A stretch of 64,000 nt of DNA, taken from the NCBI GenBank assembly GCA_000004985.1, contig GG738891.1, one strand, 5' to 3'. The translations under genes and the position numbers were made by a program. The notes beneath the pieces were generated by a model. The model ran no database searches. It saw only the letters and a list, made by a program, of their open reading frames with translations, and was not told where the DNA came from. Source of the stretch: Naegleria gruberi (taxonomy: Eukaryota). This document shows positions 1 to 64,000 of the stretch, piece by piece (positions within the stretch are counted from its first letter, which is position 1; every line of letters starts with the position of its first letter).

Positions 1-1
1 A

Positions 2-364
2 GATGAAGGCCAAGAAGGCAACTCCAAAGAAGAGAGCTATATTGAGAGAAACCCCCATAAATCACACACACAAAAAAAAAGTTCTAACAGAAATACTAGA
101 AAGAATCAATTCAATCCTGCTCTTTGTGTATTTATTACCAATCTATCCTATTCATCAACATGGAGAGAAATTAAGGAATTATTTGATGGAGCTACCTATG
201 TTAAATTATTCAAAAATCAAGATTCTGAACAACACAAAGGATGTGGTTATATTCAATTCAAATCCAAAGAACAGAAAGATGCTGCTTTAAAATTGAAGCA
301 ACCAATATCACACAATGGAAGAAACATTAAGATAAGAGAATATGAAAAGAGAAACAACAAATAG
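2..364 (+). CDS. 3' end of an RNA-binding protein: C-terminal RRM domain, 5'-truncated by the window edge
   Basis: The frame starting at position 2 is open through to TAG at 362-364. It contains RNP-2-like CVFITNL and RNP-1-like KGCGYIQF motifs (…NPALCVFITNLSYSSTWREIKELFDGATYVKLF…KGCGYIQFKSKEQKDAALKL…NGRNIKIREYEKR). This frame is not in the ORF track because it has no in-window ATG. Confidence 0.5.
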   Translation, partial: DEGQEGNSKEESYIERNPHKSHTQKKSSNRNTRKNQFNPALCVFITNLSYSSTWREIKELFDGATYVKLFKNQDSEQHKGCGYIQFKSKEQKDAALKLKQPISHNGRNIKIREYEKRNNK

Positions 365-400
365 ACAGCACAGCAGTAACAAAATTAACAATTAAAAATA

Positions 401-2188
401 TTAGTGGTCATTAAAATAAACAACCATACTACCATGTGTAATTTCCCAAGCCAATTTCAATTCCCAACAATAAGGTACTTCCTTAGAAATTAATGCAATT
501 GAGCCATTATCCTCATTTCCAATTATTAGAAAGTTCAATTTAATGTCATCATCAATGAAAGGAAAATAGGTAACTGATAATTTATCCCCTTCATTTTCTA
601 CTCCAACGTGACACTTTTCGTCCTTCCAATCAAAACTTCCTTCAAATACAGAGCCATGCGCCTCCAAATTACATGAGACAATTGACTGGTTTTGAGATAT
701 TTCAATATAGTTACTAGTGGCAACTTTCAAGGAATCTTTCACTTCGTCTGATAGATATTCTGATGATAATACCATTTTTGAAACATGTTCTGGAATTGAT
801 TTGAGAGAACTTGAAAAATTATTCGAAACGAAATCTGAAACGATTCCACAAACAAATTCCAAATGTTCTCTCTTTTCATATTTCATCATGAAATAGAGAG
901 TATAAACTGGATTCAATGCTTGCAAGATTTGTGAAATTGTCATTTCATCTCCTAAATATAAACATAATTCGTATAATAATTCTAAACTTTCAAATGGCTT
1001 TCCAATAAAATAATCTTGTAAATCTAATGGTTTAACTTTCAGACTTTCCAAATATAATTCAAATATTTCAATAACTTTTTCTGATTGAGAAATAATGTTT
1101 TTTTCAATGCCTGTCATGTCAATTATCAAAACACCATCTTGGTTTCTCTTACAATTTTCTTTCCAATTAGAGCTCAACATGGTTGACAAGAAATTTGATC
1201 TTTTCAACAATTGACTTTCGAATAAAAATTCATTTTTGGAAAATTGAATCAAAACCTTCTCATCCGTAACTGAAATGTCATTCACACTTTCCATCACATT
1301 ATTAGAAAACATCAATCTTCCAACATTTTCAATTGGATTAATCAAAATCTTGACTTTGGAATTCTCAATTAAAACTTTCGAATACCATTTCAATTTCTCT
1401 TCTTCTGTGAAAAAATCATTGACAATTTCAAAAATTCTGTTAAATGATGCAAAATGTCCACAATTAAATGCCATGATGAAATATTCCAATGATTTTACAT
1501 AATCATCATAGTCATCATCTTCGGCTCCTGAATAAATATTCCCTAAACCTATTAAGGCATTGACGCAATTCAATTCAGCAGCTTTCGAATAGTATTCCAC
1601 TGCTTTTGCAGTATCATAGTTAACTTTCATATAAAAGTTTCCAATAGCACATAGAGAAGCTGGATGATCTTGTTGAGCAGCTTTCATATACCATTCTAAA
1701 GCTTTCGAATAATCTTTTTTAACTCCCTTTCCCTTTGCAAACAAATTTCCAATACAATATTGAGACTCTGCACTATTTAATTCAGCAGCTTTCGAATACC
1801 ATTTCATAGAATTTTTGTAATCACTGTCTGAAGAATACAAGGAGCCAATCTTCAAGATTGCATTCAAATGATTATTTTCCATCGATTTCACACACCATTC
1901 CCATGCATTGTCCAAATCTTCTTGGCGATTTAAATAAAAAATATAAAATCTAGTGAATGGATGCTTAGCTGTCATTATGGAAATGTCATTAATCAATTGA
2001 TCAAATAAATCGGAATGAATTTTAATTTCTTGCTTCTTATTTTTGATATTTTCCAATAATTGCTCATTCCAATTTATCAATTTTTCAATTTCTGCTTCTT
2101 CATATTTGGACACCAACTTTCGGTCAGTTTCTTCTAGTTTAACTTTCTTCAAATCTTGTTGTGATTCTCCCTCACCCACTCTTTTCAT
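401..2188 (-). CDS. Sel1-like/TPR-like repeat protein with an N-terminal coiled-coil
   Basis: A 595-aa uninterrupted ORF. It has a run of ~36-aa repeats of the form …MKWYSKAAELNSAESQYCIGNLFAKGKGVKKDYSKALEWYMKAAQQ…AIGNFY…AVEYYSKAAELN…, which is typical of Sel1 repeats. The N-terminus is acidic and coiled-coil-like. Confidence 0.55.
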   Translation of the reverse strand: MKRVGEGESQQDLKKVKLEETDRKLVSKYEEAEIEKLINWNEQLLENIKNKKQEIKIHSDLFDQLINDISIMTAKHPFTRFYIFYLNRQEDLDNAWEWCVKSMENNHLNAILKIGSLYSSDSDYKNSMKWYSKAAELNSAESQYCIGNLFAKGKGVKKDYSKALEWYMKAAQQDHPASLCAIGNFYMKVNYDTAKAVEYYSKAAELNCVNALIGLGNIYSGAEDDDYDDYVKSLEYFIMAFNCGHFASFNRIFEIVNDFFTEEEKLKWYSKVLIENSKVKILINPIENVGRLMFSNNVMESVNDISVTDEKVLIQFSKNEFLFESQLLKRSNFLSTMLSSNWKENCKRNQDGVLIIDMTGIEKNIISQSEKVIEIFELYLESLKVKPLDLQDYFIGKPFESLELLYELCLYLGDEMTISQILQALNPVYTLYFMMKYEKREHLEFVCGIVSDFVSNNFSSSLKSIPEHVSKMVLSSEYLSDEVKDSLKVATSNYIEISQNQSIVSCNLEAHGSVFEGSFDWKDEKCHVGVENEGDKLSVTYFPFIDDDIKLNFLIIGNEDNGSIALISKEVPYCWELKLAWEITHGSMVVYFNDH

Positions 2189-2416
2189 ATTTTTTGAAGA
2201 GAGAAAGTTGCCGAAACCTGAAAATCAAAAGATTACAATAGAACAATTTTAGAAGGTGACAACAAAAAAAAATACCCAACAAGCTCCCTCTCATTAACCT
2301 CTTGAGATTTTTCAACAACAATAACCGTTTCAGTTGATTTTTCTCATCATCGGAACAAAAATTTGTTGTTTTTTATATAAATTAAAAAAAATTTTGCTCA
2401 TCACACAACACAGAAA

Positions 2417-4201
2417 ATGAATATTTTAAAAAGTAATATTGTCGTGATGATGATGGTGATGATGATATTTGGACTGCTGTTCATGACATTGGGAACGTGG
2501 TGTGCTAATACGGTAGAGTTTGGACGTTACTATCCTATTGAACCATTATCTGAAGAATTGTTTTATAAGGATTTATCTCTGCCTCAAGTGAGTGTCACGA
2601 TTCAGTATAGAAAAGATCTTGTCGTGTCTAGTGGACAAATAATGCTTGATAGAAATTTGATTGTTACTGATAGAGTGTTGAACAGTTCGAATTTTGTTGA
2701 TTCTTCACAATTGAAATATGAAAGTATGAAATTATTAGCCATTTACGAGTTGGATTTGGCTCGATTGACTGCCGTATCCGATATTGAACAAGAAGAATTG
2801 ACAAGTATCATGTACATTACTATTCAGTGGACAAGTCCACTCATGAACACAAATCCCGAATCAATGATTCCATTAATTTTGAATGAAAACTATGATAGAG
2901 CAATTGTTCCATCAAATGTCTCTAAAATTCTCGGAGAACCATCAAGTGTGGAATTTAATGTGGAATCTATTGAGAATTATCTTGGAAAGAAGAGATTAGT
3001 TTTTGCTTTGGGAGGTTATTCTAAACCTATTGATGCTGTTTTTGGGACTACGTACGAAGTTGAAGAATTTCCAAGAAGTTTCTTATTCAAAAATCAATTG
3101 AGAGATTCGTCCCAGTATTTACAAATTGAAATGAACAAACCAGAATTGGTCCAATCCTTCTCTGTAGAAATGTACAATGAAAAGGAATCTGTAGTATCTG
3201 GATTATTGAACTCTAATTATACTACACTTTATATTTTGAATGTGAATCAACAAATGTTTGGAGGAAAGAAGATTTTTTACTATAATAGAAAGAAGGCCAT
3301 AAGAGATATTGATGATAAGTTGGTAATCATCAAACCAGATACTGTCAAATTATTTTTTAGAACTGTTGATGGATCATTTAAAGGAGTTTGGTCGAGTTCA
3401 ACAACTACTGTCACTTGTCCAGAGTATGGAACTTACACGTGTACAGCCTCAAGTGAATTACCAATCTATGACACAACAGAAGTAGGAATTGTGGCAGAAA
3501 TTGATGTGGAAGCAACTAAATTAATTATTGAAAATGGAAATTCAACTGATAATTCAACAATGGCTACAAATCTTTTGGATGGAACATTTATTAATTATCA
3601 ACCAATTTCTTCAACTATTCAACCACATTATCAAGTAGTTTTGGATGGATTTCAAATTTTGAAATTGAAAGATGTCAAAATTTCAGGTAGCTCCACTTCC
3701 AAAGTTGTGGTTTATCAATCAAATGGCACTCCATTCCCAAATGCCACAATGTATGACAACCGATATGAATTTTCATCATCTGACACTTCTAAATCGATTG
3801 AATTGAAACATAGAAGTTTTTCCAAAGCCACTTACTATCTCAGAATAGTCAACCTTGATGAATCTCAACCAGACAACACTTGTTATATTACATTTTCTGT
3901 ATCTGTCGCTTCATTTACAGATGACAAGATTACTCCAGAAGATAATGGCCCAATTTATCCATATATTTTCATTGGAGTATTTGGTGGAATAGTTGCAATT
4001 TTGATTTTCATTTCAGTTGTTTATATTTTATGGAAGAAGACCAAGAAACCTAAAAGAACTATGTCTAACAAACAATTCCCATCTGTCTCCTCTCAAATGT
4101 CAATTCAAAGCGAACAAATTATTTCAAATACTCCAAGTGCTGTAGGTTTAGATATTGAACAAGGTAATCAATCAACTCAATATTATAGAATGAATGAATA
4201 A
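2417..4201 (+). CDS. Type I transmembrane glycoprotein of unknown function
   Basis: A 594-aa ORF beginning with ATG preceded by an A-rich leader. It has a hydrophobic N-terminal signal (IVVMMMVMMIFGLLFMTLG), many N-x-S/T sites, one TM near the C-terminus (IFIGVFGGIVAILIFISVVYILW) followed by a KKTKKPKR stop-transfer, and a short cytoplasmic tail. Confidence 0.5.
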   Translation: MNILKSNIVVMMMVMMIFGLLFMTLGTWCANTVEFGRYYPIEPLSEELFYKDLSLPQVSVTIQYRKDLVVSSGQIMLDRNLIVTDRVLNSSNFVDSSQLKYESMKLLAIYELDLARLTAVSDIEQEELTSIMYITIQWTSPLMNTNPESMIPLILNENYDRAIVPSNVSKILGEPSSVEFNVESIENYLGKKRLVFALGGYSKPIDAVFGTTYEVEEFPRSFLFKNQLRDSSQYLQIEMNKPELVQSFSVEMYNEKESVVSGLLNSNYTTLYILNVNQQMFGGKKIFYYNRKKAIRDIDDKLVIIKPDTVKLFFRTVDGSFKGVWSSSTTTVTCPEYGTYTCTASSELPIYDTTEVGIVAEIDVEATKLIIENGNSTDNSTMATNLLDGTFINYQPISSTIQPHYQVVLDGFQILKLKDVKISGSSTSKVVVYQSNGTPFPNATMYDNRYEFSSSDTSKSIELKHRSFSKATYYLRIVNLDESQPDNTCYITFSVSVASFTDDKITPEDNGPIYPYIFIGVFGGIVAILIFISVVYILWKKTKKPKRTMSNKQFPSVSSQMSIQSEQIISNTPSAVGLDIEQGNQSTQYYRMNE

Positions 4202-4205
4202 AATT

Positions 4206-5149
4206 TTAATGTAAAATTGAAATGAGTAACATCATGACACTAATCAACATTGCATTCCAAATTTGTTGAACTGCAAAACTGACAGCTGGTATTTGAGTAA
4301 AGGTTCCAAAATTTTGCACATCTCCAAACATTTTAATATAACATCCACTACAGTTGGCCTTATGTTGACCTAACCATCTAGTAGTATCAAAGAAATCACC
4401 AAAAAAGGCATGTGCAGTATTATTCAAAATCATGTCCCATCCTTCATCATATCCTGGAATTTTAACAATTCTTGCATTCTTAAAATTGGCTAATAACCAA
4501 GCTTCATAGGTTGTACCTGTTGGAACAACTACAGTATACTTGGTAGTGTCTAATTGCGACACATCAGTAATCGTTGTATCATTTTGATAGGTATTTCTCA
4601 AGAAACTCTTTGAACCCATTCCATATGGACCTTAATTATCGTTGTAAATTGAAAAAATCATAATTCACTAAACTTACATTGGAAATGAACAACTTTAGCT
4701 CTGTCAGCGTTATGATTAGTGGCAGCAATAGCAACATCACATTCTCCACTTTGAACTCTTTCATTCAATGATGAGAAATATCCTGTAGATGTATCATAGG
4801 TAGTAATCACATAGGTCAGATTTAACTTGTATTGTTCATTCAAAGTACTAGTCAACATCTTTGAGGCTGACAAGTGATAGGTCACCCAAGGTTCTCCTGC
4901 CTCCTTGTCATAACAATAATTGATAACAGATTTGTTAAAAGCAAAGTAAGATGGAAAGGTTGGCTCACTTGAACAGTCTGGCAATAAAGTTGGGAGAAAG
5001 GCCTTTGCTAATGTGTTTGCCCACTCTGTAGTTCTAATATATTTGAAAGTTGCTGCGTCAATGGCTTGGACAAAGAGAGGATCCGCTAAACCGTGGACTG
5101 TGTATGTGGAAAGAAAGAGAATGAGAAAGATGACTGAGATTAGTTTCAT
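4206..5149 (-). CDS. Secreted/GPI-anchored solute-binding-protein family 3 (PBPb, glutamate-receptor ligand-binding-like) protein; 2 exons
   Basis: Exon 1 is 4678..5149 and exon 2 is 4206..4630, joined across a 47-nt intron 4631..4677 (GTAAGT…TTAAG). The spliced frame reads …AIAATNHNADRAKVVHFQ-C-PYGMGSK…. The motif DVAIAA…ERAKVVHF matches the PBPb signature, there is a signal peptide MKLISVIFLILFLSTYTVHG, and the hydrophobic C-terminus (LISVMMLLISILH) is GPI-like. Confidence 0.55.
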
Positions 5150-5564
5150 TTTTTTGAAGTGTTAAAAGGTAGCAAAATGATAATGTAAGGATCATGATAG
5201 CCACATGCGAAGTGTCACTATCTTGTGTAGGTTCTTACCAAATCCTTTTGAAAGTTATTTGTAAATCTATGAAAGGTGACACAAATTTGGTATTTAACCC
5301 TCAAAAGATCATAACATCCCTTTATCTTTTATATCCACCAGTCAATTAGGTCTCAACCAATTTATATTTCACATGCCAAATAATTAATAAATAGTAAATT
5401 TGGTTATTAAAGAATGTGCACTATCCATTGTTACTATCGTTACTCGACAAATTCAAAGAGGATAGTGCAGTTACCAATTTACAATAACTCTAAAAATTGT
5501 AATTGTTTTTGATATTTTGAAATTATAATTTCAACAATATAATTGAATTGAAAGTGAAATGATT

Positions 5565-6530
5565 TTATATCTTTGCAATGCAATCCATAACTTCTCTATC
5601 ATTAAAACATTGCACAAAATGTTGATTTTGAGCATTATTGAGATTTCCTCTTCCCATTTTCTTCAAACATGAATTCATGGCCTTGGCACACAATAATGAT
5701 GATTGACAATGTTCGTATTTGTATGTTTTTACCATTTCCTTAAATGTATCCTTTGTTATATTTACATTATTTGGTTCAATTGTTGCTTGAGCTTGATATT
5801 TGAGACATGGATTTAATTTATCTTCCAAAATTTTCTTCTTTTCCTCTTCAGATTCAGCAGCATTTGCCGAGTTAGCTGCCAATGTATTGAATTTACCCTT
5901 CCAATCACTATTTTCCAAGTAATATAATAATAAATTTAATTATATTTAAATAATTAATATTAAATAAAAATTAAATAATTAAATAATTAAATAAACAACA
6001 AATAGATCCAACACAAACCTTGGTAAATTATCAAAGAGTTTTCCACTAGTAGCATTCTTAATCTTTTCTTCAATAATATGTCTAACAACTCTAGTTTGCA
6101 TACATTCAGCATTCTTATTATTTACTCTATTATATAATTCCGTTTCTTCTTCAGTTTTCTTTTTCAAATCAGCTTCAGCTTGCTTATCAACAGGAGCTCT
6201 TCTCTTACCAGAGGCTTGCATACCAGCAGCCAATGCTCTTGCTTGTTTTTGTTGGAGCATATCATGAACAGCATCAAATTCCGTATAACAAGGCTCATTA
6301 GCAACTTGTCTCTTTTCCGAAGCTGTATACATATCAAATCTATTAAAATACTTGTTCAAACAACTAAAATAATATCCTGTTTTAAATAATTTAGCTGAAA
6401 ATTCCATATTTTGAGCACTGAGAGCCATTCTATAGTCGGCTAAAGGAACATAACATGGTGATGAATTAATAGTGTGGAGTTGGAACATATCTTCCAATGG
6501 TCCTTTTTCTTCTCTCTTAAACCAAGACAT
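5565..6530 (-). CDS. Hypothetical protein with a charged coiled-coil centre and CHCH-like cysteine pairs; 2 exons
   Basis: Exon 1 is 6019..6530 (ATG at 6530, MSWFKREEKG…) and ends …CCAAG|GTTTGT. The 111-nt AT-rich intron 5908..6018 ends …AAAATAG. Exon 2 is 5565..5907 and the junction reads …KLFDNLP-S-DWKGKF…. C-terminal cysteine spacings include C-x5-C-x6-C and C-x8-C (HCQSSLLCAKAMNSC…FVQCFNDREVMDC). A CCAAT box lies about 170 bp upstream. Confidence 0.4.
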
Positions 6531-6958
6531 TCCGATAATGATGATGATGAAATATTAAAAAAATTGCAAAATTGATGATGAAACTCCTTCCGAGGTGGAT
6601 GTTGAAAGTTTTTTTTCAAATTCAATTTTAAAAAAAAAATTTCCAATCAATTTTAAAAAAAATATTTCGCTCACTTGTCGCATTGATAAAGTCAATCATT
6701 TTGTTGTGTTGATCATGATTGGCTAGAGGAAGGTTGTTATTGTGTCTGAGACTTTTTCTGTTGAATTAGTAGTACAACAACAAGGAAGAATAACACCATG
6801 AATTTTAATTAATGTTGCTAATTTTAATAACAAAAGGACATGTGGAAGTAATAGTGAATGTCCATCATGATGACTTTGATTAGACTCTACTTGATATTCA
6901 TAATCATAACAACAACAATAGCTACAAGTTAATATTTATAATAACAAATAACTATTAT

Positions 6959-8275
6959 TTAAACAATATATTGCTTGTAATCTTGATTGGAGTGGAAGAA
7001 TTCATACTTTTTCAAATCATCAGCACTACAAATCTCCTTCTTCAACTCTTGAGGAGTAACTTGATGCAAAAGTGGACGGTAAACTTCACAATCTCTTCTG
7101 ATAAAGTTGTGAACTATACGAGCAGTATCTTCCTCTCTCTCCATAAAGAACAAGTGTTTAGTATTGTTGAGGAGAACGTATTGGGCCTTATCATTCTTGG
7201 AGAAGGGAGTGTGGAATTGTGGGAAACATTCATCGGATGGTACAGTAGTATCAAACATGGCCCAAATGATGAGAGTATTCTTGTTCATGGAGGCAACATG
7301 TTCAATTTCATTCTTACTATCATTCAATGGAAAGTGTCTATTATCAGCATGTTATTATTATGAAAATAGTTATTATGGTTATGGTAATAGGAACAACAAA
7401 ACTTACTTGTAGGAATTCAAAAAGCTCTTTGTGAGAACATCATGATCTTCTTGTTCCTTCATCTCGAGAGCAAACTTTAATCTCTGCTGGGTAATGTCAT
7501 TCTTCATATCAAACAAGTCGACTTCCATCTTTTGCTCATAAGTTTGAGAGGAATCAACAGCATTATACAAGAGACTTCCCAAGAATGGTAACTTGATGAG
7601 ACCAGCTCCTGTTGGTAATTTCCATACACCTCCTGCTGGTGAGAAGAGAATCAAGGCATCCACCATATCTGGATGAGTGTGTGTGAATTGAGTTGCCAAA
7701 CAACCTCCCATACTGAACCCCAACACTGTTATTTTACAATTCTTCTTTACAACAGGTTTACTCAATACATAGTCCAACAATTCTTTCAATTGTCCAACAA
7801 AGAGTTCTCTATTTTGATCATGATTTGGATTTGACGATTTTCCTCTTCCGTAGGCCTCATATCTCAATATGGCCAAATTATCATCATGGAATCCTCGTGA
7901 TGTATGTTCGGTGGTTGGATTTCTTTCCTCATTCAAACATTCCCCAACGTAATCCTTATCCATTTCCAAAATACGTTTTGACAATTGATAATAACAATAG
8001 GTATGAGCACTATGCAGAGAAATTCCTCCCAAGCAACAAACAATATTCTCAATAGGAGCTCCACTGCTACTTTCCAAATCTACAATACCCTCCAAGTGTT
8101 GCTTGCTGCTCAATACAAATGCACTTCTTCCATGAGATGAAGGTGCATAATGAATCACTTCGGGACAAACATCCTTCAATTTATGATGATATGCCTTATT
8201 ATCTACAACAATTTGTTGAAACTTTACATCATCACCTGGTGCACTAGTATCATCAGAACTTTTCAATACTACCAT
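6959..8275 (-). CDS. Alpha/beta-hydrolase fold protein; 2 exons
   Basis: Exon 1 is 7407..8275 and exon 2 is 6959..7337, with a 69-nt intron 7338..7406 (GTAAGT…ATAATAG) and junction …FLNSY-K-HFPLNDSK…. It has a nucleophile-elbow motif VLGFSMGGCLAT (GxSxG) and downstream acidic and His residues consistent with a Ser-Asp-His triad. Confidence 0.6.
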
Positions 8276-8614
8276 ATTATCTCTCTGAATATATATTTAC
8301 ACTATGAAAATAATAACAATATGGATGATTAAGATATTGATTTTTTTTAGATTTTGAAATTAAATCTGATGCCCCTAAAGTTCATCATCAATAATTTATT
8401 TACAATTATCATGATTCAATTATTCAAGTTCCATTAAGGATGAACACCAATAAATTCAATAAATTGTAAATAAGCGTTCAAATTTCAAGAATGGAAAGTA
8501 ATAATTGTTTCTGCTTCCTCGCGCTTATTGGACGCAATAATCCATCAATAACACCGAAAAAAAAAGCAACAACATCAAACTCTTCCAAACCTTTGAGAAA
8601 ACACAATCATCATC

Positions 8615-10809
8615 ATGGATTCGCCCTTCTTTTCATCATCCCTTTCCCAGATGATATCGAAAAATGAACAATTACATCAACAACAACATTCTATGAGAAA
8701 CAACAATAACAATAATACTACTAACAGCATACTGAATAATAGTAATAATAATAATAATAATTGGAATGCTAATAATTTGATGAATCAATTTTCGGTCAAT
8801 CAAAATAGCCTTCAACAAAATCAACAACAACAGTTAGTCATTCCTTCCTTTAGTGATTTACTTTCAATGGGTAGTAATAATAATATAATGTCGAGTAGTA
8901 GTAATAACATGTTCATTAGTCAAATGTCAACAAATAATAGTAATAATAATGTAAATCTTGGCAGAAGAGCAAGTGTAGTTTCGAATAGTAGTAATACGAA
9001 TATGAATAATAACATTGGTAGTAGCAGTGCACCACAAGTACTTTCTTCTTCATCTTCTACGAATAGTAATGAAGCAACTAGCTCTTTTCAAGTTTCGAAT
9101 AATGCAACTGGAGAAGAATCATCACAGTTTCACCCAATTTCGTGTATTAACTGCAGAAAGGTACACAAAAAGTGCGATAAACAATTGCCTAGTTGTGCCA
9201 AATGTGTAGCTAAAGGAGCCACTTGTATAGTAAGTAATTAGTTCAATTGTTTCCATTCTATAAGAAATATTAGTATGAAAATCCAAAGAAAAGAGGAAAA
9301 GGGTCATTAGCTTACCCACACAAAAAGAAGAAACTTGATATTGTTCAACAAGAGGATGATGCCACGACCACTGTTATTCATCAAGAAAGTCCTTCTGCTG
9401 CAAACAAATCTCAGAGTGGATCTAGCTCAACAATTCAAAGTAATCAACTATATTCATTGAGAGTAGTGAATTTAGTGGAATTGTACTTTACTTTTATTTG
9501 TGCTGGACATCCATTCATTAGAAAGGCCAAGTTGGAGTATTTCATTAATAACTTTTTGATTTATTTTGAAAATGAGGTGAACATTGATCAGATTCATTTT
9601 GCTCCAAATGAATTCATTGAAAGCATTGGAGAATTGAAATGTATATATGCATTTTACTTGTCAGTACTGGCACTAGGTCATCAATTATTGGCAAATACAG
9701 AAACATCAGATGGAATTGCTAAACTATGTGAAGTTGAAATTGCAAAATTATCAATTGAATATTATTTGAATTTCTATTGGGCTTGCTCCACATTCCATCT
9801 CTGTATTTATTATAATGGAAGTGGCGTGCTTCAAAAAGCAAGATATTATGTTAGATTTGCTGATTTTTATTGTTTAGAATTCCCTAACATGACAGATATT
9901 ATTCAAAAAAATCTAGTCAAGAGGAAAGTCTTCTCAGTTGGGTATTATGGAGATTCTATCAATGAATTTGCAGTATTTTTCAAAAACATGCCAAATGTAT
10001 TTGAAATTACATCAAATCTCAAGTTGGAAAATATAGTTCTCCCAAATACATTAGAGTATTTACAATCAGCAAACGTTACTCCACAGAATTTCTTACTTTT
10101 CAGACAAGTGATTGATTTTTCTTTTGCAGTCACTACTCAATACAGAACAGAGCTAATGAAAAAGATGACAGATTGCCACTCCCCTCTATTTTTCACTGGA
10201 CAAATAGTTTTGAGATTAATGGTAATGAATGGCTTTAAGCTTTTATTCCTTTTAAAGGTTCCAGAGCATGCCAAACAGATGGCTGAAGAGGTGGCACTCA
10301 GAATTACCTTATTGGCAGATCATGATGTTTTCACATATGCTAATGGAGATGTTTCAATTAGTATCAAGACTGCCTCACGATTCCATTTGGATATTTGTAA
10401 AGATATTGAAGAAGGAAAGAGAACGAATAATGCAACATTGAAAACATCCAACGGAAAGGGATTGAATGTTGACTATTTTTCAATTTTGGAAAAGAATCTC
10501 AAAGCAATGAAAATTCATACCAAGAAATACGTACGTGTTCGCAATGAATGCAGTGGAATGATGAAAGAAATGGAGGAAATGTTGGAAAGACATAGACAGC
10601 GAAGAAATTTAGCAATTACTTTGGATAATCATTGCCAATCATGGATAAGTCAGGGCGATCAGTTCCCAGACCAACAAGATCCTGTTTTGTCATCTGTACT
10701 GACCTACCTCAATGAATTGAATCAACAAATGCCAAAGCAAATGACAACAACACCTCAGGAAGAATTTGATTCAGAATGGAGAGATATTTTTACTGATTCT
10801 CTTCTCTAA
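8615..10809 (+). CDS. Zn(II)2Cys6 (GAL4-type) binuclear-cluster transcription factor with a poly-Asn/Gln N-terminus; 2 exons
   Basis: Exon 1 is 8615..9229 and ends …TGTATA|GTAAGT. The intron is 9230..9288 and exon 2 is 9289..10809. The six-cysteine motif CINCRKVHKKCDKQLPSCAKCVAKGATC is followed by a basic linker and a long 'fungal transcription-factor middle homology'-like region. Upstream of the motif are long AAT/CAA-encoded N/Q runs. Confidence 0.6.
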
Positions 10810-13321
10810 TAGATTCCCAATATCTCTTTACAATGAGATACCATTTGTTTCACAACTATATCTTCAGGATTATCCCTTTTAAAAGTTTCGAATAATGTAA
10901 GAGCCTTCTCGATATCATTTTTAAAGAATAGAGAGCATGCCTCATTATAAATCTTCCATTTTTGCTTCCTTTCCTGTTCTCTCAATTCATATAACCATTC
11001 ATCTGCTGCATGTTGCGTAGAATCACCCAATTCGTATACTTTCTGTTCGAATTTCAATGTCAAATCGTTTTCCAATAATTCAGAGCTGTGTGGCAATAGA
11101 GAGCTATACTCATCAACCATCAATGATTGAATTTCAGCAATGAATCTTGTATGATATAATATCTCAACTGCTTTGTGCACTTCACTGCTAATTAGAATTT
11201 CTAAATTATAATATTTGGTCAATTGTAACATTTTTGAAAGACTCCAACGAGCATTGGTGATGAGAGTGAAATTTTTCACATCATTGGTTCCTATATTTCC
11301 ACACAGCACTTCCTGCGTAGTAACAGCTACTCTAAATCTGATATTTTCTATTAGATTCTTGAAGCTATCATTTCTAATTAACTTGTTGGAAGCCATTAAC
11401 CATTTCTTATCTCGAGTAATTTTTAGTTTTTCAATAATTGACCTGGCTGCTTGAACTCCCTTCTCCTGGTGTTTAGGGTGGTTAGCTGCTGTGTTAAAAG
11501 TGATGGAAATTGAATCATTTTCAAAATGTCCTAACAAGCCACCTTGAATTTTAGTGACACATGTCAATTGGTCGAAAATATCTGTCAATAAATGGATACT
11601 TTCTGAAGGAGGCATTTGAGATATCAGCTCTGAGAACTCATCTATCAATACACAAACAATAGTTACATGTTTCTTATCCAAATATAACGAAAATAATTGC
11701 TTTGATGTCAGCTGTCCTTTAAATAAATTAACAGTGCTTCTGATTGATGTCCTCATCGAGTCCATAAGTGAAGGATTGACAGCCACTGAGTCGTGTTCAG
11801 CGCTTACTTTCAAATCTCTTGATTTCTTCATAATTTCCATCTTTTCCACTTGATTCAACAAGTGTTGTGGAATAAACGAACGAAACAGACGAATCTGATT
11901 CGTCATTTGAACGAATTGCTTTTGTAATGTTCTCACCTCTGAGAATTTACTCGTTTTAATATCCAAACTTTCCATATCCATTCTCGAAACTGCCTGAAAT
12001 TGTTCAATTAAATTGTGGAATGGTTTTACAATTTTTACAGAAACAAAAATGGAAAGTGAAACTGCAATGCAAATTATTAAACAAGTTCCAATGATTGAAA
12101 CTATTAATCCAATTACCAAAGATCCAATAAAGTTCCATTGAGGTATTGAAAGTACAAAAATCCAATCCACTCCAGTTTCGGCACAGAATCGATTAATGTA
12201 AACGAAATCGTCCAAATGTTCGATTGTGATTGCATTGTTGCAGGGTAAACTTTTAAAGTTATTTCGAGTTTCTTCCAAAATTCTATGAGATAACTGATTA
12301 ATCTTGTCATCTTTGATTGTAAAAATAGTATTTCTCTTGACAGAGCTGTCAGAATTAATTTCTGTAATTTTTAAATCTTTTCTGTCAACTGTTACAAAAA
12401 TTTCAATAAGAAAGTTGAAAAATTAAACATACCAGCTACGAAATATTGCTTATCAGTTTCAAAAATAAAACTCCTCGATCCATCAATTGATCCAATTTTG
12501 GAAATTAAAATGTCAGAAAATCCACTGACAGTCATGTCAAATCCCAGATAATAATCAAATGAATTATCCTTCGATTTGTTAAAGGAATAGCAATATAACA
12601 AGGTAAAGAACGTGTCAATGTTTGGCGTTGTGACATCTACATAACTTCTCGAAAAAACTAATTGATTTGGATTGGCATTACAGCTGTCAGTTAAATCTGA
12701 CAGATCGACAGCAGGTATTACACTTGTAGGTTGATTATCCAATCTCCTTTTACAATACGGATATTTTTCCAAATCAGAATCACATTCATAAAAATACTGA
12801 GCTACCAATGACATGTTTAACCAATTGACTGACGTGCCAGAATAGAAAATTCCCAAAGCATTTCCACTAGGCTCTCCTATATACACCGTAACCACAAATT
12901 CCTTTCTCATTTTCCATTCAGATAAGAATGATTGATAAGTGACTTGTTCGATTTGTTTCGAATTTTGAAAATCTAATAAATATAACAATTGTCCTTTCAT
13001 TACATCCAAGGAAATCGTTGCTTCGACCACTGACTTGGTAACAGACGAAACTATATCAGAAAATTGAGCTTCCCTTTGACCAATCGTTCCTTTGATGGCA
13101 TTCGGAAGTAAAGAACTCATCCAGACAAGTGACAGGACGAGAATACTTGATATAACGAGCAGGGAAAGTAGTAGAATGATACAAAATTTGATAGAGCTAA
13201 AGAATTGGTAGGGTTCATGATTAGTTTCTTGAGTTTCGAATAATGATGAAGGAATATTTTGAGTTTCTTGAGTTTCTTGAGTTTCGGAAAGATTAGGTGT
13301 TATTTGATTAATCTTGACCAT
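10806..13321 (-). CDS. Receptor-type membrane protein with a class III nucleotidyl-cyclase homology domain (two TM segments flanking a ~330-aa extracellular sensor domain, then a TPR-like tail); 2 exons
   Basis: Exon 1 is 12433..13321 and exon 2 is 10806..12388, separated by a 44-nt intron 12389..12432 (GTATGT…AACAG). The intron length is 2 mod 3, which is exactly what is needed to join the two observed frames: …DKQYFVA-V-DRKDLKITE…. TM1 is FCIILLLSLLVISSILVLSLVW and TM2 is FIGSLVIGLIVSIIGTCLIICIAVSLSIFVSV. The cyclase-like block is VTIVCVLIDEFSEL…KIQGGLLG…FRVAVTTQEVLCGNIG…FTLITNARWSLSKM. Its stop codon overlaps the stop of the convergent gene 8615..10809. Confidence 0.5.
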
Positions 13322-13565
13322 TTTTTTTGAGATGAGATTTATTGATAGATTTAAAATGTTGAATGATTAGTTTTATGATTTCTTGTCAGCACCTTTCAAA
13401 TTTCCATTTTCAGATTAAGCGAAAAATCAGTTAGATTCGAATAACAATTAGTATTTACATTGTAGTTTATACAAAGAGTTCATATAAAGGAAGTTTTCAA
13501 TTCTTGCAATTTTTTACAATTTTTGTAAACAATTTTTCAATAAAATTTTTTAATTATTTCACAAA

Positions 13566-14329
13566 TTAATGACGTCCAACAATACACTCAGCAATTGCTT
13601 CTGTCAATTCTGCAATATCTTCAGGTGCTCTACCAGAAAAAATAAACAAATCAGATCTGACAACTGTTGAATCTCTGTATTCAGCTCCAGCATTTTCCAA
13701 ATCTTGACGTATGGCAGGTGCTCCTGTCACTTTCTTTCCCTTAATCAATCCAGCATTGATCAATAATGAAGAAGACATGTCAATTGTGCCAATCATGTTT
13801 CCATAATTGTATGTTTTTTGAATTAGAGAAATAGCATCGCTGTCAGTTCTCATTGTGGCAGTTGACCAAGCTCCTCCTGCAATAAATAAGGCATCATATT
13901 GCAAAAGGTATGCTTCCTTGAATGTCTTGTTGATAGAAACAACTCTGTTTGCACGAACATATTGACATGAAACTATTTTTCTGTCAACTGTCCAACTTGG
14001 TCCAACAATGTCGACAGTTGCACCTCTGCTTGTCAAATAAATGTATGGGAATGTTAAATCTACCTCTTCAAAACAATGTGATGCCATAATTGCAACACGT
14101 GCTCCTTGAAGAATTGTTGGAAAATGCACAATTGGCTAATTTGACGTGTTAGATTAATGACAGATGTGTTAAAACTTACTTGTGAAATATTGTAAGCAAC
14201 TCCTCTGAGTCCTAACTTATCTTCTTCATCAAGAGAACTAATCAGAGGGAAAATATTGTTAATATTCTGAGCAGAAATGCATACTGTCAAGAATAGGAAC
14301 GCAACAATGATAAAAGTGAGTTTTGACAT
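13566..14329 (-). CDS. Secreted DJ-1/PfpI (class I glutamine-amidotransferase-like) family protein with the nucleophile Cys replaced; 2 exons
   Basis: Exon 1 is 14180..14329 and carries the signal peptide MSKLTFIIVAFLFLTVCISA. The 44-nt intron 14136..14179 (GTAAGT…AATTAG) leads into exon 2 at 13566..14135. The family motif …DALFIAGGAW…NMIGTIDMSSSLLINAGLIKGKKVTG… matches DJ-1/PfpI, but the position of the catalytic Cys in the I-C-H/A-G-P elbow reads I-D-M-S-S. Confidence 0.5.
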
Positions 14330-14468
14330 TTTTTTTCAAGTAGAAATTTGCAAAGGTTGACAGGAAGAATCCAATTTGTTGTTGTGGAGGATACTGGTCC
14401 ATCCTTTAACTGTTACTTGAAGGTTGGAAAATATTTCCTATTTTGTAAACTGTAATCCTACCTTAAGA

Positions 14469-15980
14469 TTATTCTTTCACATTGTCAAAATCCTTGATAG
14501 AATAAATGGAACAAGTATCTAATATGAAATCTCGCATGTAGAGAAAGTTTTTAGCATATTTTAGGCATTTCTTATTGATTCGAATAGCCTTTCTTATAAA
14601 TGCCTCGTTAGTCGAATAATCTGATTCAATTAAGGAAATGGCAAAGTCGTCATCGTTCTTGATTGCTTCCAACATGATATCTTCATCACATCTTGCTTTT
14701 TCTAACTCTTCATATCTCAATGAATGAAATTTCGTCAAGTTTCTAATTTTTCCATAAATAACTTCCTTTGACGAACCAATCGATTGGTGTTTTCTCATCC
14801 AAAAATCAATTCCAACACGTGGAATCCAAATATCTTGTTCATTATCTACTTGTTGTGGAAGATTAGTTGTCAGTTGTTGTTGAACTTGAAGAGAAGCAAA
14901 TTTCAAAGCATCTAGATTTTGGTCAACTGCACTTTTTACAATATCATAATCTGATTTGAATTTCTCAAGAGTAAATTCTAAAGCAAGAGGGTGGTTTCTA
15001 ATAGCTGTTAAATTAATGAGCTCGCTGTCTAGAAGAGGAGGTTTAACAAACTCTAACGCTCGTCCGTCTTGGTTGACTGCGATCATTACAATTGTTTCGT
15101 TGAAACTCTTGATGGAATCATGAGCATATTCTAATTCTAACCCATTTTTCTTGACCAGTTCAGTGACGATGAGTTCATTATTATTGTGAGCTTTCAGATA
15201 TTTTAGAAATTTCGGATAAACTTTCTTCTTGATGCAATTCAATACGAAATTCACTTCCTTCACTAGAGGAGTAATTTCCAGAATGGAAGGTTCTTTCAAT
15301 ACAGCTCTAGTGACTAATTCTTCATTAGTTTTCAATGAAACATCCACAAATCTAATGCAGTTTCCATTTAGTTTTACACATTTCAAAGCAAAATCAAAGT
15401 TTCGTCTCAAATCTTCATGAGCAAATGTCAAATTTACAGGTTTAATCTTCACTGCCTCATAAATCATCTGCTCATCCCTACAAAACTCTTCATTCATTTC
15501 GAATATTTCCTTAACTAATTCTCCTCCACCACTTTCCAAAGCTTTCAATGCAACTATTCGATTCTTCTTTAATTTTTCACTCAAAAATCTATACGAATCA
15601 CCCTCACTCTTCACAGCAGCCAACCCAAACTCAAAATCATCTTTAAACTCAACTGGCATTTCTCTAATAAACAACCCAAATTGACCCAAACATTCCTTTA
15701 TAAAAATTCGATCCGTTATCAAATCTTGTGGAATTTTCTTCATCAAATACTTGGGTCCATATATTCTAGTGAGAGAAAACGCCAAAATCTTTGTGTATTT
15801 CATGGTTTGTAGTTCGTGTGATGATTGTTGGAAAACTGATCGGAGGAGAAAACTCTTGAAAGTTTGATCGAGAATGAGTTGAACGGAAGTTTCGTCCAAA
15901 TCATCTTCTTGATGTGAAATCATTTTTTTTGAAGCTTGAATTTGTTGAATTAAACACGGTGTTATTAGTTGGACTAACAT
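14469..15980 (-). CDS. DUF4116-repeat protein
   Basis: A 503-aa single-exon ORF with ATG at 15980. It has tandem ~30-aa repeats of the form …LVKKNGLELEYAHDSIK…IVMIAVNQDGRALEFVKPPLL…IVKSAVDQNLDALKFASLQ…, matching the DUF4116 repeat pattern (vkqNG.aLqya…e.vl.AV.qng.al.y). Confidence 0.5.
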   Translation of the reverse strand: MLVQLITPCLIQQIQASKKMISHQEDDLDETSVQLILDQTFKSFLLRSVFQQSSHELQTMKYTKILAFSLTRIYGPKYLMKKIPQDLITDRIFIKECLGQFGLFIREMPVEFKDDFEFGLAAVKSEGDSYRFLSEKLKKNRIVALKALESGGGELVKEIFEMNEEFCRDEQMIYEAVKIKPVNLTFAHEDLRRNFDFALKCVKLNGNCIRFVDVSLKTNEELVTRAVLKEPSILEITPLVKEVNFVLNCIKKKVYPKFLKYLKAHNNNELIVTELVKKNGLELEYAHDSIKSFNETIVMIAVNQDGRALEFVKPPLLDSELINLTAIRNHPLALEFTLEKFKSDYDIVKSAVDQNLDALKFASLQVQQQLTTNLPQQVDNEQDIWIPRVGIDFWMRKHQSIGSSKEVIYGKIRNLTKFHSLRYEELEKARCDEDIMLEAIKNDDDFAISLIESDYSTNEAFIRKAIRINKKCLKYAKNFLYMRDFILDTCSIYSIKDFDNVKE

Positions 15981-16182
15981 TCTTTCTATTTATAAGCAAT
16001 TTCCTATAATTTCATGTTCATAATCTTGAATGAACACTTTACAATAATTTACAATTCTGTTTTATAAAAAAACGAAAAATTTCAATATATTAAATTGTTT
16101 AATCGTACTTCCTCCTAGTGCGTAGTGCTATTCCGTTGTTTGATCATCCTTTTGGTTCAAAATATCCCGCTTCAAGGATTCT

Positions 16183-16208
16183 TTATTCGAAACTCAATTA
16201 CAAAAAAA
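16183..16208 (+). promoter_or_regulatory. Conserved leader motif (T/C)ATTATTCGAAACTCAA followed by oligo-A and ATG; further copies at 21781-21802, 30065-30090 (minus) and 13237-13254 (minus, within a CDS), and a variant at 20917-20931
   Basis: At 16183 the sequence is CTTTATTCGAAACTCAATTACAAAAAAAATG. At 21781 it is CATTATTCGAAACTCAAAAAAAATG. At 30064-30090 the reverse complement gives the same. At 13237 the reverse complement is CATCATTATTCGAAACTCAAGAAACTCAAG, coding …SLFETQETQ…. The variant CCTTTCGAATAATGG lies inside the arm-specific 52-bp indel at ~20917. Confidence 0.35.
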
Positions 16209-16964
16209 ATGTCAACACTTCAAAATCTCTGCAAACACTATCTGACAGCTCTTGATTCTGCCTTTCAACAAGCACTTGATTATTATCAAGAAATCAACGA
16301 TCAAACAAATGGTTGGGTCAATTACAAAACTACACCTGAACAAGCTCAGTATTTCATTAACAAGAAGAAACATTCGTATTGGATTTGGATGGGAGAAATG
16401 AAGAATGTGGAGATTCCAGAAAGTATTGCCAAAAATTCAAGAGATTTGATCAAGTATTTGGATGAGGAAAGTGAACGAAAGTTGTGGGATGAAGAATTTG
16501 TATCAGGTGTAAAAATTCATGACAAGATTGAAAAGAATTGTAACGAAACTTGTAAGAACGGAAGTGATCATTCTGATTTTAATGTTTATTATAGAGTTTT
16601 CACAGTAGGATCCAAAGCAGTTTCGAATAGAGAATTCGTCATTTCTAGAAATATTTATCAAGATCCAAAGTTGGAAAATGTAACTTGGATGTGCAATCAA
16701 ACACCTTTAGATTTTCCAGATTATGAACACAAGAAGGCACCTACAAATTCATCATGTGTTAGAGGAACAGTTCATGTCACTGCTTGGAGATTCGAACAGT
16801 TGAAATCTTCCATTTCTGGAAAATCTGTTTTTAACATTTCTGTAATTAGTCATTCTGAACCTGGTGGATGGGTGACTGCTTCTTTTTTCAATAATGGAGC
16901 AGGAGATCGTCCAGCATCAGCCGTTGTGAGATTAGTCAAATATTTACAAAGTAAACAAAACTAG
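16209..16964 (+). CDS. START (StAR-related lipid-transfer) domain protein
   Basis: The first true ATG is at 16209, immediately after an aaaaaaaa run. The ORF track start at 16125 is not an ATG. START-like sequence includes …FNVYYRVFTVGSKAVSNREFVISRNIYQD…SCVRGTVHVTAWRFEQL…PGGWVTASFFNNGAGDRPASAVVRLVKYLQ. The motif TTTATTCGAAACTCAA lies 10-25 nt upstream of the ATG. Confidence 0.5.
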   Translation: MSTLQNLCKHYLTALDSAFQQALDYYQEINDQTNGWVNYKTTPEQAQYFINKKKHSYWIWMGEMKNVEIPESIAKNSRDLIKYLDEESERKLWDEEFVSGVKIHDKIEKNCNETCKNGSDHSDFNVYYRVFTVGSKAVSNREFVISRNIYQDPKLENVTWMCNQTPLDFPDYEHKKAPTNSSCVRGTVHVTAWRFEQLKSSISGKSVFNISVISHSEPGGWVTASFFNNGAGDRPASAVVRLVKYLQSKQN

Positions 16965-17023
16965 TTTTCAATTTTTTAAAAAAAACCCAAAAATTTTACG
17001 ATTTTTCATCATTACAAAAAAAA

Positions 17024-19834
17024 ATGAATGAACAGGAACCGATTCTCTCCACCACAGGTCGTCTCGCCAATGCTCCCTACAAAATCTTCGATTGGGATCA
17101 AGAGGAGCCTCCTCTCTCTCGTGAAAAAGCCATTGAAAATCTAATGCAAGCGGAATATTACAACTACACTGTTGAGGAGATTATCGAGGAAGGTATTGAT
17201 CCAAATGAATATGGAAGGGCAAGGTTTATTTCCGAAGCCTTGATCATGATGGAAAATACGGGTGATGATGAGAAGGAAAATCAAGTAAAAAAACAACCAT
17301 CAACAATAAGAAGAGAAGATGATGATGAACCAAAGTTTTGGAGGAGAAGGGACTTGTTGATTCCTGGACAATCAATTCAAATTCCTTCAAAGATTACGAC
17401 AGTGCACTTGTTGAAGGAAAAACCGATTGAACATCAAGAGAAAAGTGGTGATGATTATGATAATGATTATGAGGAAGATAATGAGGAAAAGGAAAGCCAG
17501 GATGTTGAAACAATTATCAATCAAGATCGTTGTATTTATATTGGAAGTTTACTATCCCGAACAGAATGTAGTGATTTGATTGATTCCACATCAAGATTGG
17601 GATATGCAGAAATTGATAAGGAATATCCAAAGGAATATCGTAATAGTGAGAGAGTTTTGGTCAAGAGTAAGAAACTTGCGGACATGATTTGGTCTCGAAT
17701 TGTTCCATTCTTGAAAAAGTCTGATATTGATGGTGTGAAACCTTATGGTTTTGATAATGATGGTTGTTGGGTTCCTTGTGGAATTAATGAAGTATTGAGA
17801 TTCAACAAGTATAGTCGTGGAACTTTCTTTAAACCTCACACTGATGCTCAATTCGTTAGAAATGATAATGAAAAATCAATCTTCACAGTGTTGGTCTATT
17901 TGAGCGACTCTTCTGCAGCTACAACCCTTCTGAAAAAGGTTGGAGAGAAGATTGAGGATGATAGTATTTCCTTTGATTTCAAAAAGTTGGCATCCATCAA
18001 ACCAACAGAAGGAAGTGTTGGTAAGTTGAATAGATTAATGATTCTAAATAATAATTTAAAGCTATTTTTAACCATGATCTCTATCATGACGGCCAAAAAC
18101 TATACTATGGATCAAAGTATGTTGTGAGAAGTGAAATCATCTTCAAGAGAATTGATAAGGATAGCATTTATAGAATGGATTATAGAAATAGTGAAGAATT
18201 CAAACGAGTAAAGAACCTCATTGATGATAGCTACGAGTTGGAACGTCAAGGTAATTTAACTCAATCCACCATCAAATATATCCAAGCTATGGACTTGCAG
18301 ACATCCTTGTCCCACTCCATTCAAAGAAAATCAAATAGAAAATTGAGTTTTATTGAAGAAAATCTTCCTGAAGAGGTATTCGTTCACATATTTAACTATT
18401 TAACGGATGAAGAAGTTTGTACGAGTGTCATTCCTATCAATTCTGAAATTAATTCAATTGCTAGAAATGAAACCATGTGGGAACAAAGATTTTCAAAAAA
18501 GTGGGGATCTGAAACAATGGAAAAGTCAATTCTTGATAGAGTCATTAGATATGAATATGATGAAAATTATGAACCTACAAATGAAGAGAAGATTGAATTT
18601 CATAGTAAGGAAAATGAAATTATCAATCTTCTTCAAAAAGATACTCACGATTGGTATAATGCATTTTCTTGCAGATCAAATATGGAAAAATCTTTCAATG
18701 CTGTACTTTTAGATCTTGGGCAGCATACTTACAAGTATGGATTAGCAAGTAATAATGCCTATTGGAGATCAATGACAGCTGTCGGTGAACCTAATCATCC
18801 TCACTTTTATTTACCATCCTATGGATTTGACGATGTTATAACAGGAGATAGATTTGTTCAAGCTCAATACCATTGTAGATTGAACAAGTTCTTTAACTCT
18901 AAAGGAGTACCCAAGAAGAAACTGCTCAAAATTTTCCTTTATCAGCTCTATAAGGAAGATTTAAGAGTTAACTTACAAGAACACCCTCTTCTTATGGCTG
19001 TGCCTCCTCACTGGGATAAGGAATACTTGAAAAAGGTGGAACAGGTTGCAGTAAGTTCTCTATATTGCAAATTATATTTAATTTCATTGATAGTTTTCTT
19101 TAGGTATTCCAGCAGTTCACTTTGTGGACTCGTTCAAGCTACTTGCATTGTATTATCAAAAACCAACATCCTTAATTATTAGTGCAACACCAAATGGATC
19201 GACATGTGTACCAGTCATAGATTGTGAGTCTAAGACTGCATGTATGGATATGAATGTGTTTAACATGTACGAGGAGTATAGGAATATGAATGAAGATATG
19301 CGCTATTATGAAATGACTTTCAGAGAGGAAGTATCAGAATTTTTGAAAATTGCCCCTTGCAGTCCGAGCCAAGATCAAAAAGAATTTAATGAATTTGTAC
19401 AAAACCTTGAACCTTTCGAATGGACTTCATACATGGTTTCACCAATCAATGAAAGAGCCAATATTTCGGAAATTTTCTACTCTCATGTATGGGAAAATGT
19501 CCAAAAATCAATCACCTTAATTCGAAATAATCAATCTCTTTCCAATATTGAAAAAGATCAAATTCTAAACAATATTTTAATTGTAGGTGGATTCTCAGCA
19601 TTAACAGGATTTAGAGAAAGAATTAAGAAGGACATTTTGGAATATCTTGGACAAGAATACTCTCCATCATTTACTTTTAGAGAACAGAAGGCTGATTATT
19701 CTGTCAGAAAAACAGGTATCAAGGTCAGCATTGTTGGACAAGATATGGACGTAGTTGGAGGAGCTAGAATTGTTTCCAATCTCTCAAACTTTAGAGAAAT
19801 TTGTAGTTACAATCAAGCATATAACAAGTATTAA
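17024..19834 (+). CDS. Fusion-architecture protein: N-terminal 2OG-Fe(II) prolyl-4-hydroxylase domain, central F-box, C-terminal divergent actin-related (Arp-like) domain; 3 exons, about 908 aa
   Basis: Exon 1 is 17024..18020 (…GTTG|GTAAGT, phase 1), intron 1 is 18021..18061 (41 nt) and exon 2 is 18062..19050. Intron 2 is 19051..19093 (GTAAGT…ATTGATAG, 43 nt) and exon 3 is 19094..19834. The P4H motifs are LRFNKYSRGTFFKPHTDAQF (HxD) …IFTVLVYLSD… in exon 1, and NHDLYHDGQKLYYGSKYVVRSE (second His + Lys/Arg) at the start of exon 2. That same uninterrupted exon-2 frame then runs through an F-box (LPEEVFVHIFNYLTDEEVCTSVIPINSEINSIARNETMWEQRF) into actin-fold sequence (AVLLDLGQHTYKYGLASNNAYW…EDLRVNLQEHPLLMAVPPHWDKEYLKKVEQVA). 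Exon 3 continues the actin fold (FSLGIPAVHFVDSFKLLALYY…NNILIVGGFSALTGFRERIKKDI…GIKVSIVGQDMDVVGGARIVSNL). Confidence 0.5.
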
Positions 19835-19938
19835 ATAGACAACCATTTATTAAATTATATCATGTAATATTTTCCAGACAAATTGACATTCTATTGAATT
19901 GTTTCGAAATAGTGATCATGGCTGGAATTTTAACCGAT

Positions 19939-20652
19939 TTATTTTGAAGGTGTGTGATTTACAAATTCCCACTTTCTCTTTCTTGGAATAGTTACTGGTT
20001 CTGTTGTTTCCAAAATTGGTTGGTATTGGATATTTTCATATGCAGTTATATTTTTTCTTAGTTCTGCCCTTGCACTGTTTTCATAGTCGTTTTTGTTGAT
20101 GATAATTACATTATATTCGAAATTACGACAGAGTGGCCTAAAAAACTTTCCTTGAATTTCTAAATAAATTCTTCCTTTGTAGTTTTTGCATTGGGGATAT
20201 TGAGAGATGATATGGATTGCACGATATGCTGTTTCTTTTTTTGGAAAAGTAATAGTTGAAGTTCCAAGCAACGTCAAATCTCTACTTTTTTTAGGTTTGT
20301 GTTTACCATAAATTAGCATTTCAAAACATAATTCAGAAGAATTTTTGCTACAAATAATTTTGAAATCATTGTGAACTGTTTGAATTTCGCTTTTGCTTGG
20401 CAAGATGTTAATGCTAGATGACATTGGCATTTGTTGAGCGGTTTGTTGATTTTGAATTTGTGAGACGTTTTGCAATTGATTTTCATATGGCATATGAATT
20501 AATGTTGGTTGCCGATTCCAGAATTGAGTGTTAATTTTGAAACTCAGTAACTTCATCCTGATAGAGGATAGTTGAGAGTGGTGAGAATATCGAGGGACTT
20601 GAGGCAGTGTTATTGGATGTAACTTGGTGAGTATTATCGGTGATATCTTCAT
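19939..20652 (-). CDS. Hypothetical protein, paralog A of a diverged gene pair (paralog B is 32389..33021)
   Basis: A 237-aa ORF with ATG at 20652 (MKISPIILTKLHPITLPQVPRYSHHSQLSS…). It shares its N-terminal ~30 aa and scattered motifs (PYENQ.QNVS…QQTAQQMPMS…IYLEI.G.F) with the plus-strand ORF at 32389. There are no recognisable domains. Confidence 0.4.
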   Translation of the reverse strand: MKISPIILTKLHPITLPQVPRYSHHSQLSSIRMKLLSFKINTQFWNRQPTLIHMPYENQLQNVSQIQNQQTAQQMPMSSSINILPSKSEIQTVHNDFKIICSKNSSELCFEMLIYGKHKPKKSRDLTLLGTSTITFPKKETAYRAIHIISQYPQCKNYKGRIYLEIQGKFFRPLCRNFEYNVIIINKNDYENSARAELRKNITAYENIQYQPILETTEPVTIPRKRKWEFVNHTPSK

Positions 20653-21341
20653 AACGAAGGAAACAAATCATCGTCATCATTAATTTCATGAGTGTCAGCT
20701 TGTTGGTGTTCATACAAGGTGCAACTGAGTTTTTATACTCACATTCTCTTATTTTAGATTTTCATTACAACTCACAATTATTTTTAATTTTAGTAATGGA
20801 TGATTGTTAGGTACTTGGCCACGCTCACGTTTATTTTTAATTTTCAAGCATAATCAAAGTCCTTGGACAAGAATCGAACACGTGGTTTCTTCCTTGACAA
20901 TCTACAGTGTTTGACCTTTCGAATAATGGTGTGTACCATTAAAATTGTCTAACATTTTAAAAGTAGGCAAAAAAAAATGCCTCCATTTGCTTCTCACTAC
21001 AACCTGCTTCATTCAATAAATCATTTATAAAATTATGAGTACATACAATATGAAATAAATCATCAACTTGTTTAAATGTGAAATACATTCTAATTCTTTA
21101 ATTATTAATACTTCAATGTTCTAAACATTTTCTACATCTTTTCCGATGTTGTTACATCATTCCATGATGAGGAAGTAAAAAAATTCAATTTCAGTCCAAT
21201 AAAGTTAAACAAGTAATGTAATTGGTATGTATCGAATTTCTCGACCAATAAACACTAAATAAACACATGAGGTGGAATACCAGCAACTAATATTAATCTT
21301 CGTGTTCTAATAATTTAATGACTAACAACAAACGAGCGTGA

Positions 21342-21660
21342 AAATATTTATTTAAAATGAAAAGATTTCACAAGAATCAGGGTCAATGATGGTCAATTGA
21401 CTCATTTTGGAAGTTTTGGAGCTTTCCATGGACCTCAAGCTATTGCTGATTTCTTCCAAAATGTTTTATTTGGACAAGTTGGCGCCAGAAATCCACAATT
21501 GACTTCACATGTTATTCAAAGAATTGACGAATCAACAATTTATAAATTGGGTAAAGTTCTGGTGGAGAAATTGAAGCTCCTTATACAGTTGTTTGGACTA
21601 TGGGTCAAGAAGGAGAATATAAGATTAAAATTGATACTTTCTAACACTTTTTTGAATTAG
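21342..21660 (+). CDS. Hypothetical small ORF or terminal exon (…GSFGAFHGPQAIADFF…RIDESTIYKLGKVLVEKLKLLIQLFGLWVKKENIRLKLILSNTFLN), present in both arms of the inverted duplication
   Basis: The frame is open from the AG at ~21340 to TAG at 21660. An identical copy lies on the minus strand at 30207..30348, running into a gap. It has no recognisable domain and its 5' boundary is uncertain. Confidence 0.2.
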
Positions 21661-21802
21661 TTTACAAATATTTTTCAATTGAAAATTAAAGTTGCTATAA
21701 ATCAACAATAAGGAAAGATTGTCGTACAATTCAATTAATAATCATAATTAGTAACCACACTAAAATGGAAAGCAAATTCTCATTATTCGAAACTCAAAAA
21801 AA

Positions 21803-22086
21803 ATGCCACAATTACATGTAAATCCACTGCATCCTCCCAATCACACCAGAACAAGAGGAAATTCAGGTCCAACTCACCATCATCACTCGCACCACTCACA
21901 CCATCACCCAACGTCAACACATCACACGAGACAAGTCAGTAATCCATCTCCACCTTCTAACAGCAGTCCAGATAACATAATTAAATTTATTTCTGATGAA
22001 GATGAAAAGCATAACTGTACAATGATCGGATATTCATTTGCATCCTTCTTGGTGTCAACTTTATTATCAGTGACATTGGCAGTTGT
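21803..22086 (+). CDS. 5' part of a His-rich type II membrane protein gene, truncated by a scaffold gap; a 100% identical copy of the start of 29042..30064
   Basis: The sequence 21803-22086 is identical to the reverse complement of 29781-30064 (MPQLHVNPLHPPNHTRTRGNSGPTHHHHSHHSHHHPTSTHH…TM segment). It is preceded by CATTATTCGAAACTCAAAAAAAATG. The N run begins at 22087. Confidence 0.4.
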
Positions 22087-22137
22087 NNNNNNNNNNNNNN
22101 NNNNNNNNNNNNNNNNNNNNNNNNNNNNNNNNNNNNN

Positions 22138-22500
22138 GGACATGGTAATTATTTCGGTAAGTTTCTATTTCATTACTGACCTATTTCAATAACCAAAAAA
22201 GCCGACAAATTCAAGAAATCTCTCGGATATACCAGTTTCACAGGATCCTATTGGGCAGGAGGTTCTTCAGATAAGGCCTATCTTGCTGTATTTGATGTAC
22301 ATGTTGGCAAACAATTGGAAGTTACTAATTGGGATCACACACTTTCGGATTTCACAGAAGAATCCTTGACGAATTATAATGGACAAGATTATGATTCATT
22401 ATTTGCAAAAGCAAAGAATGGATTCTTGCTTAATAATGAATTTATAGTGTATAACTCAGCTCAATGCACAATCAAGTTTATGGTTGAAATTAAACAATAG
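22138..22500 (+). CDS. 3' fragment of a poly(ADP-ribose) polymerase (PARP) catalytic domain (last two exons), beginning at a gap
   Basis: …GHGNYF is split by a 45-nt intron 22157..22201 (GTAAGT…AAAAAAG) before ADKFKKSLGYTSFTGSYWAGGSSDKAYLAVFDVHVGKQLEVTNWDHTL…LLNNEFIVYNSAQCTIKFMVEIKQ*, matching the PARP catalytic C-terminus (…YFADMVSKSANYC…LLYNEYIVYD…KLKF). The same exons occur on the minus strand at 30389..30575 as part of the full PARP gene. Confidence 0.45.
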
Positions 22501-22534
22501 TGAAGATTCTATTAATTAAAAAATGTTATAAAAG

Positions 22535-22607
22535 AGAAACAAGATGGATTTGAACCACCGACCTTGGGGGTGAGAGCCCCATATTCTCCCCGCTGAACTA
22601 CTGTTCC
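22535..22607 (-). tRNA. tRNA-Glu (anticodon CUC)
   Basis: The reverse complement reads GGAACAG TA GTTC AGCGGGGA GAAT A TGGGG CTCTCAC CCCCA AGGTC GGTGG TTCAAAT CCATC TTGTTTC T. This gives the cloverleaf with a 7/4/5/5 stem layout, anticodon loop CUCUCAC, T-loop TTCAAAT and a 5-nt variable loop. An oligo-T terminator (CTTTTAT…TTTTTT) follows on the minus strand. The acceptor stem is weak (two G-U pairs, mostly A-U). Confidence 0.55.
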
Positions 22608-22746
22608 TCATGGTAGCTGCCAAAATCTTTAGACACTCAATAAACTGATGATTTTTTCCCTCCAAAAACTGGTTAGATTCATTTTTTGATGTTAAGCATA
22701 CAAAATTTCCTTCAATCAACCCACTTCAGGAATTGGTTCTGACATC

Positions 22747-22813
22747 TTGACATTGTGACAAGCCAACCACGTGTCCAAATTTCCAACCATCATTGACATT
22801 GTGACAAGCCAAC
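22747..22813 (+). promoter_or_regulatory. Perfect 21-bp direct repeat (TTGACATTGTGACAAGCCAAC x2, spaced 46 bp) ending 9 nt upstream of the LRR-gene ATG
   Basis: The copies lie at 22747-22767 and 22793-22813, seen directly in the sequence. They sit between the tRNA-Glu gene and the ATG at 22822. Confidence 0.4.
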
Positions 22814-22821
22814 AAAAAAAA

Positions 22822-23895
22822 ATGAGCAAACGTACAACAAGCCATGATCCGCTCAGCAACCAATCAATGGATTTAAAAAAGAAGAAACTCTCCCATCAAG
22901 AAAATATCTTCTCAGATGACATTCTTTATGACATTTTGTCATTTCACAAAAATGATTTTCCATTTATTGTAATGAATTGTGCGTTGGTTTCAAAACAGTG
23001 GTCAAATGTCATTTTAGAAAGATTGAAAGTGGAATTGAGTTGTGGAAATGACAAGAAAGTGAATGGTCAATTTTTACAAAATGTCGAAACTTTTCACATG
23101 AACATCAATGTATTTGTCAAGAGTTTCGAATGTGAAAGGTTTAGTTTGTTTAAACAATTAACAAAGCTTGATATTGCTTATGAATTAGAAGATCCTGATT
23201 ATTTGGACCATCTAAGAGAACAAGATTATGAAGAATACCAAAAATACCTCCAATTTACTCACAAAATTGGTAAAACGGGAGCAAAATATATTGGTGATCA
23301 ATTGAGACAGTTGACTTATCTCAATATTGGTAATAATGATATTGGAGATGAAGGAGCCAAGCACATTAGTCAATTGAAACTCTTGACTTTTCTTGATGTT
23401 TATGAAAATCGAATTAGCAATGTAGGACTTGTCAATTTCAGTAACGAATTGCAACATTTGACACATCTTAATATCAATTCCAATTATATTTTCTCAGATG
23501 ATGCAAAATTATTAATTGAAATGAAACAATTAACTCATCTCAATATTGGTGATAATTCTCTTCAAGAGGAAGGTGCCAAATGGATTAGTGAAATGAAGCA
23601 ATTGAAATATCTCAATATTTCCAGAAACCTTATTAGAAGTGAAGGCATGAAATATATTTGTGAGTTGACAAATTTAACAACTCTCAACGTTTCCCAGAAT
23701 AGTATAAAAGATAAAGGGATAGAGAAATTACCAAATTTGGAAAAATTGACCGAGCTCAATATTAGTTACAACAATATTAGTAACAAAGGAGCTAAATTGA
23801 TCAACGAGTTGAAACAATTGACTTTTCTTGATATGGACTGCAATGAAGGAGGTGATATGAAAGGATTCAAAATTACTATTGCACTTAAAAATTGA
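22822..23895 (+). CDS. F-box-like / ribonuclease-inhibitor-type leucine-rich-repeat protein
   Basis: The first ATG is at 22822 after aaaaaaaa; the ORF track start at 22771 is not an ATG. The N-terminal sequence DDILYDILSFHKNDFPFIVMNCALVSKQWSNVILERL is F-box-like. It is followed by about 9 RNI-type LRRs (…LNIGNNDIGDEGAKHISQLKLLTFLDVYENRISNVG…NIGDNSLQEEGAKWISEMKQLKYLNISRNLIRSEGMKYI…). Confidence 0.6.
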   Translation: MSKRTTSHDPLSNQSMDLKKKKLSHQENIFSDDILYDILSFHKNDFPFIVMNCALVSKQWSNVILERLKVELSCGNDKKVNGQFLQNVETFHMNINVFVKSFECERFSLFKQLTKLDIAYELEDPDYLDHLREQDYEEYQKYLQFTHKIGKTGAKYIGDQLRQLTYLNIGNNDIGDEGAKHISQLKLLTFLDVYENRISNVGLVNFSNELQHLTHLNINSNYIFSDDAKLLIEMKQLTHLNIGDNSLQEEGAKWISEMKQLKYLNISRNLIRSEGMKYICELTNLTTLNVSQNSIKDKGIEKLPNLEKLTELNISYNNISNKGAKLINELKQLTFLDMDCNEGGDMKGFKITIALKN

Positions 23896-24080
23896 AATTT
23901 ATCGTAATCTTTCAGATTAAATACAAAATGCTAATGTAATTTATACGAATTTTATGATTGAATCATGTCAATAAACATGTATATTCAAATATTAATGAAT
24001 TTACAAATTTCTGTTAATGACCTAGATCAGAATTTCATCCTCTAAAAAAAGAGGTACAAATTTTTTGTAATGATAGATAA

Positions 24081-24169
24081 CCCGTTGTAGTCCAATGGTT
24101 AGGACATGTGACTCAGTCCAACAAGACTAAAGTTCTCACAAGATCCTGGTTCAACTCCAGGCAATGGGT
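24081..24169 (+). tRNA. Intron-containing tRNA gene (predicted 17-nt intron 24118..24134); the anticodon reads CAG but the isotype is unresolved
   Basis: The fold is CCCGTTG TA GTCC AATGGTTA GGAC A TGTGA CTCAGT[ccaacaagactaaagtt]C TCACA AGAT CCTGG TTCAACT CCAGG CAATGGG T. It has canonical D- and T-arms, the acceptor pairs with one G-U, an intron at the canonical 37/38 position with an anticodon-intron helix (AGTC/GACT), and an oligo-T (T9) about 17 nt downstream. The short 4-nt variable loop is inconsistent with a Leu/Ser class II tRNA, and position 37 would be U. Confidence 0.45.
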
Positions 24170-24368
24170 ATCCAATTATTGCAATCTGTTTCAATTTTTT
24201 TTTAACCTTCAGCAAACCTTAAAAGAACTATGCAATTTTCACCCCAACTCCGACCTATTCCTTTCGAATACTGTATCAAGGTCACAATTTCACTCCACTC
24301 TTTTCCACTTCGCTCCAAATTAAAAAAATCCAAGATTCTAATTTAGCGCCAAAATCAAATCTAAAAAA

Positions 24369-27010
24369 ATGGCCCACGAGATTTTTGCCAACACGATCGT
24401 GTTGAGTGAGGGCAATTCCTTCTTGTCATCGTCCTCGGAGGGGTTGTATAATGTATTGATGCAAAGTGTACAGGCATATAATGGAGGTGGTTTTCCTGGA
24501 TTACCATTTTTCAATGATACAATGTGTGGGGATTATGCTGTCTTGTCGGCTAGTCTGCCCGATAATATGGATTTGTGTGCTTGGAGAGCTTGGTTATTTG
24601 TAAGTTGTTGTTATTGTTGTTTTTAATTGTCATTATCTTTTTATTCAACAATTTTCTTGATGATGATGGATATGTTATTATTATAATATGGAATTATTTT
24701 GATGGGTTGAATATGAATAGTTCGTTTTGCTCATCTTTATTCTGACCATTGTATCCGGAATTATACTCACCATCTTATCGTGGGTTGTATTTGCAGTGAT
24801 CAATTTTTGCAAGTGTTTATTTGGAGGAGATTCAAAGAGAAAGAACTATCAAAGAATTGGTGAAGAACCACTCTCTAGGCACTTCCAAAATAGAGGAGAT
24901 TCCTTGTTTGATGGAGTGAGCTCTGATGGTCTTGTTACTAGAACTTGTGGACTTTCATATTGTTGTATTGTTTTGTTCTTGTTGGTTGTTTGTCTTGCAG
25001 GTATGTTTTCAATAACTAGAATAATTAGATAACTTTATTTTACTATAATATTATTATTTGTAATGGATAATAATTTATTCACACAACAATTAACCTTGCT
25101 CATCATGATATGTGAATAATATTTTGGAATTTAATTTTCTGTTGAAATTCTTCATCAAATAACGATATCATATCAACATTTAAATAACAACAACAACAGG
25201 TGTTGGTTTCTCTGTAGCTTTCTATGTTGGTCTGGATAGAGCAGCTGATCCATTGATTACTTCATTGGAAAAGGCTAGAAATGCTATCAATGAAACAGCT
25301 ACCATCATGTCTAACACTACTTATCAATCCAACTTGACTGGATTTGTTGAATACATTCCAAGGATTCAAACTCTTGTACAAGGAGCCATTCAAAATGGTC
25401 AGGCCTATTTGGAAAATGCAGTAATTGATAATAATGATAGACTTCATTTGGAATATTTAATTTATGATCAATTGAATGGAGCAACAAAGAGTCTCTATGA
25501 AAACTCAACTGAAATCAATGCTCTTGTTCAAAAGTATCAAAATATTGTTTCAAAGAGTTCTATTGATGTTTTCAATTTGGATGACGTATTTAATTATCAA
25601 GCTCTGATGCCAAACGGATTGGTTGCCAGAATGTTAATTGCTCACGAAAACCTCGTAGATGCCTTGTCAAACACCAGTTATCTTGTTGAACATTTGAATT
25701 ATACCAATGAAGTCTTTTCTGGTAACACCTACTCCAAGTGGAATCAAATGTATAGTGAAGTCTTTGTTCCTTTGGCAATCAATGCTCCAACCATTCCAGA
25801 TCAAATGGGTCAATTCCAAACTGTATTGGACTATTTACTCACCTACTCTGATGGAAATACTGTATTTATTGATTTCCAAATCACGTACATGTCAGTTTTT
25901 ATTGGTTTCTTTGCAATTGGTATTTGTGTTGCATTGTTTGCTGGTATTGGTCTCACTAGAAGAAGTAATGCCTTGTTGAATATTACATGCTGTTGCAGCT
26001 GCTCACTTTTGGTTTGGTTCGTTCTCTTTGCTGCTGTTAACATTGCCGTATCATTGGCTATTGCTCCATATTGTGTTCACAAGGGTGACTTGTTCGATCC
26101 AAATAATTTGAAGCATTCTGAACCAGTTAAGGTTCAACCAAGCTCCCTCGGCCTTTCTGACATTAATTCTAATACTCCAAACATTTTTGTTAACAATTAT
26201 ACATTTGTCATTAATGTTACCAGATTCTTTATGAATTGTGGTGGTAAGAATTTCGATCAAGAAGCTGATGCCCAAGAAAATGTTCTCGATGCTATTCAAT
26301 TGGCTCAACAAGGTCACTATGCCACAGTTGAAGATTACAATCAATTCTTTGATGCCTTCATTTCTGGTATGGAATCATTGAACTTTACTGAGCAAGCTAT
26401 GAATGTTGCTAATAATGGTCAAACACTCTTCAAAAACATGCTTCTCATCCAACAAGATCTTGCAGCTGTTGGTAATACTCTCCAATCATACGTAACAGCA
26501 CTTGAAGCTCTCAAGTCACGTGTAAATAACAATACCTTGTATGAAGATTATGAAGCTAACAAGCAAGTAATTACCCAATTCCAAAATGAAATGACTCCAC
26601 TCTTGAACAAATTGATCCAAGAAGCTCAAACCACTAATGATATTCAATACAATGATGCTCAATCCTATTTCACTGGTACCTCCTATCCTGAATTTTTACA
26701 AGGATACCAATTGGGATCTACCTTTATGATTAATTACATTTCCAATTTGCCAGTTGATGCTAATGTTTTGGTTCCTAGTGCTGAAACTGTTGGATTGTTA
26801 TTGAACGATTTGAAGGATAGAACCACCTGTAGCTTTATGAGTAAGGCTATTGAAGAAGTCAACACAGATCTTTGTGGAGTTATGGGCATTGGTACTCTTG
26901 GTAATGCCATTTCTCAAATCCTTGTTTCTCTCTTCTTGTTCCTCTTGATTCCAATTGGAGTTATTTTGGCAAGCAGATTACACAGAGACAAGTATGTCGG
27001 CATTAACTAA
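24369..27010 (+). CDS. Prominin-like pentaspan membrane glycoprotein; 3 exons, about 773 aa
   Basis: Exon 1 is 24369..24599 (…TTATTT|GTAAGT), intron 1 is 24600..24720 and exon 2 is 24721..25000 (…GCAG|GTATGT, phase 1). Intron 2 is 25001..25199 and contains a (CAA)n tract; exon 3 is 25200..27010. The topology is TM1-short loop-TM2, a ~200-aa glycosylated loop, TM3 (MSVFIGFFAIGICVALFAGIGL), a Cys-rich short loop (CCCSCS), TM4, a ~290-aa glycosylated loop, TM5 (ILVSLFLFLLIPIGVILA) and a short tail. This is the prominin (CD133) arrangement. Confidence 0.45.
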
Positions 27011-27387
27011 TTTATTATTTTCACAAATTTGAAATAAATCTAAAAAAATCATCTTATTATATAGAAATCTTTTTTAATGAACTAATGGAATTTTGAAAAC
27101 TTTAGATTATTCATCGTCACTTACAAACTCCAAAAATAGGAACTTTGATTATCTGTGATGATAACACTTTTGATCTGTACAGTTCCTTGTTCACGCAGTT
27201 GTGTTCAGTTTCTTATCCACCATACAACAAATTTCCACTCACATAAACTGTCAAAAAATTCTTAAAAAAATTTCAACATCCAACAGACAGTTTCAACACA
27301 TTCTTGGATACATCATTATTCCATCATCTATTCAATCCCAAGAACATTAGTTTTCTTTCGTCTCTTCAAATACGAAACAACACACTC

Positions 27388-27456
27388 TTCGCGCGCAAAC
27401 TTCTTTCAAAAACTACATACAAATTGTTTTGATCATCAAAAAAGAAGCGCGAAAAC
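27388..27456 (+). promoter_or_regulatory. Two E2F-like GC motifs (TTCGCGCGCAAA at 27388-27399 and AGCGCGAAAAC at 27446-27456) in the G-alpha promoter, 150-220 bp upstream of the ATG
   Basis: TTTSSCGC-type sites stand out in an otherwise more than 70% AT intergenic region. A duplicated TCATCAAAAAAG element flanks them at 27433-27444 and ~27488-27497. Confidence 0.3.
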
Positions 27457-27542
27457 AAAACCTTCCTCTCTCGAGCTCTCGCTACTTTTTTCATCATCAA
27501 AAAGTGATAAGAAACACAAAGCCTCTCCGCTCTACTAATATA

Positions 27543-27564
27543 ACAACAACAACAACAACAACAA
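27543..27564 (+). repeat. (CAA)7 microsatellite in the G-alpha 5' region
   Basis: ACAACAACAACAACAACAACAA. Similar (CAA)n and (AAT)n tracts occur in the intron 25180-25198 and in the coding poly-N/Q of 8690-8780. Confidence 0.6.
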
Positions 27565-27607
27565 TAACATCAATCATATAATTATAATTTTATAAATTTT
27601 AATAATA

Positions 27608-29014
27608 ATGGGAAATTGTTTTGGAAAACCAAGTCCTCCCAATGATAATTCTCAAAGAGGCAACGACAATAAAACAACAAAAACAGATAATTCAAAAGGA
27701 CATCATACGAATGGAGGAGTGAATGGTTCACCTTCTAATGCTACTGCTGATCCTAAAGCTACAGATAATGCTGCCGTTGATTTGAAAATATTATTATTGG
27801 GAAGTGGTGATAGTGGTAAAAGTAAGTAGTACTTGTTGTTCTTGTTTATTGAAGATTTAATTTCGTATGAACTTTCTAATAATATTATTACTTTAAATTG
27901 TATTTTTATACTTAATAATTATAATAATAATATAGGTACCCTTTTCAAACAAATTAAAATTACAGAAACTGGTGGATTTACACATCAAGAAGTTTTACGT
28001 TATCAGAGTACTATTTACGGAAATTTAATACATACTATTGATAGTTTGGTGGATCTGCTGAAAGAAAAGGGAAATATTGCTAGATTGCTTCCACAAAACA
28101 ATGAAAGAGTTTCCAGGNTGAAGGAAGTGACAGGGATGCCACACGACACTATACAGAGGAAATGGCAAATGACATTCAAGAATTGNCCAATGATCCAGAT
28201 ATAATTAATGCTTTTAACAATATGAGATATGAAGCACACGTTTTTGAAGGTTTGTTTTCTTGTATTCACCATTTAATCAATTCTTTCAATTGTAATAACA
28301 ACAAATTAGGTGCTACATACTTTTTCAAGGATTTAGAGAGATTACGTCCACCAGATTATAAACCAAATGATACTGACATTTTATATTGTAGACAAAAGAC
28401 AACAGGTATTTCAGATGTCACATTCGAATTTAATACAAAGAAACTTAAAGTTGTTGATGTTGGAGGTCAAAGACCAGAAAGAAGAAAATGGATTAATGCT
28501 TATGATGAAGTTGATGCTATTATATTTGTTGCCAGTCTTAGTGATTTTGATCAAAAATGTTATGAAGATGATTTGGTAAGTTTTTTTGCTTTACTTTCAA
28601 ATTAATTTTACTATATTTATGTATTATAAATATTGATTTATGAATATAAAATAGACTAATAGAATGCAAGAATCAATAGATTTATTTTCAAAAACAATCA
28701 ATGATGAACGGTTTAGAGATACCCCAATAATACTGCTACTGAACAAGACTGATGTTTTCACACGAAAACTTCAACAAAAATCCATTCGAACCTTGTTTGC
28801 TGACGAATATACTGGACCAGATAAATTTGAGGAATCAGTCAAGTTTATTGAGAACAAATACTTGAGTACTAACCGATTCGATCCTAATAGAATTTTCACA
28901 TTTTGGAGTTGTGCCACACAAACCGATGATATCAAGGAAGTGTTTGGACAAGTCAAAAAGAGACTTTTGGAAGCCAAATTCCCTGAACTCAGAGAATCGC
29001 ACCCTTCGAATTAA
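27608..29014 (+). CDS. Heterotrimeric G-protein alpha subunit; 4 exons with an apparent frameshift in exon 2 next to an ambiguous base
   Basis: Exon 1 is 27608..27821 (MGNCFGK… with myristoyl-Gly2 and Cys4; P-loop LLLGSGDSGKS). Intron 1 is 27822..27935 and exon 2 is 27936..28249. Within exon 2 the reading frame shifts by -1 around the n at 28118, between …NIARLLPQNNERVSR and …EGSDRDATRHYTEEMANDIQELxNDPDIINAFNNMRYEAHVFEG. Intron 2 is 28250..28309 and exon 3 is 28310..28575 (…KLKVVDVGGQRPERRKWINAYDEVDAIIFVASLSDFDQKCYEDDL). Intron 3 is 28576..28654 and exon 4 is 28655..29014 (TNRMQESIDLF…LLLNKTDVF…FTFWSCATQTDDIKEVF…). The DVGGQ, NKxD and TCAT G-boxes are all present. Confidence 0.65.
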
Positions 29015-29041
29015 ATTAATTTATTTATTACAATAAGCTCA

Positions 29042-30064
29042 TTATTTGTCTCTAAAAGTCATGTATCCAACCACATACAACATTTGAGAATATCCAAATC
29101 CATCAGCAATTTCAGAACTAGTCAATGGTGTCAATACTGTCAAAATCCATTGTTCTTGGGGATGTAAAATATTTCTTCTCAACACTGCAATTACCTCATT
29201 GGAACCATCCAATTTTACAATTGGCATCTCATAGGAAATGAAATCAATCCTCTGCTGAACCATTGCTCTATTCGCTCCCTTTGCATCTCTCAAATAATAA
29301 GTCTTGACTCCAGAGTTAACTTGTAATTTTATAGAACCACCAAAAATTCCCTGATCTGCACTATTCAATCCAACAATGGAACTCACACTAGGAACACAAC
29401 TAGCTGAATTATCATAATGTCCAATCTGAATCGTATCAGATAGAGTAAAATAAGAACCCATTGCAAATGAAATTCCCTTTCCATCATTCCAAATAAAATC
29501 CATCATTGTGGGGACACTCCAAGTTCTCAATTGTAAACTTCCAATGCTTTGTTTTGTGTATTGAGAGAGTTTTCCAGATGATAGTAATGAAATAATTGAA
29601 TCACCACTCAAATCATTGTATTTTTCAATGACAAATTGACCTTGTGAAAACATGTCTCTTGTCATGACAAAACTGTCATTAGTAGAAAGAGTTTCAATAC
29701 TTGAAAGTGTAGTTAAATAATTAGAATTATAAACAAAACAATTTTTAGGTGCCTTGCTTGAAATTGCTCCTAAAACAATGACAACTGCCAATGTCACTGA
29801 TAATAAAGTTGACACCAAGAAGGATGCAAATGAATATCCGATCATTGTACAGTTATGCTTTTCATCTTCATCAGAAATAAATTTAATTATGTTATCTGGA
29901 CTGCTGTTAGAAGGTGGAGATGGATTACTGACTTGTCTCGTGTGATGTGTTGACGTTGGGTGATGGTGTGAGTGGTGCGAGTGATGATGGTGAGTTGGAC
30001 CTGAATTTCCTCTTGTTCTGGTGTGATTGGGAGGATGCAGTGGATTTACATGTAATTGTGGCAT
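29042..30064 (-). CDS. His-rich type II membrane protein of unknown function (full-length copy)
   Basis: A 340-aa ORF with ATG at 30064, preceded on the minus strand by CATTATTCGAAACTCAAAAAAAATG. The N-terminal cytoplasmic part is HHHHSHHSHHH-rich, followed by one TM (FASFLVSTLLSVTLAVVIVLGAI) and a ~240-aa extracellular domain with N-glycosylation sites. Confidence 0.5.
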   Translation of the reverse strand: MPQLHVNPLHPPNHTRTRGNSGPTHHHHSHHSHHHPTSTHHTRQVSNPSPPSNSSPDNIIKFISDEDEKHNCTMIGYSFASFLVSTLLSVTLAVVIVLGAISSKAPKNCFVYNSNYLTTLSSIETLSTNDSFVMTRDMFSQGQFVIEKYNDLSGDSIISLLSSGKLSQYTKQSIGSLQLRTWSVPTMMDFIWNDGKGISFAMGSYFTLSDTIQIGHYDNSASCVPSVSSIVGLNSADQGIFGGSIKLQVNSGVKTYYLRDAKGANRAMVQQRIDFISYEMPIVKLDGSNEVIAVLRRNILHPQEQWILTVLTPLTSSEIADGFGYSQMLYVVGYMTFRDK

Positions 30065-32530
30065 TTTTTTTGAGTTTCGAATAATGAGAATTTGCTTTCC
30101 ATTTTAGTGTGGTTACTAATTATGATTATTAATTGAATTGTACGACAATCTTTCCTTATTGTTGATTTATAGCAACTTTAATTTTCAATTGAAAAATATT
30201 TGTAAACTAATTCAAAAAAGTGTTAGAAAGTATCAATTTTAATCTTATATTCTCCTTCTTGACCCATAGTCCAAACAACTGTATAAGGAGCTTCAATTTC
30301 TCCACCAGAACTTTACCCAATTTATAAATTGTTGATTCGTCAATTCTTNNNNNNNNNNNNNNNNNNNNNNNNNNNNNNNNNNNNNNNNNNNNNNNNNNAT
30401 CCATTAGTACTTCCAATTGTTTGCCAACATGTACATCAAATACAGCAAGATAGGCCTTATCTGAAGAACCTCCTGCCCAATAGGATCCTGTGAAACTGGT
30501 ATATCCGAGAGATTTCTTGAATTTGTCGGCTTTTTTGGTTATTGAAATAGGTCAGTAATGAAATAGAAACTTACCGAAATAATTACCATGTCCAAACATT
30601 CTACCATTAGCAGCAGGTCTCAATTGAAGACCATTGATCATGATGGACAAAAAGTTTGCATTTTTAGAGCCATGCCAGAACAATTCTCTCTTTTGATTTC
30701 GTTTCCTTTGGACGAAATTGTCGAATAGTGTTTGAGTTTGATTATTGGTAACTCTGAAAGCTCTGTAAAACAAGTGACTATCTGAGCCCATCATCTTCTT
30801 GAGGAGTTTAATTTCATCTTGTGAAGCATCCTCCACAACAAGTCCATTCTTTTTAAGGAAATCAGGTTGATCAGATTGATCATGTTTTGTAATCTTGACT
30901 TGAGTAGCCATGACATCAAGAATTTCCTGCTGATCATCTAATAGTGAAGCAGCACTATCCTTATTACTCTTATCATTAATCAAATAATCCTGAACTTTCT
31001 TCATCTTTCTTGGAATGACAGCGTACAATTTCAGTAATTTTTCATTGAATGAATTCAGAAAATCCTCATCATTCTTGAAATTCTCATTCACCTTATACAA
31101 TTCATCCAAAATAGATTGAGCAGAGTCCAATTGTTCCTTTGTAACACTTCCAACTCCAACATTGTAATTGCTTACAATGGAAATATTCGAAAAATTATTC
31201 AACTCTGAAATTAAACTCTTCACATCTGGACTGGAATTCTCTAAATAAATATCATCCCCTGCATTGGTCATATCAGATCCCAAATTTGTCATATCTACAT
31301 AGCCTTTCTTCATCTTGGATCGAACTAAACTATCCCATTCACTCAAACTGGCTTTGATTGCAATTCCTGTGGCACCAACTCGACCATAGACAATATGAAT
31401 TTCACCATCCTTTTCAGTCATTTCATAATACTTGTTATTATTCTTGGAGGAGACCATAATTAATTTACAATATCTTCCGGCAGTGTTTGTGAAATTTTTC
31501 ACACTCGAGGAAAAGCTTCGGATTGGATGAATCGTGGAGGAAAAATTATTAACTCTCTTCATCATGCTCATGCTTCTGTTGAGCATTAGTGGTGAAATAA
31601 TCTCCCGATGGGAAGCAATAGATAAAGTACAGTTTAGTTTGCGCATTTTTTTGTGGTTGACTATTGTGAAATTGATCAAGATTTTGATTGGGATTGAAAT
31701 TGATTGAAAGATAACGAAAGAAATGATTTTTAATTATTAGTATTGTAAACTCTGTGAACACTGTTATGTAGAAGTTAAATCTCCCAGTTGATGATAGTAT
31801 TCCACCTCATGTTTTTATTGGCGAGAAATTAGATACATGCTAATTACATTTCTTTTTATTGTACTGAAATTTATTTTTTACTTTCTCATTATAATGAAAC
31901 AAAAGTATGAATCTGATGATGTAACAACATCGGAAAAGATGTAGAAAATGGATAGAACATTGAAGTATTAATAATTAAAGAATTAAAATGTATTTCACAT
32001 TTAAACAAGTTGATGATTTATTTCATATTGTATGTACTCATAATTTTATAAATGATTTATTGAATGAAGCAGGTTGTAGTGAGAAGCAAATGGAGGCATT
32101 TTTTTTTGCCTACTACACTGTAGATTGTCAAGGAAGAAACCACGTGTTCGATTCTTGTCCAAGGACTTTGATTATGCTTGAAAATTAAAAATAAACGTGA
32201 GCGTGGCCAAGTACCTAACAATCATCCATTACTAAAATTAAAAATAATTGTGAGTTGTAATGAAAATCTAAAATAAGAGAATGTGAGTATAAAAACTCAG
32301 TTGCACCTTGTATGAACACCCACAAAAATTAAAAAAGAAATACTGAAAATGTTGAATCAAGATATGAAATACCAACAAGCTGACACTCATGAAATTAATG
32401 ATGACGATGATTGTTTCCTTCGTTATGAAGATATCACCGATAATACTCACAAAGTTACATCCAATAACACTGCCTCAAGTCCCTCGATATTCTCACCACT
32501 CTCAACTATCCTCTCTCAAGAAGAAAGTTA
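30060..32530. repeat. Right arm of the inverted segmental duplication (partner 20530..22500), interrupted by a scaffold gap
   Basis: See the left arm. Gene order differs between the arms. Read on the minus strand, the right arm runs PARP, then the gap, then the small ORF, then the His-rich gene. The left arm runs the small ORF, the 5' of the His-rich gene, the gap, then the PARP 3' exons. Confidence 0.6.
30389..31679 (-). CDS. Poly(ADP-ribose) polymerase-like protein (WGR domain + PARP regulatory/catalytic domains), 3'-truncated by a scaffold gap
   Basis: Exon 1 is 30575..31679 and the 45-nt intron is 30530..30574. Exon 2 runs 30389..30529 into the N run at 30349-30388. The WGR motif is KYYEMTEKDGEIHIVYGRVGATG. 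The catalytic block is ELFWHGSKNANFLSIMINGLQLRPAANGRMFGHGNYF|ADKFKK…AYLAVFDVHVGKQLEV, with the H-G-S…Y…E-type PARP signature partly visible. The missing C-terminus corresponds to the fragment at 22202..22500. Confidence 0.55.
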
Positions 32531-33021
32531 CTGAGTTTCAAAACATTAACTCAACCTCTCAATCACAACCACATGAAATTATTCACCCATATGAAAATCA
32601 AGTTCAAAACGTCTCACATATTATACTTCAACAAACCGCTCAACAAATGCCAATGTCTTTCATTAACAAATCAAATTTCGAGAGTTGCAGTGATTTTAGA
32701 TTCATCAATAGATCTTCCGAAAAAATACTTGAAATTGGAATATACCAGTTTTCCTTTGTAAACCAAAATTTGATTCGTACTAGACGTTTACGTGTTACCA
32801 TTCCAGAATATAGAGAAACAGGAAATGCATATCGTGTAAAATATATTATCGACAAATACCAAGGACAAATTTATTTGGAAATTAAAGGAACTTTTGTTAA
32901 GCTAATTAGTAAAGGTAAACTTAATACAATTATCATCAATGAAAACAATATAAGTTTACAAAAAATCAATTACAACAATCAAAGCTCATTGGAATGTACT
33001 GATTATGAAGTCTATGAATGA
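32389..33021 (+). CDS. Hypothetical protein, paralog B of the diverged pair (paralog A is 19939..20652)
   Basis: A 210-aa ORF (MKLMMTMIVSFVMKISPIILTKLHPITLPQVPRYSHHSQLSS…). Relative to paralog A, a 1-nt indel upstream changes which ATG is usable. The C-terminal two-thirds have diverged strongly. Confidence 0.4.
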   Translation: MKLMMTMIVSFVMKISPIILTKLHPITLPQVPRYSHHSQLSSLKKKVTEFQNINSTSQSQPHEIIHPYENQVQNVSHIILQQTAQQMPMSFINKSNFESCSDFRFINRSSEKILEIGIYQFSFVNQNLIRTRRLRVTIPEYRETGNAYRVKYIIDKYQGQIYLEIKGTFVKLISKGKLNTIIINENNISLQKINYNNQSSLECTDYEVYE

Positions 33022-33621
33022 ATTTGTTTTTGATTGTCTAATTCTGAGCGAAGTGAAGAATGGACTTGTTTTCATTGTAAACTTAATAAAATATAAGTTG
33101 AGTATTTTTCAACAAGACCTTAACTACCTTCTTCAGGTACAATCAGCAAAAGATATCACCTGGCAAAGACTCAAACAACGCCAAGGTTGGTTCACAAGGT
33201 GCTTCTGCTCGCTTCTTCGATGGAATTGTTTGAGTCCAACCCATCTGAAGAGGTTTCTGGTAAAAGAGCAAGAGTTGCTGATGAACCAGATGATTGGTTT
33301 AAAACCACGTCATCAACTCTTACCAAAGAATGTTTGGTGTATCATTGAAAGAAGATTTGCAGTTGGAAGAAGCTGTTTCGAATAGAAGAGAGCGCTGACA
33401 ACTTGGAATTCAAGAATAGAATGGCTGCTCTTGAATAGACACTCCATTCCAGATTCATCTAGTATAAAAGATATTAAAAGTAAAGGTTATTCTTTACTTT
33501 TAACAAATTCTTTTATCATCTCTCAAATCTGCAAGCGTTTGAGAGAGAGTGATAACCTTGATTTACCGCTTATTCTTCAAGGATTTGAATTTATTCAGAA
33601 TATTTCTGAGTTAAATCTAGT

Positions 33622-33924
33622 TTGGAGGCCAAACAACAAGAGAAGGCGATTAAATCTGCTGAAAAAGTAAAAACAGCAGAAACTATTGAAAAAGTCAGCA
33701 AATGGGCCAGCAGAACCCCTAATTTTCGTAAGTTCCCCACTAGATACGATAATAGACAAGCTGGCTACAACTACAACAACAACAAGCACAACAACAACAA
33801 CTTCAACCAAGGACAAGGTAATGGTTATCAATCCAACAATCAAGGCTTCAGAAGATTCAATAATGCTCACCAAGCAAGTGGAACCTCTTCAAATTCCTCC
33901 AACTCAAACAACAACAATAAATGA
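33622..33924 (+). CDS. Hypothetical Asn/Gln/Gly-rich small protein, possibly the 3' exon of an unresolved multi-exon gene
   Basis: A 100-aa ORF (…KQQEKAIKSAEKVKTAETIEKVSKWASRTPNFRKFPTRYDNRQAGYNYNNN…NQGFRRFNN…). Overlapping alternative frames in 33100-33960 are also open (MELFESNPSEEVSGKRARVADEPDDWF…; a Thr-rich frame from 33686 that runs into the gap), so the gene model is ambiguous. Confidence 0.2.
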   Translation: MEAKQQEKAIKSAEKVKTAETIEKVSKWASRTPNFRKFPTRYDNRQAGYNYNNNKHNNNNFNQGQGNGYQSNNQGFRRFNNAHQASGTSSNSSNSNNNNK

Positions 33925-34087
33925 TGCCAACATTCCTCTTGGTGGTCGCCTCTCTCGTTTTCACAGCGGATGGCAANNNNNNNNNNNNNNNNNNNNNNNN
34001 NNNNNNNNNNNNNNNNNNNNNNNNNNAATATTACTTTTATATTTTTGTGATACTAGTAACTATATATCTACTATTACACTTAATAGT

Positions 34088-34250
34088 AGATATATAGTTA
34101 CTAACAATCAAATTGGTGATGAAGGATCCAAACATATAAGTGAAATGAAACGGTTGATATCACTTGATATTGGTAACAATTTAATTAGTGATGAAGGAGT
34201 TAAATATATCAGTGAAATGAAACAATTGATATCACAAGAAAATAGGTAAT
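34088..34250 (+). pseudogene. Partial RNI-type LRR coding fragment, a paralogous piece of the 22822..23895 LRR gene, starting just after a scaffold gap
   Basis: The translation IVTNNQIGDEGSKHISEMKRLISLDIGNNLISDEGVKYISEMKQLIS resembles …IGNNDIGDEGAKHISQLK…EEGAKWISEMKQLKYLNIS… of the LRR gene. The 5' part would lie in the gap 33977-34026. Whether this is a truncated pseudogene or an intact gene broken by the gap cannot be decided. Confidence 0.3.
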
Positions 34251-34364
34251 TTGTTCTCTTTACAACATGTTTCGACCTTGAACTCGAAAGAAGTTTAATT
34301 TATTTTTAACTCTAAAAAAAACACAACAAACAACACACGACAGTAGCCACACCAACAAACAACA

Positions 34365-34874
34365 ATGGCAATAATGTACGGAGGCTTGGCAAGAAGTGGT
34401 AAAGTCAAATATCAAACACCACGTGTAGAAAAGACCAGCGATTCATCCTATCACGGAGGTTGCGCCAAATACAAAATCAAATCATCAAATAATTTATCAT
34501 ATTCGGGAGGTGCTCATCGGTTGGAGAAGAATTTTACTGAAGAGTTGAAAGTCTATGATCAATACAAGGAAAATCATCAACGATGTGATTGGGTGGAGGA
34601 GAGAGCGAATATAAAGAGATCAGAACCTGTTCTTTTGAATTCCTTTCACAAGTTTAATACTGAGAAGGGTTTTAACAAGATGGAATGGAATTCAATGAAA
34701 AAGGAGGAGAATATCTTGAAGAATAGATACAATTATAATCCAAATGCAAAGAATCATAAAAAGTGGCATAGAAATCATCCTAAAGATGGTTTTTATCAAA
34801 AGAGAACTGTTGATGCCAATGATTTGGAATGTTGGGAAGATGAAGTAATTCAATTCTCTCATTTGTATGAATAA
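34365..34874 (+). CDS. Hypothetical basic protein (169 aa), no recognisable domain
   Basis: A 510-nt open frame in about 70% AT sequence, with ATG preceded by an A/C-rich leader (…caacaATGgca). The composition is protein-like (K/N/E/Y-rich) and no repeats or domains are recognised. Confidence 0.3.
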   Translation: MAIMYGGLARSGKVKYQTPRVEKTSDSSYHGGCAKYKIKSSNNLSYSGGAHRLEKNFTEELKVYDQYKENHQRCDWVEERANIKRSEPVLLNSFHKFNTEKGFNKMEWNSMKKEENILKNRYNYNPNAKNHKKWHRNHPKDGFYQKRTVDANDLECWEDEVIQFSHLYE

Positions 34875-35064
34875 TTGCAAACAATAGAAAGGAATTCAAG
34901 AGATGGAGCTTGTTGTTATTACAATATATTTGGAAGGTCACTTTCCCATAATATGAAAAGGCACAGAATGTGCTAACCAGACATTTTAACATTATCAGTT
35001 CTATTAATTTCAATAAAATTATATTAATTATTAAGGAATGCTATTGCCTTGTTAAGCCAGGAAT

Positions 35065-36501
35065 TTATTGTTTTCTATCAACTCTTGAAAATTCAATTAA
35101 TTTCTTAATAGAATCAACATGTTCGTTCATGGTTTCGTCTCCAATTTCTTTCACTTCATTGGTGAAAAGGTTCAATAATTGATTGAATTTTGAATTCCAT
35201 CGTTCATGTTTAGTTTCCCCATTCTTCATTTCCATCAAATAACCCTTCACATTTTCAACAAATCTAACCAAAGCAATGGCCTTTCGAATTCCATTAGTTT
35301 CGTAATAATTTCCAAGTTGATTTGCATTGATTTTAACCTGCTTCTCCTCTCTGACCTTCTTTCCTTCAACAGTCTCATAAGAAAGTGTTAATTTCACATT
35401 CGATTCTCCTTTAAAATCATTCTTTGCTTTCAATCTTAATAAAACTATTCCTCCCTTAACTCCTCTTTCATCTAATTGACTAGCAGAACAAGTATCAACT
35501 TTCATAATCTCGCCAGTTGATTCTCCTGCCATATTTGTTCCAAAACATTTTTCAATTTCATAATTTTCACATTCCAAACTCAACTTGACATTGTAACAAA
35601 TCGGTGTTACAATATAATTGAAATCCTGATTCAAAATCTTTGTAAAATCCTCAGTTGATTTAACAGAGAAATAATTACAACCACGAACTTGAGTCAATTC
35701 TTCAACAATATCCGAATTGAAATCTAAACCAATTCCAATAAAAGTTGAAAAGATATTATACGGACCAGAGTTTGCATCTTTTGTAAGAATATCGAGAGTG
35801 TCAGTTCCACCCACATTTGGACAAGCATCTGTCAAGTAAATAATTCTATTAGAATTGGATAAATCAGACGAATCTAGAGTGGAAAATAAATCAATTCCTC
35901 TTTGCATGCCAGCTTCAAAATTTGTAGATCCCTTCTCTTTAATCTTTAGAACAGTTTCCTTGAGCGATTTCTTATCTAAATCCTGAACAATTGTTAATGG
36001 AAGAAAAGTTTCGGCCTTGTCATCGAATAAAACAATTCCCAATCTTTCAAATTCTCTCAAATTGTCAATTATTTCACAAATTACTTGATTGGCAACTTGC
36101 ATTTTGGTTTTTTCCTTGTTAGACATGGCAGATCCCATTGATCCACTAATATCCAATACAATCTTTAGTTTACAATAATTATTAAATAATCATAACTAAA
36201 CAACACGTACAACTAAATTCAAATCCCTTCTTTCATTCAAACCATCTTTACAACTGTGCAATCCTAATGCCAAGTGAATTTGTCTTTCCGCACTGATCGG
36301 ATCATGATCAACAGCAATCGAATAGGCAGTTTCCAATAATTTATCAGAAACCTTCATCACACCAGTTTGATAAAAGTATTCTTTCATAATTCCCTCGAAT
36401 GTAATGGAAGAATTGGAGGGTAATCTCTTTCCACAATTCAAAACCTCTTTAAAAGATTCGGAATTAAAAGCTCCGGAAGAAAATAAAGCTGCTTTCATCA
36501 T
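35065..36501 (-). CDS. von Willebrand factor type A (vWA) domain protein; 2 exons
   Basis: Exon 1 is 36201..36501 (ATG at 36501, MMKAALFSS…DLNLV). The 38-nt intron 36163..36200 (GTACGT…AACTAAAG) leads into exon 2 at 35065..36162, which begins IVLDISGSMGSAM, a classic MIDAS DxSxS motif. The remaining vWA features include …GSTNFEAGMQRGIDLF…RIIYLTDACPNVGG…. Confidence 0.55.
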
Positions 36502-37309
36502 TTATTTTTTTGATTTCTGCAAGTTCAGTAAAATTGGATTTTACAATGGAAATTATCGGAAAACAATATATTATTCGAAACATTTCAGTTCTTAAGGCAA
36601 GTTTGATTTTTACAAGAATTTTGAAATAAGAAACAAGAAGAATTGAGGAAACTTTTTGTTACTGTAAATTACCCGCTCATTTTTATTGACGCTTGTTTTG
36701 ACGATTTTATAGTCATGAATGACGCCTTTGTTTATGCTTGTTAAGGTGTCATTGGGACGTTGTTGTGGACGTCAAAATGACGTTTTTTTTCGTCATTTTG
36801 ACGGTGTCAATTTGAGAGTCATTAAGACGTCAAAAAAAGCGTCCTCAATGACGTCTCAAAAAGTGTCTCCAATGACGTTGCAGAATGATTATTAATTTTT
36901 GATAAATTGAAATTTTATTGAACTATTCATAATTCTTACAAGTTGGAAATCCTTCATCTTGAACCATTTCACACTGAGTGAAACTCAATGCTGTGAAAGA
37001 TTCACACCGTGTGAATTAATATTGTAAAAGATTTCACACCATCAAAGATGACAAGGAAATTGACAAGAGTTTCTTATAAAAACGTGAAATAAAAATTTGA
37101 ATTGATATGTCTTGTAAATGAATTGAAATGATGTAATATAATTGATAACTGATACGACTTACTAGTATGTTGAGGTATTTTTTTTGAAAAATAGTTTAAA
37201 CTGGTTGCAAAAATAGAAAGTGTTTATTTTAGAGATGAAGCCAAATATGGAAAGACATTTAATATAATGTAAAGGCCATTTTGTGAATTGGTTTGAAGTG
37301 AAAAGAGCC

Positions 37310-38244
37310 NNNNNNNNNNNNNNNNNNNNNNNNNNNNNNNNNNNNNNNNNNNNNNNNNNNNNNNNNNNNNNNNNNNNNNNNNNNNNNNNNNNNNNNNNNN
37401 NNNNNNNNNNNNNNNNNNNNNNNNNNNNNNNNNNNNNNNNNNNNNNNNNNNNNNNNNNNNNNNNNNNNNNNNNNNNNNNNNNNNNNNNNNNNNNNNNNNN
37501 NNNNNNNNNNNNNNNNNNNNNNNNNNNNNNNNNNNNNNNNNNNNNNNNNNNNNNNNNNNNNNNNNNNNNNNNNNNNNNNNNNNNNNNNNNNNNNNNNNNN
37601 NNNNNNNNNNNNNNNNNNNNNNNNNNNNNNNNNNNNNNNNNNNNNNNNNNNNNNNNNNNNNNNNNNNNNNNNNNNNNNNNNNNNNNNNNNNNNNNNNNNN
37701 NNNNNNNNNNNNNNNNNNNNNNNNNNNNNNNNNNNNNNNNNNNNNNNNNNNNNNNNNNNNNNNNNNNNNNNNNNNNNNNNNNNNNNNNNNNNNNNNNNNN
37801 NNNNNNNNNNNNNNNNNNNNNNNNNNNNNNNNNNNNNNNNNNNNNNNNNNNNNNNNNNNNNNNNNNNNNNNNNNNNNNNNNNNNNNNNNNNNNNNNNNNN
37901 NNNNNNNNNNNNNNNNNNNNNNNNNNNNNNNNNNNNNNNNNNNNNNNNNNNNNNNNNNNNNNNNNNNNNNNNNNNNNNNNNNNNNNNNNNNNNNNNNNNN
38001 NNNNNNNNNNNNNNNNNNNNNNNNNNNNNNNNNNNNNNNNNNNNNNNNNNNNNNNNNNNNNNNNNNNNNNNNNNNNNNNNNNNNNNNNNNNNNNNNNNNN
38101 NNNNNNNNNNNNNNNNNNNNNNNNNNNNNNNNNNNNNNNNNNNNNNNNNNNNNNNNNNNNNNNNNNNNNNNNNNNNNNNNNNNNNNNNNNNNNNNNNNNN
38201 NNNNNNNNNNNNNNNNNNNNNNNNNNNNNNNNNNNNNNNNNNNN
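37310..38244. other. Scaffold gap (935 N). Other gaps are 22087-22137 (51 N), 30349-30388 (40 N) and 33977-34026 (50 N). Single ambiguous bases are at 28118 and 28186.
   Basis: Runs of n in the sequence. ORF-track entries made of X residues (37224-38401) are artefacts of this gap. Confidence 0.95.
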
Positions 38245-38256
38245 CCAACCAATAAG

Positions 38257-38922
38257 ATGTCAACTAGAAAAAACAAATCTAAGGCAGCTGCTCCAAAGAG
38301 GAAGAATCAATCTGATGAAGATGAATCAAGTACTGATACAGATAATGATTCTGAACCAAGCAAGAAAAAACAATTTAAACCATCTTCCAGTAAACAACTA
38401 GTGAAGACAGTGAAGAAGACCATGTCAGTTCATGATTCAGATAGTGATGAATCCACCACTGAAGATTCAGAAAATGGTACTGGTGACTCCACAGAATCTG
38501 TCTATTTTCAAGTTCGTCACGTTAATGGAAAACGGGAATATGTGATTGTTCCAGAGCATGTCGATTACATCTTTGATTTGATAGATAAGGACAAAGCTTT
38601 TCCAGAGTTCATCAATGCCATTATCCAATGTGAAAAGGTATTAACTGACCTCACAAAAAGGTTTGCTCATCTATTTTCAGGGCTTGCATTCAACACTACC
38701 GTAAATGGTATAACTTATTCAATTCCTCCAGACATTATCAAAATGCTTATTGGTAATGTGACTCAAAAACAGTGCTTGGAATTGTTAGCACATCATCACT
38801 TCAAGAAACCTATAGGAGAACTCACAACTGATCAAAGAACAGTATGTAGAAAGTTCTTTGAAGCAAGGGGATGGGATAAAGAAAGTGTTCGGAAGGCAAT
38901 CAATAGTTTGATCAAAGAATAA
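38257..38922 (+). CDS. Hypothetical protein encoded inside the putative TIR element (Ser/Asp/Lys-rich N-terminus, ~130-aa globular C-terminal domain)
   Basis: A 221-aa ORF starting 13 nt after the gap (MSTRKNKSKAAAPKRKNQSDEDESSTDTDNDSEP…VYFQVRHVNGKREYVIVPEHVDYIFDLIDKDKAFPEFINAIIQCEKVL…CRKFFEARGWDKESVRKAINSLIKE). No transposase (DDE/DDD) motifs are seen, and the true N-terminus may lie in the gap. Confidence 0.4.
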   Translation: MSTRKNKSKAAAPKRKNQSDEDESSTDTDNDSEPSKKKQFKPSSSKQLVKTVKKTMSVHDSDSDESTTEDSENGTGDSTESVYFQVRHVNGKREYVIVPEHVDYIFDLIDKDKAFPEFINAIIQCEKVLTDLTKRFAHLFSGLAFNTTVNGITYSIPPDIIKMLIGNVTQKQCLELLAHHHFKKPIGELTTDQRTVCRKFFEARGWDKESVRKAINSLIKE

Positions 38923-39339
38923 TTTCCAGACATGATGTTAAGCTTGATAGTCAAGCTTGTGAAATTTGTATTTTTTTTTTTAAAATTTTCAAAAAAATTC
39001 ACAAGTCTGAAATACGTCACCTCCTCCTTCACTGATTTTCATCATCAAAACAACACAAAACAAACAACAACAAATAAACAACACATTACAACATCAAGTA
39101 GAACACAACAGAATATCGATAATTAACTTTGGAGTAACTTTATGCAAAATCGTCAGCGATGACGTCAAAAAAAGCGTCAATCCACCATCAGGAATGACGA
39201 AATAAAATGAGCGGGTTAATTGGTGAAAAATTAAAGAGCAGAAAAAAATTTAAACGTTTATTAATCGTATGAACCCGACGGGTTCGTCTTGATGATATTA
39301 CGAATATTAAATAATAAATTCTTTCTTGTTGGGATTGCT

Positions 39340-39509
39340 TTGTTCATTTCTTGTAACTCTGTGGACACAAATACTTGGCTTGAACACCCTATGCTGGAAC
39401 CCCGGGTAGTATAGGGTACGGTGACTTAACCCGACGTAAGTATTGCGGCAACACACTGTGGTCTCAGGGTCAACAGTGTAGTTACTGGGTGGTACGACAT
39501 TTTTTTTGA
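39340..39509 (+). ncRNA. Candidate Pol III-transcribed structured ncRNA: a GC-rich island ending in T8, class unknown
   Basis: Between 39400 and 39500 GC content rises to about 50% against ~30% background. The sequence GGAACCCCGGGTAGTATAGGGTACGGTGACTTAACCCGACG…CACACTGTGGTCTCAGGGTCAACAGTGTAG…GGTGGTACGAC is followed by TTTTTTTT at 39502-39509. A TATA-like box (TATTAAATAATAAA, 39303-39318) lies ~25-30 nt upstream of the putative start. Internal hairpins are visible (CACACTGT…ACAGTGTA). An upstream perfect 15-nt palindrome GAACCCGACGGGTTC sits at 39270-39284 and a TGATGA box at 39287. Confidence 0.25.
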
Positions 39510-39528
39510 GACGAAAGAGCAGAAAAAA

Positions 39529-40851
39529 ATGGGTAAATTCGAAACTCTGAAAACTGAAAGCATTCACTCACTGCAAAGCAAGGGACTATTTAGATTCGTC
39601 ATCATCGTGATGATGAGTTTAATTATGTTTTGTTCGAATATTGTTATCGGAAAACAATATATTATTCGAAACGTGCCATACTTTTCACAACAAACAGAAT
39701 ATTCGTGTGGAGCTACCAGTTTACAGATGGCACTTTCGTATTTTGATGGAAATTTTCATAGACAAATGAAAGAAGAGTCATTGTTAAAGGAAACAGTTTC
39801 GTTTCGAATAATTTCTCAAGAATCAATTGTAGATGTTGCTAGAACTTCCAATCATACAGGAACATGTTCATTAGACGTCATTAGAAGTGCCAGATTCTCC
39901 ACCATTAGTTCAACACCAATTTCTCAATATTATTTACAATATCCGAAACAAGCTCCGATGAACGGATGGTTTGGAATTGAGAATTCCCATAATTTATTGA
40001 ACAAATCTTTGGATTCAATTTACTATTTTGGAGGATTAATGACCATATACTATCCAGAAAGAGGTTCTTATTTGAAATCTGAAAAATGTTCTGAAAAGAA
40101 GGGAGGAGAAGGAAATGTCAAATGTTGGGTAAAAGAAATGATTGAATCCTTTTTGAAATTTGACATTCCTGTCATTTGTTTAATGTTTTATGATTTGAAT
40201 GATAGTGAAGGACATTACCGATTGGCAGTTGGTTACGAAACTAAACTAGACGAAAGTGGAAATGAAATTCCAACACATATTATTATGTGGGATCCTTACA
40301 ATCGAGAAGGAAATCCTCCAATTTCTAATTTTACAATTTCAGAATTTTGTAATTTGTGGAATTATACAGAATTGAGATTTGAGAATACTTGTTATAGACC
40401 TTATTTTGGAGCTGTCATGTATCCATTGGATATTAAGGCAATGGTTAGTAGAGAGGGACATTTGATGGTTGAGTATGGACATCCGAAACACTTGGTTTCG
40501 TCTGATTTTGTTTCGAAACATGTGGAAAAGACACTAGTGATAGACAATGTGGTGGCCAAGATTCGTATTTATCAAACGATTCCTAATCAAGAAGATATTT
40601 TGAAAGAAGTGGAAAGTGTTGATTTGCAAATGAATCCTTCCAGATTGAATTTTGGACAAAATCTTTCATTTTCTTGGAAATTACCATCAAATCTCTTATT
40701 GGAAAAGAATATTCGAATCAAAATTGGAATTTATGGATTAGTTTGTGATAAAACCTTAACTTGGCTCTATGAACCAAACACGGACAAGTTTAGTCAATCG
40801 TACAAATATTGCGATCAAGTTGGAGGAACAATTTTCATTAAAACAGATTAA
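39529..40851 (+). CDS. Secreted/membrane-anchored peptidase C39-like (papain-fold, BtrH/C39_2-type) domain protein
   Basis: A 440-aa ORF with an N-terminal signal-anchor (LFRFVIIVMMSLIMFCSNIVIG). The motif VPYFSQQTEYSCGATSLQMALSYFDG matches the C39-like Q…CG..S signature, and a downstream GHYRLAVGYE supplies the His of the Cys-His dyad. The C-terminal ~150 aa are of unknown function. Confidence 0.5.
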   Translation: MGKFETLKTESIHSLQSKGLFRFVIIVMMSLIMFCSNIVIGKQYIIRNVPYFSQQTEYSCGATSLQMALSYFDGNFHRQMKEESLLKETVSFRIISQESIVDVARTSNHTGTCSLDVIRSARFSTISSTPISQYYLQYPKQAPMNGWFGIENSHNLLNKSLDSIYYFGGLMTIYYPERGSYLKSEKCSEKKGGEGNVKCWVKEMIESFLKFDIPVICLMFYDLNDSEGHYRLAVGYETKLDESGNEIPTHIIMWDPYNREGNPPISNFTISEFCNLWNYTELRFENTCYRPYFGAVMYPLDIKAMVSREGHLMVEYGHPKHLVSSDFVSKHVEKTLVIDNVVAKIRIYQTIPNQEDILKEVESVDLQMNPSRLNFGQNLSFSWKLPSNLLLEKNIRIKIGIYGLVCDKTLTWLYEPNTDKFSQSYKYCDQVGGTIFIKTD

Positions 40852-41168
40852 TCTTATTGGAAATATAATCTAAATTATTCTAAATTATTATGAAATTATT
40901 CTAAAATGATTAGAAACTATTTATATTGAAGCCATTTTTCGTAGATTGTTCTTTACAGTAGTGGCTTAATTATTATAGAAATTTGATCAATGAGATTACA
41001 AAAAAATTTGATGAATATTTATAGTAATTAAAACACATTATATTCGCTGTCATGATTTTCATTTTTTGTAAACTTGACAAAGAACCATTACATTCGTCTA
41101 ATCTCATATAATTGTGATTTTGCCTTTCGAATAGTTTAACAGTCAAAAAAATAATAACAAAATAAAAC

Positions 41169-42178
41169 ATGCAACAAGCAATGAAATTCTGGGTTCAAGA
41201 CACCAAACCAGCTTGGTTACCTGAAGGATTCCAAGTGGTAAGTTTTCATATTTCTTTCGAGATCTTTTCACACATTTTAAAGCCAACCGAAATGTTAACT
41301 CACGTTCAACAATTATGTAAAGAAGCCGAAACTGTGTATAATCAAGTCGATTTGGAAGGTAATGGCTTCTTGAGAAGAAGAGAATTCAAGAAGGCAATGA
41401 AGAGATTGGGAATTAACAAGTTTGAAGCAAGGTATGTGTTATCTTGGAGGATTAGTTAAATTTCTGACATTTTGACTTTAGACACATGTTGATCTTTGTT
41501 GACAGAGAACGTCTCAAAGTTGTCAGTATCAAAAACTACGTCAATGCCTACTTATTCATCAAGAGTGGTGGCTTGAATCACATCAATGCTGATTATCAAG
41601 GTCCACTCACTTCCTCAGTTGACCAAAGAACTCACATGAACAATACAGATCCAGGAGAACCATTCAATTTCTCTCAATTAACCAAAAGACAATTATCCAA
41701 CACTACCCAACCACTCTCATTCTTTGCTCAAAACATGTTCCAACCAATTCCTCGTCCAAAAACCATCTACGGTTACACTCAATCCATGAAAGCAGCTAAT
41801 GGAATGTATCTCTGCTCTGAAAATGGAAGAGTCATTGCGAATCGTCCAGTAGTTGGTCCATGGGAGAATTTCTTCTTTCACTCAGATACAGAATGGTCCA
41901 GTGATTGGAATTCTTATTGTGCATTGAGAACTCATTGGAATACTCTGTTGTGTTGTGAGATGGATAATTCAATTATTGATAATAGAACTGTTGCTGGACC
42001 GTGGGAGAGGTTTACTGTGGAGATTCCTCCTGGGGCTGGTGGTGGCATTAGTTGTTACAAGTCGTGGACTGGACATTATTTGACAGCTGATGCTTCTGGA
42101 AATGTTTCGTTCAGTGCAACTAGTATTGGTCCAAATGAAACATGGATTTGTAAAGTACTTAATGTTCTATATCTTTAA
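41169..42178 (+). CDS. EF-hand plus fascin-like beta-trefoil repeat protein; 3 exons
   Basis: Exon 1 is 41169..41237 (…CAAGTG|GTAAGT), intron 1 is 41238..41282 (45 nt) and exon 2 is 41283..41431. Exon 2 contains the EF-hand loop DLEGNGFLRRRE. Intron 2 is 41432..41481 (GTATGT…TTTAG, 50 nt) and exon 3 is 41482..42178, with four repeats of the form …YL.a..nG.V.A.R…GPWE.F… (KNYVNAYLFIKSGGLNHINADYQGPL; NGMYLCSENGRVIANRPVVGPWENFFF; WNTLLCCEMDNSIIDNRTVAGPWERFTVE; TGHYLTADASGNVSFSATSIGPNETWI). Confidence 0.5.
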
Positions 42179-42271
42179 AAAGTTTAATTGTAATGTAAAT
42201 ATAAATGATTTATTTTTCTTGAATGTAAACTATTTCTGTAATCACGTTTCGTTTTCTTTCATTCCAAAAAA

Positions 42272-43870
42272 ATGTCAAAAGAATGTGCAGTGGCTGATCG
42301 CGAATATTATGAAGAATCTCAACCACCAACAGTGCTAAATAATCAAAATAATGCAAAGAAACTAGACGAAAGCTTTCCACCAGTTGAATATCACGAAAAT
42401 TCATTAAATTCTTTAACACCCGATTACATTTACCTTGACGAGAACAATATCGAAAAGGATTTAATCTGTTCTCTCTGCTACCATCCCTTCATTGATCCAA
42501 TTATGCACTCAACATGTGAAAATATGTTCTGCTCCTCTTGTGTTAAAAAAGTTATTGGAAACAAGTGTCCCCTATGTAAAGGAGAGAATTTCACATCAAA
42601 TTGCTCATCTGTTCCTCGATTCGTCACCAACAAGTTGCTACAATTGAAAGTGGAATGTTCCATGTGTAAGGGAGCAGTTGCAAGAGGTGATTTGAAAGAT
42701 CATCAGGAAAAATATTGTCCTCTTCATGATGCCTATCAACAGGTGACTAAATTGAAGGAGAAACTGGAAGAGGAATGCAAGGAGAAGAAGGATGAGTTGG
42801 GAAGAAAGTTGGAAGAATTATCTGAAAGTTTAAATCTCGAATGGAGTCAAAAGAAGGATGAGTTGACCAGAGAATTTGAATCGAAAGAGGAGGAACTGCA
42901 TGAACGAATTGAATTATTTGAGAATCAAATATTGGCAAGGGAAAAACTTGAGAATGTGAACAAACCTATTCATTTAAATGTTGGTGGGACTATTCTTACA
43001 GTTTCTTTGGGAACATTTATTCATAATGAAAGAGAATCAGATAATTTATTTAAAAAAATGTTCACAGGTGAATATCCATGCTATCAAACACCTTCAAAAC
43101 AGTTTGAAGAGCCTGTGTATTATGTTGATTGTGATCCAATGATTTTCAGATACATCTTAGGATGGTTACAATATGGAAAGAACTCAATTGGGCCAAGTTT
43201 GAGTTTATCTGACATTCTTCTAGCTTGTAAGAAGTTTAGTTTAGATAATCTAGCTGTTAAATTAACCAAATCTGAATACTTTTATGAGATTTCTCAACTA
43301 GAATTCTTCAAAATGAAGAATAGCTCTCCATCCATAATTTTAAACAAATTTGACATGACTAATTTAATGTTAAGAGGTATGGATCTACAAAAATCCTCAA
43401 TTTCACTTTCACTTTTCAGGGGAATGGATTTGAGTGGAGTGAATTTTTCCAATTCTAATTTGAATGGATGTAACTTTAGTGGTTGTATCTTGGATGGAAC
43501 TAATTTTTCAAAATCCAACTTGTCAAATGCAAACATTCAAATAAGTTCATCTTGTAATTTCACTAACTGTGATTTTTCTGGTTGCTTGATTGACAAGTCA
43601 AATTTGAACAATCTTTCATTTTCAGGATCCAGTTTTAAAGAAACCAAGTTTGTGGAATTGTGTAATTTGATTGAGAATGTGACACTGAGCAAGTGCACAA
43701 TTTACAAAGTTTACTTAAATGGAAAGACGTTTAATAGAGTTGACTTTAGTGAAACATCTTTTAAAGATTGCAAGTTTGCAGATTGTACCTTCAAGAACTG
43801 TAACTTTTCAGAGACTCAATGGAAGACAAGCAAAGTAGAGCGATGTAATTTTCTGGAATGCATTCAGTAA
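42272..43870 (+). CDS. RING finger, TRAF-type zinc finger, coiled-coil, BTB/T1 (KCTD-like) and pentapeptide-repeat protein
   Basis: A 532-aa ORF. The C3HC4 RING is CSLCYHPFIDPIMHSTCENMFCSSCVKKVIGNKCPLC and the TRAF-zf-like block is …VECSMCKGAVARGDLKDHQEKYC. A coiled-coil (KLKEKLEEECKEKKDELGRKLEEL…) follows. The BTB/T1 domain is IHLNVGGTILTVSLGTFIHN…YYVDCDPMIFRYILGWLQYG. There are more than 25 pentapeptide repeats (…NFSNSNLNGCNFSGCILDGTNFSKSNLSNANIQ…DFSETSFKDCKFADCTFKNCNFSE…). The arrangement is like KCTD9 (BTB + pentapeptide) with an added N-terminal RING. Confidence 0.6.
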   Translation: MSKECAVADREYYEESQPPTVLNNQNNAKKLDESFPPVEYHENSLNSLTPDYIYLDENNIEKDLICSLCYHPFIDPIMHSTCENMFCSSCVKKVIGNKCPLCKGENFTSNCSSVPRFVTNKLLQLKVECSMCKGAVARGDLKDHQEKYCPLHDAYQQVTKLKEKLEEECKEKKDELGRKLEELSESLNLEWSQKKDELTREFESKEEELHERIELFENQILAREKLENVNKPIHLNVGGTILTVSLGTFIHNERESDNLFKKMFTGEYPCYQTPSKQFEEPVYYVDCDPMIFRYILGWLQYGKNSIGPSLSLSDILLACKKFSLDNLAVKLTKSEYFYEISQLEFFKMKNSSPSIILNKFDMTNLMLRGMDLQKSSISLSLFRGMDLSGVNFSNSNLNGCNFSGCILDGTNFSKSNLSNANIQISSSCNFTNCDFSGCLIDKSNLNNLSFSGSSFKETKFVELCNLIENVTLSKCTIYKVYLNGKTFNRVDFSETSFKDCKFADCTFKNCNFSETQWKTSKVERCNFLECIQ

Positions 43871-44463
43871 ATTGGCAAATGCAACTTCAAACAAGTTAAC
43901 CAATCTGATTGCCAATTTAAAAATTGTGCTCCAGAAGTTGTTGGACAATTCAAATCCATCACCATTACAGACAGCTCTATTTGGAAAGATATTTGTTCTA
44001 GTATTGGATTGCTTGGATTAAAACTTATTTATCGTGGAACAGTTCATGGTTTTAGTGCTTCTTCCTTCCACTCCAATTGCGATAATCAAGGACCAACCTT
44101 GACCATCATTAAATCTGAAAATGATCAAATATTTGGAGGATTTACCATTAATAATTGGAAATCGATAGAATCAAAACAGGAGCAAGATAAAAATGCATTT
44201 CTTTTCAAAATTGAAAATAGAAAATTTAACAGATTCAATATCAAACCAGAGAGGATAGATTTCGCCACATATAGCAGATTCAACAGAATGGAATTTCCAT
44301 TGACACGAATTGTAATGTGAATAATAATTCATATGCTGACTTTGGAAATACTTATCAGCTCCCTAGTGGAATGATTCGTGGAGAGGTCTCGAAAAGATAT
44401 TTGGCAGAAAGTGAGAAATTCAAAGTTGAAGAAATTGAGGTTTTCAAGTTGCTTTTAAATTGA
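43871..44463 (+). CDS. TLDc-domain coding region in the same frame as, and immediately after the TAA of, the upstream RING-BTB-pentapeptide gene; contains an internal -1 frame change
   Basis: The frame is open from the nucleotide after TAA (43868-43870): IGKCNFKQVNQSDCQFKNCAPEVVGQFKSITITDSSIWKDICSSIGLLGLKLIYRGTVHGFSASSFHSNCDNQGPTLTIIKSENDQIFGGFTINNWKS…AFLFKIENRKF…. This continues the pentapeptide pattern and then gives a TLDc N-half. The TLDc C-half (NGISIDTNCNVNNNSYADFGNTYQLPSGMIRGEVSKRYLAESEKFKVEEIEVFKLLLN*, stop 44461-44463) is in the +1 frame starting around 44290. No intron can fit in the ~20-nt switch region. Confidence 0.4.
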
Positions 44464-44824
44464 AATCTGAATCACTTAAGGGAAATCTTTAAATTTTGAT
44501 GTGGTCTTCTGGAAAATATATTCTGGCTTTCATTTTTATTTTTAATAACCTAAATTTAGAAAACTCATTTCTATTATTAGACTCTTGTAATAAATATAGA
44601 TCTCTAAAAATTCTAAAAATAATTATAATATTTTTAGAATCAAAAAACTAAAAATATATTTTCTATTAATATTATGTTAAAAATAATCACCACACTCAAC
44701 AACAAATCATCATGGGAATAATATCTTGCGGAGTGTTTCACGACCCAATTTTTTAAACAATAAACACATCATCTCAACACACAATAAAAATCACAAGATT
44801 TTTCGGAATAAGTTATGATTATTA

Positions 44825-45295
44825 GACCCTTTATACTCAGGTAAACAATTACTTTCAAATACGAGTAAAGACAATTCTTTTGAATGGACTGTAAAAAAAT
44901 TTTTTACAGAAACCTCTTATAACGTTCAAGAGTAAAGTAAACTTGAAAAAATTAATTTTATTGAAAATGGTTGGTTTTGTCATCATGATCGGAATCAGTT
45001 GTTGCACAAAACATCTCTCAAACTTATTCATAATCATCAATGCCATTCTGCTGAAGCAGATGATGAAATATTGTAACACGATAATATAGCCTATCACAAA
45101 TTATTGTGATTGTTCTTTTCATGATGAAGAAACCTTTAGAGATGGACTAGCTTTGACATTTTTTTTGTTGTTGTTTTCAAGTTTACTTTACTTTACTCTG
45201 AACGTTATAAGAGGACTCTTGAAAATAAAATTTTTTTTAATTACTGTTCAATTCAAGCCCACCACTATAAAGGGTCTATTGTAATACTCAGTCCA
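44825..45295. repeat. Imperfect foldback/inverted repeat (~120-bp arms around a ~200-bp core) immediately downstream of the giant gene's stop codon
   Basis: 44827-44950 (CCCTTTATACTCAG…GAAACCTCTTATAACGTTCAAGAGTAAAGTAAACTTG) is the inverse complement of 45170-45295 (CAAGTTTACTTTACTTTACTCTGAACGTTATAAGAGGACTC…ACTATAAAGGGTC…TACTCAG). The terminal ~38 bp are near-perfect and the middle has diverged. Confidence 0.35.
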
Positions 45296-45325
45296 TTTTA
45301 TAAGAATATAAAATATTTATTATTA

Positions 45326-48300
45326 TTATTCAAATACCAATCTCAAATCAATTTGCACTGCAGATGGAATTTCTTCTTCCTTCTTCTTCTTTCTGAATAA
45401 TTTTCTAACAGATTCCGATGAAAAATTGGACAAGACCGATATGAAGGAATGTCTAGAATTTGTTGTTGAGTTTCCATCATCATCATCACCTCCTCCTCTG
45501 CCTACGCCTTTGCCTCCTCTCACAACAGTCACTGCTCCTTCTGAATTATGATCATCACCATCATCATTATCATGACTAATTGTGATGTTGTTGCTATGAT
45601 TTGAATGTGTATCCTCCTCTCCCCTTGTTGAAGGAGTTTCTCTTGGAGTTGGTGGAAGATAAATTGTTTCTCCCTCCACAATAGGATGATCTTCATTATA
45701 TATTATTGTTGTTGTACTCGTATTATTAATAGTATTATTTAAATTAATGATAGGAACAACAGGATGAGGATGAGGATTAAAAGGCTCGATATGAAGATGA
45801 GGTTTTTCATCATCACCATTATCACTTTCTACATCGACATCAATTGCTGTTGTCATTGAAAGTGCTCTTCTTCTTCTATTCCGATGATGACGAAGAATGC
45901 TCGATTTACCACAACAATAACAACACCACCAACAGCAACAACAAAACTGCAGGCAAGGAATGGCTAGACAACATAATTCTCCATAGAAACAATAGTAGGC
46001 ATAGCAACCAATTGTTACAGAGCAACACAAAACCATAGCACCAACCACCACAGCAATGATAATGCCTATTAACATACTCTGATCATCTATATAAATCTTC
46101 TTTTGGACAATGAAGAGATTGAGTGTGGAGGAGACAAGATTGGTCATGTTGAAAGTGACAGAACATTTGCAGGTTGCCATTGTTGAATTGATAATTGTAA
46201 CTATGCAATTTGGATTATCTTCGATGGATAGTGTACTGATTGAGATTGAGGCACATGAATATGATGTATTGACCTCTTTGAAGAACAATTGACCCAAATT
46301 ACTGTCATCTTGAGTAGTAGTAGTATTCTCTAGCAGTGGAATATGGAATTCCAAGTCAATTATGGAAGATGATTTCAATAAGGCAACATCCAAATCACCA
46401 AAACCAAAAGCAATAATTTTAGATTGGAGAGAGGACTTTCTTCTAACTTTCTCAGAGAGAGTTTCTACTTTTGAGGCTAAATAATCACCAATGGAGAATA
46501 TATCATCCACCACAAGGAATGCTTGAAGGAATGGTTTGCTGGAATGTGTGGCCTTAATAGTATTATTTAACTGTACTTTGACACTTGTCAATGTTGAAGG
46601 TTCTATCAACAGCTGATGATTCGAATAGTCGTATAACCACACCAGTTCCATCACTCTTCTATAGAATGCTGCCTTCTTAAAGACTTTTGTTCTTGTCTTT
46701 GGTTGACTTCTGGCTTCTAGATGGGAGGTAAACTTGAGAGTTGTAAATAATTGTTGTGCATTTGAAGCTTGTTTGGTAAAGAATCGTTTCTCAAGGATGA
46801 ATTGGAAGGCAGAATCAATGACAGAGTCCAAACAAAAGTCAACACCCACTGGAAGTTTCAAGCTTTCATCAGCAATCACCTTAACAAGATATTTGACAAG
46901 TTGGGATAGAGCTTCTGATACTGTATTTGTATCAAGATGTTTGAAGTTATACAGAATCGAGTCTACAGTAAATGCAGCTATGGAAATGAGTTGATTATCC
47001 ATCATTATTTCTGTACCATTTGCTAACATTCTCAATAGTTGTAGATTCTTGTTTTGATATTCTGCAAAATCCTTGATGGTATTTTCACAAGCAACCCCAA
47101 CAAAACCTTCCCTACACATACAGGTATCCTTTTTCAAAATTCCACCATTCTTACATGTGAGACTTCTTGTCAATGACCTAGTATTTTCATATATTGAAAT
47201 TGGTTCAATTTTTGTGATGGCTCTATTCAGAAGGGCAGTAGAAGTTCTAGATATGGCTGCTGATTGATAGAGTGATCCCAATAGCGACTCTTCTTTTGCC
47301 TGTTTAATCCATTGTTGAGCTAAAACTTGTACTTGTGAAAAGGTTGAATATGAGCGAGTTTGAATGCTTACATTCATTGATTCTATAGTTGATGCTTGTG
47401 TGGCTGTATTGATTACCTCAAAGAAACATGTAACTGTCTCACCAATGAATGCTGTAGGAAGTTGTTTCGAATAGCCAACATCAATATTATGCATGTAAAT
47501 TTTTACACCAGACCTATCATCAATGAAACCATATCTGTAATCTAAATGATCTTCTTCACTTTTACAATTCATGCAAATGAATTCAAATTCTGTTTCTACT
47601 GCAAAACCATTCAAAGGAGTAATGGTACAATAACACATTGGAGGAGGGGAGGCAACACTGAAACTGTACTGAATCAATGAAGCAACATTTGCATTTGGAT
47701 CATAAGCTGACAGAGTAATAATATTATTGGAGCCAGCATTTAACAAACTTGGATCAATATTAATGTAATCTGAACTTGTGGAACCAACAATAACATTATT
47801 AACAATTACCGTATAATTGGTAATTAAAGATGTTCCAGGAATGAGAGAGGTCTGTAATGTTAGAGTATCACTAACAAGAAAGTATTCCTTCTTTGGGTAA
47901 ACATTAATAATGTTAATTATTGGTGGAATATACGTAAAATGGATAGTAGTCGATTTATGAATACTTCTTCCATCAGATTTAGTAACTTTAAGATCTAGTT
48001 CTAGTGATAGTGGAGGAACGGGGAAAAGAGCTGCATCAATTTTGAAGTTCGTTGACTTTTCTGAGGATAGTACTGAGAGAAACTCTAATAAGAGCTCATT
48101 GACGTTATTGTCCAAGCATGTCCATTCCCACACTTCTGTAGAGTATGCGTTGTAAACCATTTCAGGATCTGTATAATCTACATTAATTATGGTATAATTG
48201 GGTTGTGCATCAAAAGTAATTAAGTTCAAGTATAGATCTGGAGGTTTGGTGATTAAGGTTACAACTGAAACATCTTTGATGTTAGGATTGGATGGATAGT

Positions 48301-51300
48301 AGACAGATACTTGGAATTTATAGATCTGGTAACCAAATGTTTCTAAAGAGACGTAGAGGTCAGAGTATTTATCCATACTGTATCTGATTTTTGGTCCACT
48401 CAATTGAGTCCATTCAATGATTGAATTTTCTGATTTGCATGAAGATTCTGACACTATTTTCTTGATGGTAATAGGAAATTGAGTAGTTACTTTTTCAATA
48501 GTTGTTTGTGGAACATATAATGCTGGAAGAGGGCTTTCTGCTTTTGAAAATATGGAAGAATATACAGTTGAGCTATTTACAATATTTCCCACCACAAGAG
48601 AAACTAAATATTTTCCTTGTGGAAGGGTTGAATCTAGCTTAATTAATGGAGTATTGGGGAAATTGAATGGAATAATTTGGAACACATGGTCTGTCTCATT
48701 GAACAAGGTCCAGTAATAGTCAAGTGGTGTATTATTTGGAGATATACTGAGCGAGCCATCAATGATAATCTCATCACAGGAGCTATAGAATTCTGAGAGT
48801 AGATTTATGGATGCTGTTGGAGCGATAACTTTTTCATTTTCACACCAAATGCCATAATATCCATTCTCACATTGGCATTGATTGTAATCTATGCATACAC
48901 CTCTTCCAGAACAAACATTAGAATCATTCGAAAGTAGAGAATCACATCGTGTCAACTCACAATTCACACCAACATGATTACTGGTGCATGTACAATTATC
49001 AAAGCTTGAACAATTACCACGATTTGAACACACCAAAGGATTGGTATTATTCAGACCGAAACAAGAGTATTGTTCACAACTTTCACCGAAATAGCCGTCA
49101 GAGCATTGGCAAGTATCCAAATCAATGCAATTACCCTTTCCAGAGCAAACAGTTTCTTTTTCACTTGATGAAATGTTGAAACATGTGGTCAACTCACAAT
49201 TAGCTCCATGATACTTTTCTCCACATGTACAATTATTGTAGGATGAGCAAAATCCTCTACCAGAACAAACCTTTGAATCGGCATGCTCTGTTCCATTACA
49301 ATCAAAATAATTACATAGATCTCCATAAGTTCCTAATTGACAAGAGCACTTATTCACATCAATACATTGGCCATTTCCAGAACACACTGTCGAGTTGTCT
49401 TTTTCAATACCAAAGCATGAAAATTCTTTACATTCCACACCAGTATATCCTGAACGACATTTACAATCATCAAAATCAACACATTCACCTCTTCCTGAAC
49501 AAACATTTTGAGTTTCATTGCTCAAAACACCAAAACAACTTGTCACTGAACAATCTAATCCGAAATAATGTGATACACATTCGCACTCATCTGTTTCAGT
49601 ACAACTTCCGTGCCCAGAGCAAACTCTGGAATCAGTTCTATTCATTCCATAACAAGAATAATATTGGCAGTTGTCTCCGTAATATCCTTCAGAACAATTG
49701 CATTGATTGAATCGATAGCAATTTCCTTTTCCAGAGCAAACTTGAGGATTTGATGAAGATACATTGAAACACACATAAGATTCACATTCTTCTCCATGAT
49801 ATCCATGCTCACATGAGCAATTATTAGGAGAAACGCATTGACCATGACCTGAACAAGCCAATGGTTCTGAATGTTGCACATTAAAACATGAGAAATTGTC
49901 ACATTCCTTTCCATAGTAACCAGATACACATGTGCAATTATCAAAATCAACACATTCACCTCTTCCAGAACAAACACTTGAAGAATTGGAAAGTTTGGAG
50001 AAGCAAGTAGTGATGGAACAGTTCAAATCCATATAGTTCTCATCACATTGGCATTGATCCAAGCTGGAACAAGTTCCTCTTCCAGAACAAACATTGGAAT
50101 CTGAAGAATTGAATCCAAAACATGTGTAAAGTTCACAAAATTCACCAAAATATCCATATTCACATTGGCAATTATTAAATGTTTCACATGAACCATGCTT
50201 GGAACAAACTGAGCTATTGGAAGATGAAATTCCATCACAAGTAGTTTCTTGACAGAATGAACCAAAGTAATGTTCTACACATTCGCATGTGTCATGTTGC
50301 TTGCATTCACCACGTCCATTACAAACTCTTGAATCATTACTTAATAATCCCTCACAGGATGTCACTTGACATTTATCACCCCACCAATTGTTTGAGCAGT
50401 GACATGTATCGGGTCCAACACATATTCCATTTCCAGAACATGATATGTTTAAAGTTTTCGATTCATTAAAACATGAAAATTCGTCACAATTTGATCCAAA
50501 ATAATCAATTTCACATTGACATAAATTAAAATCAATGCATTGACCATGTGAGGAACAAACTAGATTGGTTTGATTCGATGGGATGGAAGCACAGGTGGTG
50601 AGTTGACATTCTTCTCCGAAATAGTTTGGTAGACAAAAGCATTCGTCAAGTTTCGAACAATTTCCTCTTCCAGAACAAACACTTTTGGTTTCAGTATGAT
50701 TAATTCCAAAGCAAGCATAATTTTCACAATCCATGCCTGAATAACCATTCTCACATTCGCAAATTTCAGATTTTAAGCATTTTCCGTGTTTGGAACAAAC
50801 TGAACTATTTAAATGCTCAATTCCATTACAATAAAATTCTTCACAATTTGATCCAAAATAACCAGTATTACAAGTGCAATTGTTAAAATCATTACAGTTA
50901 CCATTTTTGGTACAAACAGTCGAGTCATTTGACATTATTCCAAAACAAGAGGTTACGTCACATGCCAATCCAAAGTAATTTTCTTGACATTCACAATTTC
51001 CAAAATCTGAACAATTTCCTCTTCCTGAACAAACTAACACATCATTTTGAGTAATATTGTTACATGTGTAATATTGACATTCATCACCAAAATATCCAAA
51101 TTTACAAGAACAAGTATTGTAATCAATACATTTTCCTTTTCCAGAACAAGCTCGTGAACTGGAAGATATTTCAGCACCACAACTTGTCAATTGACAATAA
51201 TCTCCAAAATAGTGAGCTTGACATTTACAATTATTGTAAGAAGTACAATTTCCTTTTTGGGAACAAACAACAGAAGAATTGGTATTGTTAATGCCATTAC

Positions 51301-54300
51301 AAGTATAATATTGGCATTCTTCTCCGAAATATCCATCATTACAACGACATGAATTGTAATCAATACATTGGCCGTTAGAGGAACAAGCAGTTTCGTTTTG
51401 GTTGGAATATTCGAAACATTCGAATATCTCACAATTGAAGCCCCTGTAATTAAGCGAGCAGTTACATTGATTGTAATCAATGCAATTACCCTTTGATGAG
51501 CAGACTGTTGAATTTAGAGATGATACTGAGCTACATGTGGTCAACTCACAATTTTTTCCAAAATAATTTTCTTCACAAGTACAATTATCGAAACTTGAGC
51601 ATTTTCCTCGAGAAGAGCAAACTTTAAAATCGACATTTGATATTCCATGACATGAAAAATATTGACATTCGTCTCCAGAATATTCATCATTTTCACAAGC
51701 GCAATTATTAAAGGAAGTACATTTGCCGAAACCAGAACAAACTGAAGAGTTATAAGATTCAATTCCATTACAAGTGGTAATTTCACAACTCAATCCAAAA
51801 TAATTCATTTCACATTGACAGGTGTCAAAATCAACACAAGCTCCATAACCAGTACAAACCAAACTGTCATTACTCAATATTCCATTACAACTTGTCACTT
51901 GACACATTGATCCAAACATATTTTCCTTACATTCACAAGTATTTACATCAAGACATTTGCCACGACCAGAACATGACAAGTTGGAGAATTTGGAAATTTC
52001 AAAACAATTGAAATTTTCACATGAATCTCCATAATAATCAGCTGTGCAATTACAAGTATTGTAATCTATACATGTTCCCTTTGATGAGCAAACAGAACTT
52101 TCATTGGATTGAATATTATTACAAGTGGTCAATTCGCAATTATTTCCAAAATAGGAATCAATACAGGTGCAATTATCAAAACTCGAACATTTTCCTTTTG
52201 AAGAACAAACAGATTCCAAAGTATTGTTCACATTGAAACAAGTATAAAATTGACAATCATTTCCAAAGTATCCTTCGTCACATTCGCAATTCTCAAAACT
52301 TTTACAATGACCTCTTGATGAGCAAACTGAGGAATTGTAATGTTCAATGCCATTACAGTTAAATAATTCACAATTGGTTCCATAATATCCTTCATTGCAT
52401 TCGCAGAAATCAAAATCTGTGCAATTTCCTTTTCCAGAACAAACATTAGTTTCGTTTGAAAGTGTTGAATTACAACTGGTCAATTGACATTCATCTCCTA
52501 AATAATTAAGGAAACATGAACAATTATTTGTTGAATAGCATTCTCCACGTGAATGACAAACAGATGAGTTGATATTCAAAATGTCAAAACATTTGAATTC
52601 AGAACAATCAGAACCAAATGAATTTTCAAAACATTGACAGGTGTCAAATTGTGAACAAACTCCATTTCCAGAACATGTCAAATCTGTTACATTGGATGGA
52701 ACTCCAAAACATACAGTAACTTGGCAGAATTGACCAAAATAATTTTCAGTGCAATTACAACTATCTGTTTCAATACAATTACCACGTCCTGAACAAACAA
52801 TTGATTCATTACTCAATGTTCCATTACATTTGTATAATGAACAGTCAGCTCCGTAAGCATCTGGTTGACATTGACAGGAATTCACATCAGAACATTTGCC
52901 TCTGCCAGAACAAACTAATTGTGATTGATTTGAAGGAATGGAAAAACAATCAGTCACTTGACAATAATCTCCATAATATCCATCTCTGCATGAACATTGA
53001 TTTGGTGATAGACATTCTCCTCTTCCAGAACAAGTAATTGTTTCATTACTAAAAATGGAATTACATATTGTAACTGAACAATTCAGTCCAAAGTAATTAA
53101 AATCACATTCACACAAATCTGTTTCTGAACAAATACCATGTCCAGAACAAACCAAAGATTCACTATTATTCAAACCAAAGCAAGTGTGGAATTGACAATT
53201 CTCTCCATAATATCCCTCAGAACAATTACAATGATTGTAAGAAGAACAATCACCTTTTCCAGAACAAACACTGTTATTGGTCATATCAAGTCCAAAACAA
53301 GATGTTCTCTCACAAAATTCACCATAGTATCCATCCGTACAATTACAAATATCTTTTGCAACACAATTTCCATTGGAATTACAAACACTTGTCAAATTAC
53401 CAAAAGTTCCATTACATTTGGATATGGAACAATCCTCACCAAATGCATCTGGAAGACAAATACATGAATCTATATCTGAACAATTGCCTCTTCCTGAACA
53501 AACTGTAGAGTCCAAGTTGAGTGTGCCAAGACATGAGAATTGAGAACAAGTTATTCCTGAATAACCTGGTTTACAAGTACAATTATTGAAAGAAGAACAT
53601 AAACCGTGAGAGGAGCATACTTGAGTGAAATTGGAAACAATATTTTCACAAGTCGTGAGCTGGCAGAATGGACCAAAATAATTTGCCGTGCAATTACAGA
53701 TATCTGGATTAATACACGAGCCACTTCCGCTACAAACAAGGGAATCATTACTTGGAATACCATTGCACAATGTAAATTCACAATTTGTTCCATAAATTTG
53801 AGAATTATTGCAATGACAATTGTTAACATCTGAACAAACGCCCCTTGAGGAACAAACTGATGAGGAATTTCTGTTAAATCCAAAGCAATCATATTCTTGA
53901 CAGTCAGATCCATAGTATCCTTCCTCACATTCACAATTATTGTATTGAGTACAATTACCGCGACCTGAACAAACAATTGTGGAATTTGAAACGATATTTG
54001 AACACGTTGTGAACTGACACCATTCACCAAAGTAATGTTTGGAACAGTTGCAAACTTTGAAATCGGTACAAATACCATTCTTTGAACAGACTAATGAATC
54101 ATTTGCAGTAATATTGTTACAATATGGAATTTCACAATTCAATCCAGTATAACCATATTTGGAATCACAATTACAATTATTATATGAATCACAACTTCCA
54201 TGTCTACTACAAACACGTTGATCATTAGATCCAAAACCATAACATGTTGTAAAATCACAAAAAGTTCCAGCATAATTCAAGTCACATTCACAAACGTCCA

Positions 54301-57300
54301 TGTCAACACATTTTCCAAAATTATTACAAACAAGAGATGAGTTTGAAGAGATCGAATCACAAGTAGTAAATTCACAATTCGATCCAAAATATCCTTCTCT
54401 ACATTCACATCTATTGTACTCTGAACAGATTCCTCGGCCACTACATACAGACCTATTATTCGAATCCACTCGGTCACAAGTTGTAAGTTCACACCAATCA
54501 CCGAAATAATTCTGAGAGCAGTTACAATAATTTGGACCATAGCAAGTACCCCTGGAATTACAAACTCTTGAATCATTGCTCATCGTTCCATTACAATATG
54601 TCAATTCGCATTCTAATCCAAAACTAAACTCATTACACTCACACTTATTGTAATCAACACATTTGCCATTTTTTGAACAAGTTTCATTGGAATTAAAAAC
54701 TCCAAAACATGAAAATTCGCTGCAATTAAACCCAAAGTATCCATAACTGCATTCACAGGTATCGTATGCAGTACATTTACCCTTTCCATTACAAACTTGA
54801 GAATGTTGTGAATCAACTCCATAACAACTGGTCAACTCACAAAAGGAGCCCCAATAGTACGGTTCTATACAAGAGCACACATCAGGATTAGAACAGTTGC
54901 CTCTACCAACATCAGTACACTTTCCAATTAGTCCATTACATATTGGAATATCACAATCTGAGCCACCATAACCTAAAGTCTCATTACATGTGCAATTATT
55001 GAAATTTTCACACAATCCTCTCAAATTACAAACCAATGGTGAAGTGTTTTCAATGAGATTACATGTTGTAAATTGACACCACTCTCCATAATGACCCTCT
55101 TCACATGAACAAACATCGGTTTTTGTGCATTTTCCATGACCATTACAAACAAGAGTTTCATTTCCCAAAGTGCCATTACAATACAATACTGAACAATCAA
55201 CTCCAAAAGTGTCTGGTCTACAAGAGCAGGTATTGAAATCTGTACAATTTCCATTTCCAGAACAAACAGTTGGAGAGTTTGGAAGCAAATCAAAACATGT
55301 GAATAAATTGCAGTCCTCTCTGACATATGGTTGTAAAGGGTCAAAGGTTGATGGTTGACTGAATTTTGCTTGTTTCAAAATTAAATAACCACCTTCTGTA
55401 CAGGTTGACCAAATAGCTCCTTGAATATTATCTGAAACTATGAAATCGTGTCCATATCTTGCAATTACAGTTCCATGAACATTTCCAGAAAAGGTATTTC
55501 CATGAATTGCTGGATTGTAAACCCAATTTGCATTTCCAGAGCTGAAATAATAAGTCAACCAAAAAACATTTCTATAGGTAGCACATTTCAGATAGGTAAA
55601 ATCGGCGCCAAAATAGTGTACGAAAGGAAGCTTAAAGACCACTGGTTCAATTCCTACAATTGTAAACTTTTGGCCATTGATTGTCCATCCATTTTCCATG
55701 CAATAGACACCTCCTCTGTTGATGATAATGTTTCTACCCATGTCAGTGTCTGGATTTTTTATCATGTAATCACAAGGAAGGGCCAGAAGCTCCTGCATCT
55801 TATTAGAAACTTGTTGAACTAATTCTAAACCGTAATTTTCTGAACTGTTTGTAACTATAGCACTTCCATTGGCAACATAGGGATAAACTGGATCTGGATA
55901 AACATAATTTGGAGGATTAATGACGAATGAAGGTATTGCAATACTAGCAGAAAGTGGCGCGTTATCCAAACTATTCTTAACTAAAACTATTGGAATGTTG
56001 GAGATTAATTTATAACCAGCAAATATATCATTTTCGCACAAGGTTCCAGAAAAGCCAGCACTACAAGTACATTGATCAAATGCATAGCAACGTCCTCTTC
56101 CAGAACAAACTGAACTATTCGTATTTTCAATGCCGAAACATGAAGTAAATTGGCAGAAAGTTCCATAATAATTTTGAGAACAGGAGCAATTATTTGGAGC
56201 AAAACAAGCACCTCTTCCAGGTGCAGTACAAATTCCTACCAAATTATTACAAATAGGAATATCACAATTAGGTCCGCCAAATCCCATTTCTGTCCTACAT
56301 GTACAATTATCGAAATAGTCACAAATTCCACTACTGTTACAAACAAGAGGTGAATATTTGGAAACTCCTGCACATGTTGTAAACTCACAAAAAGTTCCAT
56401 TGTGTCCAAAGTCACATTGACATGTATCCTTGGCCACACATCGTCCGTGTCCACTACAAACATTTGAAACATTACTAAGAATTCCATTACAAAAGGAAAG
56501 TGAGCATTGAGGACCATAACTATCTGAATTACATATACAGGTGTCAAAATCTACACATTTACCCCTTCCAGAACATGTCATATTTGAAGTTGACACAATG
56601 CCATAACAATTCACACGAGAACAGAAAGTTCCATCATAATACGAATCTTGTGGATTAAATGTTATAGGTGCTGACAGTTTTACATCTTTAAAATTGAGAT
56701 TTCCTTTAGAATTTGGTGAATGAATCATCAAAGATCCTTGTATGTCACCTGTAACTGTCAAATCAGCATTGCTATTTGCGATCATTGTTCCTTGAACAGT
56801 TCCAGAAATAGTTAAATTAGAGTTTGCATCAGTGGATAGGAAGAGTAAATTTCTATAAGTTGCGCACTCAAGATATGAAACCTTGGATCCAATATAATTA
56901 AAATACGGAGCTTTAAAGACAACTTGTTCAGTACCTATTATGGTTAAAGACATTTTGTTAATTGTCCATCCTTGCTTCAAGCAATAAACCATTCCACCTC
57001 TAATAGTGATGCTAGTAGTCAATTCCAAGTCTGGATTAGTAACATTAACTGTACATGGTAATGCTATTAATTCAGTTACTTTTTTTGTTAATTCTTGAGA
57101 AAGAATTTGTCCGCTAGATGTTGTAGTATTCTTAATGACTGCATCTCCATTCGAAACATATTGGAATTGATACTTTTCTGTAACCATTAGTGGAATTGCA
57201 ATACTGGCCAATAGATATGAATTGGATCTTGAGTTTTTTACCAAATTTAGTTTCTTATTGGTGATGAGTTTGTATCCAGCAAAAAGATCATTTTGACAGT

Positions 57301-60300
57301 TAGTGCCAGAGAAACCTGCTCTACAAGAGCATGTATTGTAATCTGTACAATAACCATGTCCACTACAAACCATCGAATCATTGGAAATAAGCCCAAAACA
57401 AGTAGTCAACTCACAATTCACACCCAAATATCGTGAAGATGAGCATGTACAAGTATTAGCATTCGAACAAGTTCCTCTTCTCGAACAAACATTAGGATTT
57501 GAAGCATTCAAACCGAAACACATGGAAACATTGCACCAAGTTCCAGTAAATTTCGAATAATCAGCGCAAGTGCAATTATTGAAAGGCCAACAAGTTCCAT
57601 GCCCACCACAAACTAATGAAGAATTTGAAGATGAAATGGAAGCACAAGTTGTTTGATTGCAATTTGGTCCAAAATAATTGGATTTACAGGAACAAGTGTC
57701 AGTTGCCAAACAACTTCCCAATCCATTGCAAGTTTGTGTGGAATTACTCCAAATGCCAAAGCATTTCTGAATGGAACAATTCGTTCCATAATATCCATCG
57801 TAACATTTACATGTGTCAATAGCAGAACAAACACCTTTTCCACTACAAACATTTGTTGAATTTTTGAGAATTCCAAAACATTTGTAAATTTCACAATTAC
57901 TTCCAGAATATCCTGTCTTACAAGTACAATTGTTGTAATCAATGCATTTACCAAATCCTGAACAAGTTAGTGAATTATTTGATTCAATTCCACCACAAGT
58001 TGTCAAATCACAGAATTGACCATGATAACGTTGTGAACAGTTACAAACATCTGGATAGATACATGAACCATGAGTATTACAAACTGATGAAAGAGAAGCC
58101 TTTGTTCTATTGCAAATAGGAATTTCACAATCTAATCCAGTATAACCAAACTCTGAACTGCAATTACAATTATTGTAAACTTGACAAGAACCTCTTTCTC
58201 TACAAGCCAAGGAAGAATTTGATGAAACACCATTACATGTGGTTAGCTCACAGAATTTTCCGTAATAATGAGCATTACACTCACAAATGTCTTTGGCAGA
58301 ACAAATTCCTCTACCAGAACAAACAGTTGATATGTTACTGAAAATTCCATCACATTTAGATATGGAACAATCACTTCCATAGGCATCCTCTGAGCATACA
58401 CAAGTGTTATAATCTATGCATTGTCCTCTTCCATGACATGTACTATTTAAATTTGAAGAAACATTATAGCAAGAAGTGTAATTACAAAAATCTCCGATAT
58501 ACTTTTCATGAGTATCAAAAGTTAATGGTACAGCAAGAGAAACTTCATGTAAAATTGAGGTAGAGCTTCCTGTTACCCATAATTGACCATCAAACGGTCC
58601 TATTACCGTCATTGATCCAGAATAATTGGGAATGTACGTTCCAAGAATTGGTGGTAAATAATTTGTCAACTTGTTTCCTCCTTCAATCACAGTGGAACCA
58701 CCAATTATCCAGAAAAAGTTTCTATGGGATGCACATTCCAGTAGCAATATGTTTGCATTAGTAATTGTAAGAGACTGAACTTTGAAAATCACTAGTTCAG
58801 TACCAATAATTACAATTCTTTGGGACGAGTTGATTGTCCAAGTGAAATCAAAACAAAATACCCCAGATTTTCTAACAACAAGTTCTTTAGGTATTTGTGA
58901 TGAGCTGGTAAATCGTTGAGTGCAGGCCATTGCTATCAAGCTAGTTCTTTTTCTCTTCATTTTTTGAATAATCACATTTGACAGCGAGATAGAACTTTTA
59001 GTCATGGTTGCCTTTCCCTTGGATTTTAAAGTAATTCCGGTACTACTCATAGAACCATAAATAATACTTGATCCAAAGTACCTAGTTAAGCTGTTTACAA
59101 CTGGCTGATAATAGTTGTTCGAATATTCAATTTCGAATACACCTGGAGTATCAGAAATGAGACCATACCCAGCAAACATATCATACATGAATCTTTCACA
59201 ATAGATTCCATCATATTCGTCCTGACAAGAGCATGTTTCGTACAAATTACAAGCTCCATGTCCATTACAAACAAACGAATCATTCGAAGCAGTTTGGTTA
59301 CAAGTTGTCAGTTGACACCAATCACCATAATAATGATCATTACATAAACAGCTATTAGGGGATGTACACTTTCCGTGTGAGCTACAAACATTCGAATTAT
59401 CGCTATAAGTTCCATTACAAATTGTAATCTGACAATTCAATCCAAAATAATTTGGAATACAGGAACAAGTATTTGGGGCCATGCATGAACCTTTAGAAGA
59501 ACAAGTTGAATTCAACAAGCTAGATACTCCATTGCAATCATACTTATTACAAATTGTATCGTAATAACCTGATTTACATGTACAAGTTTCGAATGCAGTA
59601 CAAGTACCATGTGAGGAACAAACGGCCGTGTTATTCGATTCAGTTCCATTACAAGTAGTTACCTCACAATTAACACCATAGTAATGTTCTTTGCAGTGAC
59701 ATGTATTTGGTTCTGTGCAGTTACCTCTACCTGAGCAGACTTTCGAATCAGTGGCAGGTTTAGAATAACAAACAGGGATTTGACATTCAGATCCAGTATA
59801 TCCCTTTAGAGGATTACAAACACAAGTATTATAAGGCCAACAAGTACCCCTTTCATTACAAACGGTGGTGTTTGTGGAATTAATTCCAAAACATGTTGTA
59901 AATTGACATTTGAAGCTTTCGTAATTTGGTTTACAGACACAGGTGTCAGTATCTACACATGTGCCTTCTCCGCTACAAACATGTGATACATCATTACTTA
60001 AATACCCATAACACTTGGAAATTGAGCAATCATTTCCATAATATCCATCTCTACATTTACAATTATTGTAATCTAAACATTCACCTCTTCCAGAGCAAGT
60101 TGTGTTTGAATTTCTATTGATTCCATAACAATTAAATTCTTGACAATTATTTCCGTAATAGTTCGTCTTACAATCGCACTTTTCAAAGGCAGAACAAGAA
60201 CCATGAGATGAACAAACAGTTGAATTTGTTGAATTAATTTCTGAACATGTTGTCACTTGACATAGATCACCAAAGTAATGATCTGAACAATTACATACAG

Positions 60301-63300
60301 AAGGAGAGATGCAAGAACCATGTGCACTGCATACTGCACTACCAGTTGCCAAAATTCCTTTACAAATAGGAACTTGGCAATAGCTTCCTCCATATCCATA
60401 ATTGGAATTACAAGAACAGTTTTCATATTTGATGCATTGTCCTCTTCCACTGCAAACATCTGAAGAATTGCTGGAAATACCTCCACAAGTAGTCAATTCA
60501 CAGAAAGTTCCATAATAATTAGCATTACAAGAACAAGTATCTGGTCCTACACATTTTCCTCGAGTGGAGCAAACTGAAGATGTATTGCTATATGTGGAGT
60601 TACATAAGAACAAGGAGCAATCTAATCCAAAAGCACCTTCTAGACACTTGCATGTATCAATATCGACACAAACACCCTTTCCTGAACAAGTTGTATTTGA
60701 GTTGGATTTTTCATTGTAACATGTTGTAAAGTTACAAAAATCTCCAACTATTTGATCATAAGGATCAAATGTTATAGGAGCTGTAAACTTCACATTACTT
60801 AATTCTATCATCCCTAAATTCCAAATCTGACCTTCAACAAGACCACTAATTGGCAAATAGTCAACCGATGAAACAAGAGTTCCATACAGAGGACCCACAA
60901 CACGTGAAGTGAAATTCACAGACTTTCCTATGAACCAATAAACATTTCTAAATGACGAACATTCTAAATGAATCATTGAAACATTCTTATAATCAATACT
61001 TGGTGCTTTGAATACAATTGTCTCTGTACCAATTATTGTAATCTTTGTAGAAGAAACTGTTAAAGTTGAATTAAAGCAATAGACTCCTCCCTTTCTAATT
61101 ACCATAGAATTTGCAAAGAATGATAGAGAATTTGATATGTAATAGTTGCATCTCAATAGATTTAACTCTTGAACTTTTTCTTTCATTTGTCGAAGCAATT
61201 CTATACCAATTGGTTGACTTGTATTTGTAATGATAGCATTTCCATTAGAAATGTATTCGTATTGACCTTGAGAAACATTCATTGATGGTATAGCTATACT
61301 TGCCATCAAAGGGGAATTAGTTTGCAAGTTGATTTTTACATTGATTTTCGACTCACTGATTAATTTGTATCCAGCAAAGTAATCATGAATGAAAAGTTCA
61401 CAATTTGAACCATTATAACGAGTTACACATTCACAGATATCATAATCTAGACATTTTCCGTTTCCAGAACAAGCTAATGAAGAATTAGAAACCTCGCCAA
61501 AACATGTTGTCATTTCACACAAACTTCCCAAATAATTGCTATCACATGAACAGAGATCTGTAGAAGTACATGATCCGTGAGAGCTACATACAGAAGAAAC
61601 GTTGCTAAATACCCCGTTACATGTAGTTACTTCACAAGTATTTCCATAGAAATTTGTATTGCATTCACAAGTGTCTATATCAATACAATTTCCATTTTTG
61701 GAGCAAGATAAACCAGAGGCCATTCCTATTCCAAAGCAATCATATTCCTGACAAATCTTACCATAATAACCTTCCATGCATGAACAATTGTTAAAATCTG
61801 TGCATTCACCATGTCCAGAGCAAACCAAAGAATCATTTGAACTGATTCCATCGCATGTGGTCAACTCACATAAATTTCCAAAGTATGTGTCACTGCAATT
61901 ACAATAATCCAGCAATACACAATTTCCTCTATGGTTACACACCGTTTCATTGGTAGATATTATACCTTTGCAATATGTAAGTTCACATGAAAATCCCTCA
62001 AACCCTTCAAAACAAGTACAATTCTCAGCCATCGCACAAATTCCATTTCCATTACAAACAGTTGTGTCATTTGACAATACTCCACCACACAAGGTTTCAG
62101 AGCATGTCTCACCAAAATAGTTCAATTCGCAAAGGCAACTGTTTGTACTATGGCAAGAACCTCTTCCAGAGCAAACAGAACTGTCATTACTCGAAATACC
62201 ATTACAATAGGAAATTTCACACATCGCTCCCTCATATCCTTCTTCACATTGACAAGAATCAATATCTAAGCATTGACCCCTTCCAGAACAAACTTTACTA
62301 TTGTTCAAAGATAAACCGAAACAATTAAAAATTTCACATTCTTGTCCATAGTATCCTTGGGCACATTCACAATAATTGAAAGAAGAACAACTTCCTCTCA
62401 TGGAACAAACTGATGTAGAGTTGGATTCTAATCCAAAACACGTGGTTGATTGACAGAATTCTCCATAATAATTATCTGTACAATTGCAAATATTAACATC
62501 AATACATTGACCTCTTTCTGGTTGAGTGCAATAACCAACCAATCCATTGCACGTTGGAATATCACAATTGGATCCTCCATAAAGAAATGATGCATCACAA
62601 GAGCAATTATTAAATTTCTCACATGAACCTCTTTGATTACAGGCATTTGGTGATAAATTTGAAATACCATCACAAGTTCTGAATTGACACCAAGTACCAT
62701 TATTTCCATATTCACAAAGACAAGTATCTGTAGAGATACATTGACCATTTCCACTGCATGCATTCGATTCATTTCCAAGTACTCCATTACATTTGGAAAT
62801 AGAACAATCGTGTCCATAACTTTCTGAAGGACACAAGCATGCGTCCAAGCCAACACATAATCCCCTTCCTCCACAAACGCTCGCCTCACTCGATAACACT
62901 CCAAAACAATAGGTACTTAAGCATTGTGCAGTAATATAGGTATCATATGGATTGAAAGTTATTGGCGGACTAAACACGAGATCAAAAACAATCAATTGAG
63001 TTCCTCCGACATACCAGATTGCTCCTTGGACATTGTGGTAAACCTCCAAGCTGTAATAAGGAGAGGCTCCTATCACTGTACCATGAATTGTTCCTGTGAA
63101 AAAGTTGCCATTCAATCCTCTATCAAATGTCAACCAGAAAAAGTTTCTGTAAGAGGCACATTCCAAGTAATAGAAAGTGGCTCCATAGTAGTAGACAAAA
63201 GGAGTTTTGATTACAACAGGTTCTGTACCAATCACTACAAAAGTATAAGATGAATCTATGGCCAATCCATTTGGAAAACAATACACTCCTCCATGTTTGA

Positions 63301-64000
63301 AAATTGCACTCTTATTAGATCCAAAAAATGGTTCCTGATTGGAAAAGGTAAAATCACATGGTTTCTCAATAATTTCTTGAGCTCTTTTTTCCATGGCTTG
63401 AACAATTTGATCACCTAAAGGGTTTGTATCGTGTGTGTAAGAAATTGATGCGTAAACTTCGTCATCTGCCAAAACAAATGGTTCTGGAGGTGTTGATACA
63501 TAGGCTGTCGATAAAATCATTGATGGAAGAGCAATACTTGCAGAAAGAATGTTATTTGGAGCAGAGTTTCTTCCAATTACAACAGGTCTTGTACTAATGA
63601 GCTTGTAACCTGCTAAAATATCAACTTCACACAAATTCCCTTCAAATCCAGAAGGACATTCACATGTTTGATAGTCTGAGCATTTACCAACTCCTGAACA
63701 AGTAAACCTTGAATTGGATACAACCCCTCCACAAGATGTTAATTCACACAATTCACCAAAATAATTATTAGAGATGCACGAGCATTGATTAGGGCCAATG
63801 CACGAACCTCTCGAATTACAAGCAGTACTATTGGTATTCTCTACCTCTCCACATTTGAAAAGCTCACATTCTTCTCCATAAGCACCAGTGGAGCAGAGAC
63901 AAGTATCTAACTGTGTGCAATTTCCTCTTGAAGAACAAACATTGCTCATATTGGAGAGTTTATCAAAACAGGTGCTAATTTCACATTCCATACCAGAATA
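45326..64000 (-). CDS. Giant (more than 6,221 aa, N-terminus beyond the window) intronless extracellular-repeat protein: about 150 tenascin/laminin-type EGF-like repeats, five copies of an unknown ~330-aa module, a REJ/PKD-like region and GPS-like motif, one TM, and a Cys-rich basic juxtamembrane segment plus acidic cytoplasmic tail
   Basis: There is a single 18,666-nt ORF from 45326 to 63991, still open at the window edge. The repeat unit is C.G.G.C….C.C…(Y/F).G..C(E/Q) of ~31 aa, iterated with frequent NxS/T sites. The module is 'AGYKLIS…IAIPSM…KGGVYCF…TI.GTEPVVFKAP…LECA(S/T)YRN.FW…'. Near the C-terminus are REJ-like (…EVWEWTC…) and GPS-like (…NPNCIVTIINSTMATCKCSVTFNMTNL…) sequences, then the TM LIGIIIAVVVGAMVLCCSVTIGCYAYYCF, then CCLAIPCLQFCCCCWWCCYCCGKSS…HRNRRRRA, then an acidic/Asn-rich tail ending …DLRLVFE*. 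Confidence 0.7.
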   Translation of the reverse strand, partial: YSGMECEISTCFDKLSNMSNVCSSRGNCTQLDTCLCSTGAYGEECELFKCGEVENTNSTACNSRGSCIGPNQCSCISNNYFGELCELTSCGGVVSNSRFTCSGVGKCSDYQTCECPSGFEGNLCEVDILAGYKLISTRPVVIGRNSAPNNILSASIALPSMILSTAYVSTPPEPFVLADDEVYASISYTHDTNPLGDQIVQAMEKRAQEIIEKPCDFTFSNQEPFFGSNKSAIFKHGGVYCFPNGLAIDSSYTFVVIGTEPVVIKTPFVYYYGATFYYLECASYRNFFWLTFDRGLNGNFFTGTIHGTVIGASPYYSLEVYHNVQGAIWYVGGTQLIVFDLVFSPPITFNPYDTYITAQCLSTYCFGVLSSEASVCGGRGLCVGLDACLCPSESYGHDCSISKCNGVLGNESNACSGNGQCISTDTCLCEYGNNGTWCQFRTCDGISNLSPNACNQRGSCEKFNNCSCDASFLYGGSNCDIPTCNGLVGYCTQPERGQCIDVNICNCTDNYYGEFCQSTTCFGLESNSTSVCSMRGSCSSFNYCECAQGYYGQECEIFNCFGLSLNNSKVCSGRGQCLDIDSCQCEEGYEGAMCEISYCNGISSNDSSVCSGRGSCHSTNSCLCELNYFGETCSETLCGGVLSNDTTVCNGNGICAMAENCTCFEGFEGFSCELTYCKGIISTNETVCNHRGNCVLLDYCNCSDTYFGNLCELTTCDGISSNDSLVCSGHGECTDFNNCSCMEGYYGKICQEYDCFGIGMASGLSCSKNGNCIDIDTCECNTNFYGNTCEVTTCNGVFSNVSSVCSSHGSCTSTDLCSCDSNYLGSLCEMTTCFGEVSNSSLACSGNGKCLDYDICECVTRYNGSNCELFIHDYFAGYKLISESKINVKINLQTNSPLMASIAIPSMNVSQGQYEYISNGNAIITNTSQPIGIELLRQMKEKVQELNLLRCNYYISNSLSFFANSMVIRKGGVYCFNSTLTVSSTKITIIGTETIVFKAPSIDYKNVSMIHLECSSFRNVYWFIGKSVNFTSRVVGPLYGTLVSSVDYLPISGLVEGQIWNLGMIELSNVKFTAPITFDPYDQIVGDFCNFTTCYNEKSNSNTTCSGKGVCVDIDTCKCLEGAFGLDCSLFLCNSTYSNTSSVCSTRGKCVGPDTCSCNANYYGTFCELTTCGGISSNSSDVCSGRGQCIKYENCSCNSNYGYGGSYCQVPICKGILATGSAVCSAHGSCISPSVCNCSDHYFGDLCQVTTCSEINSTNSTVCSSHGSCSAFEKCDCKTNYYGNNCQEFNCYGINRNSNTTCSGRGECLDYNNCKCRDGYYGNDCSISKCYGYLSNDVSHVCSGEGTCVDTDTCVCKPNYESFKCQFTTCFGINSTNTTVCNERGTCWPYNTCVCNPLKGYTGSECQIPVCYSKPATDSKVCSGRGNCTEPNTCHCKEHYYGVNCEVTTCNGTESNNTAVCSSHGTCTAFETCTCKSGYYDTICNKYDCNGVSSLLNSTCSSKGSCMAPNTCSCIPNYFGLNCQITICNGTYSDNSNVCSSHGKCTSPNSCLCNDHYYGDWCQLTTCNQTASNDSFVCNGHGACNLYETCSCQDEYDGIYCERFMYDMFAGYGLISDTPGVFEIEYSNNYYQPVVNSLTRYFGSSIIYGSMSSTGITLKSKGKATMTKSSISLSNVIIQKMKRKRTSLIAMACTQRFTSSSQIPKELVVRKSGVFCFDFTWTINSSQRIVIIGTELVIFKVQSLTITNANILLLECASHRNFFWIIGGSTVIEGGNKLTNYLPPILGTYIPNYSGSMTVIGPFDGQLWVTGSSTSILHEVSLAVPLTFDTHEKYIGDFCNYTSCYNVSSNLNSTCHGRGQCIDYNTCVCSEDAYGSDCSISKCDGIFSNISTVCSGRGICSAKDICECNAHYYGKFCELTTCNGVSSNSSLACRERGSCQVYNNCNCSSEFGYTGLDCEIPICNRTKASLSSVCNTHGSCIYPDVCNCSQRYHGQFCDLTTCGGIESNNSLTCSGFGKCIDYNNCTCKTGYSGSNCEIYKCFGILKNSTNVCSGKGVCSAIDTCKCYDGYYGTNCSIQKCFGIWSNSTQTCNGLGSCLATDTCSCKSNYFGPNCNQTTCASISSSNSSLVCGGHGTCWPFNNCTCADYSKFTGTWCNVSMCFGLNASNPNVCSRRGTCSNANTCTCSSSRYLGVNCELTTCFGLISNDSMVCSGHGYCTDYNTCSCRAGFSGTNCQNDLFAGYKLITNKKLNLVKNSRSNSYLLASIAIPLMVTEKYQFQYVSNGDAVIKNTTTSSGQILSQELTKKVTELIALPCTVNVTNPDLELTTSITIRGGMVYCLKQGWTINKMSLTIIGTEQVVFKAPYFNYIGSKVSYLECATYRNLLFLSTDANSNLTISGTVQGTMIANSNADLTVTGDIQGSLMIHSPNSKGNLNFKDVKLSAPITFNPQDSYYDGTFCSRVNCYGIVSTSNMTCSGRGKCVDFDTCICNSDSYGPQCSLSFCNGILSNVSNVCSGHGRCVAKDTCQCDFGHNGTFCEFTTCAGVSKYSPLVCNSSGICDYFDNCTCRTEMGFGGPNCDIPICNNLVGICTAPGRGACFAPNNCSCSQNYYGTFCQFTSCFGIENTNSSVCSGRGRCYAFDQCTCSAGFSGTLCENDIFAGYKLISNIPIVLVKNSLDNAPLSASIAIPSFVINPPNYVYPDPVYPYVANGSAIVTNSSENYGLELVQQVSNKMQELLALPCDYMIKNPDTDMGRNIIINRGGVYCMENGWTINGQKFTIVGIEPVVFKLPFVHYFGADFTYLKCATYRNVFWLTYYFSSGNANWVYNPAIHGNTFSGNVHGTVIARYGHDFIVSDNIQGAIWSTCTEGGYLILKQAKFSQPSTFDPLQPYVREDCNLFTCFDLLPNSPTVCSGNGNCTDFNTCSCRPDTFGVDCSVLYCNGTLGNETLVCNGHGKCTKTDVCSCEEGHYGEWCQFTTCNLIENTSPLVCNLRGLCENFNNCTCNETLGYGGSDCDIPICNGLIGKCTDVGRGNCSNPDVCSCIEPYYWGSFCELTSCYGVDSQHSQVCNGKGKCTAYDTCECSYGYFGFNCSEFSCFGVFNSNETCSKNGKCVDYNKCECNEFSFGLECELTYCNGTMSNDSRVCNSRGTCYGPNYCNCSQNYFGDWCELTTCDRVDSNNRSVCSGRGICSEYNRCECREGYFGSNCEFTTCDSISSNSSLVCNNFGKCVDMDVCECDLNYAGTFCDFTTCYGFGSNDQRVCSRHGSCDSYNNCNCDSKYGYTGLNCEIPYCNNITANDSLVCSKNGICTDFKVCNCSKHYFGEWCQFTTCSNIVSNSTIVCSGRGNCTQYNNCECEEGYYGSDCQEYDCFGFNRNSSSVCSSRGVCSDVNNCHCNNSQIYGTNCEFTLCNGIPSNDSLVCSGSGSCINPDICNCTANYFGPFCQLTTCENIVSNFTQVCSSHGLCSSFNNCTCKPGYSGITCSQFSCLGTLNLDSTVCSGRGNCSDIDSCICLPDAFGEDCSISKCNGTFGNLTSVCNSNGNCVAKDICNCTDGYYGEFCERTSCFGLDMTNNSVCSGKGDCSSYNHCNCSEGYYGENCQFHTCFGLNNSESLVCSGHGICSETDLCECDFNYFGLNCSVTICNSIFSNETITCSGRGECLSPNQCSCRDGYYGDYCQVTDCFSIPSNQSQLVCSGRGKCSDVNSCQCQPDAYGADCSLYKCNGTLSNESIVCSGRGNCIETDSCNCTENYFGQFCQVTVCFGVPSNVTDLTCSGNGVCSQFDTCQCFENSFGSDCSEFKCFDILNINSSVCHSRGECYSTNNCSCFLNYLGDECQLTSCNSTLSNETNVCSGKGNCTDFDFCECNEGYYGTNCELFNCNGIEHYNSSVCSSRGHCKSFENCECDEGYFGNDCQFYTCFNVNNTLESVCSSKGKCSSFDNCTCIDSYFGNNCELTTCNNIQSNESSVCSSKGTCIDYNTCNCTADYYGDSCENFNCFEISKFSNLSCSGRGKCLDVNTCECKENMFGSMCQVTSCNGILSNDSLVCTGYGACVDFDTCQCEMNYFGLSCEITTCNGIESYNSSVCSGFGKCTSFNNCACENDEYSGDECQYFSCHGISNVDFKVCSSRGKCSSFDNCTCEENYFGKNCELTTCSSVSSLNSTVCSSKGNCIDYNQCNCSLNYRGFNCEIFECFEYSNQNETACSSNGQCIDYNSCRCNDGYFGEECQYYTCNGINNTNSSVVCSQKGNCTSYNNCKCQAHYFGDYCQLTSCGAEISSSSRACSGKGKCIDYNTCSCKFGYFGDECQYYTCNNITQNDVLVCSGRGNCSDFGNCECQENYFGLACDVTSCFGIMSNDSTVCTKNGNCNDFNNCTCNTGYFGSNCEEFYCNGIEHLNSSVCSKHGKCLKSEICECENGYSGMDCENYACFGINHTETKSVCSGRGNCSKLDECFCLPNYFGEECQLTTCASIPSNQTNLVCSSHGQCIDFNLCQCEIDYFGSNCDEFSCFNESKTLNISCSGNGICVGPDTCHCSNNWWGDKCQVTSCEGLLSNDSRVCNGRGECKQHDTCECVEHYFGSFCQETTCDGISSSNSSVCSKHGSCETFNNCQCEYGYFGEFCELYTCFGFNSSDSNVCSGRGTCSSLDQCQCDENYMDLNCSITTCFSKLSNSSSVCSGRGECVDFDNCTCVSGYYGKECDNFSCFNVQHSEPLACSGHGQCVSPNNCSCEHGYHGEECESYVCFNVSSSNPQVCSGKGNCYRFNQCNCSEGYYGDNCQYYSCYGMNRTDSRVCSGHGSCTETDECECVSHYFGLDCSVTSCFGVLSNETQNVCSGRGECVDFDDCKCRSGYTGVECKEFSCFGIEKDNSTVCSGNGQCIDVNKCSCQLGTYGDLCNYFDCNGTEHADSKVCSGRGFCSSYNNCTCGEKYHGANCELTTCFNISSSEKETVCSGKGNCIDLDTCQCSDGYFGESCEQYSCFGLNNTNPLVCSNRGNCSSFDNCTCTSNHVGVNCELTRCDSLLSNDSNVCSGRGVCIDYNQCQCENGYYGIWCENEKVIAPTASINLLSEFYSSCDEIIIDGSLSISPNNTPLDYYWTLFNETDHVFQIIPFNFPNTPLIKLDSTLPQGKYLVSLVVGNIVNSSTVYSSIFSKAESPLPALYVPQTTIEKVTTQFPITIKKIVSESSCKSENSIIEWTQLSGPKIRYSMDKYSDLYVSLETFGYQIYKFQVSVYYPSNPNIKDVSVVTLITKPPDLYLNLITFDAQPNYTIINVDYTDPEMVYNAYSTEVWEWTCLDNNVNELLLEFLSVLSSEKSTNFKIDAALFPVPPLSLELDLKVTKSDGRSIHKSTTIHFTYIPPIINIINVYPKKEYFLVSDTLTLQTSLIPGTSLITNYTVIVNNVIVGSTSSDYINIDPSLLNAGSNNIITLSAYDPNANVASLIQYSFSVASPPPMCYCTITPLNGFAVETEFEFICMNCKSEEDHLDYRYGFIDDRSGVKIYMHNIDVGYSKQLPTAFIGETVTCFFEVINTATQASTIESMNVSIQTRSYSTFSQVQVLAQQWIKQAKEESLLGSLYQSAAISRTSTALLNRAITKIEPISIYENTRSLTRSLTCKNGGILKKDTCMCREGFVGVACENTIKDFAEYQNKNLQLLRMLANGTEIMMDNQLISIAAFTVDSILYNFKHLDTNTVSEALSQLVKYLVKVIADESLKLPVGVDFCLDSVIDSAFQFILEKRFFTKQASNAQQLFTTLKFTSHLEARSQPKTRTKVFKKAAFYRRVMELVWLYDYSNHQLLIEPSTLTSVKVQLNNTIKATHSSKPFLQAFLVVDDIFSIGDYLASKVETLSEKVRRKSSLQSKIIAFGFGDLDVALLKSSSIIDLEFHIPLLENTTTTQDDSNLGQLFFKEVNTSYSCASISISTLSIEDNPNCIVTIINSTMATCKCSVTFNMTNLVSSTLNLFIVQKKIYIDDQSMLIGIIIAVVVGAMVLCCSVTIGCYAYYCFYGELCCLAIPCLQFCCCCWWCCYCCGKSSILRHHRNRRRRALSMTTAIDVDVESDNGDDEKPHLHIEPFNPHPHPVVPIINLNNTINNTSTTTIIYNEDHPIVEGETIYLPPTPRETPSTRGEEDTHSNHSNNITISHDNDDGDDHNSEGAVTVVRGGKGVGRGGGDDDDGNSTTNSRHSFISVLSNFSSESVRKLFRKKKKEEEIPSAVQIDLRLVFE

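What the first reader, a model, noticed from the sequence alone, without database searches (positions are those of the whole stretch)
10806..13321. Two-TM receptor with an extracellular sensor domain and a class-III cyclase-like domain whose catalytic residues look degenerate
The topology (short N-terminal tail with ETQ repeats, TM1, ~330-aa extracellular domain, TM2, cytoplasmic cyclase-homology domain, TPR-like tail) resembles the dictyostelid osmosensing adenylate cyclase ACG and bacterial CHASE/Cache cyclases. In the cyclase block the first metal-binding Asp is present (VLIDEF, aligning to FaDIvGFT). The second (kiktiGDaYm) is replaced (KIQGGLLG). The base-specifying positions of the …GDtVN… motif are also changed (FTLITNARW), although the transition-state Asn/Arg are retained. 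This suggests a pseudo-cyclase, or a subunit that needs a heterodimer partner to complete an active site. The intron joining the two halves is only 44 nt and is needed to connect the frames.
Basis: partly seen in the sequence, partly recalled or inferred. Interest (0 to 1): 0.6.

Follow-up and report, generated by a model that had tools for sequence, protein, structure and literature searches.

The report
Naegleria dCache receptor with dead cyclase domain
This Naegleria gruberi gene encodes a two-pass membrane receptor with a bacterial-type double-Cache sensor outside and a cyclase-like domain inside; that domain has lost most catalytic residues, so it probably signals without making cAMP or cGMP, and it belongs to a large amoeba family with the same losses.

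Summary
The gene is real. It lies on the minus strand at 13321..10806, in two exons joined by a 44-nt GT..AG intron, and encodes 823 aa. It matches a public N. gruberi protein annotated "adenylate/guanylate cyclase".

- Metal Asp1 is lost (Leu544; Asp546 is two positions off).
- Metal Asp2 is kept (Asp588).
- The specificity Lys is His584; the second specificity residue, Thr671, is kept.
- The transition-state Asn and Arg are not retained (Ser679/Trp678, Met683/Lys682).

In 48 close relatives (Naegleria spp., Willaertia), Asp1 and Lys are never present and Arg is absent or rare. HAMP, the transducer motif, the dimer arm and the tail stay conserved.

Most likely this is a ligand-gated pseudo-cyclase receptor. 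It lacks residues on both sides of the composite active site, so a partner cannot complete one. The 44-nt intron fits relatives better than the public 71-nt model.

The parts
12433..13321 (-). Exon 1 (889 nt, aa 1-296 plus the first base of codon 297)
   Evidence: ORF and translation. ORF-called fragments of relatives stop at the same point, so the intron position is conserved.
12389..12432 (-). Intron, 44 nt, GTATGT...AACAG, phase 1. The public model uses a downstream acceptor instead (intron 12362-12432, 71 nt).
   Evidence: Relatives carry 9-12 residues here that the 71-nt model deletes. Metagenomic ortholog L001 has a 41-nt intron at the same site and reads colinearly with the 44-nt version.
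10806..12388 (-). Exon 2 (1583 nt, through the TAG stop at 10806-10808)
13196..13321 (-). Cytoplasmic N-terminal tail, aa 1-42, acidic with ETQ repeats, predicted disordered
   Evidence: Sequence. pLDDT below 50 for residues 1-42. Mean pairwise identity in the family is 0.17.
13121..13195 (-). TM1, about aa 43-67
   Evidence: Hydropathy peak 3.0. Start of the long helix 44-115 in the model.
12132..13120 (-). Extracellular dCache (double PDC) sensor domain, aa 68-382; this span contains the intron
12045..12131 (-). TM2, about aa 383-411
   Evidence: Hydropathy peak 2.96. Continuous helix running into HAMP in the model.
11883..12044 (-). HAMP domain, about aa 412-465 (VKPF...SEVRTLQKQFVQM)
   Evidence: hhalign places it on the Pfam HAMP of P0155 (residues 374-425). 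Conserved Pro and Glu; it is the most conserved module in the family (pairwise identity 0.42).
11802..11882 (-). Cyclase-transducer-like helix with the FIPQHLL motif, about aa 466-492
   Evidence: Phe and Pro are 100% conserved and His 94% in the family. The same F/Y-V/I-P motif occurs in canonical relatives.
11703..11801 (-). Disordered Ser/Lys-rich linker, about aa 493-525, within a Pro-to-Asp1 spacing about 45 residues longer than canonical
   Evidence: pLDDT below 50. Pairwise identity 0.13. Spacing from the motif Pro to the Asp1 column is 74 residues here, against 28-30 in 17 relatives that have Asp at that column.
11019..11702 (-). Class III cyclase-homology domain with a degenerate catalytic centre, about aa 526-753. 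Key codons: Leu544 (11646-11648), His584 (11526-11528), Asp588 (11514-11516), Thr671 (11265-11267), Ser679 (11241-11243), Met683 (11229-11231).
10809..11018 (-). C-terminal tail, aa 754-823: family-specific DEWLYEL helix plus a TPR-like helical hairpin shared with canonical bacterial-type cyclases
   Evidence: Four helices in the model. Invariant or near-invariant D, W, W, Y, A, A, D, C. The hairpin is present in canonical P0153, P0154 and P0156. Weak TPR hits in one relative.

Best explanation
The locus encodes a receptor-type pseudo-cyclase. An extracellular dCache domain, presumably binding a small molecule, is coupled through TM2, a HAMP domain and a conserved FIPxHLL transducer helix to a dimeric class III cyclase-homology domain. 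That domain keeps its fold and its dimer-arm motif (GNxG) but has lost the first metal-binding Asp, the substrate Lys, the transition-state Asn and Arg, and the KGK phosphate loop.

The output is therefore most likely not cAMP or cGMP synthesis. More likely it is a ligand-dependent conformational change of the dead CHD dimer and its conserved DEWxYEL/TPR-like tail, read out by protein-protein interaction or possibly nucleotide binding.

It is one member of a large heterolobosean paralog family (Naegleria gruberi, N. fowleri, N. lovaniensis, Willaertia magna) that descends from an active bacterial-type dCache-HAMP-cyclase.

Shown here: gene structure, topology, folds, homology, residue losses, and the family-wide pattern. 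Inferred: loss of catalysis, ligand gating, and the nature of the output.
For: - Gene and splice.
- Identity: 99% match to N. gruberi 'adenylate/guanylate cyclase'.
- Homology: family profile against solved cyclases, E 1.7e-12. dCache_1 plus HAMP by hhalign, probability 98.1%.
- Catalytic positions in P0001: L544, H584, D588, T671, S679 (or W678), M683 (or K682).
- Family counts (n=48): Asp1 0, Lys 0, Asp2 24, Asn 43 (gapped register), Arg 0 (gapped register) or 7 (ungapped). All 16 canonical relatives in the same alignment have D, D, N and R.
- The KGK loop is replaced and carries an insert.
- The spacing from the transducer Pro to the Asp1 column is fixed at 28-30 residues in relatives that have Asp1, but has a median of 78 in the family and is 74 here.
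- The cytoplasmic modules are more conserved than the sensor: HAMP 0.42, tail 0.36, CHD 0.32, ectodomain 0.28, linker 0.13. That pattern suggests a selected, functional signalling part rather than decay.
- A relative with canonical residues and the same architecture exists (P0153).
- A non-catalytic CHD has a solved precedent: 6yii, 'class III adenylyl cyclase-like ATP-binding protein'.
Against: - No biochemical data exist; inactivity is inferred from substitutions only.
- Asp588 (Asp2) and Thr671 are kept, and acidic residues sit just after the lost Asp1 (Asp546, Glu547). They could conceivably reach a metal.
- The Asn/Arg register is ambiguous by one residue. In the ungapped register Lys682 sits at the Arg position.
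- From my own knowledge, some mycobacterial cyclases tolerate non-canonical substrate residues.
- No partner or readout for the proposed non-enzymatic output has been identified.
- Expression is unverified.
Confidence: 0.6

Rival explanations
1. It is a regulatory subunit that heterodimerises with catalytically competent Naegleria cyclases and modulates them. It would most likely act as a ligand-controlled dominant-negative, because it cannot complete an active site.
For: - The dimer-arm motif GNxG is invariant (G651 and N652 100%, G654 98%).
- The CHD fold is intact.
- Class III domains work as dimers with composite sites (established knowledge).
- Naegleria encodes many cyclases (PMC9928731, read).
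Against: - Both composite sites of such a heterodimer would be defective: Asp1 is missing on one side, and Lys/Asn/Arg on the other.
- No canonical cyclase lies nearby in the window.
- Nothing shows heterodimer specificity.
Confidence: 0.17
2. It is still an active nucleotide cyclase that uses a non-canonical active site. For example, Asp588 plus Asp546 or Glu547 could bind metal, and His584 and Lys682 could stand in for Lys and Arg.
For: - The public annotation calls it adenylate/guanylate cyclase.
- Asp2 and Thr are retained; Lys682 aligns with Arg in the ungapped register.
- HAMP and the transducer motif, which normally regulate catalysis, are strongly conserved.
Against: - Asp1 is absent in 48 of 48 family members and replaced by Tyr, His, Leu, Lys or Phe.
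- Asp2 is kept in only half of them, so there is no family-wide selection for a metal site.
- The KGK phosphate loop is lost.
- The fixed 28-30-residue coupling distance between transducer and catalytic core is broken by a variable disordered insert.
- P0001 additionally lost the Asn that 43 of 48 relatives keep.
Confidence: 0.12
3. It is a decaying pseudogene copy of a cyclase gene.
For: - P0001 deviates from its own family at three well-conserved positions: Asn to Ser679, Tyr to Phe, Leu to Met.
- It has no close ortholog in other sequenced Naegleria species; the best is 38% identity.
Against: - There are 2472 nt of open frame across two exons in a 33% GC genome, with a canonical in-frame intron.
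- The model is confident for all folded domains.
- A metagenomic relative with 41-61% identity keeps the same structure.
- Structural residues are conserved.
Confidence: 0.03

Closest known systems
Bacterial-type dCache-HAMP class IIIb adenylate cyclases. Examples: the canonical-residue relative P0153 from a JGI metagenome, and the single Naegleria Cache-cyclase noted by Upadhyay et al. 2016 (PMC4822843).
   Same: Same architecture: TM, dCache, TM, HAMP, F/Y-x-P transducer helix, CHD, C-terminal TPR-like hairpin. Clear sequence homology across the sensor, HAMP, CHD and tail.
   Different: The canonical proteins have all of D, K, D, T, N, R plus the KGK loop, and a fixed 28-30-residue spacing from transducer to core. 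This protein has L, H, D, T, S, M, no KGK, an extra spacing of about 45 residues around a disordered linker, and an added DEWxYEL helix.
Dictyostelium discoideum adenylate cyclase G (ACG)
   Same: A two-TM receptor with an extracellular double-PDC-type sensor and one cytoplasmic CHD that acts as a homodimer. The ACG side of this comparison rests on my own knowledge and on PMC9928731.
Class III adenylyl cyclase-like ATP-binding protein of Pseudomonas aeruginosa (PDB 6yii)
   Different: It is a soluble bacterial transcriptional regulator with no receptor part. It is only a distant structural relative, and I did not read the paper.
Pseudo-symmetric heterodimeric cyclases (mammalian AC C1/C2, soluble guanylate cyclase alpha/beta)
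   Different: There the two halves are complementary: one supplies both Asp, the other supplies Lys/Asp/Asn/Arg. Here residues from both sets are missing in the same chain and across the family, so complementation cannot restore a site.
Trypanosomatid receptor-type adenylate cyclases (GRESAG4/ESAG4)
   Different: From my own knowledge, the trypanosome proteins have a single TM and a periplasmic-binding-protein-like ectodomain, and they are catalytically active.

Membership tests
Class III nucleotidyl cyclase (Pfam PF00211 Guanylate_cyc): homology and fold | Significant sequence-profile match to the catalytic domain | tested here: met
   The single sequence falls below the curated cut-off (16.4 bits against 21.9, E 0.007). 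The 54-sequence family profile hits solved cyclases at E 1.7e-12 to 1e-8, and 14 of 54 relatives hit PF00211, the best at 1.2e-7.
Class III nucleotidyl cyclase (Pfam PF00211 Guanylate_cyc): homology and fold | Cyclase-homology (palm-like beta-alpha-beta-beta-alpha-beta) fold | tested here: met
Class III nucleotidyl cyclase: catalytically competent enzyme | Two metal-binding Asp (FxDIxxFT and iGD motifs) | tested here: not met
   Asp1 is Leu544; Asp2 is kept as Asp588. Across the family Asp1 is present in 0 of 48 and Asp2 in 24 of 48.
Class III nucleotidyl cyclase: catalytically competent enzyme | Substrate-specifying Lys (or Glu for GTP) plus Asp/Thr (or Cys) | tested here: not met
   Lys is His584 (family 0 of 48 Lys). 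The second position, Thr671, is retained.
Class III nucleotidyl cyclase: catalytically competent enzyme | Transition-state Asn and Arg on helix alpha4 (VNxAsRLE) | tested here: not met
   The sequence is NARWSLSKML. The positions are Ser679/Met683 (gapped register) or Trp678/Lys682 (ungapped register). There is no Asn in either register. The family keeps Asn in 43 of 48, but Arg in 0 of 48 (gapped) or 7 of 48 (ungapped).
Class III nucleotidyl cyclase: catalytically competent enzyme | Measured formation of cAMP or cGMP | not testable with these tools
   Needs an enzyme assay.
dCache_1 extracellular sensor domains | Double PDC fold with a long N-terminal helix, placed between two TM helices | tested here: met
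dCache_1 extracellular sensor domains | Sequence-profile match to Pfam dCache_1 / MCP-like_PDC_1 | tested here: inconclusive
   P0001 has no Pfam hit, even at E 10. Three of 54 aligned sequences hit MCP-like_PDC_1. The family profile aligns at 98.1% probability (E 1.2e-13) to a Nostoc kinase across its Pfam dCache_1 (144-271) and HAMP (374-425) regions.
HAMP domain | About 50-residue two-helix module directly after the last TM, with a conserved Pro in helix 1 and Glu at the start of helix 2 | tested here: met
   VKPF...SEVRTLQKQFVQM. Pro is 96% and Glu 100% conserved in the family. hhalign places it on the Pfam HAMP of P0155. The helices appear in the model. The Pfam HAMP model itself gives no direct hit.
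CHASE-type receptor cyclases (Dictyostelium ACG type) | CHASE ectodomain | tested here: not met
Complementary heterodimeric cyclase subunit (C1-like or C2-like) | A complete set of residues on one side of the composite site: either both Asp, or Lys + Asp/Thr + Asn + Arg | tested here: not met
   Neither set is complete: the metal side has L544 and D588, and the other side has H584, T671, S679 and M683. No close paralog supplies Asp1.

The most novel reading that the evidence does not exclude
A sizeable share of the Naegleria/Willaertia 'cyclase' repertoire may not be cyclases at all. Instead it may be a lineage-specific family of dCache-HAMP receptors whose dead cyclase-homology dimer and DEWxYEL/TPR-like tail form a new, non-enzymatic output module. 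In that case these amoebae would have a bacterial-style small-molecule chemoreceptor array with a eukaryote-invented readout, and Cache sensors would be far more common in this lineage than the 'single protein' reported in 2016.
Probability: 0.3. Interest if true: 0.7.

Novelty: new variant of a known kind. Interest (0 to 1): 0.45.

Why it matters
- Naegleria's many annotated cyclases are cited as evidence of elaborate cyclic-nucleotide signalling (PMC9928731). If dozens of them lack a metal-binding Asp and the transition-state Arg, those counts overstate enzymatic capacity and hide a separate receptor family.
- The family offers a natural case of a receptor that keeps sensor, HAMP and transducer helix after losing catalysis. 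That is useful for asking what a cyclase-homology dimer can do besides make cAMP.
- It extends the recognised spread of dCache sensors in eukaryotes. Pfam models miss them here.
- Relatives occur in the pathogen N. fowleri.
- A practical point: the public gene model probably uses the wrong splice acceptor.

Tried and rejected
- Word-indexed protein searches returned almost only the self-hit, because candidate selection was swamped. The exhaustive representative search was needed.
- The spliced 823-aa protein could not be submitted to the restricted tools, so the public 814-aa model P0001 was used for the search and the structure. Numbering after residue 296 differs by 9.
- Looking up the contig encoding P0001 found nothing.
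- The afdb50 fold library was unavailable.
- tblastn of the protein against the window found no paralog. A 28%-identity hit at 32524-32775 (E 0.029) lies in an unrelated ORF and was dismissed as chance.
- The neighbouring genes are unrelated: a DJ-1/PfpI gene upstream, and a converging 450-aa ORF with no Pfam match.
- Literature searches for described pseudo-cyclases, the cyclase transducer element and the 6yii paper found nothing usable. The Naegleria genome paper is not held.
I rejected this because it breaks the conserved G/D-F/L register that anchors beta1 in every alignment.
Full report
**Numbering.** Residues are numbered on the 823-aa protein (44-nt intron) unless stated. The public 814-aa model, and the structure model built on it, are 9 lower after residue 296.

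**What is in the sequence.**
- The window has about 33% GC.
- On the minus strand, one ORF starts at the ATG at 13321 and a second ends at the TAG at 10806-10808. A stop separates them in the unspliced reading.
- Removing 12389-12432 (GTATGTTT...TGTAACAG, 44 nt, phase 1) joins them into an 823-aa protein.
- The protein is 99% identical over its full length to a public 814-aa protein annotated 'adenylate/guanylate cyclase [Naegleria gruberi]'.
- The only difference is the acceptor. The public model splices to an AG 27 nt further on (intron 12362-12432, 71 nt) and so lacks VDRKDLKIT.

**Which intron.**
- In a 54-sequence alignment, relatives carry 9-12 residues exactly where the public model has a gap. 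Their pattern (D-x-x-D/E-hydrophobic-x-hydrophobic) matches VDRKDLKIT.
- A metagenomic contig from a related organism (L001, 33% GC) encodes the closest relative as two adjacent ORFs, with 61% identity in exon 1 and 42% in exon 2.
- The two ORFs are split at the same codon by a 41-nt GTAAGT...AATAG intron. Its spliced reading, YLVA-I-DNRDTKTAVLDDNGNVARKT, is gap-free against YFVA-V-DRKDLKITEINSDSSVKRNT.
- Several ORF-called fragments of other paralogs stop at this same point, so the intron position is old.
Only transcript data can settle it.

**Topology and domains.**
- Hydropathy gives two strong segments, at about 43-67 and 383-411.
- An AlphaFold2 model, built on the public 814-aa sequence with the 54-sequence alignment, has mean pLDDT 83.5. 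Only the N-terminal tail (1-42) and residues 485-514 (814 numbering) fall below 50.
- Pfam finds nothing in the ectodomain of this protein, even at E 10.
- The family profile aligns with 98.1% probability (E 1.2e-13, 293 columns) to a Nostoc histidine kinase. The aligned stretch covers that kinase's Pfam dCache_1 (144-271), MCP-like_PDC_1 and HAMP (374-425) regions.
- After TM2 comes VKPF...SEVRTLQKQFVQM. This has the conserved HAMP Pro and Glu and is the most conserved part of the family.
- Next is RSFIPQHLL. Its Phe and Pro are invariant and its His is 94% conserved in the family. It matches the F/Y-V/I-P motif that precedes the catalytic domain in canonical relatives.
- The C-terminal 70 residues form four helices. 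The last helical hairpin (W..YN.A....F......A...F........D.......C) is shared with canonical cyclases, including bacterial CHASE2 cyclases. The DEWxYEL helix before it is specific to this family.

**Is it a cyclase domain?** As a fold and a homolog, yes.
- The single sequence is sub-threshold (PF00211, 16.4 bits against 21.9).
- The family profile hits solved class III cyclases at E 1.7e-12 (Cya2), 3e-12 (CyaB) and 1e-9 (CyaC).
- Fourteen of 54 relatives hit PF00211.

**Catalytic residues.**
- Three independent alignments agree for Asp1, Lys and Asp2: phmmer to 3r5g/2w01, the family profile to the PDB, and MAFFT of 99 domains including 16 canonical ones.
- In VTIVCVLIDEFSEL against ITVMFTDIADFTSI, the first metal Asp falls on Leu544.
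- In GGLLGHFENDSISITFN against GTIDKYIGDAIMAFWN, the Lys falls on His584 and the second metal Asp is retained as Asp588.
- In KNFTLITNARWSLSKMLQ against LNYTVIGDTANLASRLE, Thr671 is retained. The N and R of TNAR lie on the canonical G-D-x-V stretch.
- The Asn and Arg positions are Ser679/Met683 if a one-residue insertion is allowed. That register puts the family's conserved Asn on the catalytic Asn. In the ungapped register they are Trp678/Lys682.
- Either way there is no Asn, and an Arg-like residue appears in only one register.
- The VKGK phosphate loop of canonical relatives is replaced and carries an insert of roughly 20 residues.

**The family.**
- An exhaustive HMMER scan of 1.84 billion representatives gave 1867 hits at E <= 1e-3, 238 at <= 1e-10 and 59 at <= 1e-30.
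- Named members are from N. gruberi, N. lovaniensis, N. fowleri and Willaertia magna. Most are labelled 'predicted', 'hypothetical' or 'Guanylate cyclase domain-containing'.
- More distant degenerate relatives come from metagenomes.
- Counts in 48 close members:

| Position | Residue present | Replacements |
|---|---|---|
| Asp1 | 0 of 48 | Tyr 15, His 10, Leu 7, Lys 7, Phe 4 |
| Lys | 0 of 48 | |
| Asp2 | 24 of 48 | |
| Thr/Ser | 36 of 48 | |
| Asn | 43 of 48 (gapped register) | |
| Arg | 0 of 48 (gapped register) or 7 of 48 (ungapped) | Leu 24, Met 18 (gapped register) |

- The 16 canonical sequences in the same alignment all have D, D, N and R.
- The spacing from the transducer-motif Pro to the Asp1 column is 28-30 residues in all 17 relatives that have Asp there. 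Its median is 78 (range 23-107) in the family and it is 74 here. The extra residues are disordered and poorly conserved.
- Despite this, the signalling parts are more conserved than the sensor. Mean pairwise identities are HAMP 0.42, tail 0.36, transducer helix 0.35, CHD 0.32, ectodomain 0.28 and linker 0.13.
- The residues conserved in the CHD are structural or lie in the dimer arm: FN, H, G-N-x-G, K.F, R, YELG.
- P0153, a metagenomic protein, has the same dCache-like sensor, HAMP, tail and all canonical residues. The family therefore looks like a degenerate offshoot of an active bacterial-type dCache-HAMP-cyclase.
- P0001 has gone one step further than most relatives by also losing the conserved Asn.

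**How it most likely works.**
- Shown: a two-TM receptor with an extracellular dCache fold, a HAMP domain, a conserved transducer helix, an intact but catalytically stripped CHD, and a conserved helical tail.
- Inferred: ligand binding to the dCache domain is passed through TM2 and HAMP to a CHD homodimer that cannot perform two-metal catalysis. The signal is read out through conformation or oligomeric state of the CHD and tail, by a bound partner or possibly by nucleotide binding. PDB 6yii, described as a cyclase-like ATP-binding protein, is a precedent.
- I give this about 0.6.
- The heterodimer idea survives only as negative regulation of active cyclases (about 0.17). Residues are missing from both halves of the composite site, so a partner cannot complete one.
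- A still-active, non-canonical enzyme gets about 0.12. It is disfavoured by the lack of any family-wide conservation of a metal site.
- A decaying pseudogene gets about 0.03. It is disfavoured by 2.5 kb of open frame in an AT-rich genome and a confidently folded model.

**Comparison with what is known.**
- In architecture it is closest to bacterial-type dCache-HAMP class IIIb cyclases.
- It is not a member of the catalytically competent class, because three defining features were tested and not met.
- It shares topology with Dictyostelium ACG, but the sensor is dCache rather than CHASE.
- Upadhyay et al. [quoted passage not shown] The structural and profile evidence here suggests that divergent dCache domains are present in many more.
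- The Naegleria pangenome paper counts at least 81 cyclases as environmental sensors (PMC9928731) without mentioning catalytic competence in the passages I read. I found no paper describing this degeneracy, but my literature access was limited.

**Verdict.** This is a real, already catalogued gene whose public name probably overstates its function. I rate it a new variant of a known kind, of moderate interest.

Noticed in passing
window 12362-12432 (minus strand): The public N. gruberi protein model (814 aa) uses an acceptor 27 nt downstream of the one supported by relatives, so it deletes VDRKDLKIT from the dCache domain. This is probably a gene-model error.
   Followed up: yes
window 10806-10809: The stop codon of this gene (TAG, minus strand, 10806-10808) overlaps the stop codon (TAA, 10807-10809) of a converging 450-aa plus-strand ORF (9457-10809) that has no Pfam match. 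The two genes must therefore share 3'-UTR sequence.
   Followed up: partly
window 13566-14129 (minus strand): The upstream neighbour is a DJ-1/PfpI family protein (E 1.2e-26). It is unrelated to the receptor, and the intergenic region is only about 244 bp.
   Followed up: partly
L001 3380-3660: In the metagenomic ortholog the ORF stops right after EIGDSTQGNADGK, where this gene continues with DEWLYEL. A separate 70-aa ORF follows. This suggests that the relative has a second intron (or a frameshift) before the tail, which N. gruberi lacks.
   Followed up: no
window about 33900-34250: There is a run of unknown bases (an assembly gap, seen as X in the ORF translation). It is followed by a 72-bp tandem repeat (34102-34235, 1.9 copies) that encodes leucine-rich-repeat-like sequence.
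   Followed up: no
window 36001-38000: GC content drops sharply to 0.20, against about 0.33 elsewhere in the window.
   Followed up: no
window 22534-22607 and 24080-24170: Two tRNA genes: tRNA-Glu(CUC) on the minus strand and tRNA-Leu(CAG) on the plus strand.
   Followed up: no
relatives P0046, P0052, P0055 (alignment A1): A subgroup of the family lacks the HAMP connector and second helix. Three alignment members also hit the Pfam NIT (nitrate/nitrite sensing) model, so the same dead-cyclase output appears to be combined with at least one other type of sensor. I did not check whether these are the same three proteins.
   Followed up: no

What the first reader, a model, noticed from the sequence alone, without database searches (positions are those of the whole stretch)
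17024..19834. One reading frame fuses a prolyl-4-hydroxylase domain, an F-box and an actin-related domain
After splicing two short canonical introns (18021-18061 and 19051-19093), a single ~908-codon frame is obtained. Exon 2 alone, an uninterrupted 989-nt frame, holds three things in sequence. First is the C-terminal catalytic half of a 2OG-Fe(II) prolyl hydroxylase (second iron-binding His plus the 2OG-binding basic residue, HDGQKLYYGSKYVVRSE, pairing with the HxD motif FKPHTDAQF in exon 1). Second is a textbook F-box (LPEEVFVHIFNYLTDEEV…WEQRF). Third is the N-terminal half of a divergent actin fold, which continues in exon 3. In dictyostelids the cytoplasmic prolyl hydroxylase PhyA modifies Skp1, and Skp1 is the adaptor that F-box proteins bind. 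A P4H covalently fused to an F-box would be a Rosetta-stone-type fusion linking Skp1 hydroxylation to SCF substrate receptors, with an Arp-like module as a possible cargo or substrate domain. I am not aware of this architecture being described.
Basis: partly seen in the sequence, partly recalled or inferred. Interest (0 to 1): 0.75.

Follow-up and report, generated by a model that had tools for sequence, protein, structure and literature searches.

The report
Hydroxylase–F-box–actin-fold protein of Naegleria
This is a real gene of the amoeba Naegleria gruberi, uncharacterised so far, in which one protein joins an oxygen-using prolyl-hydroxylase-type enzyme, an F-box (the handle that plugs proteins into SCF ubiquitin ligases) and a divergent actin-like domain; the same three-part design also occurs in a slime mould, a chytrid fungus and uncultured eukaryotes, but the enzyme is not the known Skp1 hydroxylase PhyA.

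Summary
Removing two GT..AG introns (18021-18061, 19051-19093) gives one 908-codon frame. From M41 it is identical to the public model NAEGRDRAFT_80947 of Naegleria gruberi, so the organism is not a dictyostelid.

All three domains hold up:
- **F-box:** the family profile hits FBXL5, Cdc4, KDM2B and Skp2.
- **Actin fold:** complete (Pfam 49.5 bits; TM 0.77 to actin), but the residues for ATP hydrolysis are degenerate.

The fusion is not a gene-model artefact. The collinear architecture recurs in N. lovaniensis, N. fowleri, Willaertia, a Physarum transcript, the chytrid Rhizophlyctis, and as intron-less ORFs on metagenome contigs.

The PhyA/Skp1 "Rosetta stone" reading is not supported. The oxygenase is no closer to PhyA than to other prolyl hydroxylases, and it belongs to a family with free-standing bacterial and giant-virus members.

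The most likely function is a Skp1-docked oxygenase with an actin-fold partner-binding module. This resembles KDM2A/B and Dictyostelium JcdI, with plant ARP8 as the F-box–Arp precedent. It is a new variant of a known kind, and the substrate is unknown.

The parts
17024..19834 (+). Whole gene (NAEGRDRAFT_80947): 3 exons, 908 codons plus stop. The start at 17024 is 40 codons upstream of the public model's start (M41 = 17144).
   Evidence: Splice model and translation. 100% identity to P0001 from M41. Orthologue N-termini align to aa 14-27 of the longer model. 17024 is the first start codon after an in-frame stop.
18021..18061 (+). Intron 1 (41 nt, GTAAGT..AAG). It lies inside the oxygenase domain.
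   Evidence: The junction VAIFNHD is conserved in all orthologues. Retaining the intron terminates the frame at 18127. A related-strain contig (P0009) reads through an intron at the same position.
19051..19093 (+). Intron 2 (43 nt, GTAAGT..TAG). It lies inside the actin-like domain.
   Evidence: The junction AFSLGIPAV is conserved in orthologues.
17024..17512 (+). N-terminal region (aa 1-163). It is mostly low-complexity and acidic, with a motif conserved in the Naegleria and Willaertia members, EPKFWRRxDLLIPG..I.I....TV.LL.
   Evidence: Alignment. Short beta-strands at moderate pLDDT in the full-length model. No Pfam match above threshold.
17513..18162 (+). P4H-type 2OG/Fe(II) dioxygenase domain (aa 164-366, interrupted by intron 1). 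Fe ligands: H272 (17837-17839), D274 (17843-17845), H341 (18085-18087). 2OG-binding K351 (18115-18117). R355 is conserved.
18163..18336 (+). Conserved helical hairpin linker (aa 367-424), a TPR-like pair of helices: EEFKRVKNLIDDSYELERQGNLTQSTIKYIQAMDLQ.
   Evidence: Two helices at pLDDT above 90. Conserved in Physarum, the chytrid, metagenomic members and giant-virus homologues.
18337..18510 (+). F-box (aa 425-482; core LPEEVFVHIFNYL... starts at aa 434).
   Evidence: Pfam F-box-like, 19.5 bits, aa 433-474. The family profile hits only F-box proteins in the PDB down to E 0.13: FBXL5 5.6e-9, FBXW, FBXO4, Cdc4, KDM2B, Skp2.
18511..18651 (+). Variable acidic spacer (aa 483-529). It ends in the conserved DWY motif that precedes the actin fold.
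   Evidence: Alignments.
18652..19831 (+). Divergent, complete actin-fold domain (aa 530-908, interrupted by intron 2). The phosphate-1 D..G...K motif and the adenosine GG motif are kept. Q137, D154/D157 and H161 equivalents are lost.
   Evidence: Pfam Actin, 49.5 bits. phmmer to actins, E 8e-7 over aa 540-845. Foldseek to actin, E 1e-18, TMt 0.77, about 390 columns. Motif table.

Best explanation
This is a genuine single gene of Naegleria gruberi (NAEGRDRAFT_80947). It belongs to a conserved eukaryotic family whose proteins have a fixed order of parts:

1. An N-terminal prolyl-4-hydroxylase-type 2OG/Fe(II) dioxygenase with an intact catalytic centre.
2. A two-helix hairpin.
3. An F-box.
4. 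A complete but divergent actin fold that has lost the residues needed for ATP hydrolysis.

**Shown.** The gene structure, the three domains, the intact Fe/2OG ligands, and collinear conservation of the architecture in Heterolobosea, an amoebozoan (Physarum) and a chytrid fungus.

**Inferred.** The F-box docks the protein on Skp1, either in an SCF ubiquitin ligase or in a non-SCF Skp1 complex. The actin-fold domain sits C-terminal to the F-box, where F-box proteins carry their substrate-binding module. It probably acts as a non-polymerising partner- or substrate-binding domain for actin, Arps or actin-binding proteins. The oxygenase would hydroxylate a residue, most likely a proline, of a protein held in that complex, in an O2-, Fe(II)- and 2OG-dependent way. 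Ubiquitylation, or the protein's own turnover, would thereby be coupled to oxygen and metabolic state.

In layout it works like KDM2A/B (JmjC oxygenase - F-box - LRR) and like Dictyostelium JcdI/FBXO13. It is not an orthologue of the Skp1 hydroxylase PhyA.
For: **Gene structure.**

**Domains.**
- Pfam. PDB sequence search.
- F-box profile against solved F-box proteins.
- Oxygenase model (pLDDT 95). Prolyl-hydroxylase fold matches.
- Actin fold.
- Catalytic H272/D274/H341/K351 are invariant across 40 homologues.

**The fusion is real and old.**
- The same three domains occur in N. lovaniensis, N. fowleri and Willaertia.
- They also occur in a Physarum polycephalum transcript, P0175. It gives a single collinear BLASTP alignment over aa 130-803 of the public model (aa 170-843 here), E 6e-55.
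- They occur in the chytrid Rhizophlyctis rosea, P0155.
- They occur in metagenomic members that are single uninterrupted ORFs: L003 is 811 aa on a 24-kb eukaryotic contig, and L001/L002 are 818 aa.
- In all, 31 fetched proteins, counting fragments and alternative gene models, match the family oxygenase, F-box and actin-like profiles, always in the same order.

**Precedents for Skp1-tethered oxygenases.** JcdI binds Skp1 through its F-box and is an O2-dependent dioxygenase (PMC9485057). KDM2A/B F-boxes are among the PDB hits.

**Degenerate ATPase residues.**
Against: - No experiment or transcript from Naegleria itself was available. Skp1 binding, catalytic activity and the substrate are all inferred.
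- The F-box of this particular copy scores below Pfam's cut-off (19.5 against 24.3 bits).
- The full-length AlphaFold model is poor (pLDDT 64, pTM 0.47). Nothing can be said about how the domains face each other.
- Work on JcdI showed that the F-box can be dispensable for an oxygenase's biological effect (PMC9485057), so the substrate-receptor reading may be wrong.
- The fold does not prove that the hydroxylated residue is a proline. Lysyl hydroxylases and PiuC/OGFOD1-type enzymes are only slightly more distant.
Confidence: 0.55

Rival explanations
1. One reading: the fused hydroxylase is a PhyA-like enzyme that hydroxylates Skp1 itself. The F-box holds Skp1 in place, so the fusion would be a Rosetta stone for the PhyA-Skp1 pathway.
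For: - The F-box would bring Skp1 close to the active site.
- Skp1 prolyl hydroxylation exists in protists (PMC9485057, PMC11570480).
Against: - No sequence similarity to PhyA or PHD2 is detectable with the family profile, even at E <= 10. Collagen-type and bacterial P4Hs are found instead.
- Identity to PhyA is 14%, against 20-22% to collagen-type P4Hs.
- The invariant 2OG-binding residue is a Lys ten residues after the second His. From my own knowledge, this is the collagen-P4H pattern rather than the Arg of PHD/PhyA.
- The closest relatives are free-standing bacterial and giant-virus enzymes, which have no Skp1.
- Whether Naegleria Skp1 carries the target proline, or has a PhyA/Gnt1 pathway, could not be checked here.
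Confidence: 0.1
2. The protein is primarily an enzyme. Its F-box serves only to regulate its own abundance, through Skp1 binding and auto-ubiquitylation, as proposed for JcdI. On this view the actin fold targets the enzyme to the actin cytoskeleton or to actin itself as substrate, rather than presenting substrates to an SCF ligase.
For: - In JcdI the F-box is not needed for the overexpression phenotype, and it appears to control protein level (PMC9485057).
- The actin-like domain keeps the whole actin fold, so it could pair with actin or Arps.
- Naegleria encodes many paralogues, including short forms that lack most of the actin fold (P0013, P0105). This suggests the oxygenase + F-box pair is the core unit.
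Against: There is no direct evidence. The strictly conserved position of the actin fold C-terminal to the F-box is the classical substrate-receptor layout.
Confidence: 0.25
3. Artefact: two or three neighbouring genes wrongly merged by choosing convenient splice sites, or a decaying pseudogene.
For: No Naegleria transcript data could be examined. The public database holds only a computational model.
Against: - All domain boundaries (oxygenase-linker, linker-F-box, F-box-actin) lie inside the single uninterrupted exon 2. The introns lie inside domains, not between them.
- The linker is conserved at the protein level.
- Catalytic residues are invariant.
- The same collinear protein is a single ORF without introns in other organisms and a single transcript in Physarum.
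Confidence: 0.02

Closest known systems
KDM2A/KDM2B (FBXL11/FBXL10): JmjC 2OG oxygenase - (CXXC, PHD) - F-box - LRR
   Same: The order of parts is the same: an N-terminal 2OG/Fe(II) oxygenase, an internal F-box that binds Skp1, and a C-terminal protein-interaction domain. KDM2A and KDM2B F-boxes are hit by the family F-box profile.
   Different: The oxygenase there is JmjC-type (a histone lysine demethylase), not P4H-type. The C-terminal module is leucine-rich repeats, not an actin fold. There are no DNA- or chromatin-binding domains here.
Dictyostelium JcdI/JcdH and Toxoplasma FBXO13 (F-box + JmjD6-like dioxygenase)
   Same: These are protist F-box proteins that are themselves O2-dependent 2OG dioxygenases. 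Skp1 binding through the F-box was shown experimentally, and they are conserved across protists (PMC9485057, PMC11570480).
   Different: The F-box is N-terminal to a JmjC domain. There is no actin fold, and the oxygenase belongs to a different subfamily.
Plant ARP8 (F-box + actin-related protein; Kandasamy et al. 2008, cited in PMC8066076)
   Same: It is the only described case I know of an F-box immediately followed by an actin-family domain.
   Different: It has no oxygenase domain and is plant-specific. None of the 20 proteins I named among the 150 best hits of the exhaustive F-box+actin profile search came from a plant. Homology of the two fusions could not be tested, because no ARP8 sequence was at hand.
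PhyA / HIF-type prolyl hydroxylases (EGLN/PHD family)
   Different: Identity is 14%, and the sequence profile does not detect them. The 2OG-binding residue is a Lys at +10 rather than an Arg (own knowledge). The relation is superfamily-level only.
Collagen-type / bacterial / viral prolyl 4-hydroxylases (PBCV-1 vCPH, Chlamydomonas P4H-1, Bacillus anthracis P4H)
   Different: The match is still remote. The present domain has its own subfamily, with free-standing ~180-aa bacterial members and a C-terminal helical hairpin shared with giant-virus homologues. No peptide-substrate-binding features could be compared.

Membership tests
2OG/Fe(II) dioxygenases, P4H-like (Pfam PF13640 2OG-FeII_Oxy_3) | Pfam profile match above the gathering score | tested here: met
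   29.9 bits against a cut-off of 27. All 9 family members match.
2OG/Fe(II) dioxygenases, P4H-like (Pfam PF13640 2OG-FeII_Oxy_3) | HxD...H iron-binding triad and a basic 2OG-binding residue | tested here: met
   H272, D274, H341 and K351 are invariant in 8 family members and in 40 homologues, bacterial ones included.
2OG/Fe(II) dioxygenases, P4H-like (Pfam PF13640 2OG-FeII_Oxy_3) | Double-stranded beta-helix fold closest to prolyl hydroxylases | tested here: met
2OG/Fe(II) dioxygenases, P4H-like (Pfam PF13640 2OG-FeII_Oxy_3) | Catalytic turnover of 2OG / hydroxylation of proline | not testable with these tools
   This needs an enzyme assay.
PhyA-type Skp1 prolyl hydroxylase (PHD/EGLN family) | Specific sequence relationship to PhyA/PHD2, closer than to other P4Hs | tested here: not met
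   The profile search of the PDB at E <= 10 returns only collagen-type/bacterial P4Hs. Identity to PhyA is 14%, against 22% to PBCV-1 vCPH.
PhyA-type Skp1 prolyl hydroxylase (PHD/EGLN family) | Hydroxylates the conserved Skp1 proline | not testable with these tools
The literature search found nothing on Naegleria.
F-box proteins | F-box motif of about 45 residues (LPxE..(I/L)F..L ... LW) | tested here: met
   The family profile hits FBXL5 at E 5.6e-9, and also Cdc4, FBXO4, KDM2B and Skp2. This copy alone scores 19.5 bits, below the cut-off of 24.3.
F-box proteins | Binds Skp1 | not testable with these tools
   This needs co-immunoprecipitation or co-expression.
Actin / actin-related proteins (Pfam PF00022) | Profile match and a complete four-subdomain actin fold | tested here: met
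   49.5 bits against a cut-off of 27. Aligns to actin residues 1-319. Foldseek TMt 0.77 over about 390 columns.
Actin / actin-related proteins (Pfam PF00022) | Nucleotide-binding and hydrolysis residues (phosphate-1 DxGSG..K, Q137, phosphate-2 DSGDG, H161, adenosine GG) | tested here: inconclusive
   D11, G13 and K18 equivalents and the GG motif are kept. The domain may bind nucleotide but probably does not hydrolyse it.
Plant ARP8 (F-box-Arp) | Orthology of the F-box + actin-like module | not tested
   No ARP8 sequence was available. None of the 20 named hits is a plant protein.

The most novel reading that the evidence does not exclude
This would be an ancient family of oxygen- and 2OG-sensing SCF ubiquitin-ligase receptors. 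It is found in eukaryotes known to me to have both amoeboid and flagellated stages (Naegleria, Willaertia, Physarum, chytrids). A pseudo-actin domain would capture actin, Arps or actin-binding proteins. A built-in prolyl hydroxylase would mark them, or gate their ubiquitylation. That would directly couple oxygen and metabolic state to remodelling of the actin cytoskeleton.
Probability: 0.15. Interest if true: 0.8.

Novelty: new variant of a known kind. Interest (0 to 1): 0.55.

Why it matters
F-box proteins that are themselves 2OG oxygenases (KDM2A/B, JcdI/FBXO13) are a small class, notable for tying oxygen and metabolite sensing to Skp1. This family would add a third, independent case that uses a prolyl-hydroxylase-type enzyme. 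It is also the first case in which the partner-binding module is an actin fold.

The architecture is collinear in Discoba, Amoebozoa and Fungi. It is therefore either very old or has spread repeatedly. It is expanded in Naegleria: at least six three-domain models in N. lovaniensis and several in N. gruberi.

It gives concrete, testable hypotheses:
- Does the protein bind Skp1?
- Does the oxygenase turn over 2OG?
- What does the actin fold bind?

These concern organisms in which oxygen sensing and actin-based motility are both of interest, including the pathogen N. fowleri.

Tried and rejected
1. **Full-length AlphaFold model (A5).** pLDDT 64 and pTM 0.47. This is too poor to read domain-domain contacts, so I used it only for the actin-fold match.
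2. **Structure prediction with the 908-aa spliced sequence.** I used the public 868-aa model instead.
3. **Word-indexed search with the F-box+actin profile.** It returned only family members. The exhaustive HMMER search was needed to find the Physarum, chytrid and metagenomic members.
4. **Transcript evidence for the Naegleria gene.** P0001 is not on record in the contig collection. An RNA-seq preprint had no held supplements.
5. **Literature.** No paper mentions the locus tag or its accessions, or the architecture. Nothing was found on Skp1 hydroxylation in Naegleria. The plant ARP8 paper is not held.
6. **AFDB50 fold search for taxonomic spread.** The library was unavailable.
7. **NCBIfam.** It gave no specific family name for the oxygenase.
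8. **Intramolecular proline target.** I considered a conserved proline in the actin-like domain (the HPHF motif in the D-loop region) as a target of the oxygenase. I rejected it as a general explanation, because the chytrid/P0223/P0142 subgroup has GHYW there instead.
9. **Gene-merger artefact.** Rejected; see the rival explanations.
Full report
**1. What is in the sequence**

I read window 16400-20400 and listed its ORFs. Three + strand ORFs (17024-18127, 18124-19182, 19124-19834) overlap the region. Joining 17024-18020, 18062-19050 and 19094-19834 removes two introns. These are 41 nt and 43 nt long, both begin GTAAGT, and they end AAG and TAG. The result is a 2727-nt frame of 908 codons plus a stop.

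The introns are 17% and 21% G+C, against 33-37% for the exons. The stop-codon frequency expected from the window's base composition is 0.070 per codon. At that rate, the 329-codon open frame of exon 2 alone has a chance probability of about 5e-11.

ATG 17024 is the first start codon after an in-frame stop. It lies 59 nt downstream of the stop of the preceding gene.

**2. Identity of the gene**

The spliced product is 100% identical, from its residue 41 onward, to an 868-aa 'predicted protein' of Naegleria gruberi (P0001; XP_002673299.1, EFC40555.1, NAEGRDRAFT_80947, UniProt D2VR76). The window is therefore Naegleria (Heterolobosea), not a dictyostelid. Both splice junctions agree with an independent annotation.

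Residues 14-27 (LANAPYKIFDWDQE) align with the N-termini of the orthologues (RALAHAPIYNWDD, RSATHFKLHHWDQ). The public model starts at M41.

**3. The three domains**

Pfam on the 908-aa product gives:

| Family | Bits | Cut-off | Residues |
|---|---|---|---|
| Actin | 49.5 | 27 | aa 544-705 (best of 2 stretches) |
| 2OG-FeII_Oxy_3 | 29.9 | 27 | aa 259-354 |
| F-box-like | 19.5 | 24.3 | aa 433-474 |

*Oxygenase.*
- H272, D274, H341, K351 and R355 are invariant among eight family members.
- H, D, H and K remain invariant when 32 more distant homologues, bacterial ones included, are added.
- An AlphaFold model of aa 160-420, built on that 40-sequence alignment, has mean pLDDT 95.3.
- A sequence profile of the domain finds only the Bacillus anthracis P4H (E 2e-4) and the Chlamydomonas P4H (E 0.18) among solved structures. 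It finds no PHD2 or PhyA, even at E <= 10.

So 'prolyl-4-hydroxylase-type oxygenase with an intact active site' is supported. 'PhyA-like' is not.

*F-box.* A profile of eleven family F-boxes hits only genuine F-box proteins in the PDB down to E 0.13: FBXL5 (E 5.6e-9), FBXW12/21, FBXO4, Cdc4, FBXW8, KDM2B, FBXL2, Skp2 and FBXW7. Among nine members, six match F-box-like at E <= 0.01.

*Actin fold.*
- phmmer aligns aa 540-845 to actin residues 1-319 (E 8e-7).
- The actin part of the otherwise poor full-length model superposes on actin over about 390 columns (Foldseek E ~1e-18, TM 0.77 on the target).
- It has replaced S14/G15, Q137, D154/D157 and H161.

This is a complete but divergent actin fold. 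It may bind nucleotide but is unlikely to hydrolyse it.

*Linker.* Between the oxygenase and the F-box lies a conserved two-helix hairpin (aa ~377-415, pLDDT above 90).

**4. Is the fusion real?**

Yes.
- Every domain boundary lies inside the single uninterrupted exon 2. The two introns interrupt domains rather than separating them.
- The linker is conserved at the protein level.
- The same three domains, in the same order, are found in six N. lovaniensis paralogues, N. fowleri and Willaertia magna.
- An exhaustive HMMER search with the F-box+actin profile, followed by Pfam scans and name look-ups, found the architecture outside Heterolobosea as well:
  - a Physarum polycephalum transcript (P0175, 785 aa);
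  - the chytrid Rhizophlyctis rosea (P0155, 784 aa);
  - four metagenomic proteins (P0099, P0125, P0223/P0240, P0142).
- BLASTP aligns the Naegleria and Physarum proteins in one collinear segment through all three domains (aa 130-803 of the public model, i.e. aa 170-843 here, against 51-710; E 6e-55). The chytrid protein aligns collinearly through the oxygenase, linker, F-box and the start of the actin fold (30% identity over 395 residues, E 5e-55).
- P0240 is a single 811-aa ORF without introns on a 24-kb eukaryotic contig (L003). P0099 and P0236 are single ORFs on 2.5-2.6-kb contigs (L001, L002).

The Physarum entry derives from a transcriptome. That is cDNA-level evidence for one mRNA, although in a homologue and not in Naegleria.

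**5. Where the oxygenase comes from**

Its closest relatives outside the fused family are free-standing proteins of about 180 aa from bacteria (Bacteroidota, Deltaproteobacteria and many metagenomic sequences), a rotifer protein, and giant-virus proteins:
- Cotonvirus P0021;
- Yasminevirus A0A5K0U7Y8, 27% identity, TM 0.83 including the helical tail.

These organisms have no Skp1, so the ancestral substrate of this oxygenase subfamily is not Skp1.

Naegleria also encodes shorter paralogues with the oxygenase, the F-box and only the first strands of the actin-like domain (P0013 of 451 aa; P0105 of 576 aa).

**6. How it most likely works**

*Shown:* a conserved protein with an apparently active P4H-type oxygenase, an F-box and an actin fold.

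*Inferred from established knowledge of F-box proteins:*
- The F-box docks on Skp1.
- The domain C-terminal to an F-box is normally the substrate- or partner-binding module. Here that role falls to the actin fold. It probably acts as a non-polymerising interaction domain for actin, Arps or actin-binding proteins.
- The N-terminal oxygenase would hydroxylate a residue, probably a proline, of a protein held in the complex, depending on O2, Fe(II) and 2OG.

The domain order matches that of KDM2A/B (JmjC - F-box - LRR). A functional precedent is Dictyostelium JcdI/FBXO13. It binds Skp1 through its F-box, is an O2-dependent dioxygenase, and seems to use the F-box mainly for control of its own level (PMC9485057; Toxoplasma FBXO13 in PMC11570480). 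I therefore keep open, as the main rival, that the F-box regulates the enzyme rather than presenting substrates.

It has no specific support (sections 3 and 5), and I give it about 0.1.

**7. Comparison with what is known, and novelty**

Each pairwise combination has a precedent:
- Oxygenase + F-box: KDM2A/B, and JcdI/JcdH/FBXO13.
- F-box + actin-related protein: plant ARP8 (Kandasamy et al. 2008, as cited in PMC8066076; the paper itself was not held).

The three-part combination with a P4H-type oxygenase was not found in the searchable literature. No paper mentions the locus tag or its accessions. In the databases the proteins are 'predicted', 'hypothetical' or automatically named by one domain.

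I class it as a new variant of a known kind: a gene that is publicly deposited but uncharacterised, from a family whose breadth (Discoba, Amoebozoa, Fungi) appears not to have been noted. Whether the F-box-actin junction is homologous to that of plant ARP8 could not be tested.

**8. Limits**

There are no Naegleria transcript data, no biochemical data and no reliable inter-domain model. The taxonomic survey is limited to the best 150 hits of one search, and only 20 of those were named. The presence of a PhyA/Gnt1 pathway in Naegleria was not examined.

**9. Verdict**

| Score | Value |
|---|---|
| Interest | 0.55 |
| Probability of the most novel reading (an oxygen-sensing SCF receptor acting on the actin cytoskeleton) | ~0.15 |
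| Interest of that reading if true | 0.8 |

Noticed in passing
window 17024-17146: The public model XP_002673299.1 starts at M41 (17144). Orthologue N-termini align to residues 14-27 encoded from ATG 17024, so the deposited model is probably 40 residues too short.
   Followed up: partly
P0004 vs P0245 (N. fowleri): The N. fowleri RefSeq model XP_044557782 (832 aa) lacks the first half of the F-box, apparently through a mis-predicted intron. The alternative model CAG4713175.1 (884 aa) contains a complete F-box.
   Followed up: partly
window 14469-15980 (-) and 16206-16961 (+): The upstream neighbours are a protein made of eight DUF4116 repeats (176 bits) and a START-domain protein (34.6 bits). 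The latter's stop lies only 59 nt before the start of the gene studied.
   Followed up: partly
window 19939-20652 (-): A 237-aa ORF converges on the 3' end of the gene. It has no Pfam match, and whether it is a real gene was not examined.
   Followed up: no
P0021 (Cotonvirus japonicus); BFVD A0A5K0U7Y8 (Yasminevirus): Giant viruses carry close homologues of the oxygenase domain, including the C-terminal two-helix hairpin (27% identity, TM 0.83 for Yasminevirus). This hints at gene exchange between amoebae, or other protists, and their viruses.
   Followed up: partly
P0013 (451 aa), P0014 (447 aa), P0105 (576 aa): These short paralogues hold the oxygenase, the F-box and only the first beta-strands of the actin-like domain. 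P0013 and P0105 are from N. gruberi. P0014, from an unnamed ENA contig, ends at the same point as P0013, so these may be genuine short forms rather than truncated models.
   Followed up: partly
P0125 (837 aa, metagenome): This family member has additional N-terminal ankyrin repeats ahead of the oxygenase-F-box-actin core.
   Followed up: no
window ~18780-18850 (aa 573-595) and homologues: The region equivalent to actin's D-loop carries a strongly conserved family signature. It is 'HPHF(Y/S)..GYG.DD' in Naegleria, Physarum and P0099. It is 'GHYW.A.SG' in the chytrid, P0223, P0142 and P0022. This defines two subgroups.
   Followed up: partly
P0009 (385 aa, ENA contig of 1558 nt): A contig from a related Naegleria strain or species (84% identical) was translated straight through an intron at the same position as intron 1. 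Its read-through tail is similar to the window's intron-retained ORF (17024-18127), so the intron position and part of its sequence are conserved.
   Followed up: no
P0120 (369 aa, origin unknown): This protein has a weak F-box, the DWY motif and a compact actin-like domain, but no oxygenase. It is either a fragment or an oxygenase-less relative of the family.
   Followed up: no

What the first reader, a model, noticed from the sequence alone, without database searches (positions are those of the whole stretch)
20530..32530. Inverted segmental duplication with 100%-identical blocks abutting scaffold gaps and rearranged PARP gene fragments
Two ~2 kb arms (20530-22500 and 30060-32530) are inverse copies flanking a 7.5-kb unique core, which holds tRNA-Glu, the LRR gene, the intron-containing tRNA, the prominin-like gene and G-alpha. 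The copies are base-for-base identical next to the N gaps (for example 21803-22086 versus 29781-30064) but only ~85-90% identical at the outer ends. Gene order is not simply mirrored, as described for the two arm repeat features. The right-arm PARP gene lacks exactly the terminal exon that is present in the left arm. This could be a recent inverted duplication with a breakpoint, or a mis-join of repeat copies at the gaps.
Basis: seen in the sequence. Interest (0 to 1): 0.5.

Follow-up and report, generated by a model that had tools for sequence, protein, structure and literature searches.

The report
Flipped contig mimics an inverted duplication
Most of this "inverted duplication" in a Naegleria gruberi draft scaffold is an assembly artefact: an 8.2-kb contig was placed backwards and its overlaps with both neighbours were never merged, so only a modest 1.35-kb inverted repeat at the outer ends is real.

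Summary
The repeated blocks exist as described, but the perfect ones are not a biological duplication. The window is Naegleria gruberi draft sequence made of contigs X (to 22086), Y (22138-30348) and Z (30399-33976).

- **Geometry.** Block B (21519-22086 = rc 29781-30348, 568 nt, 100%) joins the 3' end of X to the 3' end of Y. Block C (22138-22329 = rc 30403-30593) joins the 5' end of Y to the 5' end of Z. Every block boundary is a contig end, and no boundary shows two known sequences diverging.
- **Effect of flipping Y.** Both gaps close. The result is one intact 456-aa WGR-PARP gene, one intact 340-aa gene and one intact upstream ORF.
- **Independent support.** A metagenome contig about 98% identical (L001) runs straight from Z into Y in the flipped order.
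- **Annotation damage.** The deposited PARP model XP_002673370.1 is a chimera spliced across the N gap.
- **What is real.** An inverted repeat with arms of about 1.35 kb (19930-21275 and 31795-33030) lies inside contigs. It carries a diverged ORF pair (47% aa) and an inner part of about 620 nt that is mostly 98-100% identical. In the corrected layout the arms lie about 9.7 kb apart. This repeat probably confused the scaffolder.

Interest is low.

The parts
19930..21275 (.). Left arm (A) of the real inverted repeat. It holds a 237-aa ORF at 19939-20652 (-) and a near-identical inner part at 20541-21160.
   Evidence: Alignments, identity profile, BLASTP of the ORF pair. It lies inside contig X, with unique sequence on both sides.
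21397..21660 (+). ORF of an unannotated upstream gene ('u'). It runs unbroken across the outer edge of block B at 21518/21519.
   Evidence: The copy at 30207-30348 is cut off by the N gap exactly at the end of contig Y.
21519..22086 (+). Block B, the last 568 nt of contig X. It contains the end of the u ORF and the first 284 nt of the 340-aa gene.
   Evidence: 100% identical to the reverse complement of 29781-30348. It ends at the N gap.
22087..22137 (.). Scaffold gap of 51 N. It disappears when contig Y is flipped.
22138..30348 (.). Contig Y, 8211 nt, inferred to be reverse-complemented relative to its true orientation in the scaffold.
   Evidence: Both of its ends dovetail with the neighbouring contigs only when it is flipped. 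L001 supports the Z-Y join.
22138..22329 (+). Block C, the first 192 nt of contig Y. It holds the last 19 nt of PARP exon 1, the 45-nt intron (22157-22201) and the first 128 nt of exon 2.
   Evidence: Identical to the reverse complement of 30403-30593, apart from three single-base length differences in short runs within the last ~20 nt of contig Z.
22202..22500 (+). PARP exon 2, including the stop codon. The last 171 nt (22330-22500) are present only here.
22534..22607 (-). tRNA-Glu(CTC).
22771..23895 (+). Leucine-rich-repeat protein gene.
   Evidence: Pfam LRR_6 and LRR_8.
24080..24170 (+). tRNA with a 17-nt insertion (intron) in the anticodon loop. Its identity is ambiguous.
   Evidence: Rfam tRNA 55.7 bits with a 21-nt insert. 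ARAGORN calls Met(CAT) plus an intron, or Leu(CAG) without one.
24369..27010 (+). The family is not established.
   Evidence: Only a sub-threshold Tweety hit.
27608..29014 (+). G-protein alpha subunit gene with several exons. Single N bases lie at 28118 and 28186.
   Evidence: Pfam G-alpha; N positions.
29042..30064 (-). 340-aa gene (MPQLHVNPL...), conserved in N. fowleri and N. lovaniensis. It has no gene model of its own in N. gruberi.
29781..30348 (-). Block B', the last 568 nt of contig Y. It is the same DNA as block B.
30349..30398 (.). Scaffold gap of 50 N. It disappears when contig Y is flipped.
30399..30593 (-). Block C', the first 195 nt of contig Z. It is the same DNA as block C, with a low-quality contig tip.
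30575..31646 (-). PARP exon 1, carrying the WGR domain, a regulatory-like region and the start of the catalytic domain.
31795..33030 (.). Right arm (A') of the real inverted repeat, with a 210-aa ORF at 32389-33021 (+).
   Evidence: It lies inside contig Z.

Best explanation
The window comes from the Naegleria gruberi draft genome. Within the scaffold, contig Y (22138-30348) was inserted in the wrong orientation, and its overlaps with the neighbouring contigs were not merged.

The true local order is X, then the reverse complement of Y, then Z. In that order the last 568 nt of X are the same DNA as the last 568 nt of Y (block B). The first ~192 nt of Y are the same DNA as the first ~195 nt of Z (block C).

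Because Y is written backwards, each overlap appears twice, in inverted orientation and next to a placeholder gap. This creates the impression of a perfect inverted duplication with shuffled gene order and a broken PARP gene.

Shown directly:
- the dovetail geometry;
- restoration of three genes after the flip;
- an independent contig bridging Z to Y;
- a chimeric deposited gene model.

Inferred: the cause of the error. A real inverted repeat lies just outside Y, with arms of ~1.35 kb whose inner ~620 nt are mostly 98-100% identical. A read pair with one end inside such a repeat fits either orientation of the interior.
For: 1. **Every boundary is a contig end.** All four boundaries of blocks B and C fall at the end of X, the end of Y, the start of Y or the start of Z. 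Nowhere do two sequenced copies diverge into different flanks.
2. **Identity fits one locus written twice.** Block B is 568/568 identical. Block C differs only by three one-base length differences in short runs within the last ~20 nt of contig Z. There L001 agrees with Y, not Z, as expected for a low-quality contig tip.
3. **Flipping Y cleans up the locus.** The merged sequence is 63,136 nt, and in it both gaps and both blocks disappear. A self-comparison then leaves only the outer A/A' repeat.
4. **Three genes become whole and single-copy.**
   - The u ORF 21397-21660 is continuous in X but cut by the gap in Y.
   - The 340-aa gene starts in X and is complete in Y.
   - PARP exon 1 in Z joins exon 2 in Y to give 456 aa.
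   - That PARP matches Pfam PARP positions 9-198 of 199, plus sub-threshold WGR and PARP_reg hits.
   - It also aligns end to end with a 455-aa Bacteroidota WGR-PARP, with no gap at the join.
5. **An independent contig bridges the join.** ENA metagenome contig L001 (2094 nt, ~98% identical) matches 31830->30403 and then 22138->22961. On the corrected sequence it forms one colinear alignment.
6. **The deposited model is a chimera.** XP_002673370.1 ends in 43 residues that are a frame-shifted reading of 30018-29890. It was therefore spliced across the N gap into the neighbouring gene.
Against: - No reads, read depth or long reads were available, so the copy number of blocks B and C was not measured.
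- The X-to-Y join has no independent bridging contig. No near-identical copy of the 340-aa protein exists in the protein collection, and two metagenome pattern scans found nothing.
- L001 comes from a related strain (~98% identity), not from the sequenced strain.
- A scaffolder normally orients an 8-kb contig correctly from read pairs, so something must have misled it. The proposed cause is inference only.
- Synteny with N. fowleri and N. lovaniensis is too rearranged to decide.
Confidence: 0.88

Rival explanations
1. A real, very recent inverted duplication with an internal rearrangement. Blocks B and C would each exist twice in the genome, in the order given. The left copy would carry a truncated 340-aa gene fused to a PARP 3' fragment, and the right copy a PARP lacking its 3' end.
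For: The scaffold as deposited shows this order. A real inverted repeat does exist immediately outside these blocks, so the locus is prone to duplication.
Against: - It requires all four block boundaries to coincide with contig ends by chance, with the diverging flanks always hidden in ~50-N gaps.
- It leaves three genes truncated precisely at contig ends.
- It requires 568/568 identity next to arms that differ by 0.5-12%.
- The related-strain contig L001 shows the uninterrupted PARP-tRNA-Glu-LRR order.
Confidence: 0.04
2. The overlaps are single-copy per haplotype, but the orientation given to Y reflects a real inversion polymorphism. Recombination between the A/A' inverted repeats would have flipped the whole ~9.7-kb interval in one haplotype, or in part of the culture. 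Read pairs from outside the repeat would then support both orientations, and the assembler would have produced a chimera of the two.
For: - The interval is flanked by inverted repeats whose inner ~620 nt are mostly 98-100% identical while the outer parts have diverged. This pattern fits ongoing exchange between the arms.
- N. gruberi NEG-M is reported to be heterozygous (PMC9928731, citing Fritz-Laylin et al. 2010).
- A second, 99%-identical PARP N-terminal fragment sits on a separate 2644-nt scaffold (XP_002668163.1).
- In an inverted haplotype, Y would have exactly the orientation deposited.
Against: - Contigs X and Z carry only the junctions of the non-inverted arrangement (A-u-B and C'-PARP-A').
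- No A-PARP or u-A' junction was seen in any sequence available here.
- Mis-placed read pairs within the repeat explain the error without any polymorphism.
Confidence: 0.1

Closest known systems
Mis-oriented contig with unmerged dovetail overlaps in a draft shotgun scaffold (assembly artefact)
   Same: - Perfect identity confined to contig ends.
- Minimal placeholder gaps.
- Duplicated blocks vanish and genes become whole when one contig is flipped.
- A gene model is spliced across the gap.
   Different: Nothing tested departs from this pattern. Only the cause of the mis-orientation is inferred rather than shown.
Inverted segmental duplication / inverted low-copy repeats flanking a unique interval
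   Same: The outer arms (19930-21275 and 31795-33030) are true inverted paralogous copies inside contigs. They carry a diverged ORF pair and a homogenised inner part, and they flank ~9.7 kb of unique genes.
   Different: - The arms are ~1.35 kb, not ~2 kb.
- They do not include the PARP gene, the 340-aa gene or the 100%-identical blocks.
- Inversion of the interval has not been demonstrated.
Bacterial-type WGR-PARP (PARP1-3-like catalytic domain with a WGR domain), as found in Bacteroidota
   Same: The reconstructed 456-aa protein is colinear over its full length with 455-aa Bacteroidota proteins at 43% identity. It has the PARP catalytic domain, with WGR and regulatory-domain matches just below Pfam's cut-offs.
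   Different: It is encoded in a eukaryote and interrupted by a 45-nt GT..AG intron. No biochemical activity was tested.

Membership tests
Assembly artefact: unmerged contig overlap with a flipped contig | The repeated blocks end exactly at contig ends, in suffix-to-prefix (dovetail) geometry once one contig is reversed. | tested here: met
   Block B is the last 568 nt of X and the last 568 nt of Y. Block C is the first 192 nt of Y and the first 195 nt of Z.
Assembly artefact: unmerged contig overlap with a flipped contig | The copies are identical except for sequencing-type errors at contig tips. | tested here: met
   568/568 in block B. In block C the only differences are three one-base run-length changes in the last ~20 nt of Z, where L001 agrees with Y.
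Assembly artefact: unmerged contig overlap with a flipped contig | Merging removes the gaps and restores interrupted genes. | tested here: met
   The corrected sequence gives an intact 456-aa PARP, an intact 340-aa gene and an intact u ORF.
Assembly artefact: unmerged contig overlap with a flipped contig | An independent assembly shows the merged order. | tested here: inconclusive
   Met for the Z-Y join through L001, a related strain at ~98% identity. No independent contig was found for the X-Y join.
Assembly artefact: unmerged contig overlap with a flipped contig | Single-copy read depth over the blocks, and read pairs consistent with the flipped order. | not testable with these tools
   No reads or traces were available.
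True inverted segmental duplication | Each copy is sequenced in its own context, with distinct flanks on both sides. | tested here: not met
   Not met for blocks B and C: at every boundary one copy runs into N. Met for the outer arms A/A', which lie inside contigs X and Z.
True inverted segmental duplication | The copies differ by substitutions or indels accumulated since duplication. | tested here: not met
   Not met for blocks B and C, which are identical. Met for A/A': 88-99.5% identity, indels of 51 and 53 nt, and ORFs 47% identical.
PARP (poly/mono-ADP-ribose polymerase, Pfam PF00644) | A complete catalytic domain scoring above the curated cut-off. | tested here: met
   78.4 bits against a cut-off of 26.7, profile positions 9-198 of 199. 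This holds only for the protein joined across contigs Z and Y.
PARP (poly/mono-ADP-ribose polymerase, Pfam PF00644) | His-Tyr-Glu catalytic residues. | tested here: met
   By alignment with P0004: H in FWHGS, Y in GNYFAD, E in NNEFIVY. All three align with identical residues. Enzymatic activity was not tested.
   No Prominin hit. Only a sub-threshold Tweety match, E = 0.024, 13.8 bits against a cut-off of 31.8.

The most novel reading that the evidence does not exclude
The 1.35-kb inverted repeats really do flip the ~9.7-kb interval between them. That interval holds the u ORF, the 340-aa gene, G-alpha, the membrane protein ORFs, two tRNAs, the LRR gene and PARP. On this reading strain NEG-M is heterozygous or mosaic for the inversion, and that polymorphism, not simple read mis-placement, made the scaffolder put contig Y backwards. 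The near-identity of the inner arms would then reflect ongoing exchange between them.
Probability: 0.1. Interest if true: 0.35.

Novelty: not a real feature. Interest (0 to 1): 0.1.

Why it matters
The value is mainly practical.
- The deposited N. gruberi scaffold has an 8.2-kb contig backwards at this locus.
- That error produced a chimeric PARP model, XP_002673370.1 (NAEGRDRAFT_51615).
- It left a conserved 340-aa gene without a model of its own.
- It can mislead anyone counting duplications or PARP genes in this reference genome.

Flipping the contig closes two gaps and gives a complete WGR-PARP whose best matches outside Naegleria are bacterial. The remaining real inverted repeat is an ordinary small paralogous pair. 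It would gain some interest only if it were shown to drive an inversion polymorphism.

Tried and rejected
- **Exact-protein look-ups.** I searched for independent assemblies of the same strain using the 340-aa ORF, P0003, P0002 and a 301-aa PARP ORF. None is on record. The N. gruberi genome itself does not seem to be in that index.
- **Metagenome pattern scans.** Two degenerate-pattern scans of JGI metagenome contigs, aimed at the X-Y junction region, found nothing.
- **Synteny.** Comparison with N. fowleri (L002) and N. lovaniensis (L005) around the 340-aa gene ortholog was inconclusive.
  - One neighbour keeps the divergent arrangement expected if the gene is on the + strand, as in contig X.
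  - Another neighbour is itself inverted.
  - G-alpha, PARP and the other genes are not within 10 kb in those species.
- **Homologs of the arm ORF.** A search with the 237-aa left-arm ORF found none, not even a N. gruberi model.
- **Rejected: flip-flop between A and A' as the direct source of the deposited order.** Such an event would invert everything between the arms, including the inner ends of X and Z, and these are not inverted.
- **Rejected: the 51-nt and 53-nt indels in the arms as lost introns.** Their boundaries are not GT..AG.
- **Rejected: the Z-tip differences as real divergence.** They are run-length changes at the extreme contig end, and L001 agrees with Y there.
Full report
**What is in the sequence**

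The window has N runs at 22087-22137, 30349-30398, 33977-34026 and 37310-38244, plus single N bases at 28118 and 28186. The finding therefore covers three contigs of a scaffold:
- X, ending at 22086;
- Y, 22138-30348 (8211 nt);
- Z, 30399-33976.

A self-comparison gives five inverted matches:

| Left | Right | Identity |
|---|---|---|
| 20406-20714 | 32668-32363 | 88% |
| 20700-20910 | 32325-32115 | 99.5% |
| 20962-21160 | 32114-31916 | 98.5% |
| 21519-22086 (block B) | 30348-29781 | 568 nt, 100% |
| 22138-22329 (block C) | 30593-30403 | 99.5% |

The arms, however, are not contiguous 2-kb copies:
- 21161-21518 has no match in the right arm beyond a weak tail to ~21275;
- 30594-31915 has none in the left arm beyond a weak tail to ~31795;
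- 22330-22500 has no counterpart at all.

**Source**

The PARP fragment is 100% identical to a Naegleria gruberi predicted protein, XP_002673370.1 (NAEGRDRAFT_51615), on a 339,217-nt scaffold. GC content is 33%.

**The key geometry**

Block B is the last 568 nt of X and, inverted, the last 568 nt of Y. Block C is the first 192 nt of Y and, inverted, the first 195 nt of Z. These are suffix-to-prefix overlaps in the order X, reverse-complemented Y, Z.

At every one of the four block boundaries one copy simply runs into N. There is no place where two known sequences stop being alike.

Block B is 568/568 identical. Block C differs only in the last ~20 nt of Z, by three one-base changes in short runs (tt to t, tt to t, ggg to gg). 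This looks like a poor contig tip.

**Genes**

Three genes are cut exactly at contig ends in the deposited layout and become whole in the flipped one.
- **The u ORF.** An ORF at 21397-21660 runs unbroken across the edge of block B in X. Its copy in Y stops at the gap.
- **The 340-aa gene.** A gene beginning MPQLHVNPL starts at 21803 in X, is cut at 22086, and is complete in Y at 30064-29042.
- **PARP.**
  - Exon 1 is 31646-30575 (-) in Z.
  - A 45-nt GT..AG intron (30574-30530 = 22157-22201) follows.
  - Exon 2 is 22202-22500 in Y. Only its first 128 nt are also in Z.
  - The joined product is 456 aa.
  - It matches the Pfam PARP catalytic domain over positions 9-198 of 199, with WGR and regulatory-domain hits just below Pfam's cut-offs.
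  - It aligns end to end with a 455-aa Bacteroidota WGR-PARP (43% identity), with no gap at the intron site or the contig join.

What the right-hand PARP lacks is therefore the last 171 nt of exon 2, not a whole exon.

**Independent evidence**

The protein search returned a 408-aa protein, 96% identical, from an ENA metagenome assembly (ERZ929261). Its 2094-nt contig is L001.
- L001 matches 31830-30403 on the minus strand and then 22138-22961 on the plus strand, sharing block C.
- On my corrected sequence it forms one colinear alignment of 2088 nt at 97.8%.
- Base by base, L001 follows Z where Y has N, and follows Y where Z decays into N.

A close relative therefore has PARP exon 1, intron, exon 2, tRNA-Glu and the LRR gene in one piece.

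**Corrected layout**

Flipping Y and merging the overlaps gives 63,136 nt with both gaps closed. A self-comparison of that sequence leaves only the outer repeat.

**Annotation damage**

The last 43 residues of XP_002673370.1 are a frame-shifted reading of 30018-29890, inside the 5' part of the 340-aa gene. The model uses the true PARP donor site and then a false acceptor beyond the N gap.

The 340-aa gene has orthologs in N. fowleri (46%) and N. lovaniensis (42%), but the search returned no N. gruberi protein.

**What remains real**

The outer arms lie inside contigs and have distinct flanks. Homology runs from about 19930 to 21275 on the left and from about 33030 to 31795 on the right. Identity varies along the arms:
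- about 50-60% over the outer coding part;
- a sharp rise to 92-100% from 20541 to 21160, with indels of 51 nt (left) and 53 nt (right);
- a short tail near 74%.

Each arm carries an open reading frame pointing outward: 19939-20652 (-) of 237 aa, and 32389-33021 (+) of 210 aa. They are 47% identical over 180 aa. They have no Pfam match and no homolog in the protein collection.

This is an old inverted duplication whose inner part was probably homogenised by gene conversion. That last step is inference. In the corrected layout the arms are about 9.66 kb apart.

**Likely cause of the error (inferred)**

A read pair with one end in the near-identical part of an arm fits either arm. Placed on the wrong arm, it still faces the interior at a similar distance, but it implies the opposite orientation for Y.

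A rarer alternative is a real inversion of the whole interval in one haplotype. NEG-M is reported to be heterozygous (PMC9928731). A 99%-identical PARP fragment also sits on a separate 2644-nt scaffold. However, no junction of an inverted arrangement was seen here.

**Other checks**
- tRNA-Glu(CTC), the LRR gene and G-alpha are confirmed.
- The second tRNA has a 17-nt insertion in the anticodon loop.
- 'Prominin-like' is not supported.
- Synteny with N. fowleri and N. lovaniensis is too rearranged to decide orientation.

**Verdict**

The perfect blocks and the 'rearranged PARP fragments' are an assembly and annotation artefact (confidence about 0.88). The residual inverted repeat is real but ordinary. 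The main limits are that no reads were available to measure copy number, and that only one of the two joins has an independent bridging contig.

Noticed in passing
window 30575-31646 (-) plus 22202-22500 (+): Outside Naegleria, the best 120 listed matches to the reconstructed WGR-PARP that carry a source name are all bacterial, mainly Bacteroidota (40-52% identity). Most listed hits are unnamed metagenome proteins. No N. fowleri or N. lovaniensis ortholog appears among them, yet the gene carries a 45-nt spliceosomal-type intron. This is a candidate bacterium-to-Naegleria gene transfer.
   Followed up: partly
N. gruberi 2644-nt scaffold (not in the window); protein XP_002668163.1 / NAEGRDRAFT_54926: A second, 99%-identical copy of the first 259 aa of the PARP sits on a tiny separate scaffold. 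It is probably an unmerged allelic contig. It could not be fetched with the available tools.
   Followed up: partly
window 29042-30064 (-): This 340-aa gene is conserved in N. fowleri (FDP41_006410) and N. lovaniensis (C9374_009977). The search found no N. gruberi protein for it, apparently because the chimeric PARP model consumed its 5' region. Pfam finds no domain.
   Followed up: partly
window 24080-24170 (+): This tRNA has a 17-nt insertion in the anticodon loop. ARAGORN reads it as Met(CAT) with the intron at an unusual 36/37 position, or as Leu(CAG) if no intron is allowed. The short variable region argues against Leu.
   Followed up: partly
window 45326-63991 (-): A single open reading frame of more than 6221 aa runs off the window end. 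It is built from teneurin-like EGF repeats with a REJ domain near the C-terminal end, and it accounts for the many 71-84% internal repeats seen in the self-comparison.
   Followed up: partly
window 28118 and 28186: Two isolated N bases lie inside the G-alpha coding region. They are low-quality consensus positions in contig Y.
   Followed up: no
window 20911-20961 and about 32326-32378: The two arms of the real inverted repeat each carry a private insertion (51 nt on the left, 53 nt on the right) within otherwise 98-100% identical sequence. Neither has intron-like GT..AG ends, and their origin is unexplained.
   Followed up: partly
window 33977-34026 and 37310-38244: Two further scaffold gaps, of 50 N and 935 N. 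No overlap between their flanking contig ends was detected, so 50 N looks like a floor value used when contigs are expected to abut.
   Followed up: partly

What the first reader, a model, noticed from the sequence alone, without database searches (positions are those of the whole stretch)
36668..39219. Putative TIR DNA transposon with TGACG(TCA)-rich subterminal repeats carrying a non-transposase ORF
The ~19-bp ends are inverse complements (TTACCCGCTCATTTTTATT … AATAAAATGAGCGGGTTAA). Inside both ends are clustered GACG/TGACGTCA motifs (at least 10 on the left, at least 4 on the right), the kind of subterminal arrays that transposases bind. The same motif is the CRE/bZIP palindrome, so these could alternatively be a regulatory cluster. 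The interior, as assembled, contains a 935-N gap and a single 221-aa ORF of unknown function. This is either a non-autonomous element that captured a host gene, or an autonomous element whose transposase lies in the gap.
Basis: seen in the sequence. Interest (0 to 1): 0.55.

Follow-up and report, generated by a model that had tools for sequence, protein, structure and literature searches.

The report
Two-gene DNA transposon in Naegleria
The flagged stretch is a real but fairly ordinary cut-and-paste DNA transposon in the amoeba Naegleria gruberi; its "221-aa ORF" is the visible tail of a 476-aa gene that travels with the element and is cut off by the assembly gap.

Summary
The window is Naegleria gruberi nuclear DNA. 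A 12-bp perfect terminal inverted repeat (CCCGCTCATTTT) sits at 36672 and 39215. Inside it lies a 19-bp internal inverted repeat, 1 nt from the left repeat and 22 nt from the right. TTA flanks both tips. GACG cores are enriched only at the two ends: 15 on the left (P~1e-19) and 5 on the right (P~1e-6).

The inverted 12-mer alone is not beyond chance. The decisive evidence is comparative. A related copy on a Logan contig (L001) matches up to ...GAGCGGG and then continues into an unrelated trypsin-like gene.

The 221-aa ORF is the C-terminal part of a 476-aa protein. A second N. gruberi copy, NAEGRDRAFT_82336, is 219/221 identical. Its missing 765 nt nearly fill the 935-N gap, so no transposase fits there unless the gap is undersized.

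In L001 this gene lies 55 bp from a divergent gene. That gene's DG..PF region adds about 22 bits to an anchored Pfam Transposase_21 (CACTA/EnSpm) match; 17 controls added at most 4.

Best reading: a low-copy CMC/EnSpm-like two-gene transposon with atypical CCC..GGG termini, probably present here as a transposase-less derivative. Superfamily assignment, the target-site duplication and the accessory protein's function remain unproven.

The parts
36669..36671 (.). Candidate 3-bp target-site duplication, left copy (TTA)
   Evidence: The sequence reads TTA|CCCGCTC on the left and GAGCGGG|TTA on the right. A 3-nt match has about a 2% chance at this base composition. Only one complete insertion is available, so this is unconfirmed.
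36672..36683 (+). Left terminal inverted repeat, CCCGCTCATTTT
   Evidence: It is the exact reverse complement of 39204-39215.
36685..36703 (+). Left 19-bp internal inverted repeat, ATTGACGCTTGTTTTGACG, 1 nt inside the terminal repeat
   Evidence: It is 95% complementary to 39163-39181 (pair I6). It holds two GACG cores 12 nt apart.
36685..36880 (.). Left subterminal array: 15 GACG cores (10 TGACG) in both orientations; consensus wwTGACG(T/C); commonest spacing 12 nt
   Evidence: 0.35 cores are expected by chance (P~1e-19). Cores lie 16, 28, 49 ... 202 nt from the tip.
36881..37309 (.). AT-rich internal non-coding stretch left of the gap
   Evidence: It holds no ORF of 40 aa or more and shows no similarity to L001. 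It may be the remnant left by a deletion of the transposase gene, or a 3' UTR. This is inference.
37310..38244 (.). Assembly gap (935 N)
   Evidence: Located. It should contain about 765 nt encoding residues 1-251 of the accessory protein, by comparison with P0004. That leaves about 170-180 nt unaccounted for.
38245..38922 (+). Visible 3' part of the accessory gene (ORF2; 476 aa in the second N. gruberi copy). The annotated 221-aa model starts at the internal ATG 38257.
   Evidence: It is 100% identical to NAEGRDRAFT_58999 and 219/221 identical to residues 256-476 of NAEGRDRAFT_82336. It is 60% identical to P0002 of L001 over the 216 aligned residues, with dN/dS of about 0.5. There is no Pfam or PDB match.
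38999..39215 (.). Conserved 3' terminal non-coding region
   Evidence: It is 88% identical to L001, against 80% for coding sequence and 77% at third codon positions. Similarity ends at the terminal GGG.
39151..39199 (.). Right subterminal array: 5 GACG cores, including one full TGACGTCA palindrome at 39160-39167
   Evidence: Cores lie 16, 37, 49, 51 and 61 nt from the tip. Four of the five are conserved at the same distances in L001.
39163..39181 (-). Right 19-bp internal inverted repeat, 22 nt inside the terminal repeat
   Evidence: (pair I6).
39204..39215 (-). Right terminal inverted repeat (AAAATGAGCGGG on the + strand)
   Evidence: The tip is confirmed by the break in similarity with L001 at L001 position 2813.
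39216..39218 (.). Candidate target-site duplication, right copy (TTA; the flank reads TTAA)

Best explanation
The region 36672-39215 is one copy of a low-copy cut-and-paste (class II) DNA transposon of Naegleria.

**Structure**
- Each end has a 12-bp terminal inverted repeat and a 19-bp internal inverted repeat, set at unequal distances (1 nt on the left, 22 nt on the right).
- Each end also has an array of TGACG motifs, mostly 12 nt apart and anchored at fixed distances from the tip.
- Full-length relatives carry two divergently transcribed genes. One is a transposase of the CACTA/EnSpm (Pfam Transposase_21, 'Tnp2', CMC clade) type. The other is an element-specific protein of 476-489 aa.
- That protein has a helical N-terminal part, an acidic serine-rich linker with basic patches, and a conserved C-terminal domain of about 140 aa.

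**The window copy**
- It keeps both ends and the accessory gene.
- If the 935-N gap is sized correctly, it has lost the transposase gene. It would then need the enzyme supplied in trans.

**Proposed mechanism (inferred by analogy)**
- The models are En/Spm TnpA/TnpD and the Harbinger Myb-like protein.
- The accessory protein and/or the N-terminal part of the transposase would bind the TGACG arrays and pair the two ends.
- The transposase would cut at CCC/GGG and insert the element with a 3-bp duplication, here TTA.

**Shown:** the ends, the arrays, the boundary, the different genomic context of a related copy, the linkage of the two genes, and the partial Transposase_21 signal.
**Inferred:** which protein binds the TGACG motifs, the length of the target-site duplication, and the loss of the transposase in this copy.

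**Confidence by claim:** about 0.85 that it is a cut-and-paste transposon with terminal inverted repeats; about 0.55 that it belongs to the CMC/EnSpm clade; about 0.55-0.6 that this copy lacks the transposase gene. The single figure given (0.55) is for the statement as a whole, including the superfamily.
For: - **Organism.** The ORF is 100% identical to a Naegleria gruberi protein.
- **Ends.** An exact 12-bp inverted repeat plus a collinear 19-bp block.
- **Motif arrays.** GACG enrichment occurs only at the two ends. The commonest spacing is 12 nt. Cores lie 16 and 49 nt from the tip at the window's left end, its right end and the L001 right end.
- **Boundary and mobility.** L001 matches up to GAGCGGG and then runs into a trypsin-like ORF. 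In the window the neighbours are a vWA gene and a C39-like peptidase gene.
- **Constraint on the terminus.** The terminal non-coding 216 nt are better conserved (88%) than synonymous positions.
- **Second N. gruberi copy.** A full 476-aa gene lies on another scaffold, 219/221 identical over the shared part.
- **Element-specific gene.** Apart from one spurious hit to a bacterial repeat protein, no other homologue was found among 1.84 billion representative proteins, searched with the C-terminal 147 residues. The word-indexed searches also found none.
- **Candidate transposase.** In L001 a divergent gene starts 55 bp from the accessory gene. It has an acidic N-terminus and a Cys/His cluster.
- **Anchored Pfam test.** Fused to a Transposase_21 anchor, L001 residues ~251-320 raise the score from 110.7 to 132-133 bits, aligned in register to profile positions 33-105. 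Twelve shuffles and five natural control segments gave 109.2-114.9 bits and never extended past profile position 95.
- **Literature.** RepeatModeler classifies 38 repeats of N. lovaniensis as CMC-EnSpm (PMC6125883, Table 3). The CMC clade makes 2-5-bp duplications (PMC12730594).
Against: - Only one complete insertion is available, so the 3-bp duplication rests on a single TTA/TTA match (about 2% by chance).
- The termini are CCC..GGG. Most CMC-clade elements have CA..TG (PMC12730594).
- Plain hmmscan did not list Transposase_21 for the L001 fragment, even at E<=10. BLASTP against a CACTA segment gave only E=0.059.
- Only the region around the first catalytic Asp is present on the truncated contig. 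A full DDE triad has not been seen.
Pfam validated it at 245 bits, but it is not a database entry.
- The left end of the L001 copy is unknown, so it is not proven that the transposase-like gene lies inside the element.
- The second N. gruberi copy could be an alternative haplotype of this same locus rather than a second insertion.
- The rest of the N. gruberi genome could not be searched with these tools.
Confidence: 0.55

Rival explanations
1. It is a piggyBac-like element. The termini are 5'-CCC..GGG-3' and insertion is at TTAA. The asymmetric layout of terminal plus internal repeats resembles piggyBac itself (13-bp terminal repeat, 3- or 31-bp spacer, 19-bp internal repeat; recalled from established knowledge). 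A piggyBac-type DDD transposase acting in trans would mobilise it.
For: - The termini are CCC..GGG and the right flank is TTAA.
- The layout is a 12-bp terminal repeat, a 1-nt or 22-nt spacer, and a 19-bp internal repeat.
- PiggyBac repeats are reported in N. lovaniensis (PMC6125883, Table 3).
Against: - The left flank is ATTA, not TTAA. The right flank in L001 is AACT. So two of the three observable flanks fail a rule that piggyBac follows very strictly.
- The gene linked to the element in L001 shows no DDE_Tnp_1_7 match at E<=10.
- It shows no similarity to the solved piggyBac transposase in the PDB.
- Its DG..PF region fits Transposase_21 instead.
Confidence: 0.12
2. It is a PIF/Harbinger-type element. 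Such elements carry two genes, a DDE transposase and a Myb/SANT-like DNA-binding protein, and make a 3-bp TWA duplication.
For: - TTA flanks both tips in the window.
- Related copies have a two-gene organisation.
- UniRef names the 476-aa protein 'SPK domain-containing'. SPK domains have Myb-like folds (PMC12886896).
Against: - The L001 gene has no DDE_Tnp_4 or Plant_tran match.
- Pfam's SPK and Myb models do not match the accessory protein, even at E<=10.
- The right flank in L001 is AAC, not TWA.
- The anchored test favours Transposase_21.
Confidence: 0.08
3. It is not mobile. On this reading it is an ordinary host gene whose promoter and terminator regions carry clusters of CRE-like TGACG(TCA) sites for host bZIP factors, and the inverted repeat is coincidental.
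For: - TGACGTCA is the CRE palindrome.
- Inverted 12-mers are common in this window.
- Only two gene copies are known in N. gruberi, and they could be alleles.
Against: - A second 19-bp collinear inverted block is present.
- Core distances from both tips are identical.
- The arrays sit at both ends rather than only upstream.
- Similarity with L001 ends exactly at the tip, and all flanking genes differ.
- The gene is linked to a Transposase_21-like gene.
Confidence: 0.05
4. The window copy is a full autonomous element, and the gap is simply undersized because a repeat collapsed in the Sanger assembly. The transposase gene would then lie in the gap, reading towards the left end. (This rival concerns only the state of this copy; it is compatible with any of the superfamily readings.)
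For: - In L001 the transposase-like gene starts 55 bp upstream of the accessory gene and reads away from it.
- Two minus-strand frames are open at the left gap edge and stop at 37224 and 37259.
- Gaps often fall in repeats.
Against: - The other gaps in the window are 50-51 N placeholders, whereas this one has a specific size, which suggests an estimate from read pairs. This is inference.
- The 430 nt left of the gap show no coding signal and no similarity to L001.
Confidence: 0.35

Closest known systems
En/Spm (CACTA) elements and the wider CMC/CMCT clade (Pfam Transposase_21 / Tnp2 transposases)
   Same: - Short terminal inverted repeats of 12-13 bp.
- Arrays of a short motif in both orientations within about 200 bp of each end.
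- A candidate 3-bp target-site duplication.
- Two element-encoded proteins, a transposase and an accessory protein.
- Derivatives with internal deletions.
- The region around the first catalytic Asp of the linked gene fits the Transposase_21 profile.
   Different: - The termini are CCC..GGG, not CACTA or CA..TG.
- The repeated motif is the CRE-like TGACG rather than the 12-bp TnpA site.
- The accessory protein has no detectable similarity to TnpA or to anything else.
- The two genes are separate and divergent, not alternative splice products.
- The full catalytic domain has not been seen.
piggyBac
   Same: - CCC..GGG termini.
- Asymmetric spacing between the terminal and 19-bp internal repeats.
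- TTAA at one flank.
   Different: - Two of three flanks are not TTAA.
- The linked gene is not piggyBac-like.
PIF/Harbinger (transposase plus Myb-like DNA-binding protein)
   Same: - Two-gene logic, with an accessory protein presumed to bind the subterminal sites.
- TTA flanks in the window.
   Different: - No Harbinger DDE signature.
- No Myb/SANT match.
- The L001 flank is not TWA.
CRE / bZIP binding-site clusters (TGACGTCA)
   Same: The core motif is the same, and one full palindrome (39160-39167) is conserved in L001.
   Different: The sites are arranged as inverted arrays anchored to the transposon tips, not as a promoter module. No bZIP protein is encoded by the element.

Membership tests
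Class II TIR (cut-and-paste) DNA transposon | Terminal inverted repeats at both ends | tested here: met
   There is a 12-bp exact repeat plus a 19-bp (18/19) internal block.
Class II TIR (cut-and-paste) DNA transposon | Target-site duplication flanking the element | tested here: inconclusive
   TTA/TTA is seen at one insertion only, with about a 2% chance of matching by accident. The left end of L001 is not available.
Class II TIR (cut-and-paste) DNA transposon | Copies bounded by the same termini at unrelated genomic sites | tested here: met
   L001 shares the terminus and then runs into a trypsin-like gene, whereas the window has vWA and C39-like neighbours. A second N. gruberi copy exists on another scaffold, but its flanks could not be read.
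Class II TIR (cut-and-paste) DNA transposon | An element-encoded or related transposase | tested here: inconclusive
   None is visible in the window. In L001 a linked gene gives +22 bits to Transposase_21 in an anchored test, but plain hmmscan is negative.
CMC / EnSpm (CACTA) superfamily | Tnp2-type (Transposase_21) DDE transposase | tested here: inconclusive
   Only profile positions 33-105 could be tested, because the contig is truncated. The true segment scored 132-133 bits against 109-115 bits in 17 controls. BLASTP gave E=0.059.
CMC / EnSpm (CACTA) superfamily | Termini 5'-CACTA..TAGTG-3' (or at least CA..TG) | tested here: not met
   The termini are CCCGCTC..GAGCGGG. PMC12730594 says CA..TG holds 'in most cases', not in all.
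CMC / EnSpm (CACTA) superfamily | Target-site duplication of 2-5 bp (3 bp for EnSpm) | tested here: inconclusive
   A single TTA/TTA instance.
CMC / EnSpm (CACTA) superfamily | Subterminal repeat arrays in both orientations | tested here: met
   15 GACG cores on the left and 5 on the right.
piggyBac superfamily | TTAA target-site duplication | tested here: not met
   The right flank is TTAA, but the left flank is ATTA and the L001 right flank is AACT.
piggyBac superfamily | DDE_Tnp_1_7 (DDD) transposase | tested here: not met
   The L001 gene gives no Pfam match at E<=10 and no PDB match. A transposase acting in trans cannot be excluded.
piggyBac superfamily | CCC..GGG termini | tested here: met
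PIF/Harbinger superfamily | DDE_Tnp_4 transposase and a Myb/SANT accessory protein | tested here: not met
   No such Pfam matches were found. The UniRef name 'SPK domain-containing' was not reproduced with Pfam.
Kolobok superfamily | TTAA duplication with 5'-RR..YY-3' termini (PMC9587614) | tested here: not met
   The termini are YY..RR (CCC..GGG), and the flanks are not consistently TTAA.

The most novel reading that the evidence does not exclude
This would be an undescribed lineage of the CMC clade with CCC..GGG termini. Its orphan 476-aa protein would be a new kind of sequence-specific DNA-binding factor that reads TGACG sites spaced 12 nt apart. Alternatively, the element would recruit host bZIP/CREB-type factors to its ends, so that each insertion drops a portable cluster of CRE sites between host genes in this compact genome.
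Probability: 0.2. Interest if true: 0.5.

Novelty: new member of a known kind. Interest (0 to 1): 0.3.

Why it matters
- **Annotation.** It corrects a gene model: NAEGRDRAFT_58999 is a gap-truncated copy of a 476-aa transposon gene. It also shows that the gap hides gene sequence rather than a transposase.
- **Transposon family.** It documents a two-gene DNA transposon family in Heterolobosea, a group whose mobile elements are barely described. The termini and binding-site motif are unusual for the superfamily it most resembles.
- **Accessory protein.** If the orphan protein binds the TGACG arrays, it would add a new DNA-binding module to the known set of transposon accessory factors.
- **Beyond this.** The finding is ordinary transposon biology.

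Tried and rejected
**Other copies within the window**
- There are none. The 12-mer with up to 2 mismatches and blastn of both arms gave only the element itself.

**Access to the rest of the N. gruberi genome**
- The genome is not in the contig look-up. P0001, P0004 and the neighbouring 440-aa protein are all 'not on record'.

**Scans of other collections**
- Metagenome, bacterial/archaeal genome and viral contig scans found nothing. Queries were the accessory-protein alignment (metagenome and viral contigs), the transposase fragment (all three collections) and a degenerate terminus pattern (genome and viral contigs).

**Protein homology searches**
- The word-indexed search with the transposase fragment found nothing. 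This tool also missed P0002 when queried with P0001, so its negatives are weak evidence.
- The exact-sequence cluster look-up of the transposase fragment found that the sequence is not in the collection.

**Structure**
- AlphaFold models of the accessory protein were too poor to use, at pLDDT 52 and 36. Foldseek against the PDB gave nothing below E=0.2.

**Domain searches on the accessory protein**
- Pfam searches on the whole proteins and on sub-domains found nothing. This includes SPK, Myb and AbrB-like ideas.
- An internal repeat in its C-terminal domain, suspected by eye, was not supported by BLASTP.

**First impression of the window**
- I first took it to be bacterial, because it has dense ORFs and 33% GC. 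One search rejected that.

**The 264-bp segment next to the element**
- It is bracketed by 17-nt direct repeats. It has no Rfam match and no folding signal.
Full report
**Source and context**

The 221-aa ORF at 38257-38922 is 100% identical to NAEGRDRAFT_58999 of Naegleria gruberi, on a contig of 339,217 bp. The window is therefore nuclear DNA of a gene-dense, intron-poor, AT-rich eukaryote (33% GC), not a bacterium.

The element lies between two divergent host genes:
- To the left is a vWA-domain gene on the minus strand, with ORFs at 35065-36156 and 36196-36501.
- To the right is a C39-like peptidase gene on the plus strand, at 39529-40851.

**Checking the observation**

- **Terminal repeat.** CCCGCTCATTTT is exact at 36672-36683 and, reverse-complemented, at 39204-39215.
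- **Internal repeat.** Inside each terminal repeat lies a second inverted block, ATTGACGCTTnTTTTGACG (18/19). It is 1 nt from the left terminal repeat and 22 nt from the right one.
- **TGACG counts.** TGACG occurs 10 times in 36687-36877 and 5 times in 39151-39199.
- **GACG cores.** Counted on either strand, there are 15 on the left (0.35 expected, P~1e-19) and 5 on the right (0.18 expected, P~1e-6). No stretch of the window away from the element's two ends has more than 3 per 230 nt.
- **Motif and spacing.** The consensus is wwTGACG(T/C), and the commonest spacing is 12 nt. Cores lie 16 and 49 nt from the tip at both window ends.
- **Caveat.** An inverted exact 12-mer within 5 kb is common here: 80 cases in the window and about 61 in simulations. 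The terminal repeat alone would not be convincing.

**The ORF is truncated by the gap**

An exhaustive HMMER search of 1.84 billion representative proteins, using the ORF's C-terminal 147 residues, found two real homologues: the ORF's own cluster and P0002 (489 aa). A third hit, a bacterial repeat protein, is spurious.

The ORF's 90% cluster also holds P0004. This is NAEGRDRAFT_82336, 476 aa, on a 12,976-bp N. gruberi scaffold. Its residues 256-476 are 219/221 identical to the window ORF.

The window's reading frame is open back to the gap edge and reads PTNK|MSTRK, as in P0004. The annotated 221-aa protein is therefore the tail of a 476-aa protein. The missing 765 nt would occupy most of the 935-N gap (37310-38244), leaving about 170-180 nt.

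**Comparative evidence for an element boundary**

P0002 lies on a 2,967-bp Logan contig, L001, from run SRR28981358. L001 aligns with the window through the coding region and the 3' non-coding region up to ...GAGCGGG. Similarity then stops abruptly: the window continues TTAATTGG and L001 continues AACTGTCA.

- The terminal 216 nt are 88% identical, against 80% for the coding region and 77% at third codon positions. dS is 0.38 and dN/dS is 0.51. The terminus is therefore under its own constraint.
- Four of the five right-end GACG cores keep the same distances from the tip in L001.
- Beyond the tip, L001 runs into a trypsin-like ORF (Pfam Trypsin, E=0.005 on a 51-aa fragment). This is unrelated to the window's neighbours.

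A unit bounded by the same terminus thus sits in different genomic contexts in two genomes. This is the strongest evidence here for mobility.

**A candidate transposase**

In L001 a second gene starts 55 bp from the accessory gene and reads the other way. The contig end cuts it after 337 aa.

Features of this gene:
- an acidic N-terminus;
- a Cys/His cluster (YCRECKDFQHDAQHTHCSC);
- a stretch, LNGDGVSPF...FLWAILP...IDIEIGL, that I recognised from memory as resembling the region around the first catalytic Asp of CACTA/EnSpm transposases.

Direct tests were weak:
- hmmscan listed only DUF7082, below its cutoff.
- BLASTP against a CACTA segment aligned the expected motif at E=0.059.
- There was no PDB match.

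I then ran an anchored test. I kept its C-terminal 107 residues as an anchor, which alone scores 110.7 bits. I then placed different segments in front of it.

| Segment in front of the anchor | Score (bits) | Alignment to the profile |
|---|---|---|
| None (anchor alone) | 110.7 | positions 106-210 |
| L001 segment | 132-133 | positions 33-210, in register |
| 12 shuffles of that segment and 5 natural segments from other window proteins | 109.2-114.9 | never past position 95 |

The L001 gene therefore carries about 20 bits of specific signal for the N-terminal part of the Tnp2/CACTA transposase domain. The rest of the domain lies off the contig.

Independent reports agree with this assignment:
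- RepeatModeler classes 38 N. lovaniensis repeats as CMC-EnSpm (PMC6125883, Table 3).
- The CMC clade makes 2-5-bp duplications (PMC12730594).

**State of the window copy**

- The 430 nt between the left array and the gap (36881-37309) have no ORF of 40 aa or more and no similarity to L001.
- With 765 nt of the gap taken by the accessory gene, there is no room for a gene of more than 1 kb.
- So either the copy is a deletion derivative that kept the accessory gene and both ends, or the gap is undersized.
- The other gaps in the window are 50-51-N placeholders, while this one has a specific length. That mildly favours a real estimate. I put the deletion reading at roughly 55-60%.

**Which superfamily?**

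- **CMC/EnSpm** fits the subterminal arrays, the two-gene design, the single TTA/TTA flank pair and the Transposase_21 signal. It does not fit the CCC..GGG termini.
- **piggyBac** fits the CCC..GGG termini, the TTAA at the right flank and the asymmetric layout of terminal and internal repeats. However, the left flank is ATTA, the L001 flank is AACT, and the linked gene is not piggyBac-like.
- **PIF/Harbinger** fits TTA and the two genes. No Harbinger DDE or Myb match was found, and the L001 flank is not TWA.
- **Kolobok**, which has been reported in Naegleria (PMC9587614), needs RR..YY termini and TTAA. Neither is met.

**The accessory protein**

- It is an orphan with no Pfam or PDB match.
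- UniRef calls P0004 'SPK domain-containing', and SPK domains have Myb-like folds (PMC12886896). Pfam's SPK model did not match here, so I treat this only as a hint.
- The AlphaFold models were too poor to use.
- By analogy with En/Spm TnpA and the Harbinger Myb-like protein, I infer that it binds the TGACG arrays. This is untested.

**Limits of this analysis**

- The rest of the N. gruberi genome could not be reached.
- All collection scans were empty.
- Copy number, the target-site duplication and the full transposase therefore remain to be established.

**Verdict**

My confidence that it is a cut-and-paste transposon with terminal inverted repeats is about 0.85.
- My confidence that it belongs to the CMC/EnSpm clade is about 0.55.
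- The ORF is a truncated element gene rather than a captured host gene, and the gap hides that gene's 5' part.
- This is a new member of a known kind, with some unusual features in its termini and repeated motif. Interest is modest.

Noticed in passing
window 36553-36581 and 39644-39672: A 29-nt perfect direct repeat (TTATCGGAAAACAATATATTATTCGAAAC) brackets the element. One copy lies 91 nt left of the left tip. The other lies inside the 5' coding part of the C39-like peptidase gene. The sequences around the two copies are not alike. It could be filler DNA or a micro-duplication linked to insertion or repair. It remains unexplained.
   Followed up: partly
window 39233-39249 and 39514-39530 (segment 39250-39513): A 17-nt direct repeat (AAAGAGCAGAAAAAAAT) flanks a 264-bp GC-richer segment immediately upstream of the ATG at 39529. 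It looks like an insertion with a long target-site duplication. It has no Rfam match and no folding signal.
   Followed up: partly
window 20406-22329 versus 29781-32668: This is a large inverted duplication. 29781-30348 is the reverse complement of 21519-22086 at 100% over 568 bp. A 50-N run follows in both copies. Then 30403-30593 matches 22138-22329 at 99.5%, and 31797-32668 matches 20406-21280 at 79%. It is either a real inverted segmental duplication or an assembly artefact.
   Followed up: no
window 44893-44949 / 45174-45237: A 64-nt inverted repeat (81%) with about 225 nt between the arms lies in the intergenic region upstream of the giant ORF. It could be a MITE-like element or a hairpin.
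   Followed up: no
window 45326-63991 (minus strand): A single 6,221-aa ORF is full of diverged internal repeats of roughly 0.1-0.6 kb.
   Followed up: no
window 30552-31679, 42272-43870: The neighbouring genes include a PARP/WGR protein and a RING + BTB + pentapeptide-repeat protein. This domain combination is unusual.
   Followed up: no
L001 2814-2966: In the related genome the element's right tip abuts an open trypsin-like reading frame (NCQGNKF...HPAYSAKTLDNDI) near the position of the catalytic-His motif. The insertion may therefore have interrupted a protease gene.
   Followed up: partly
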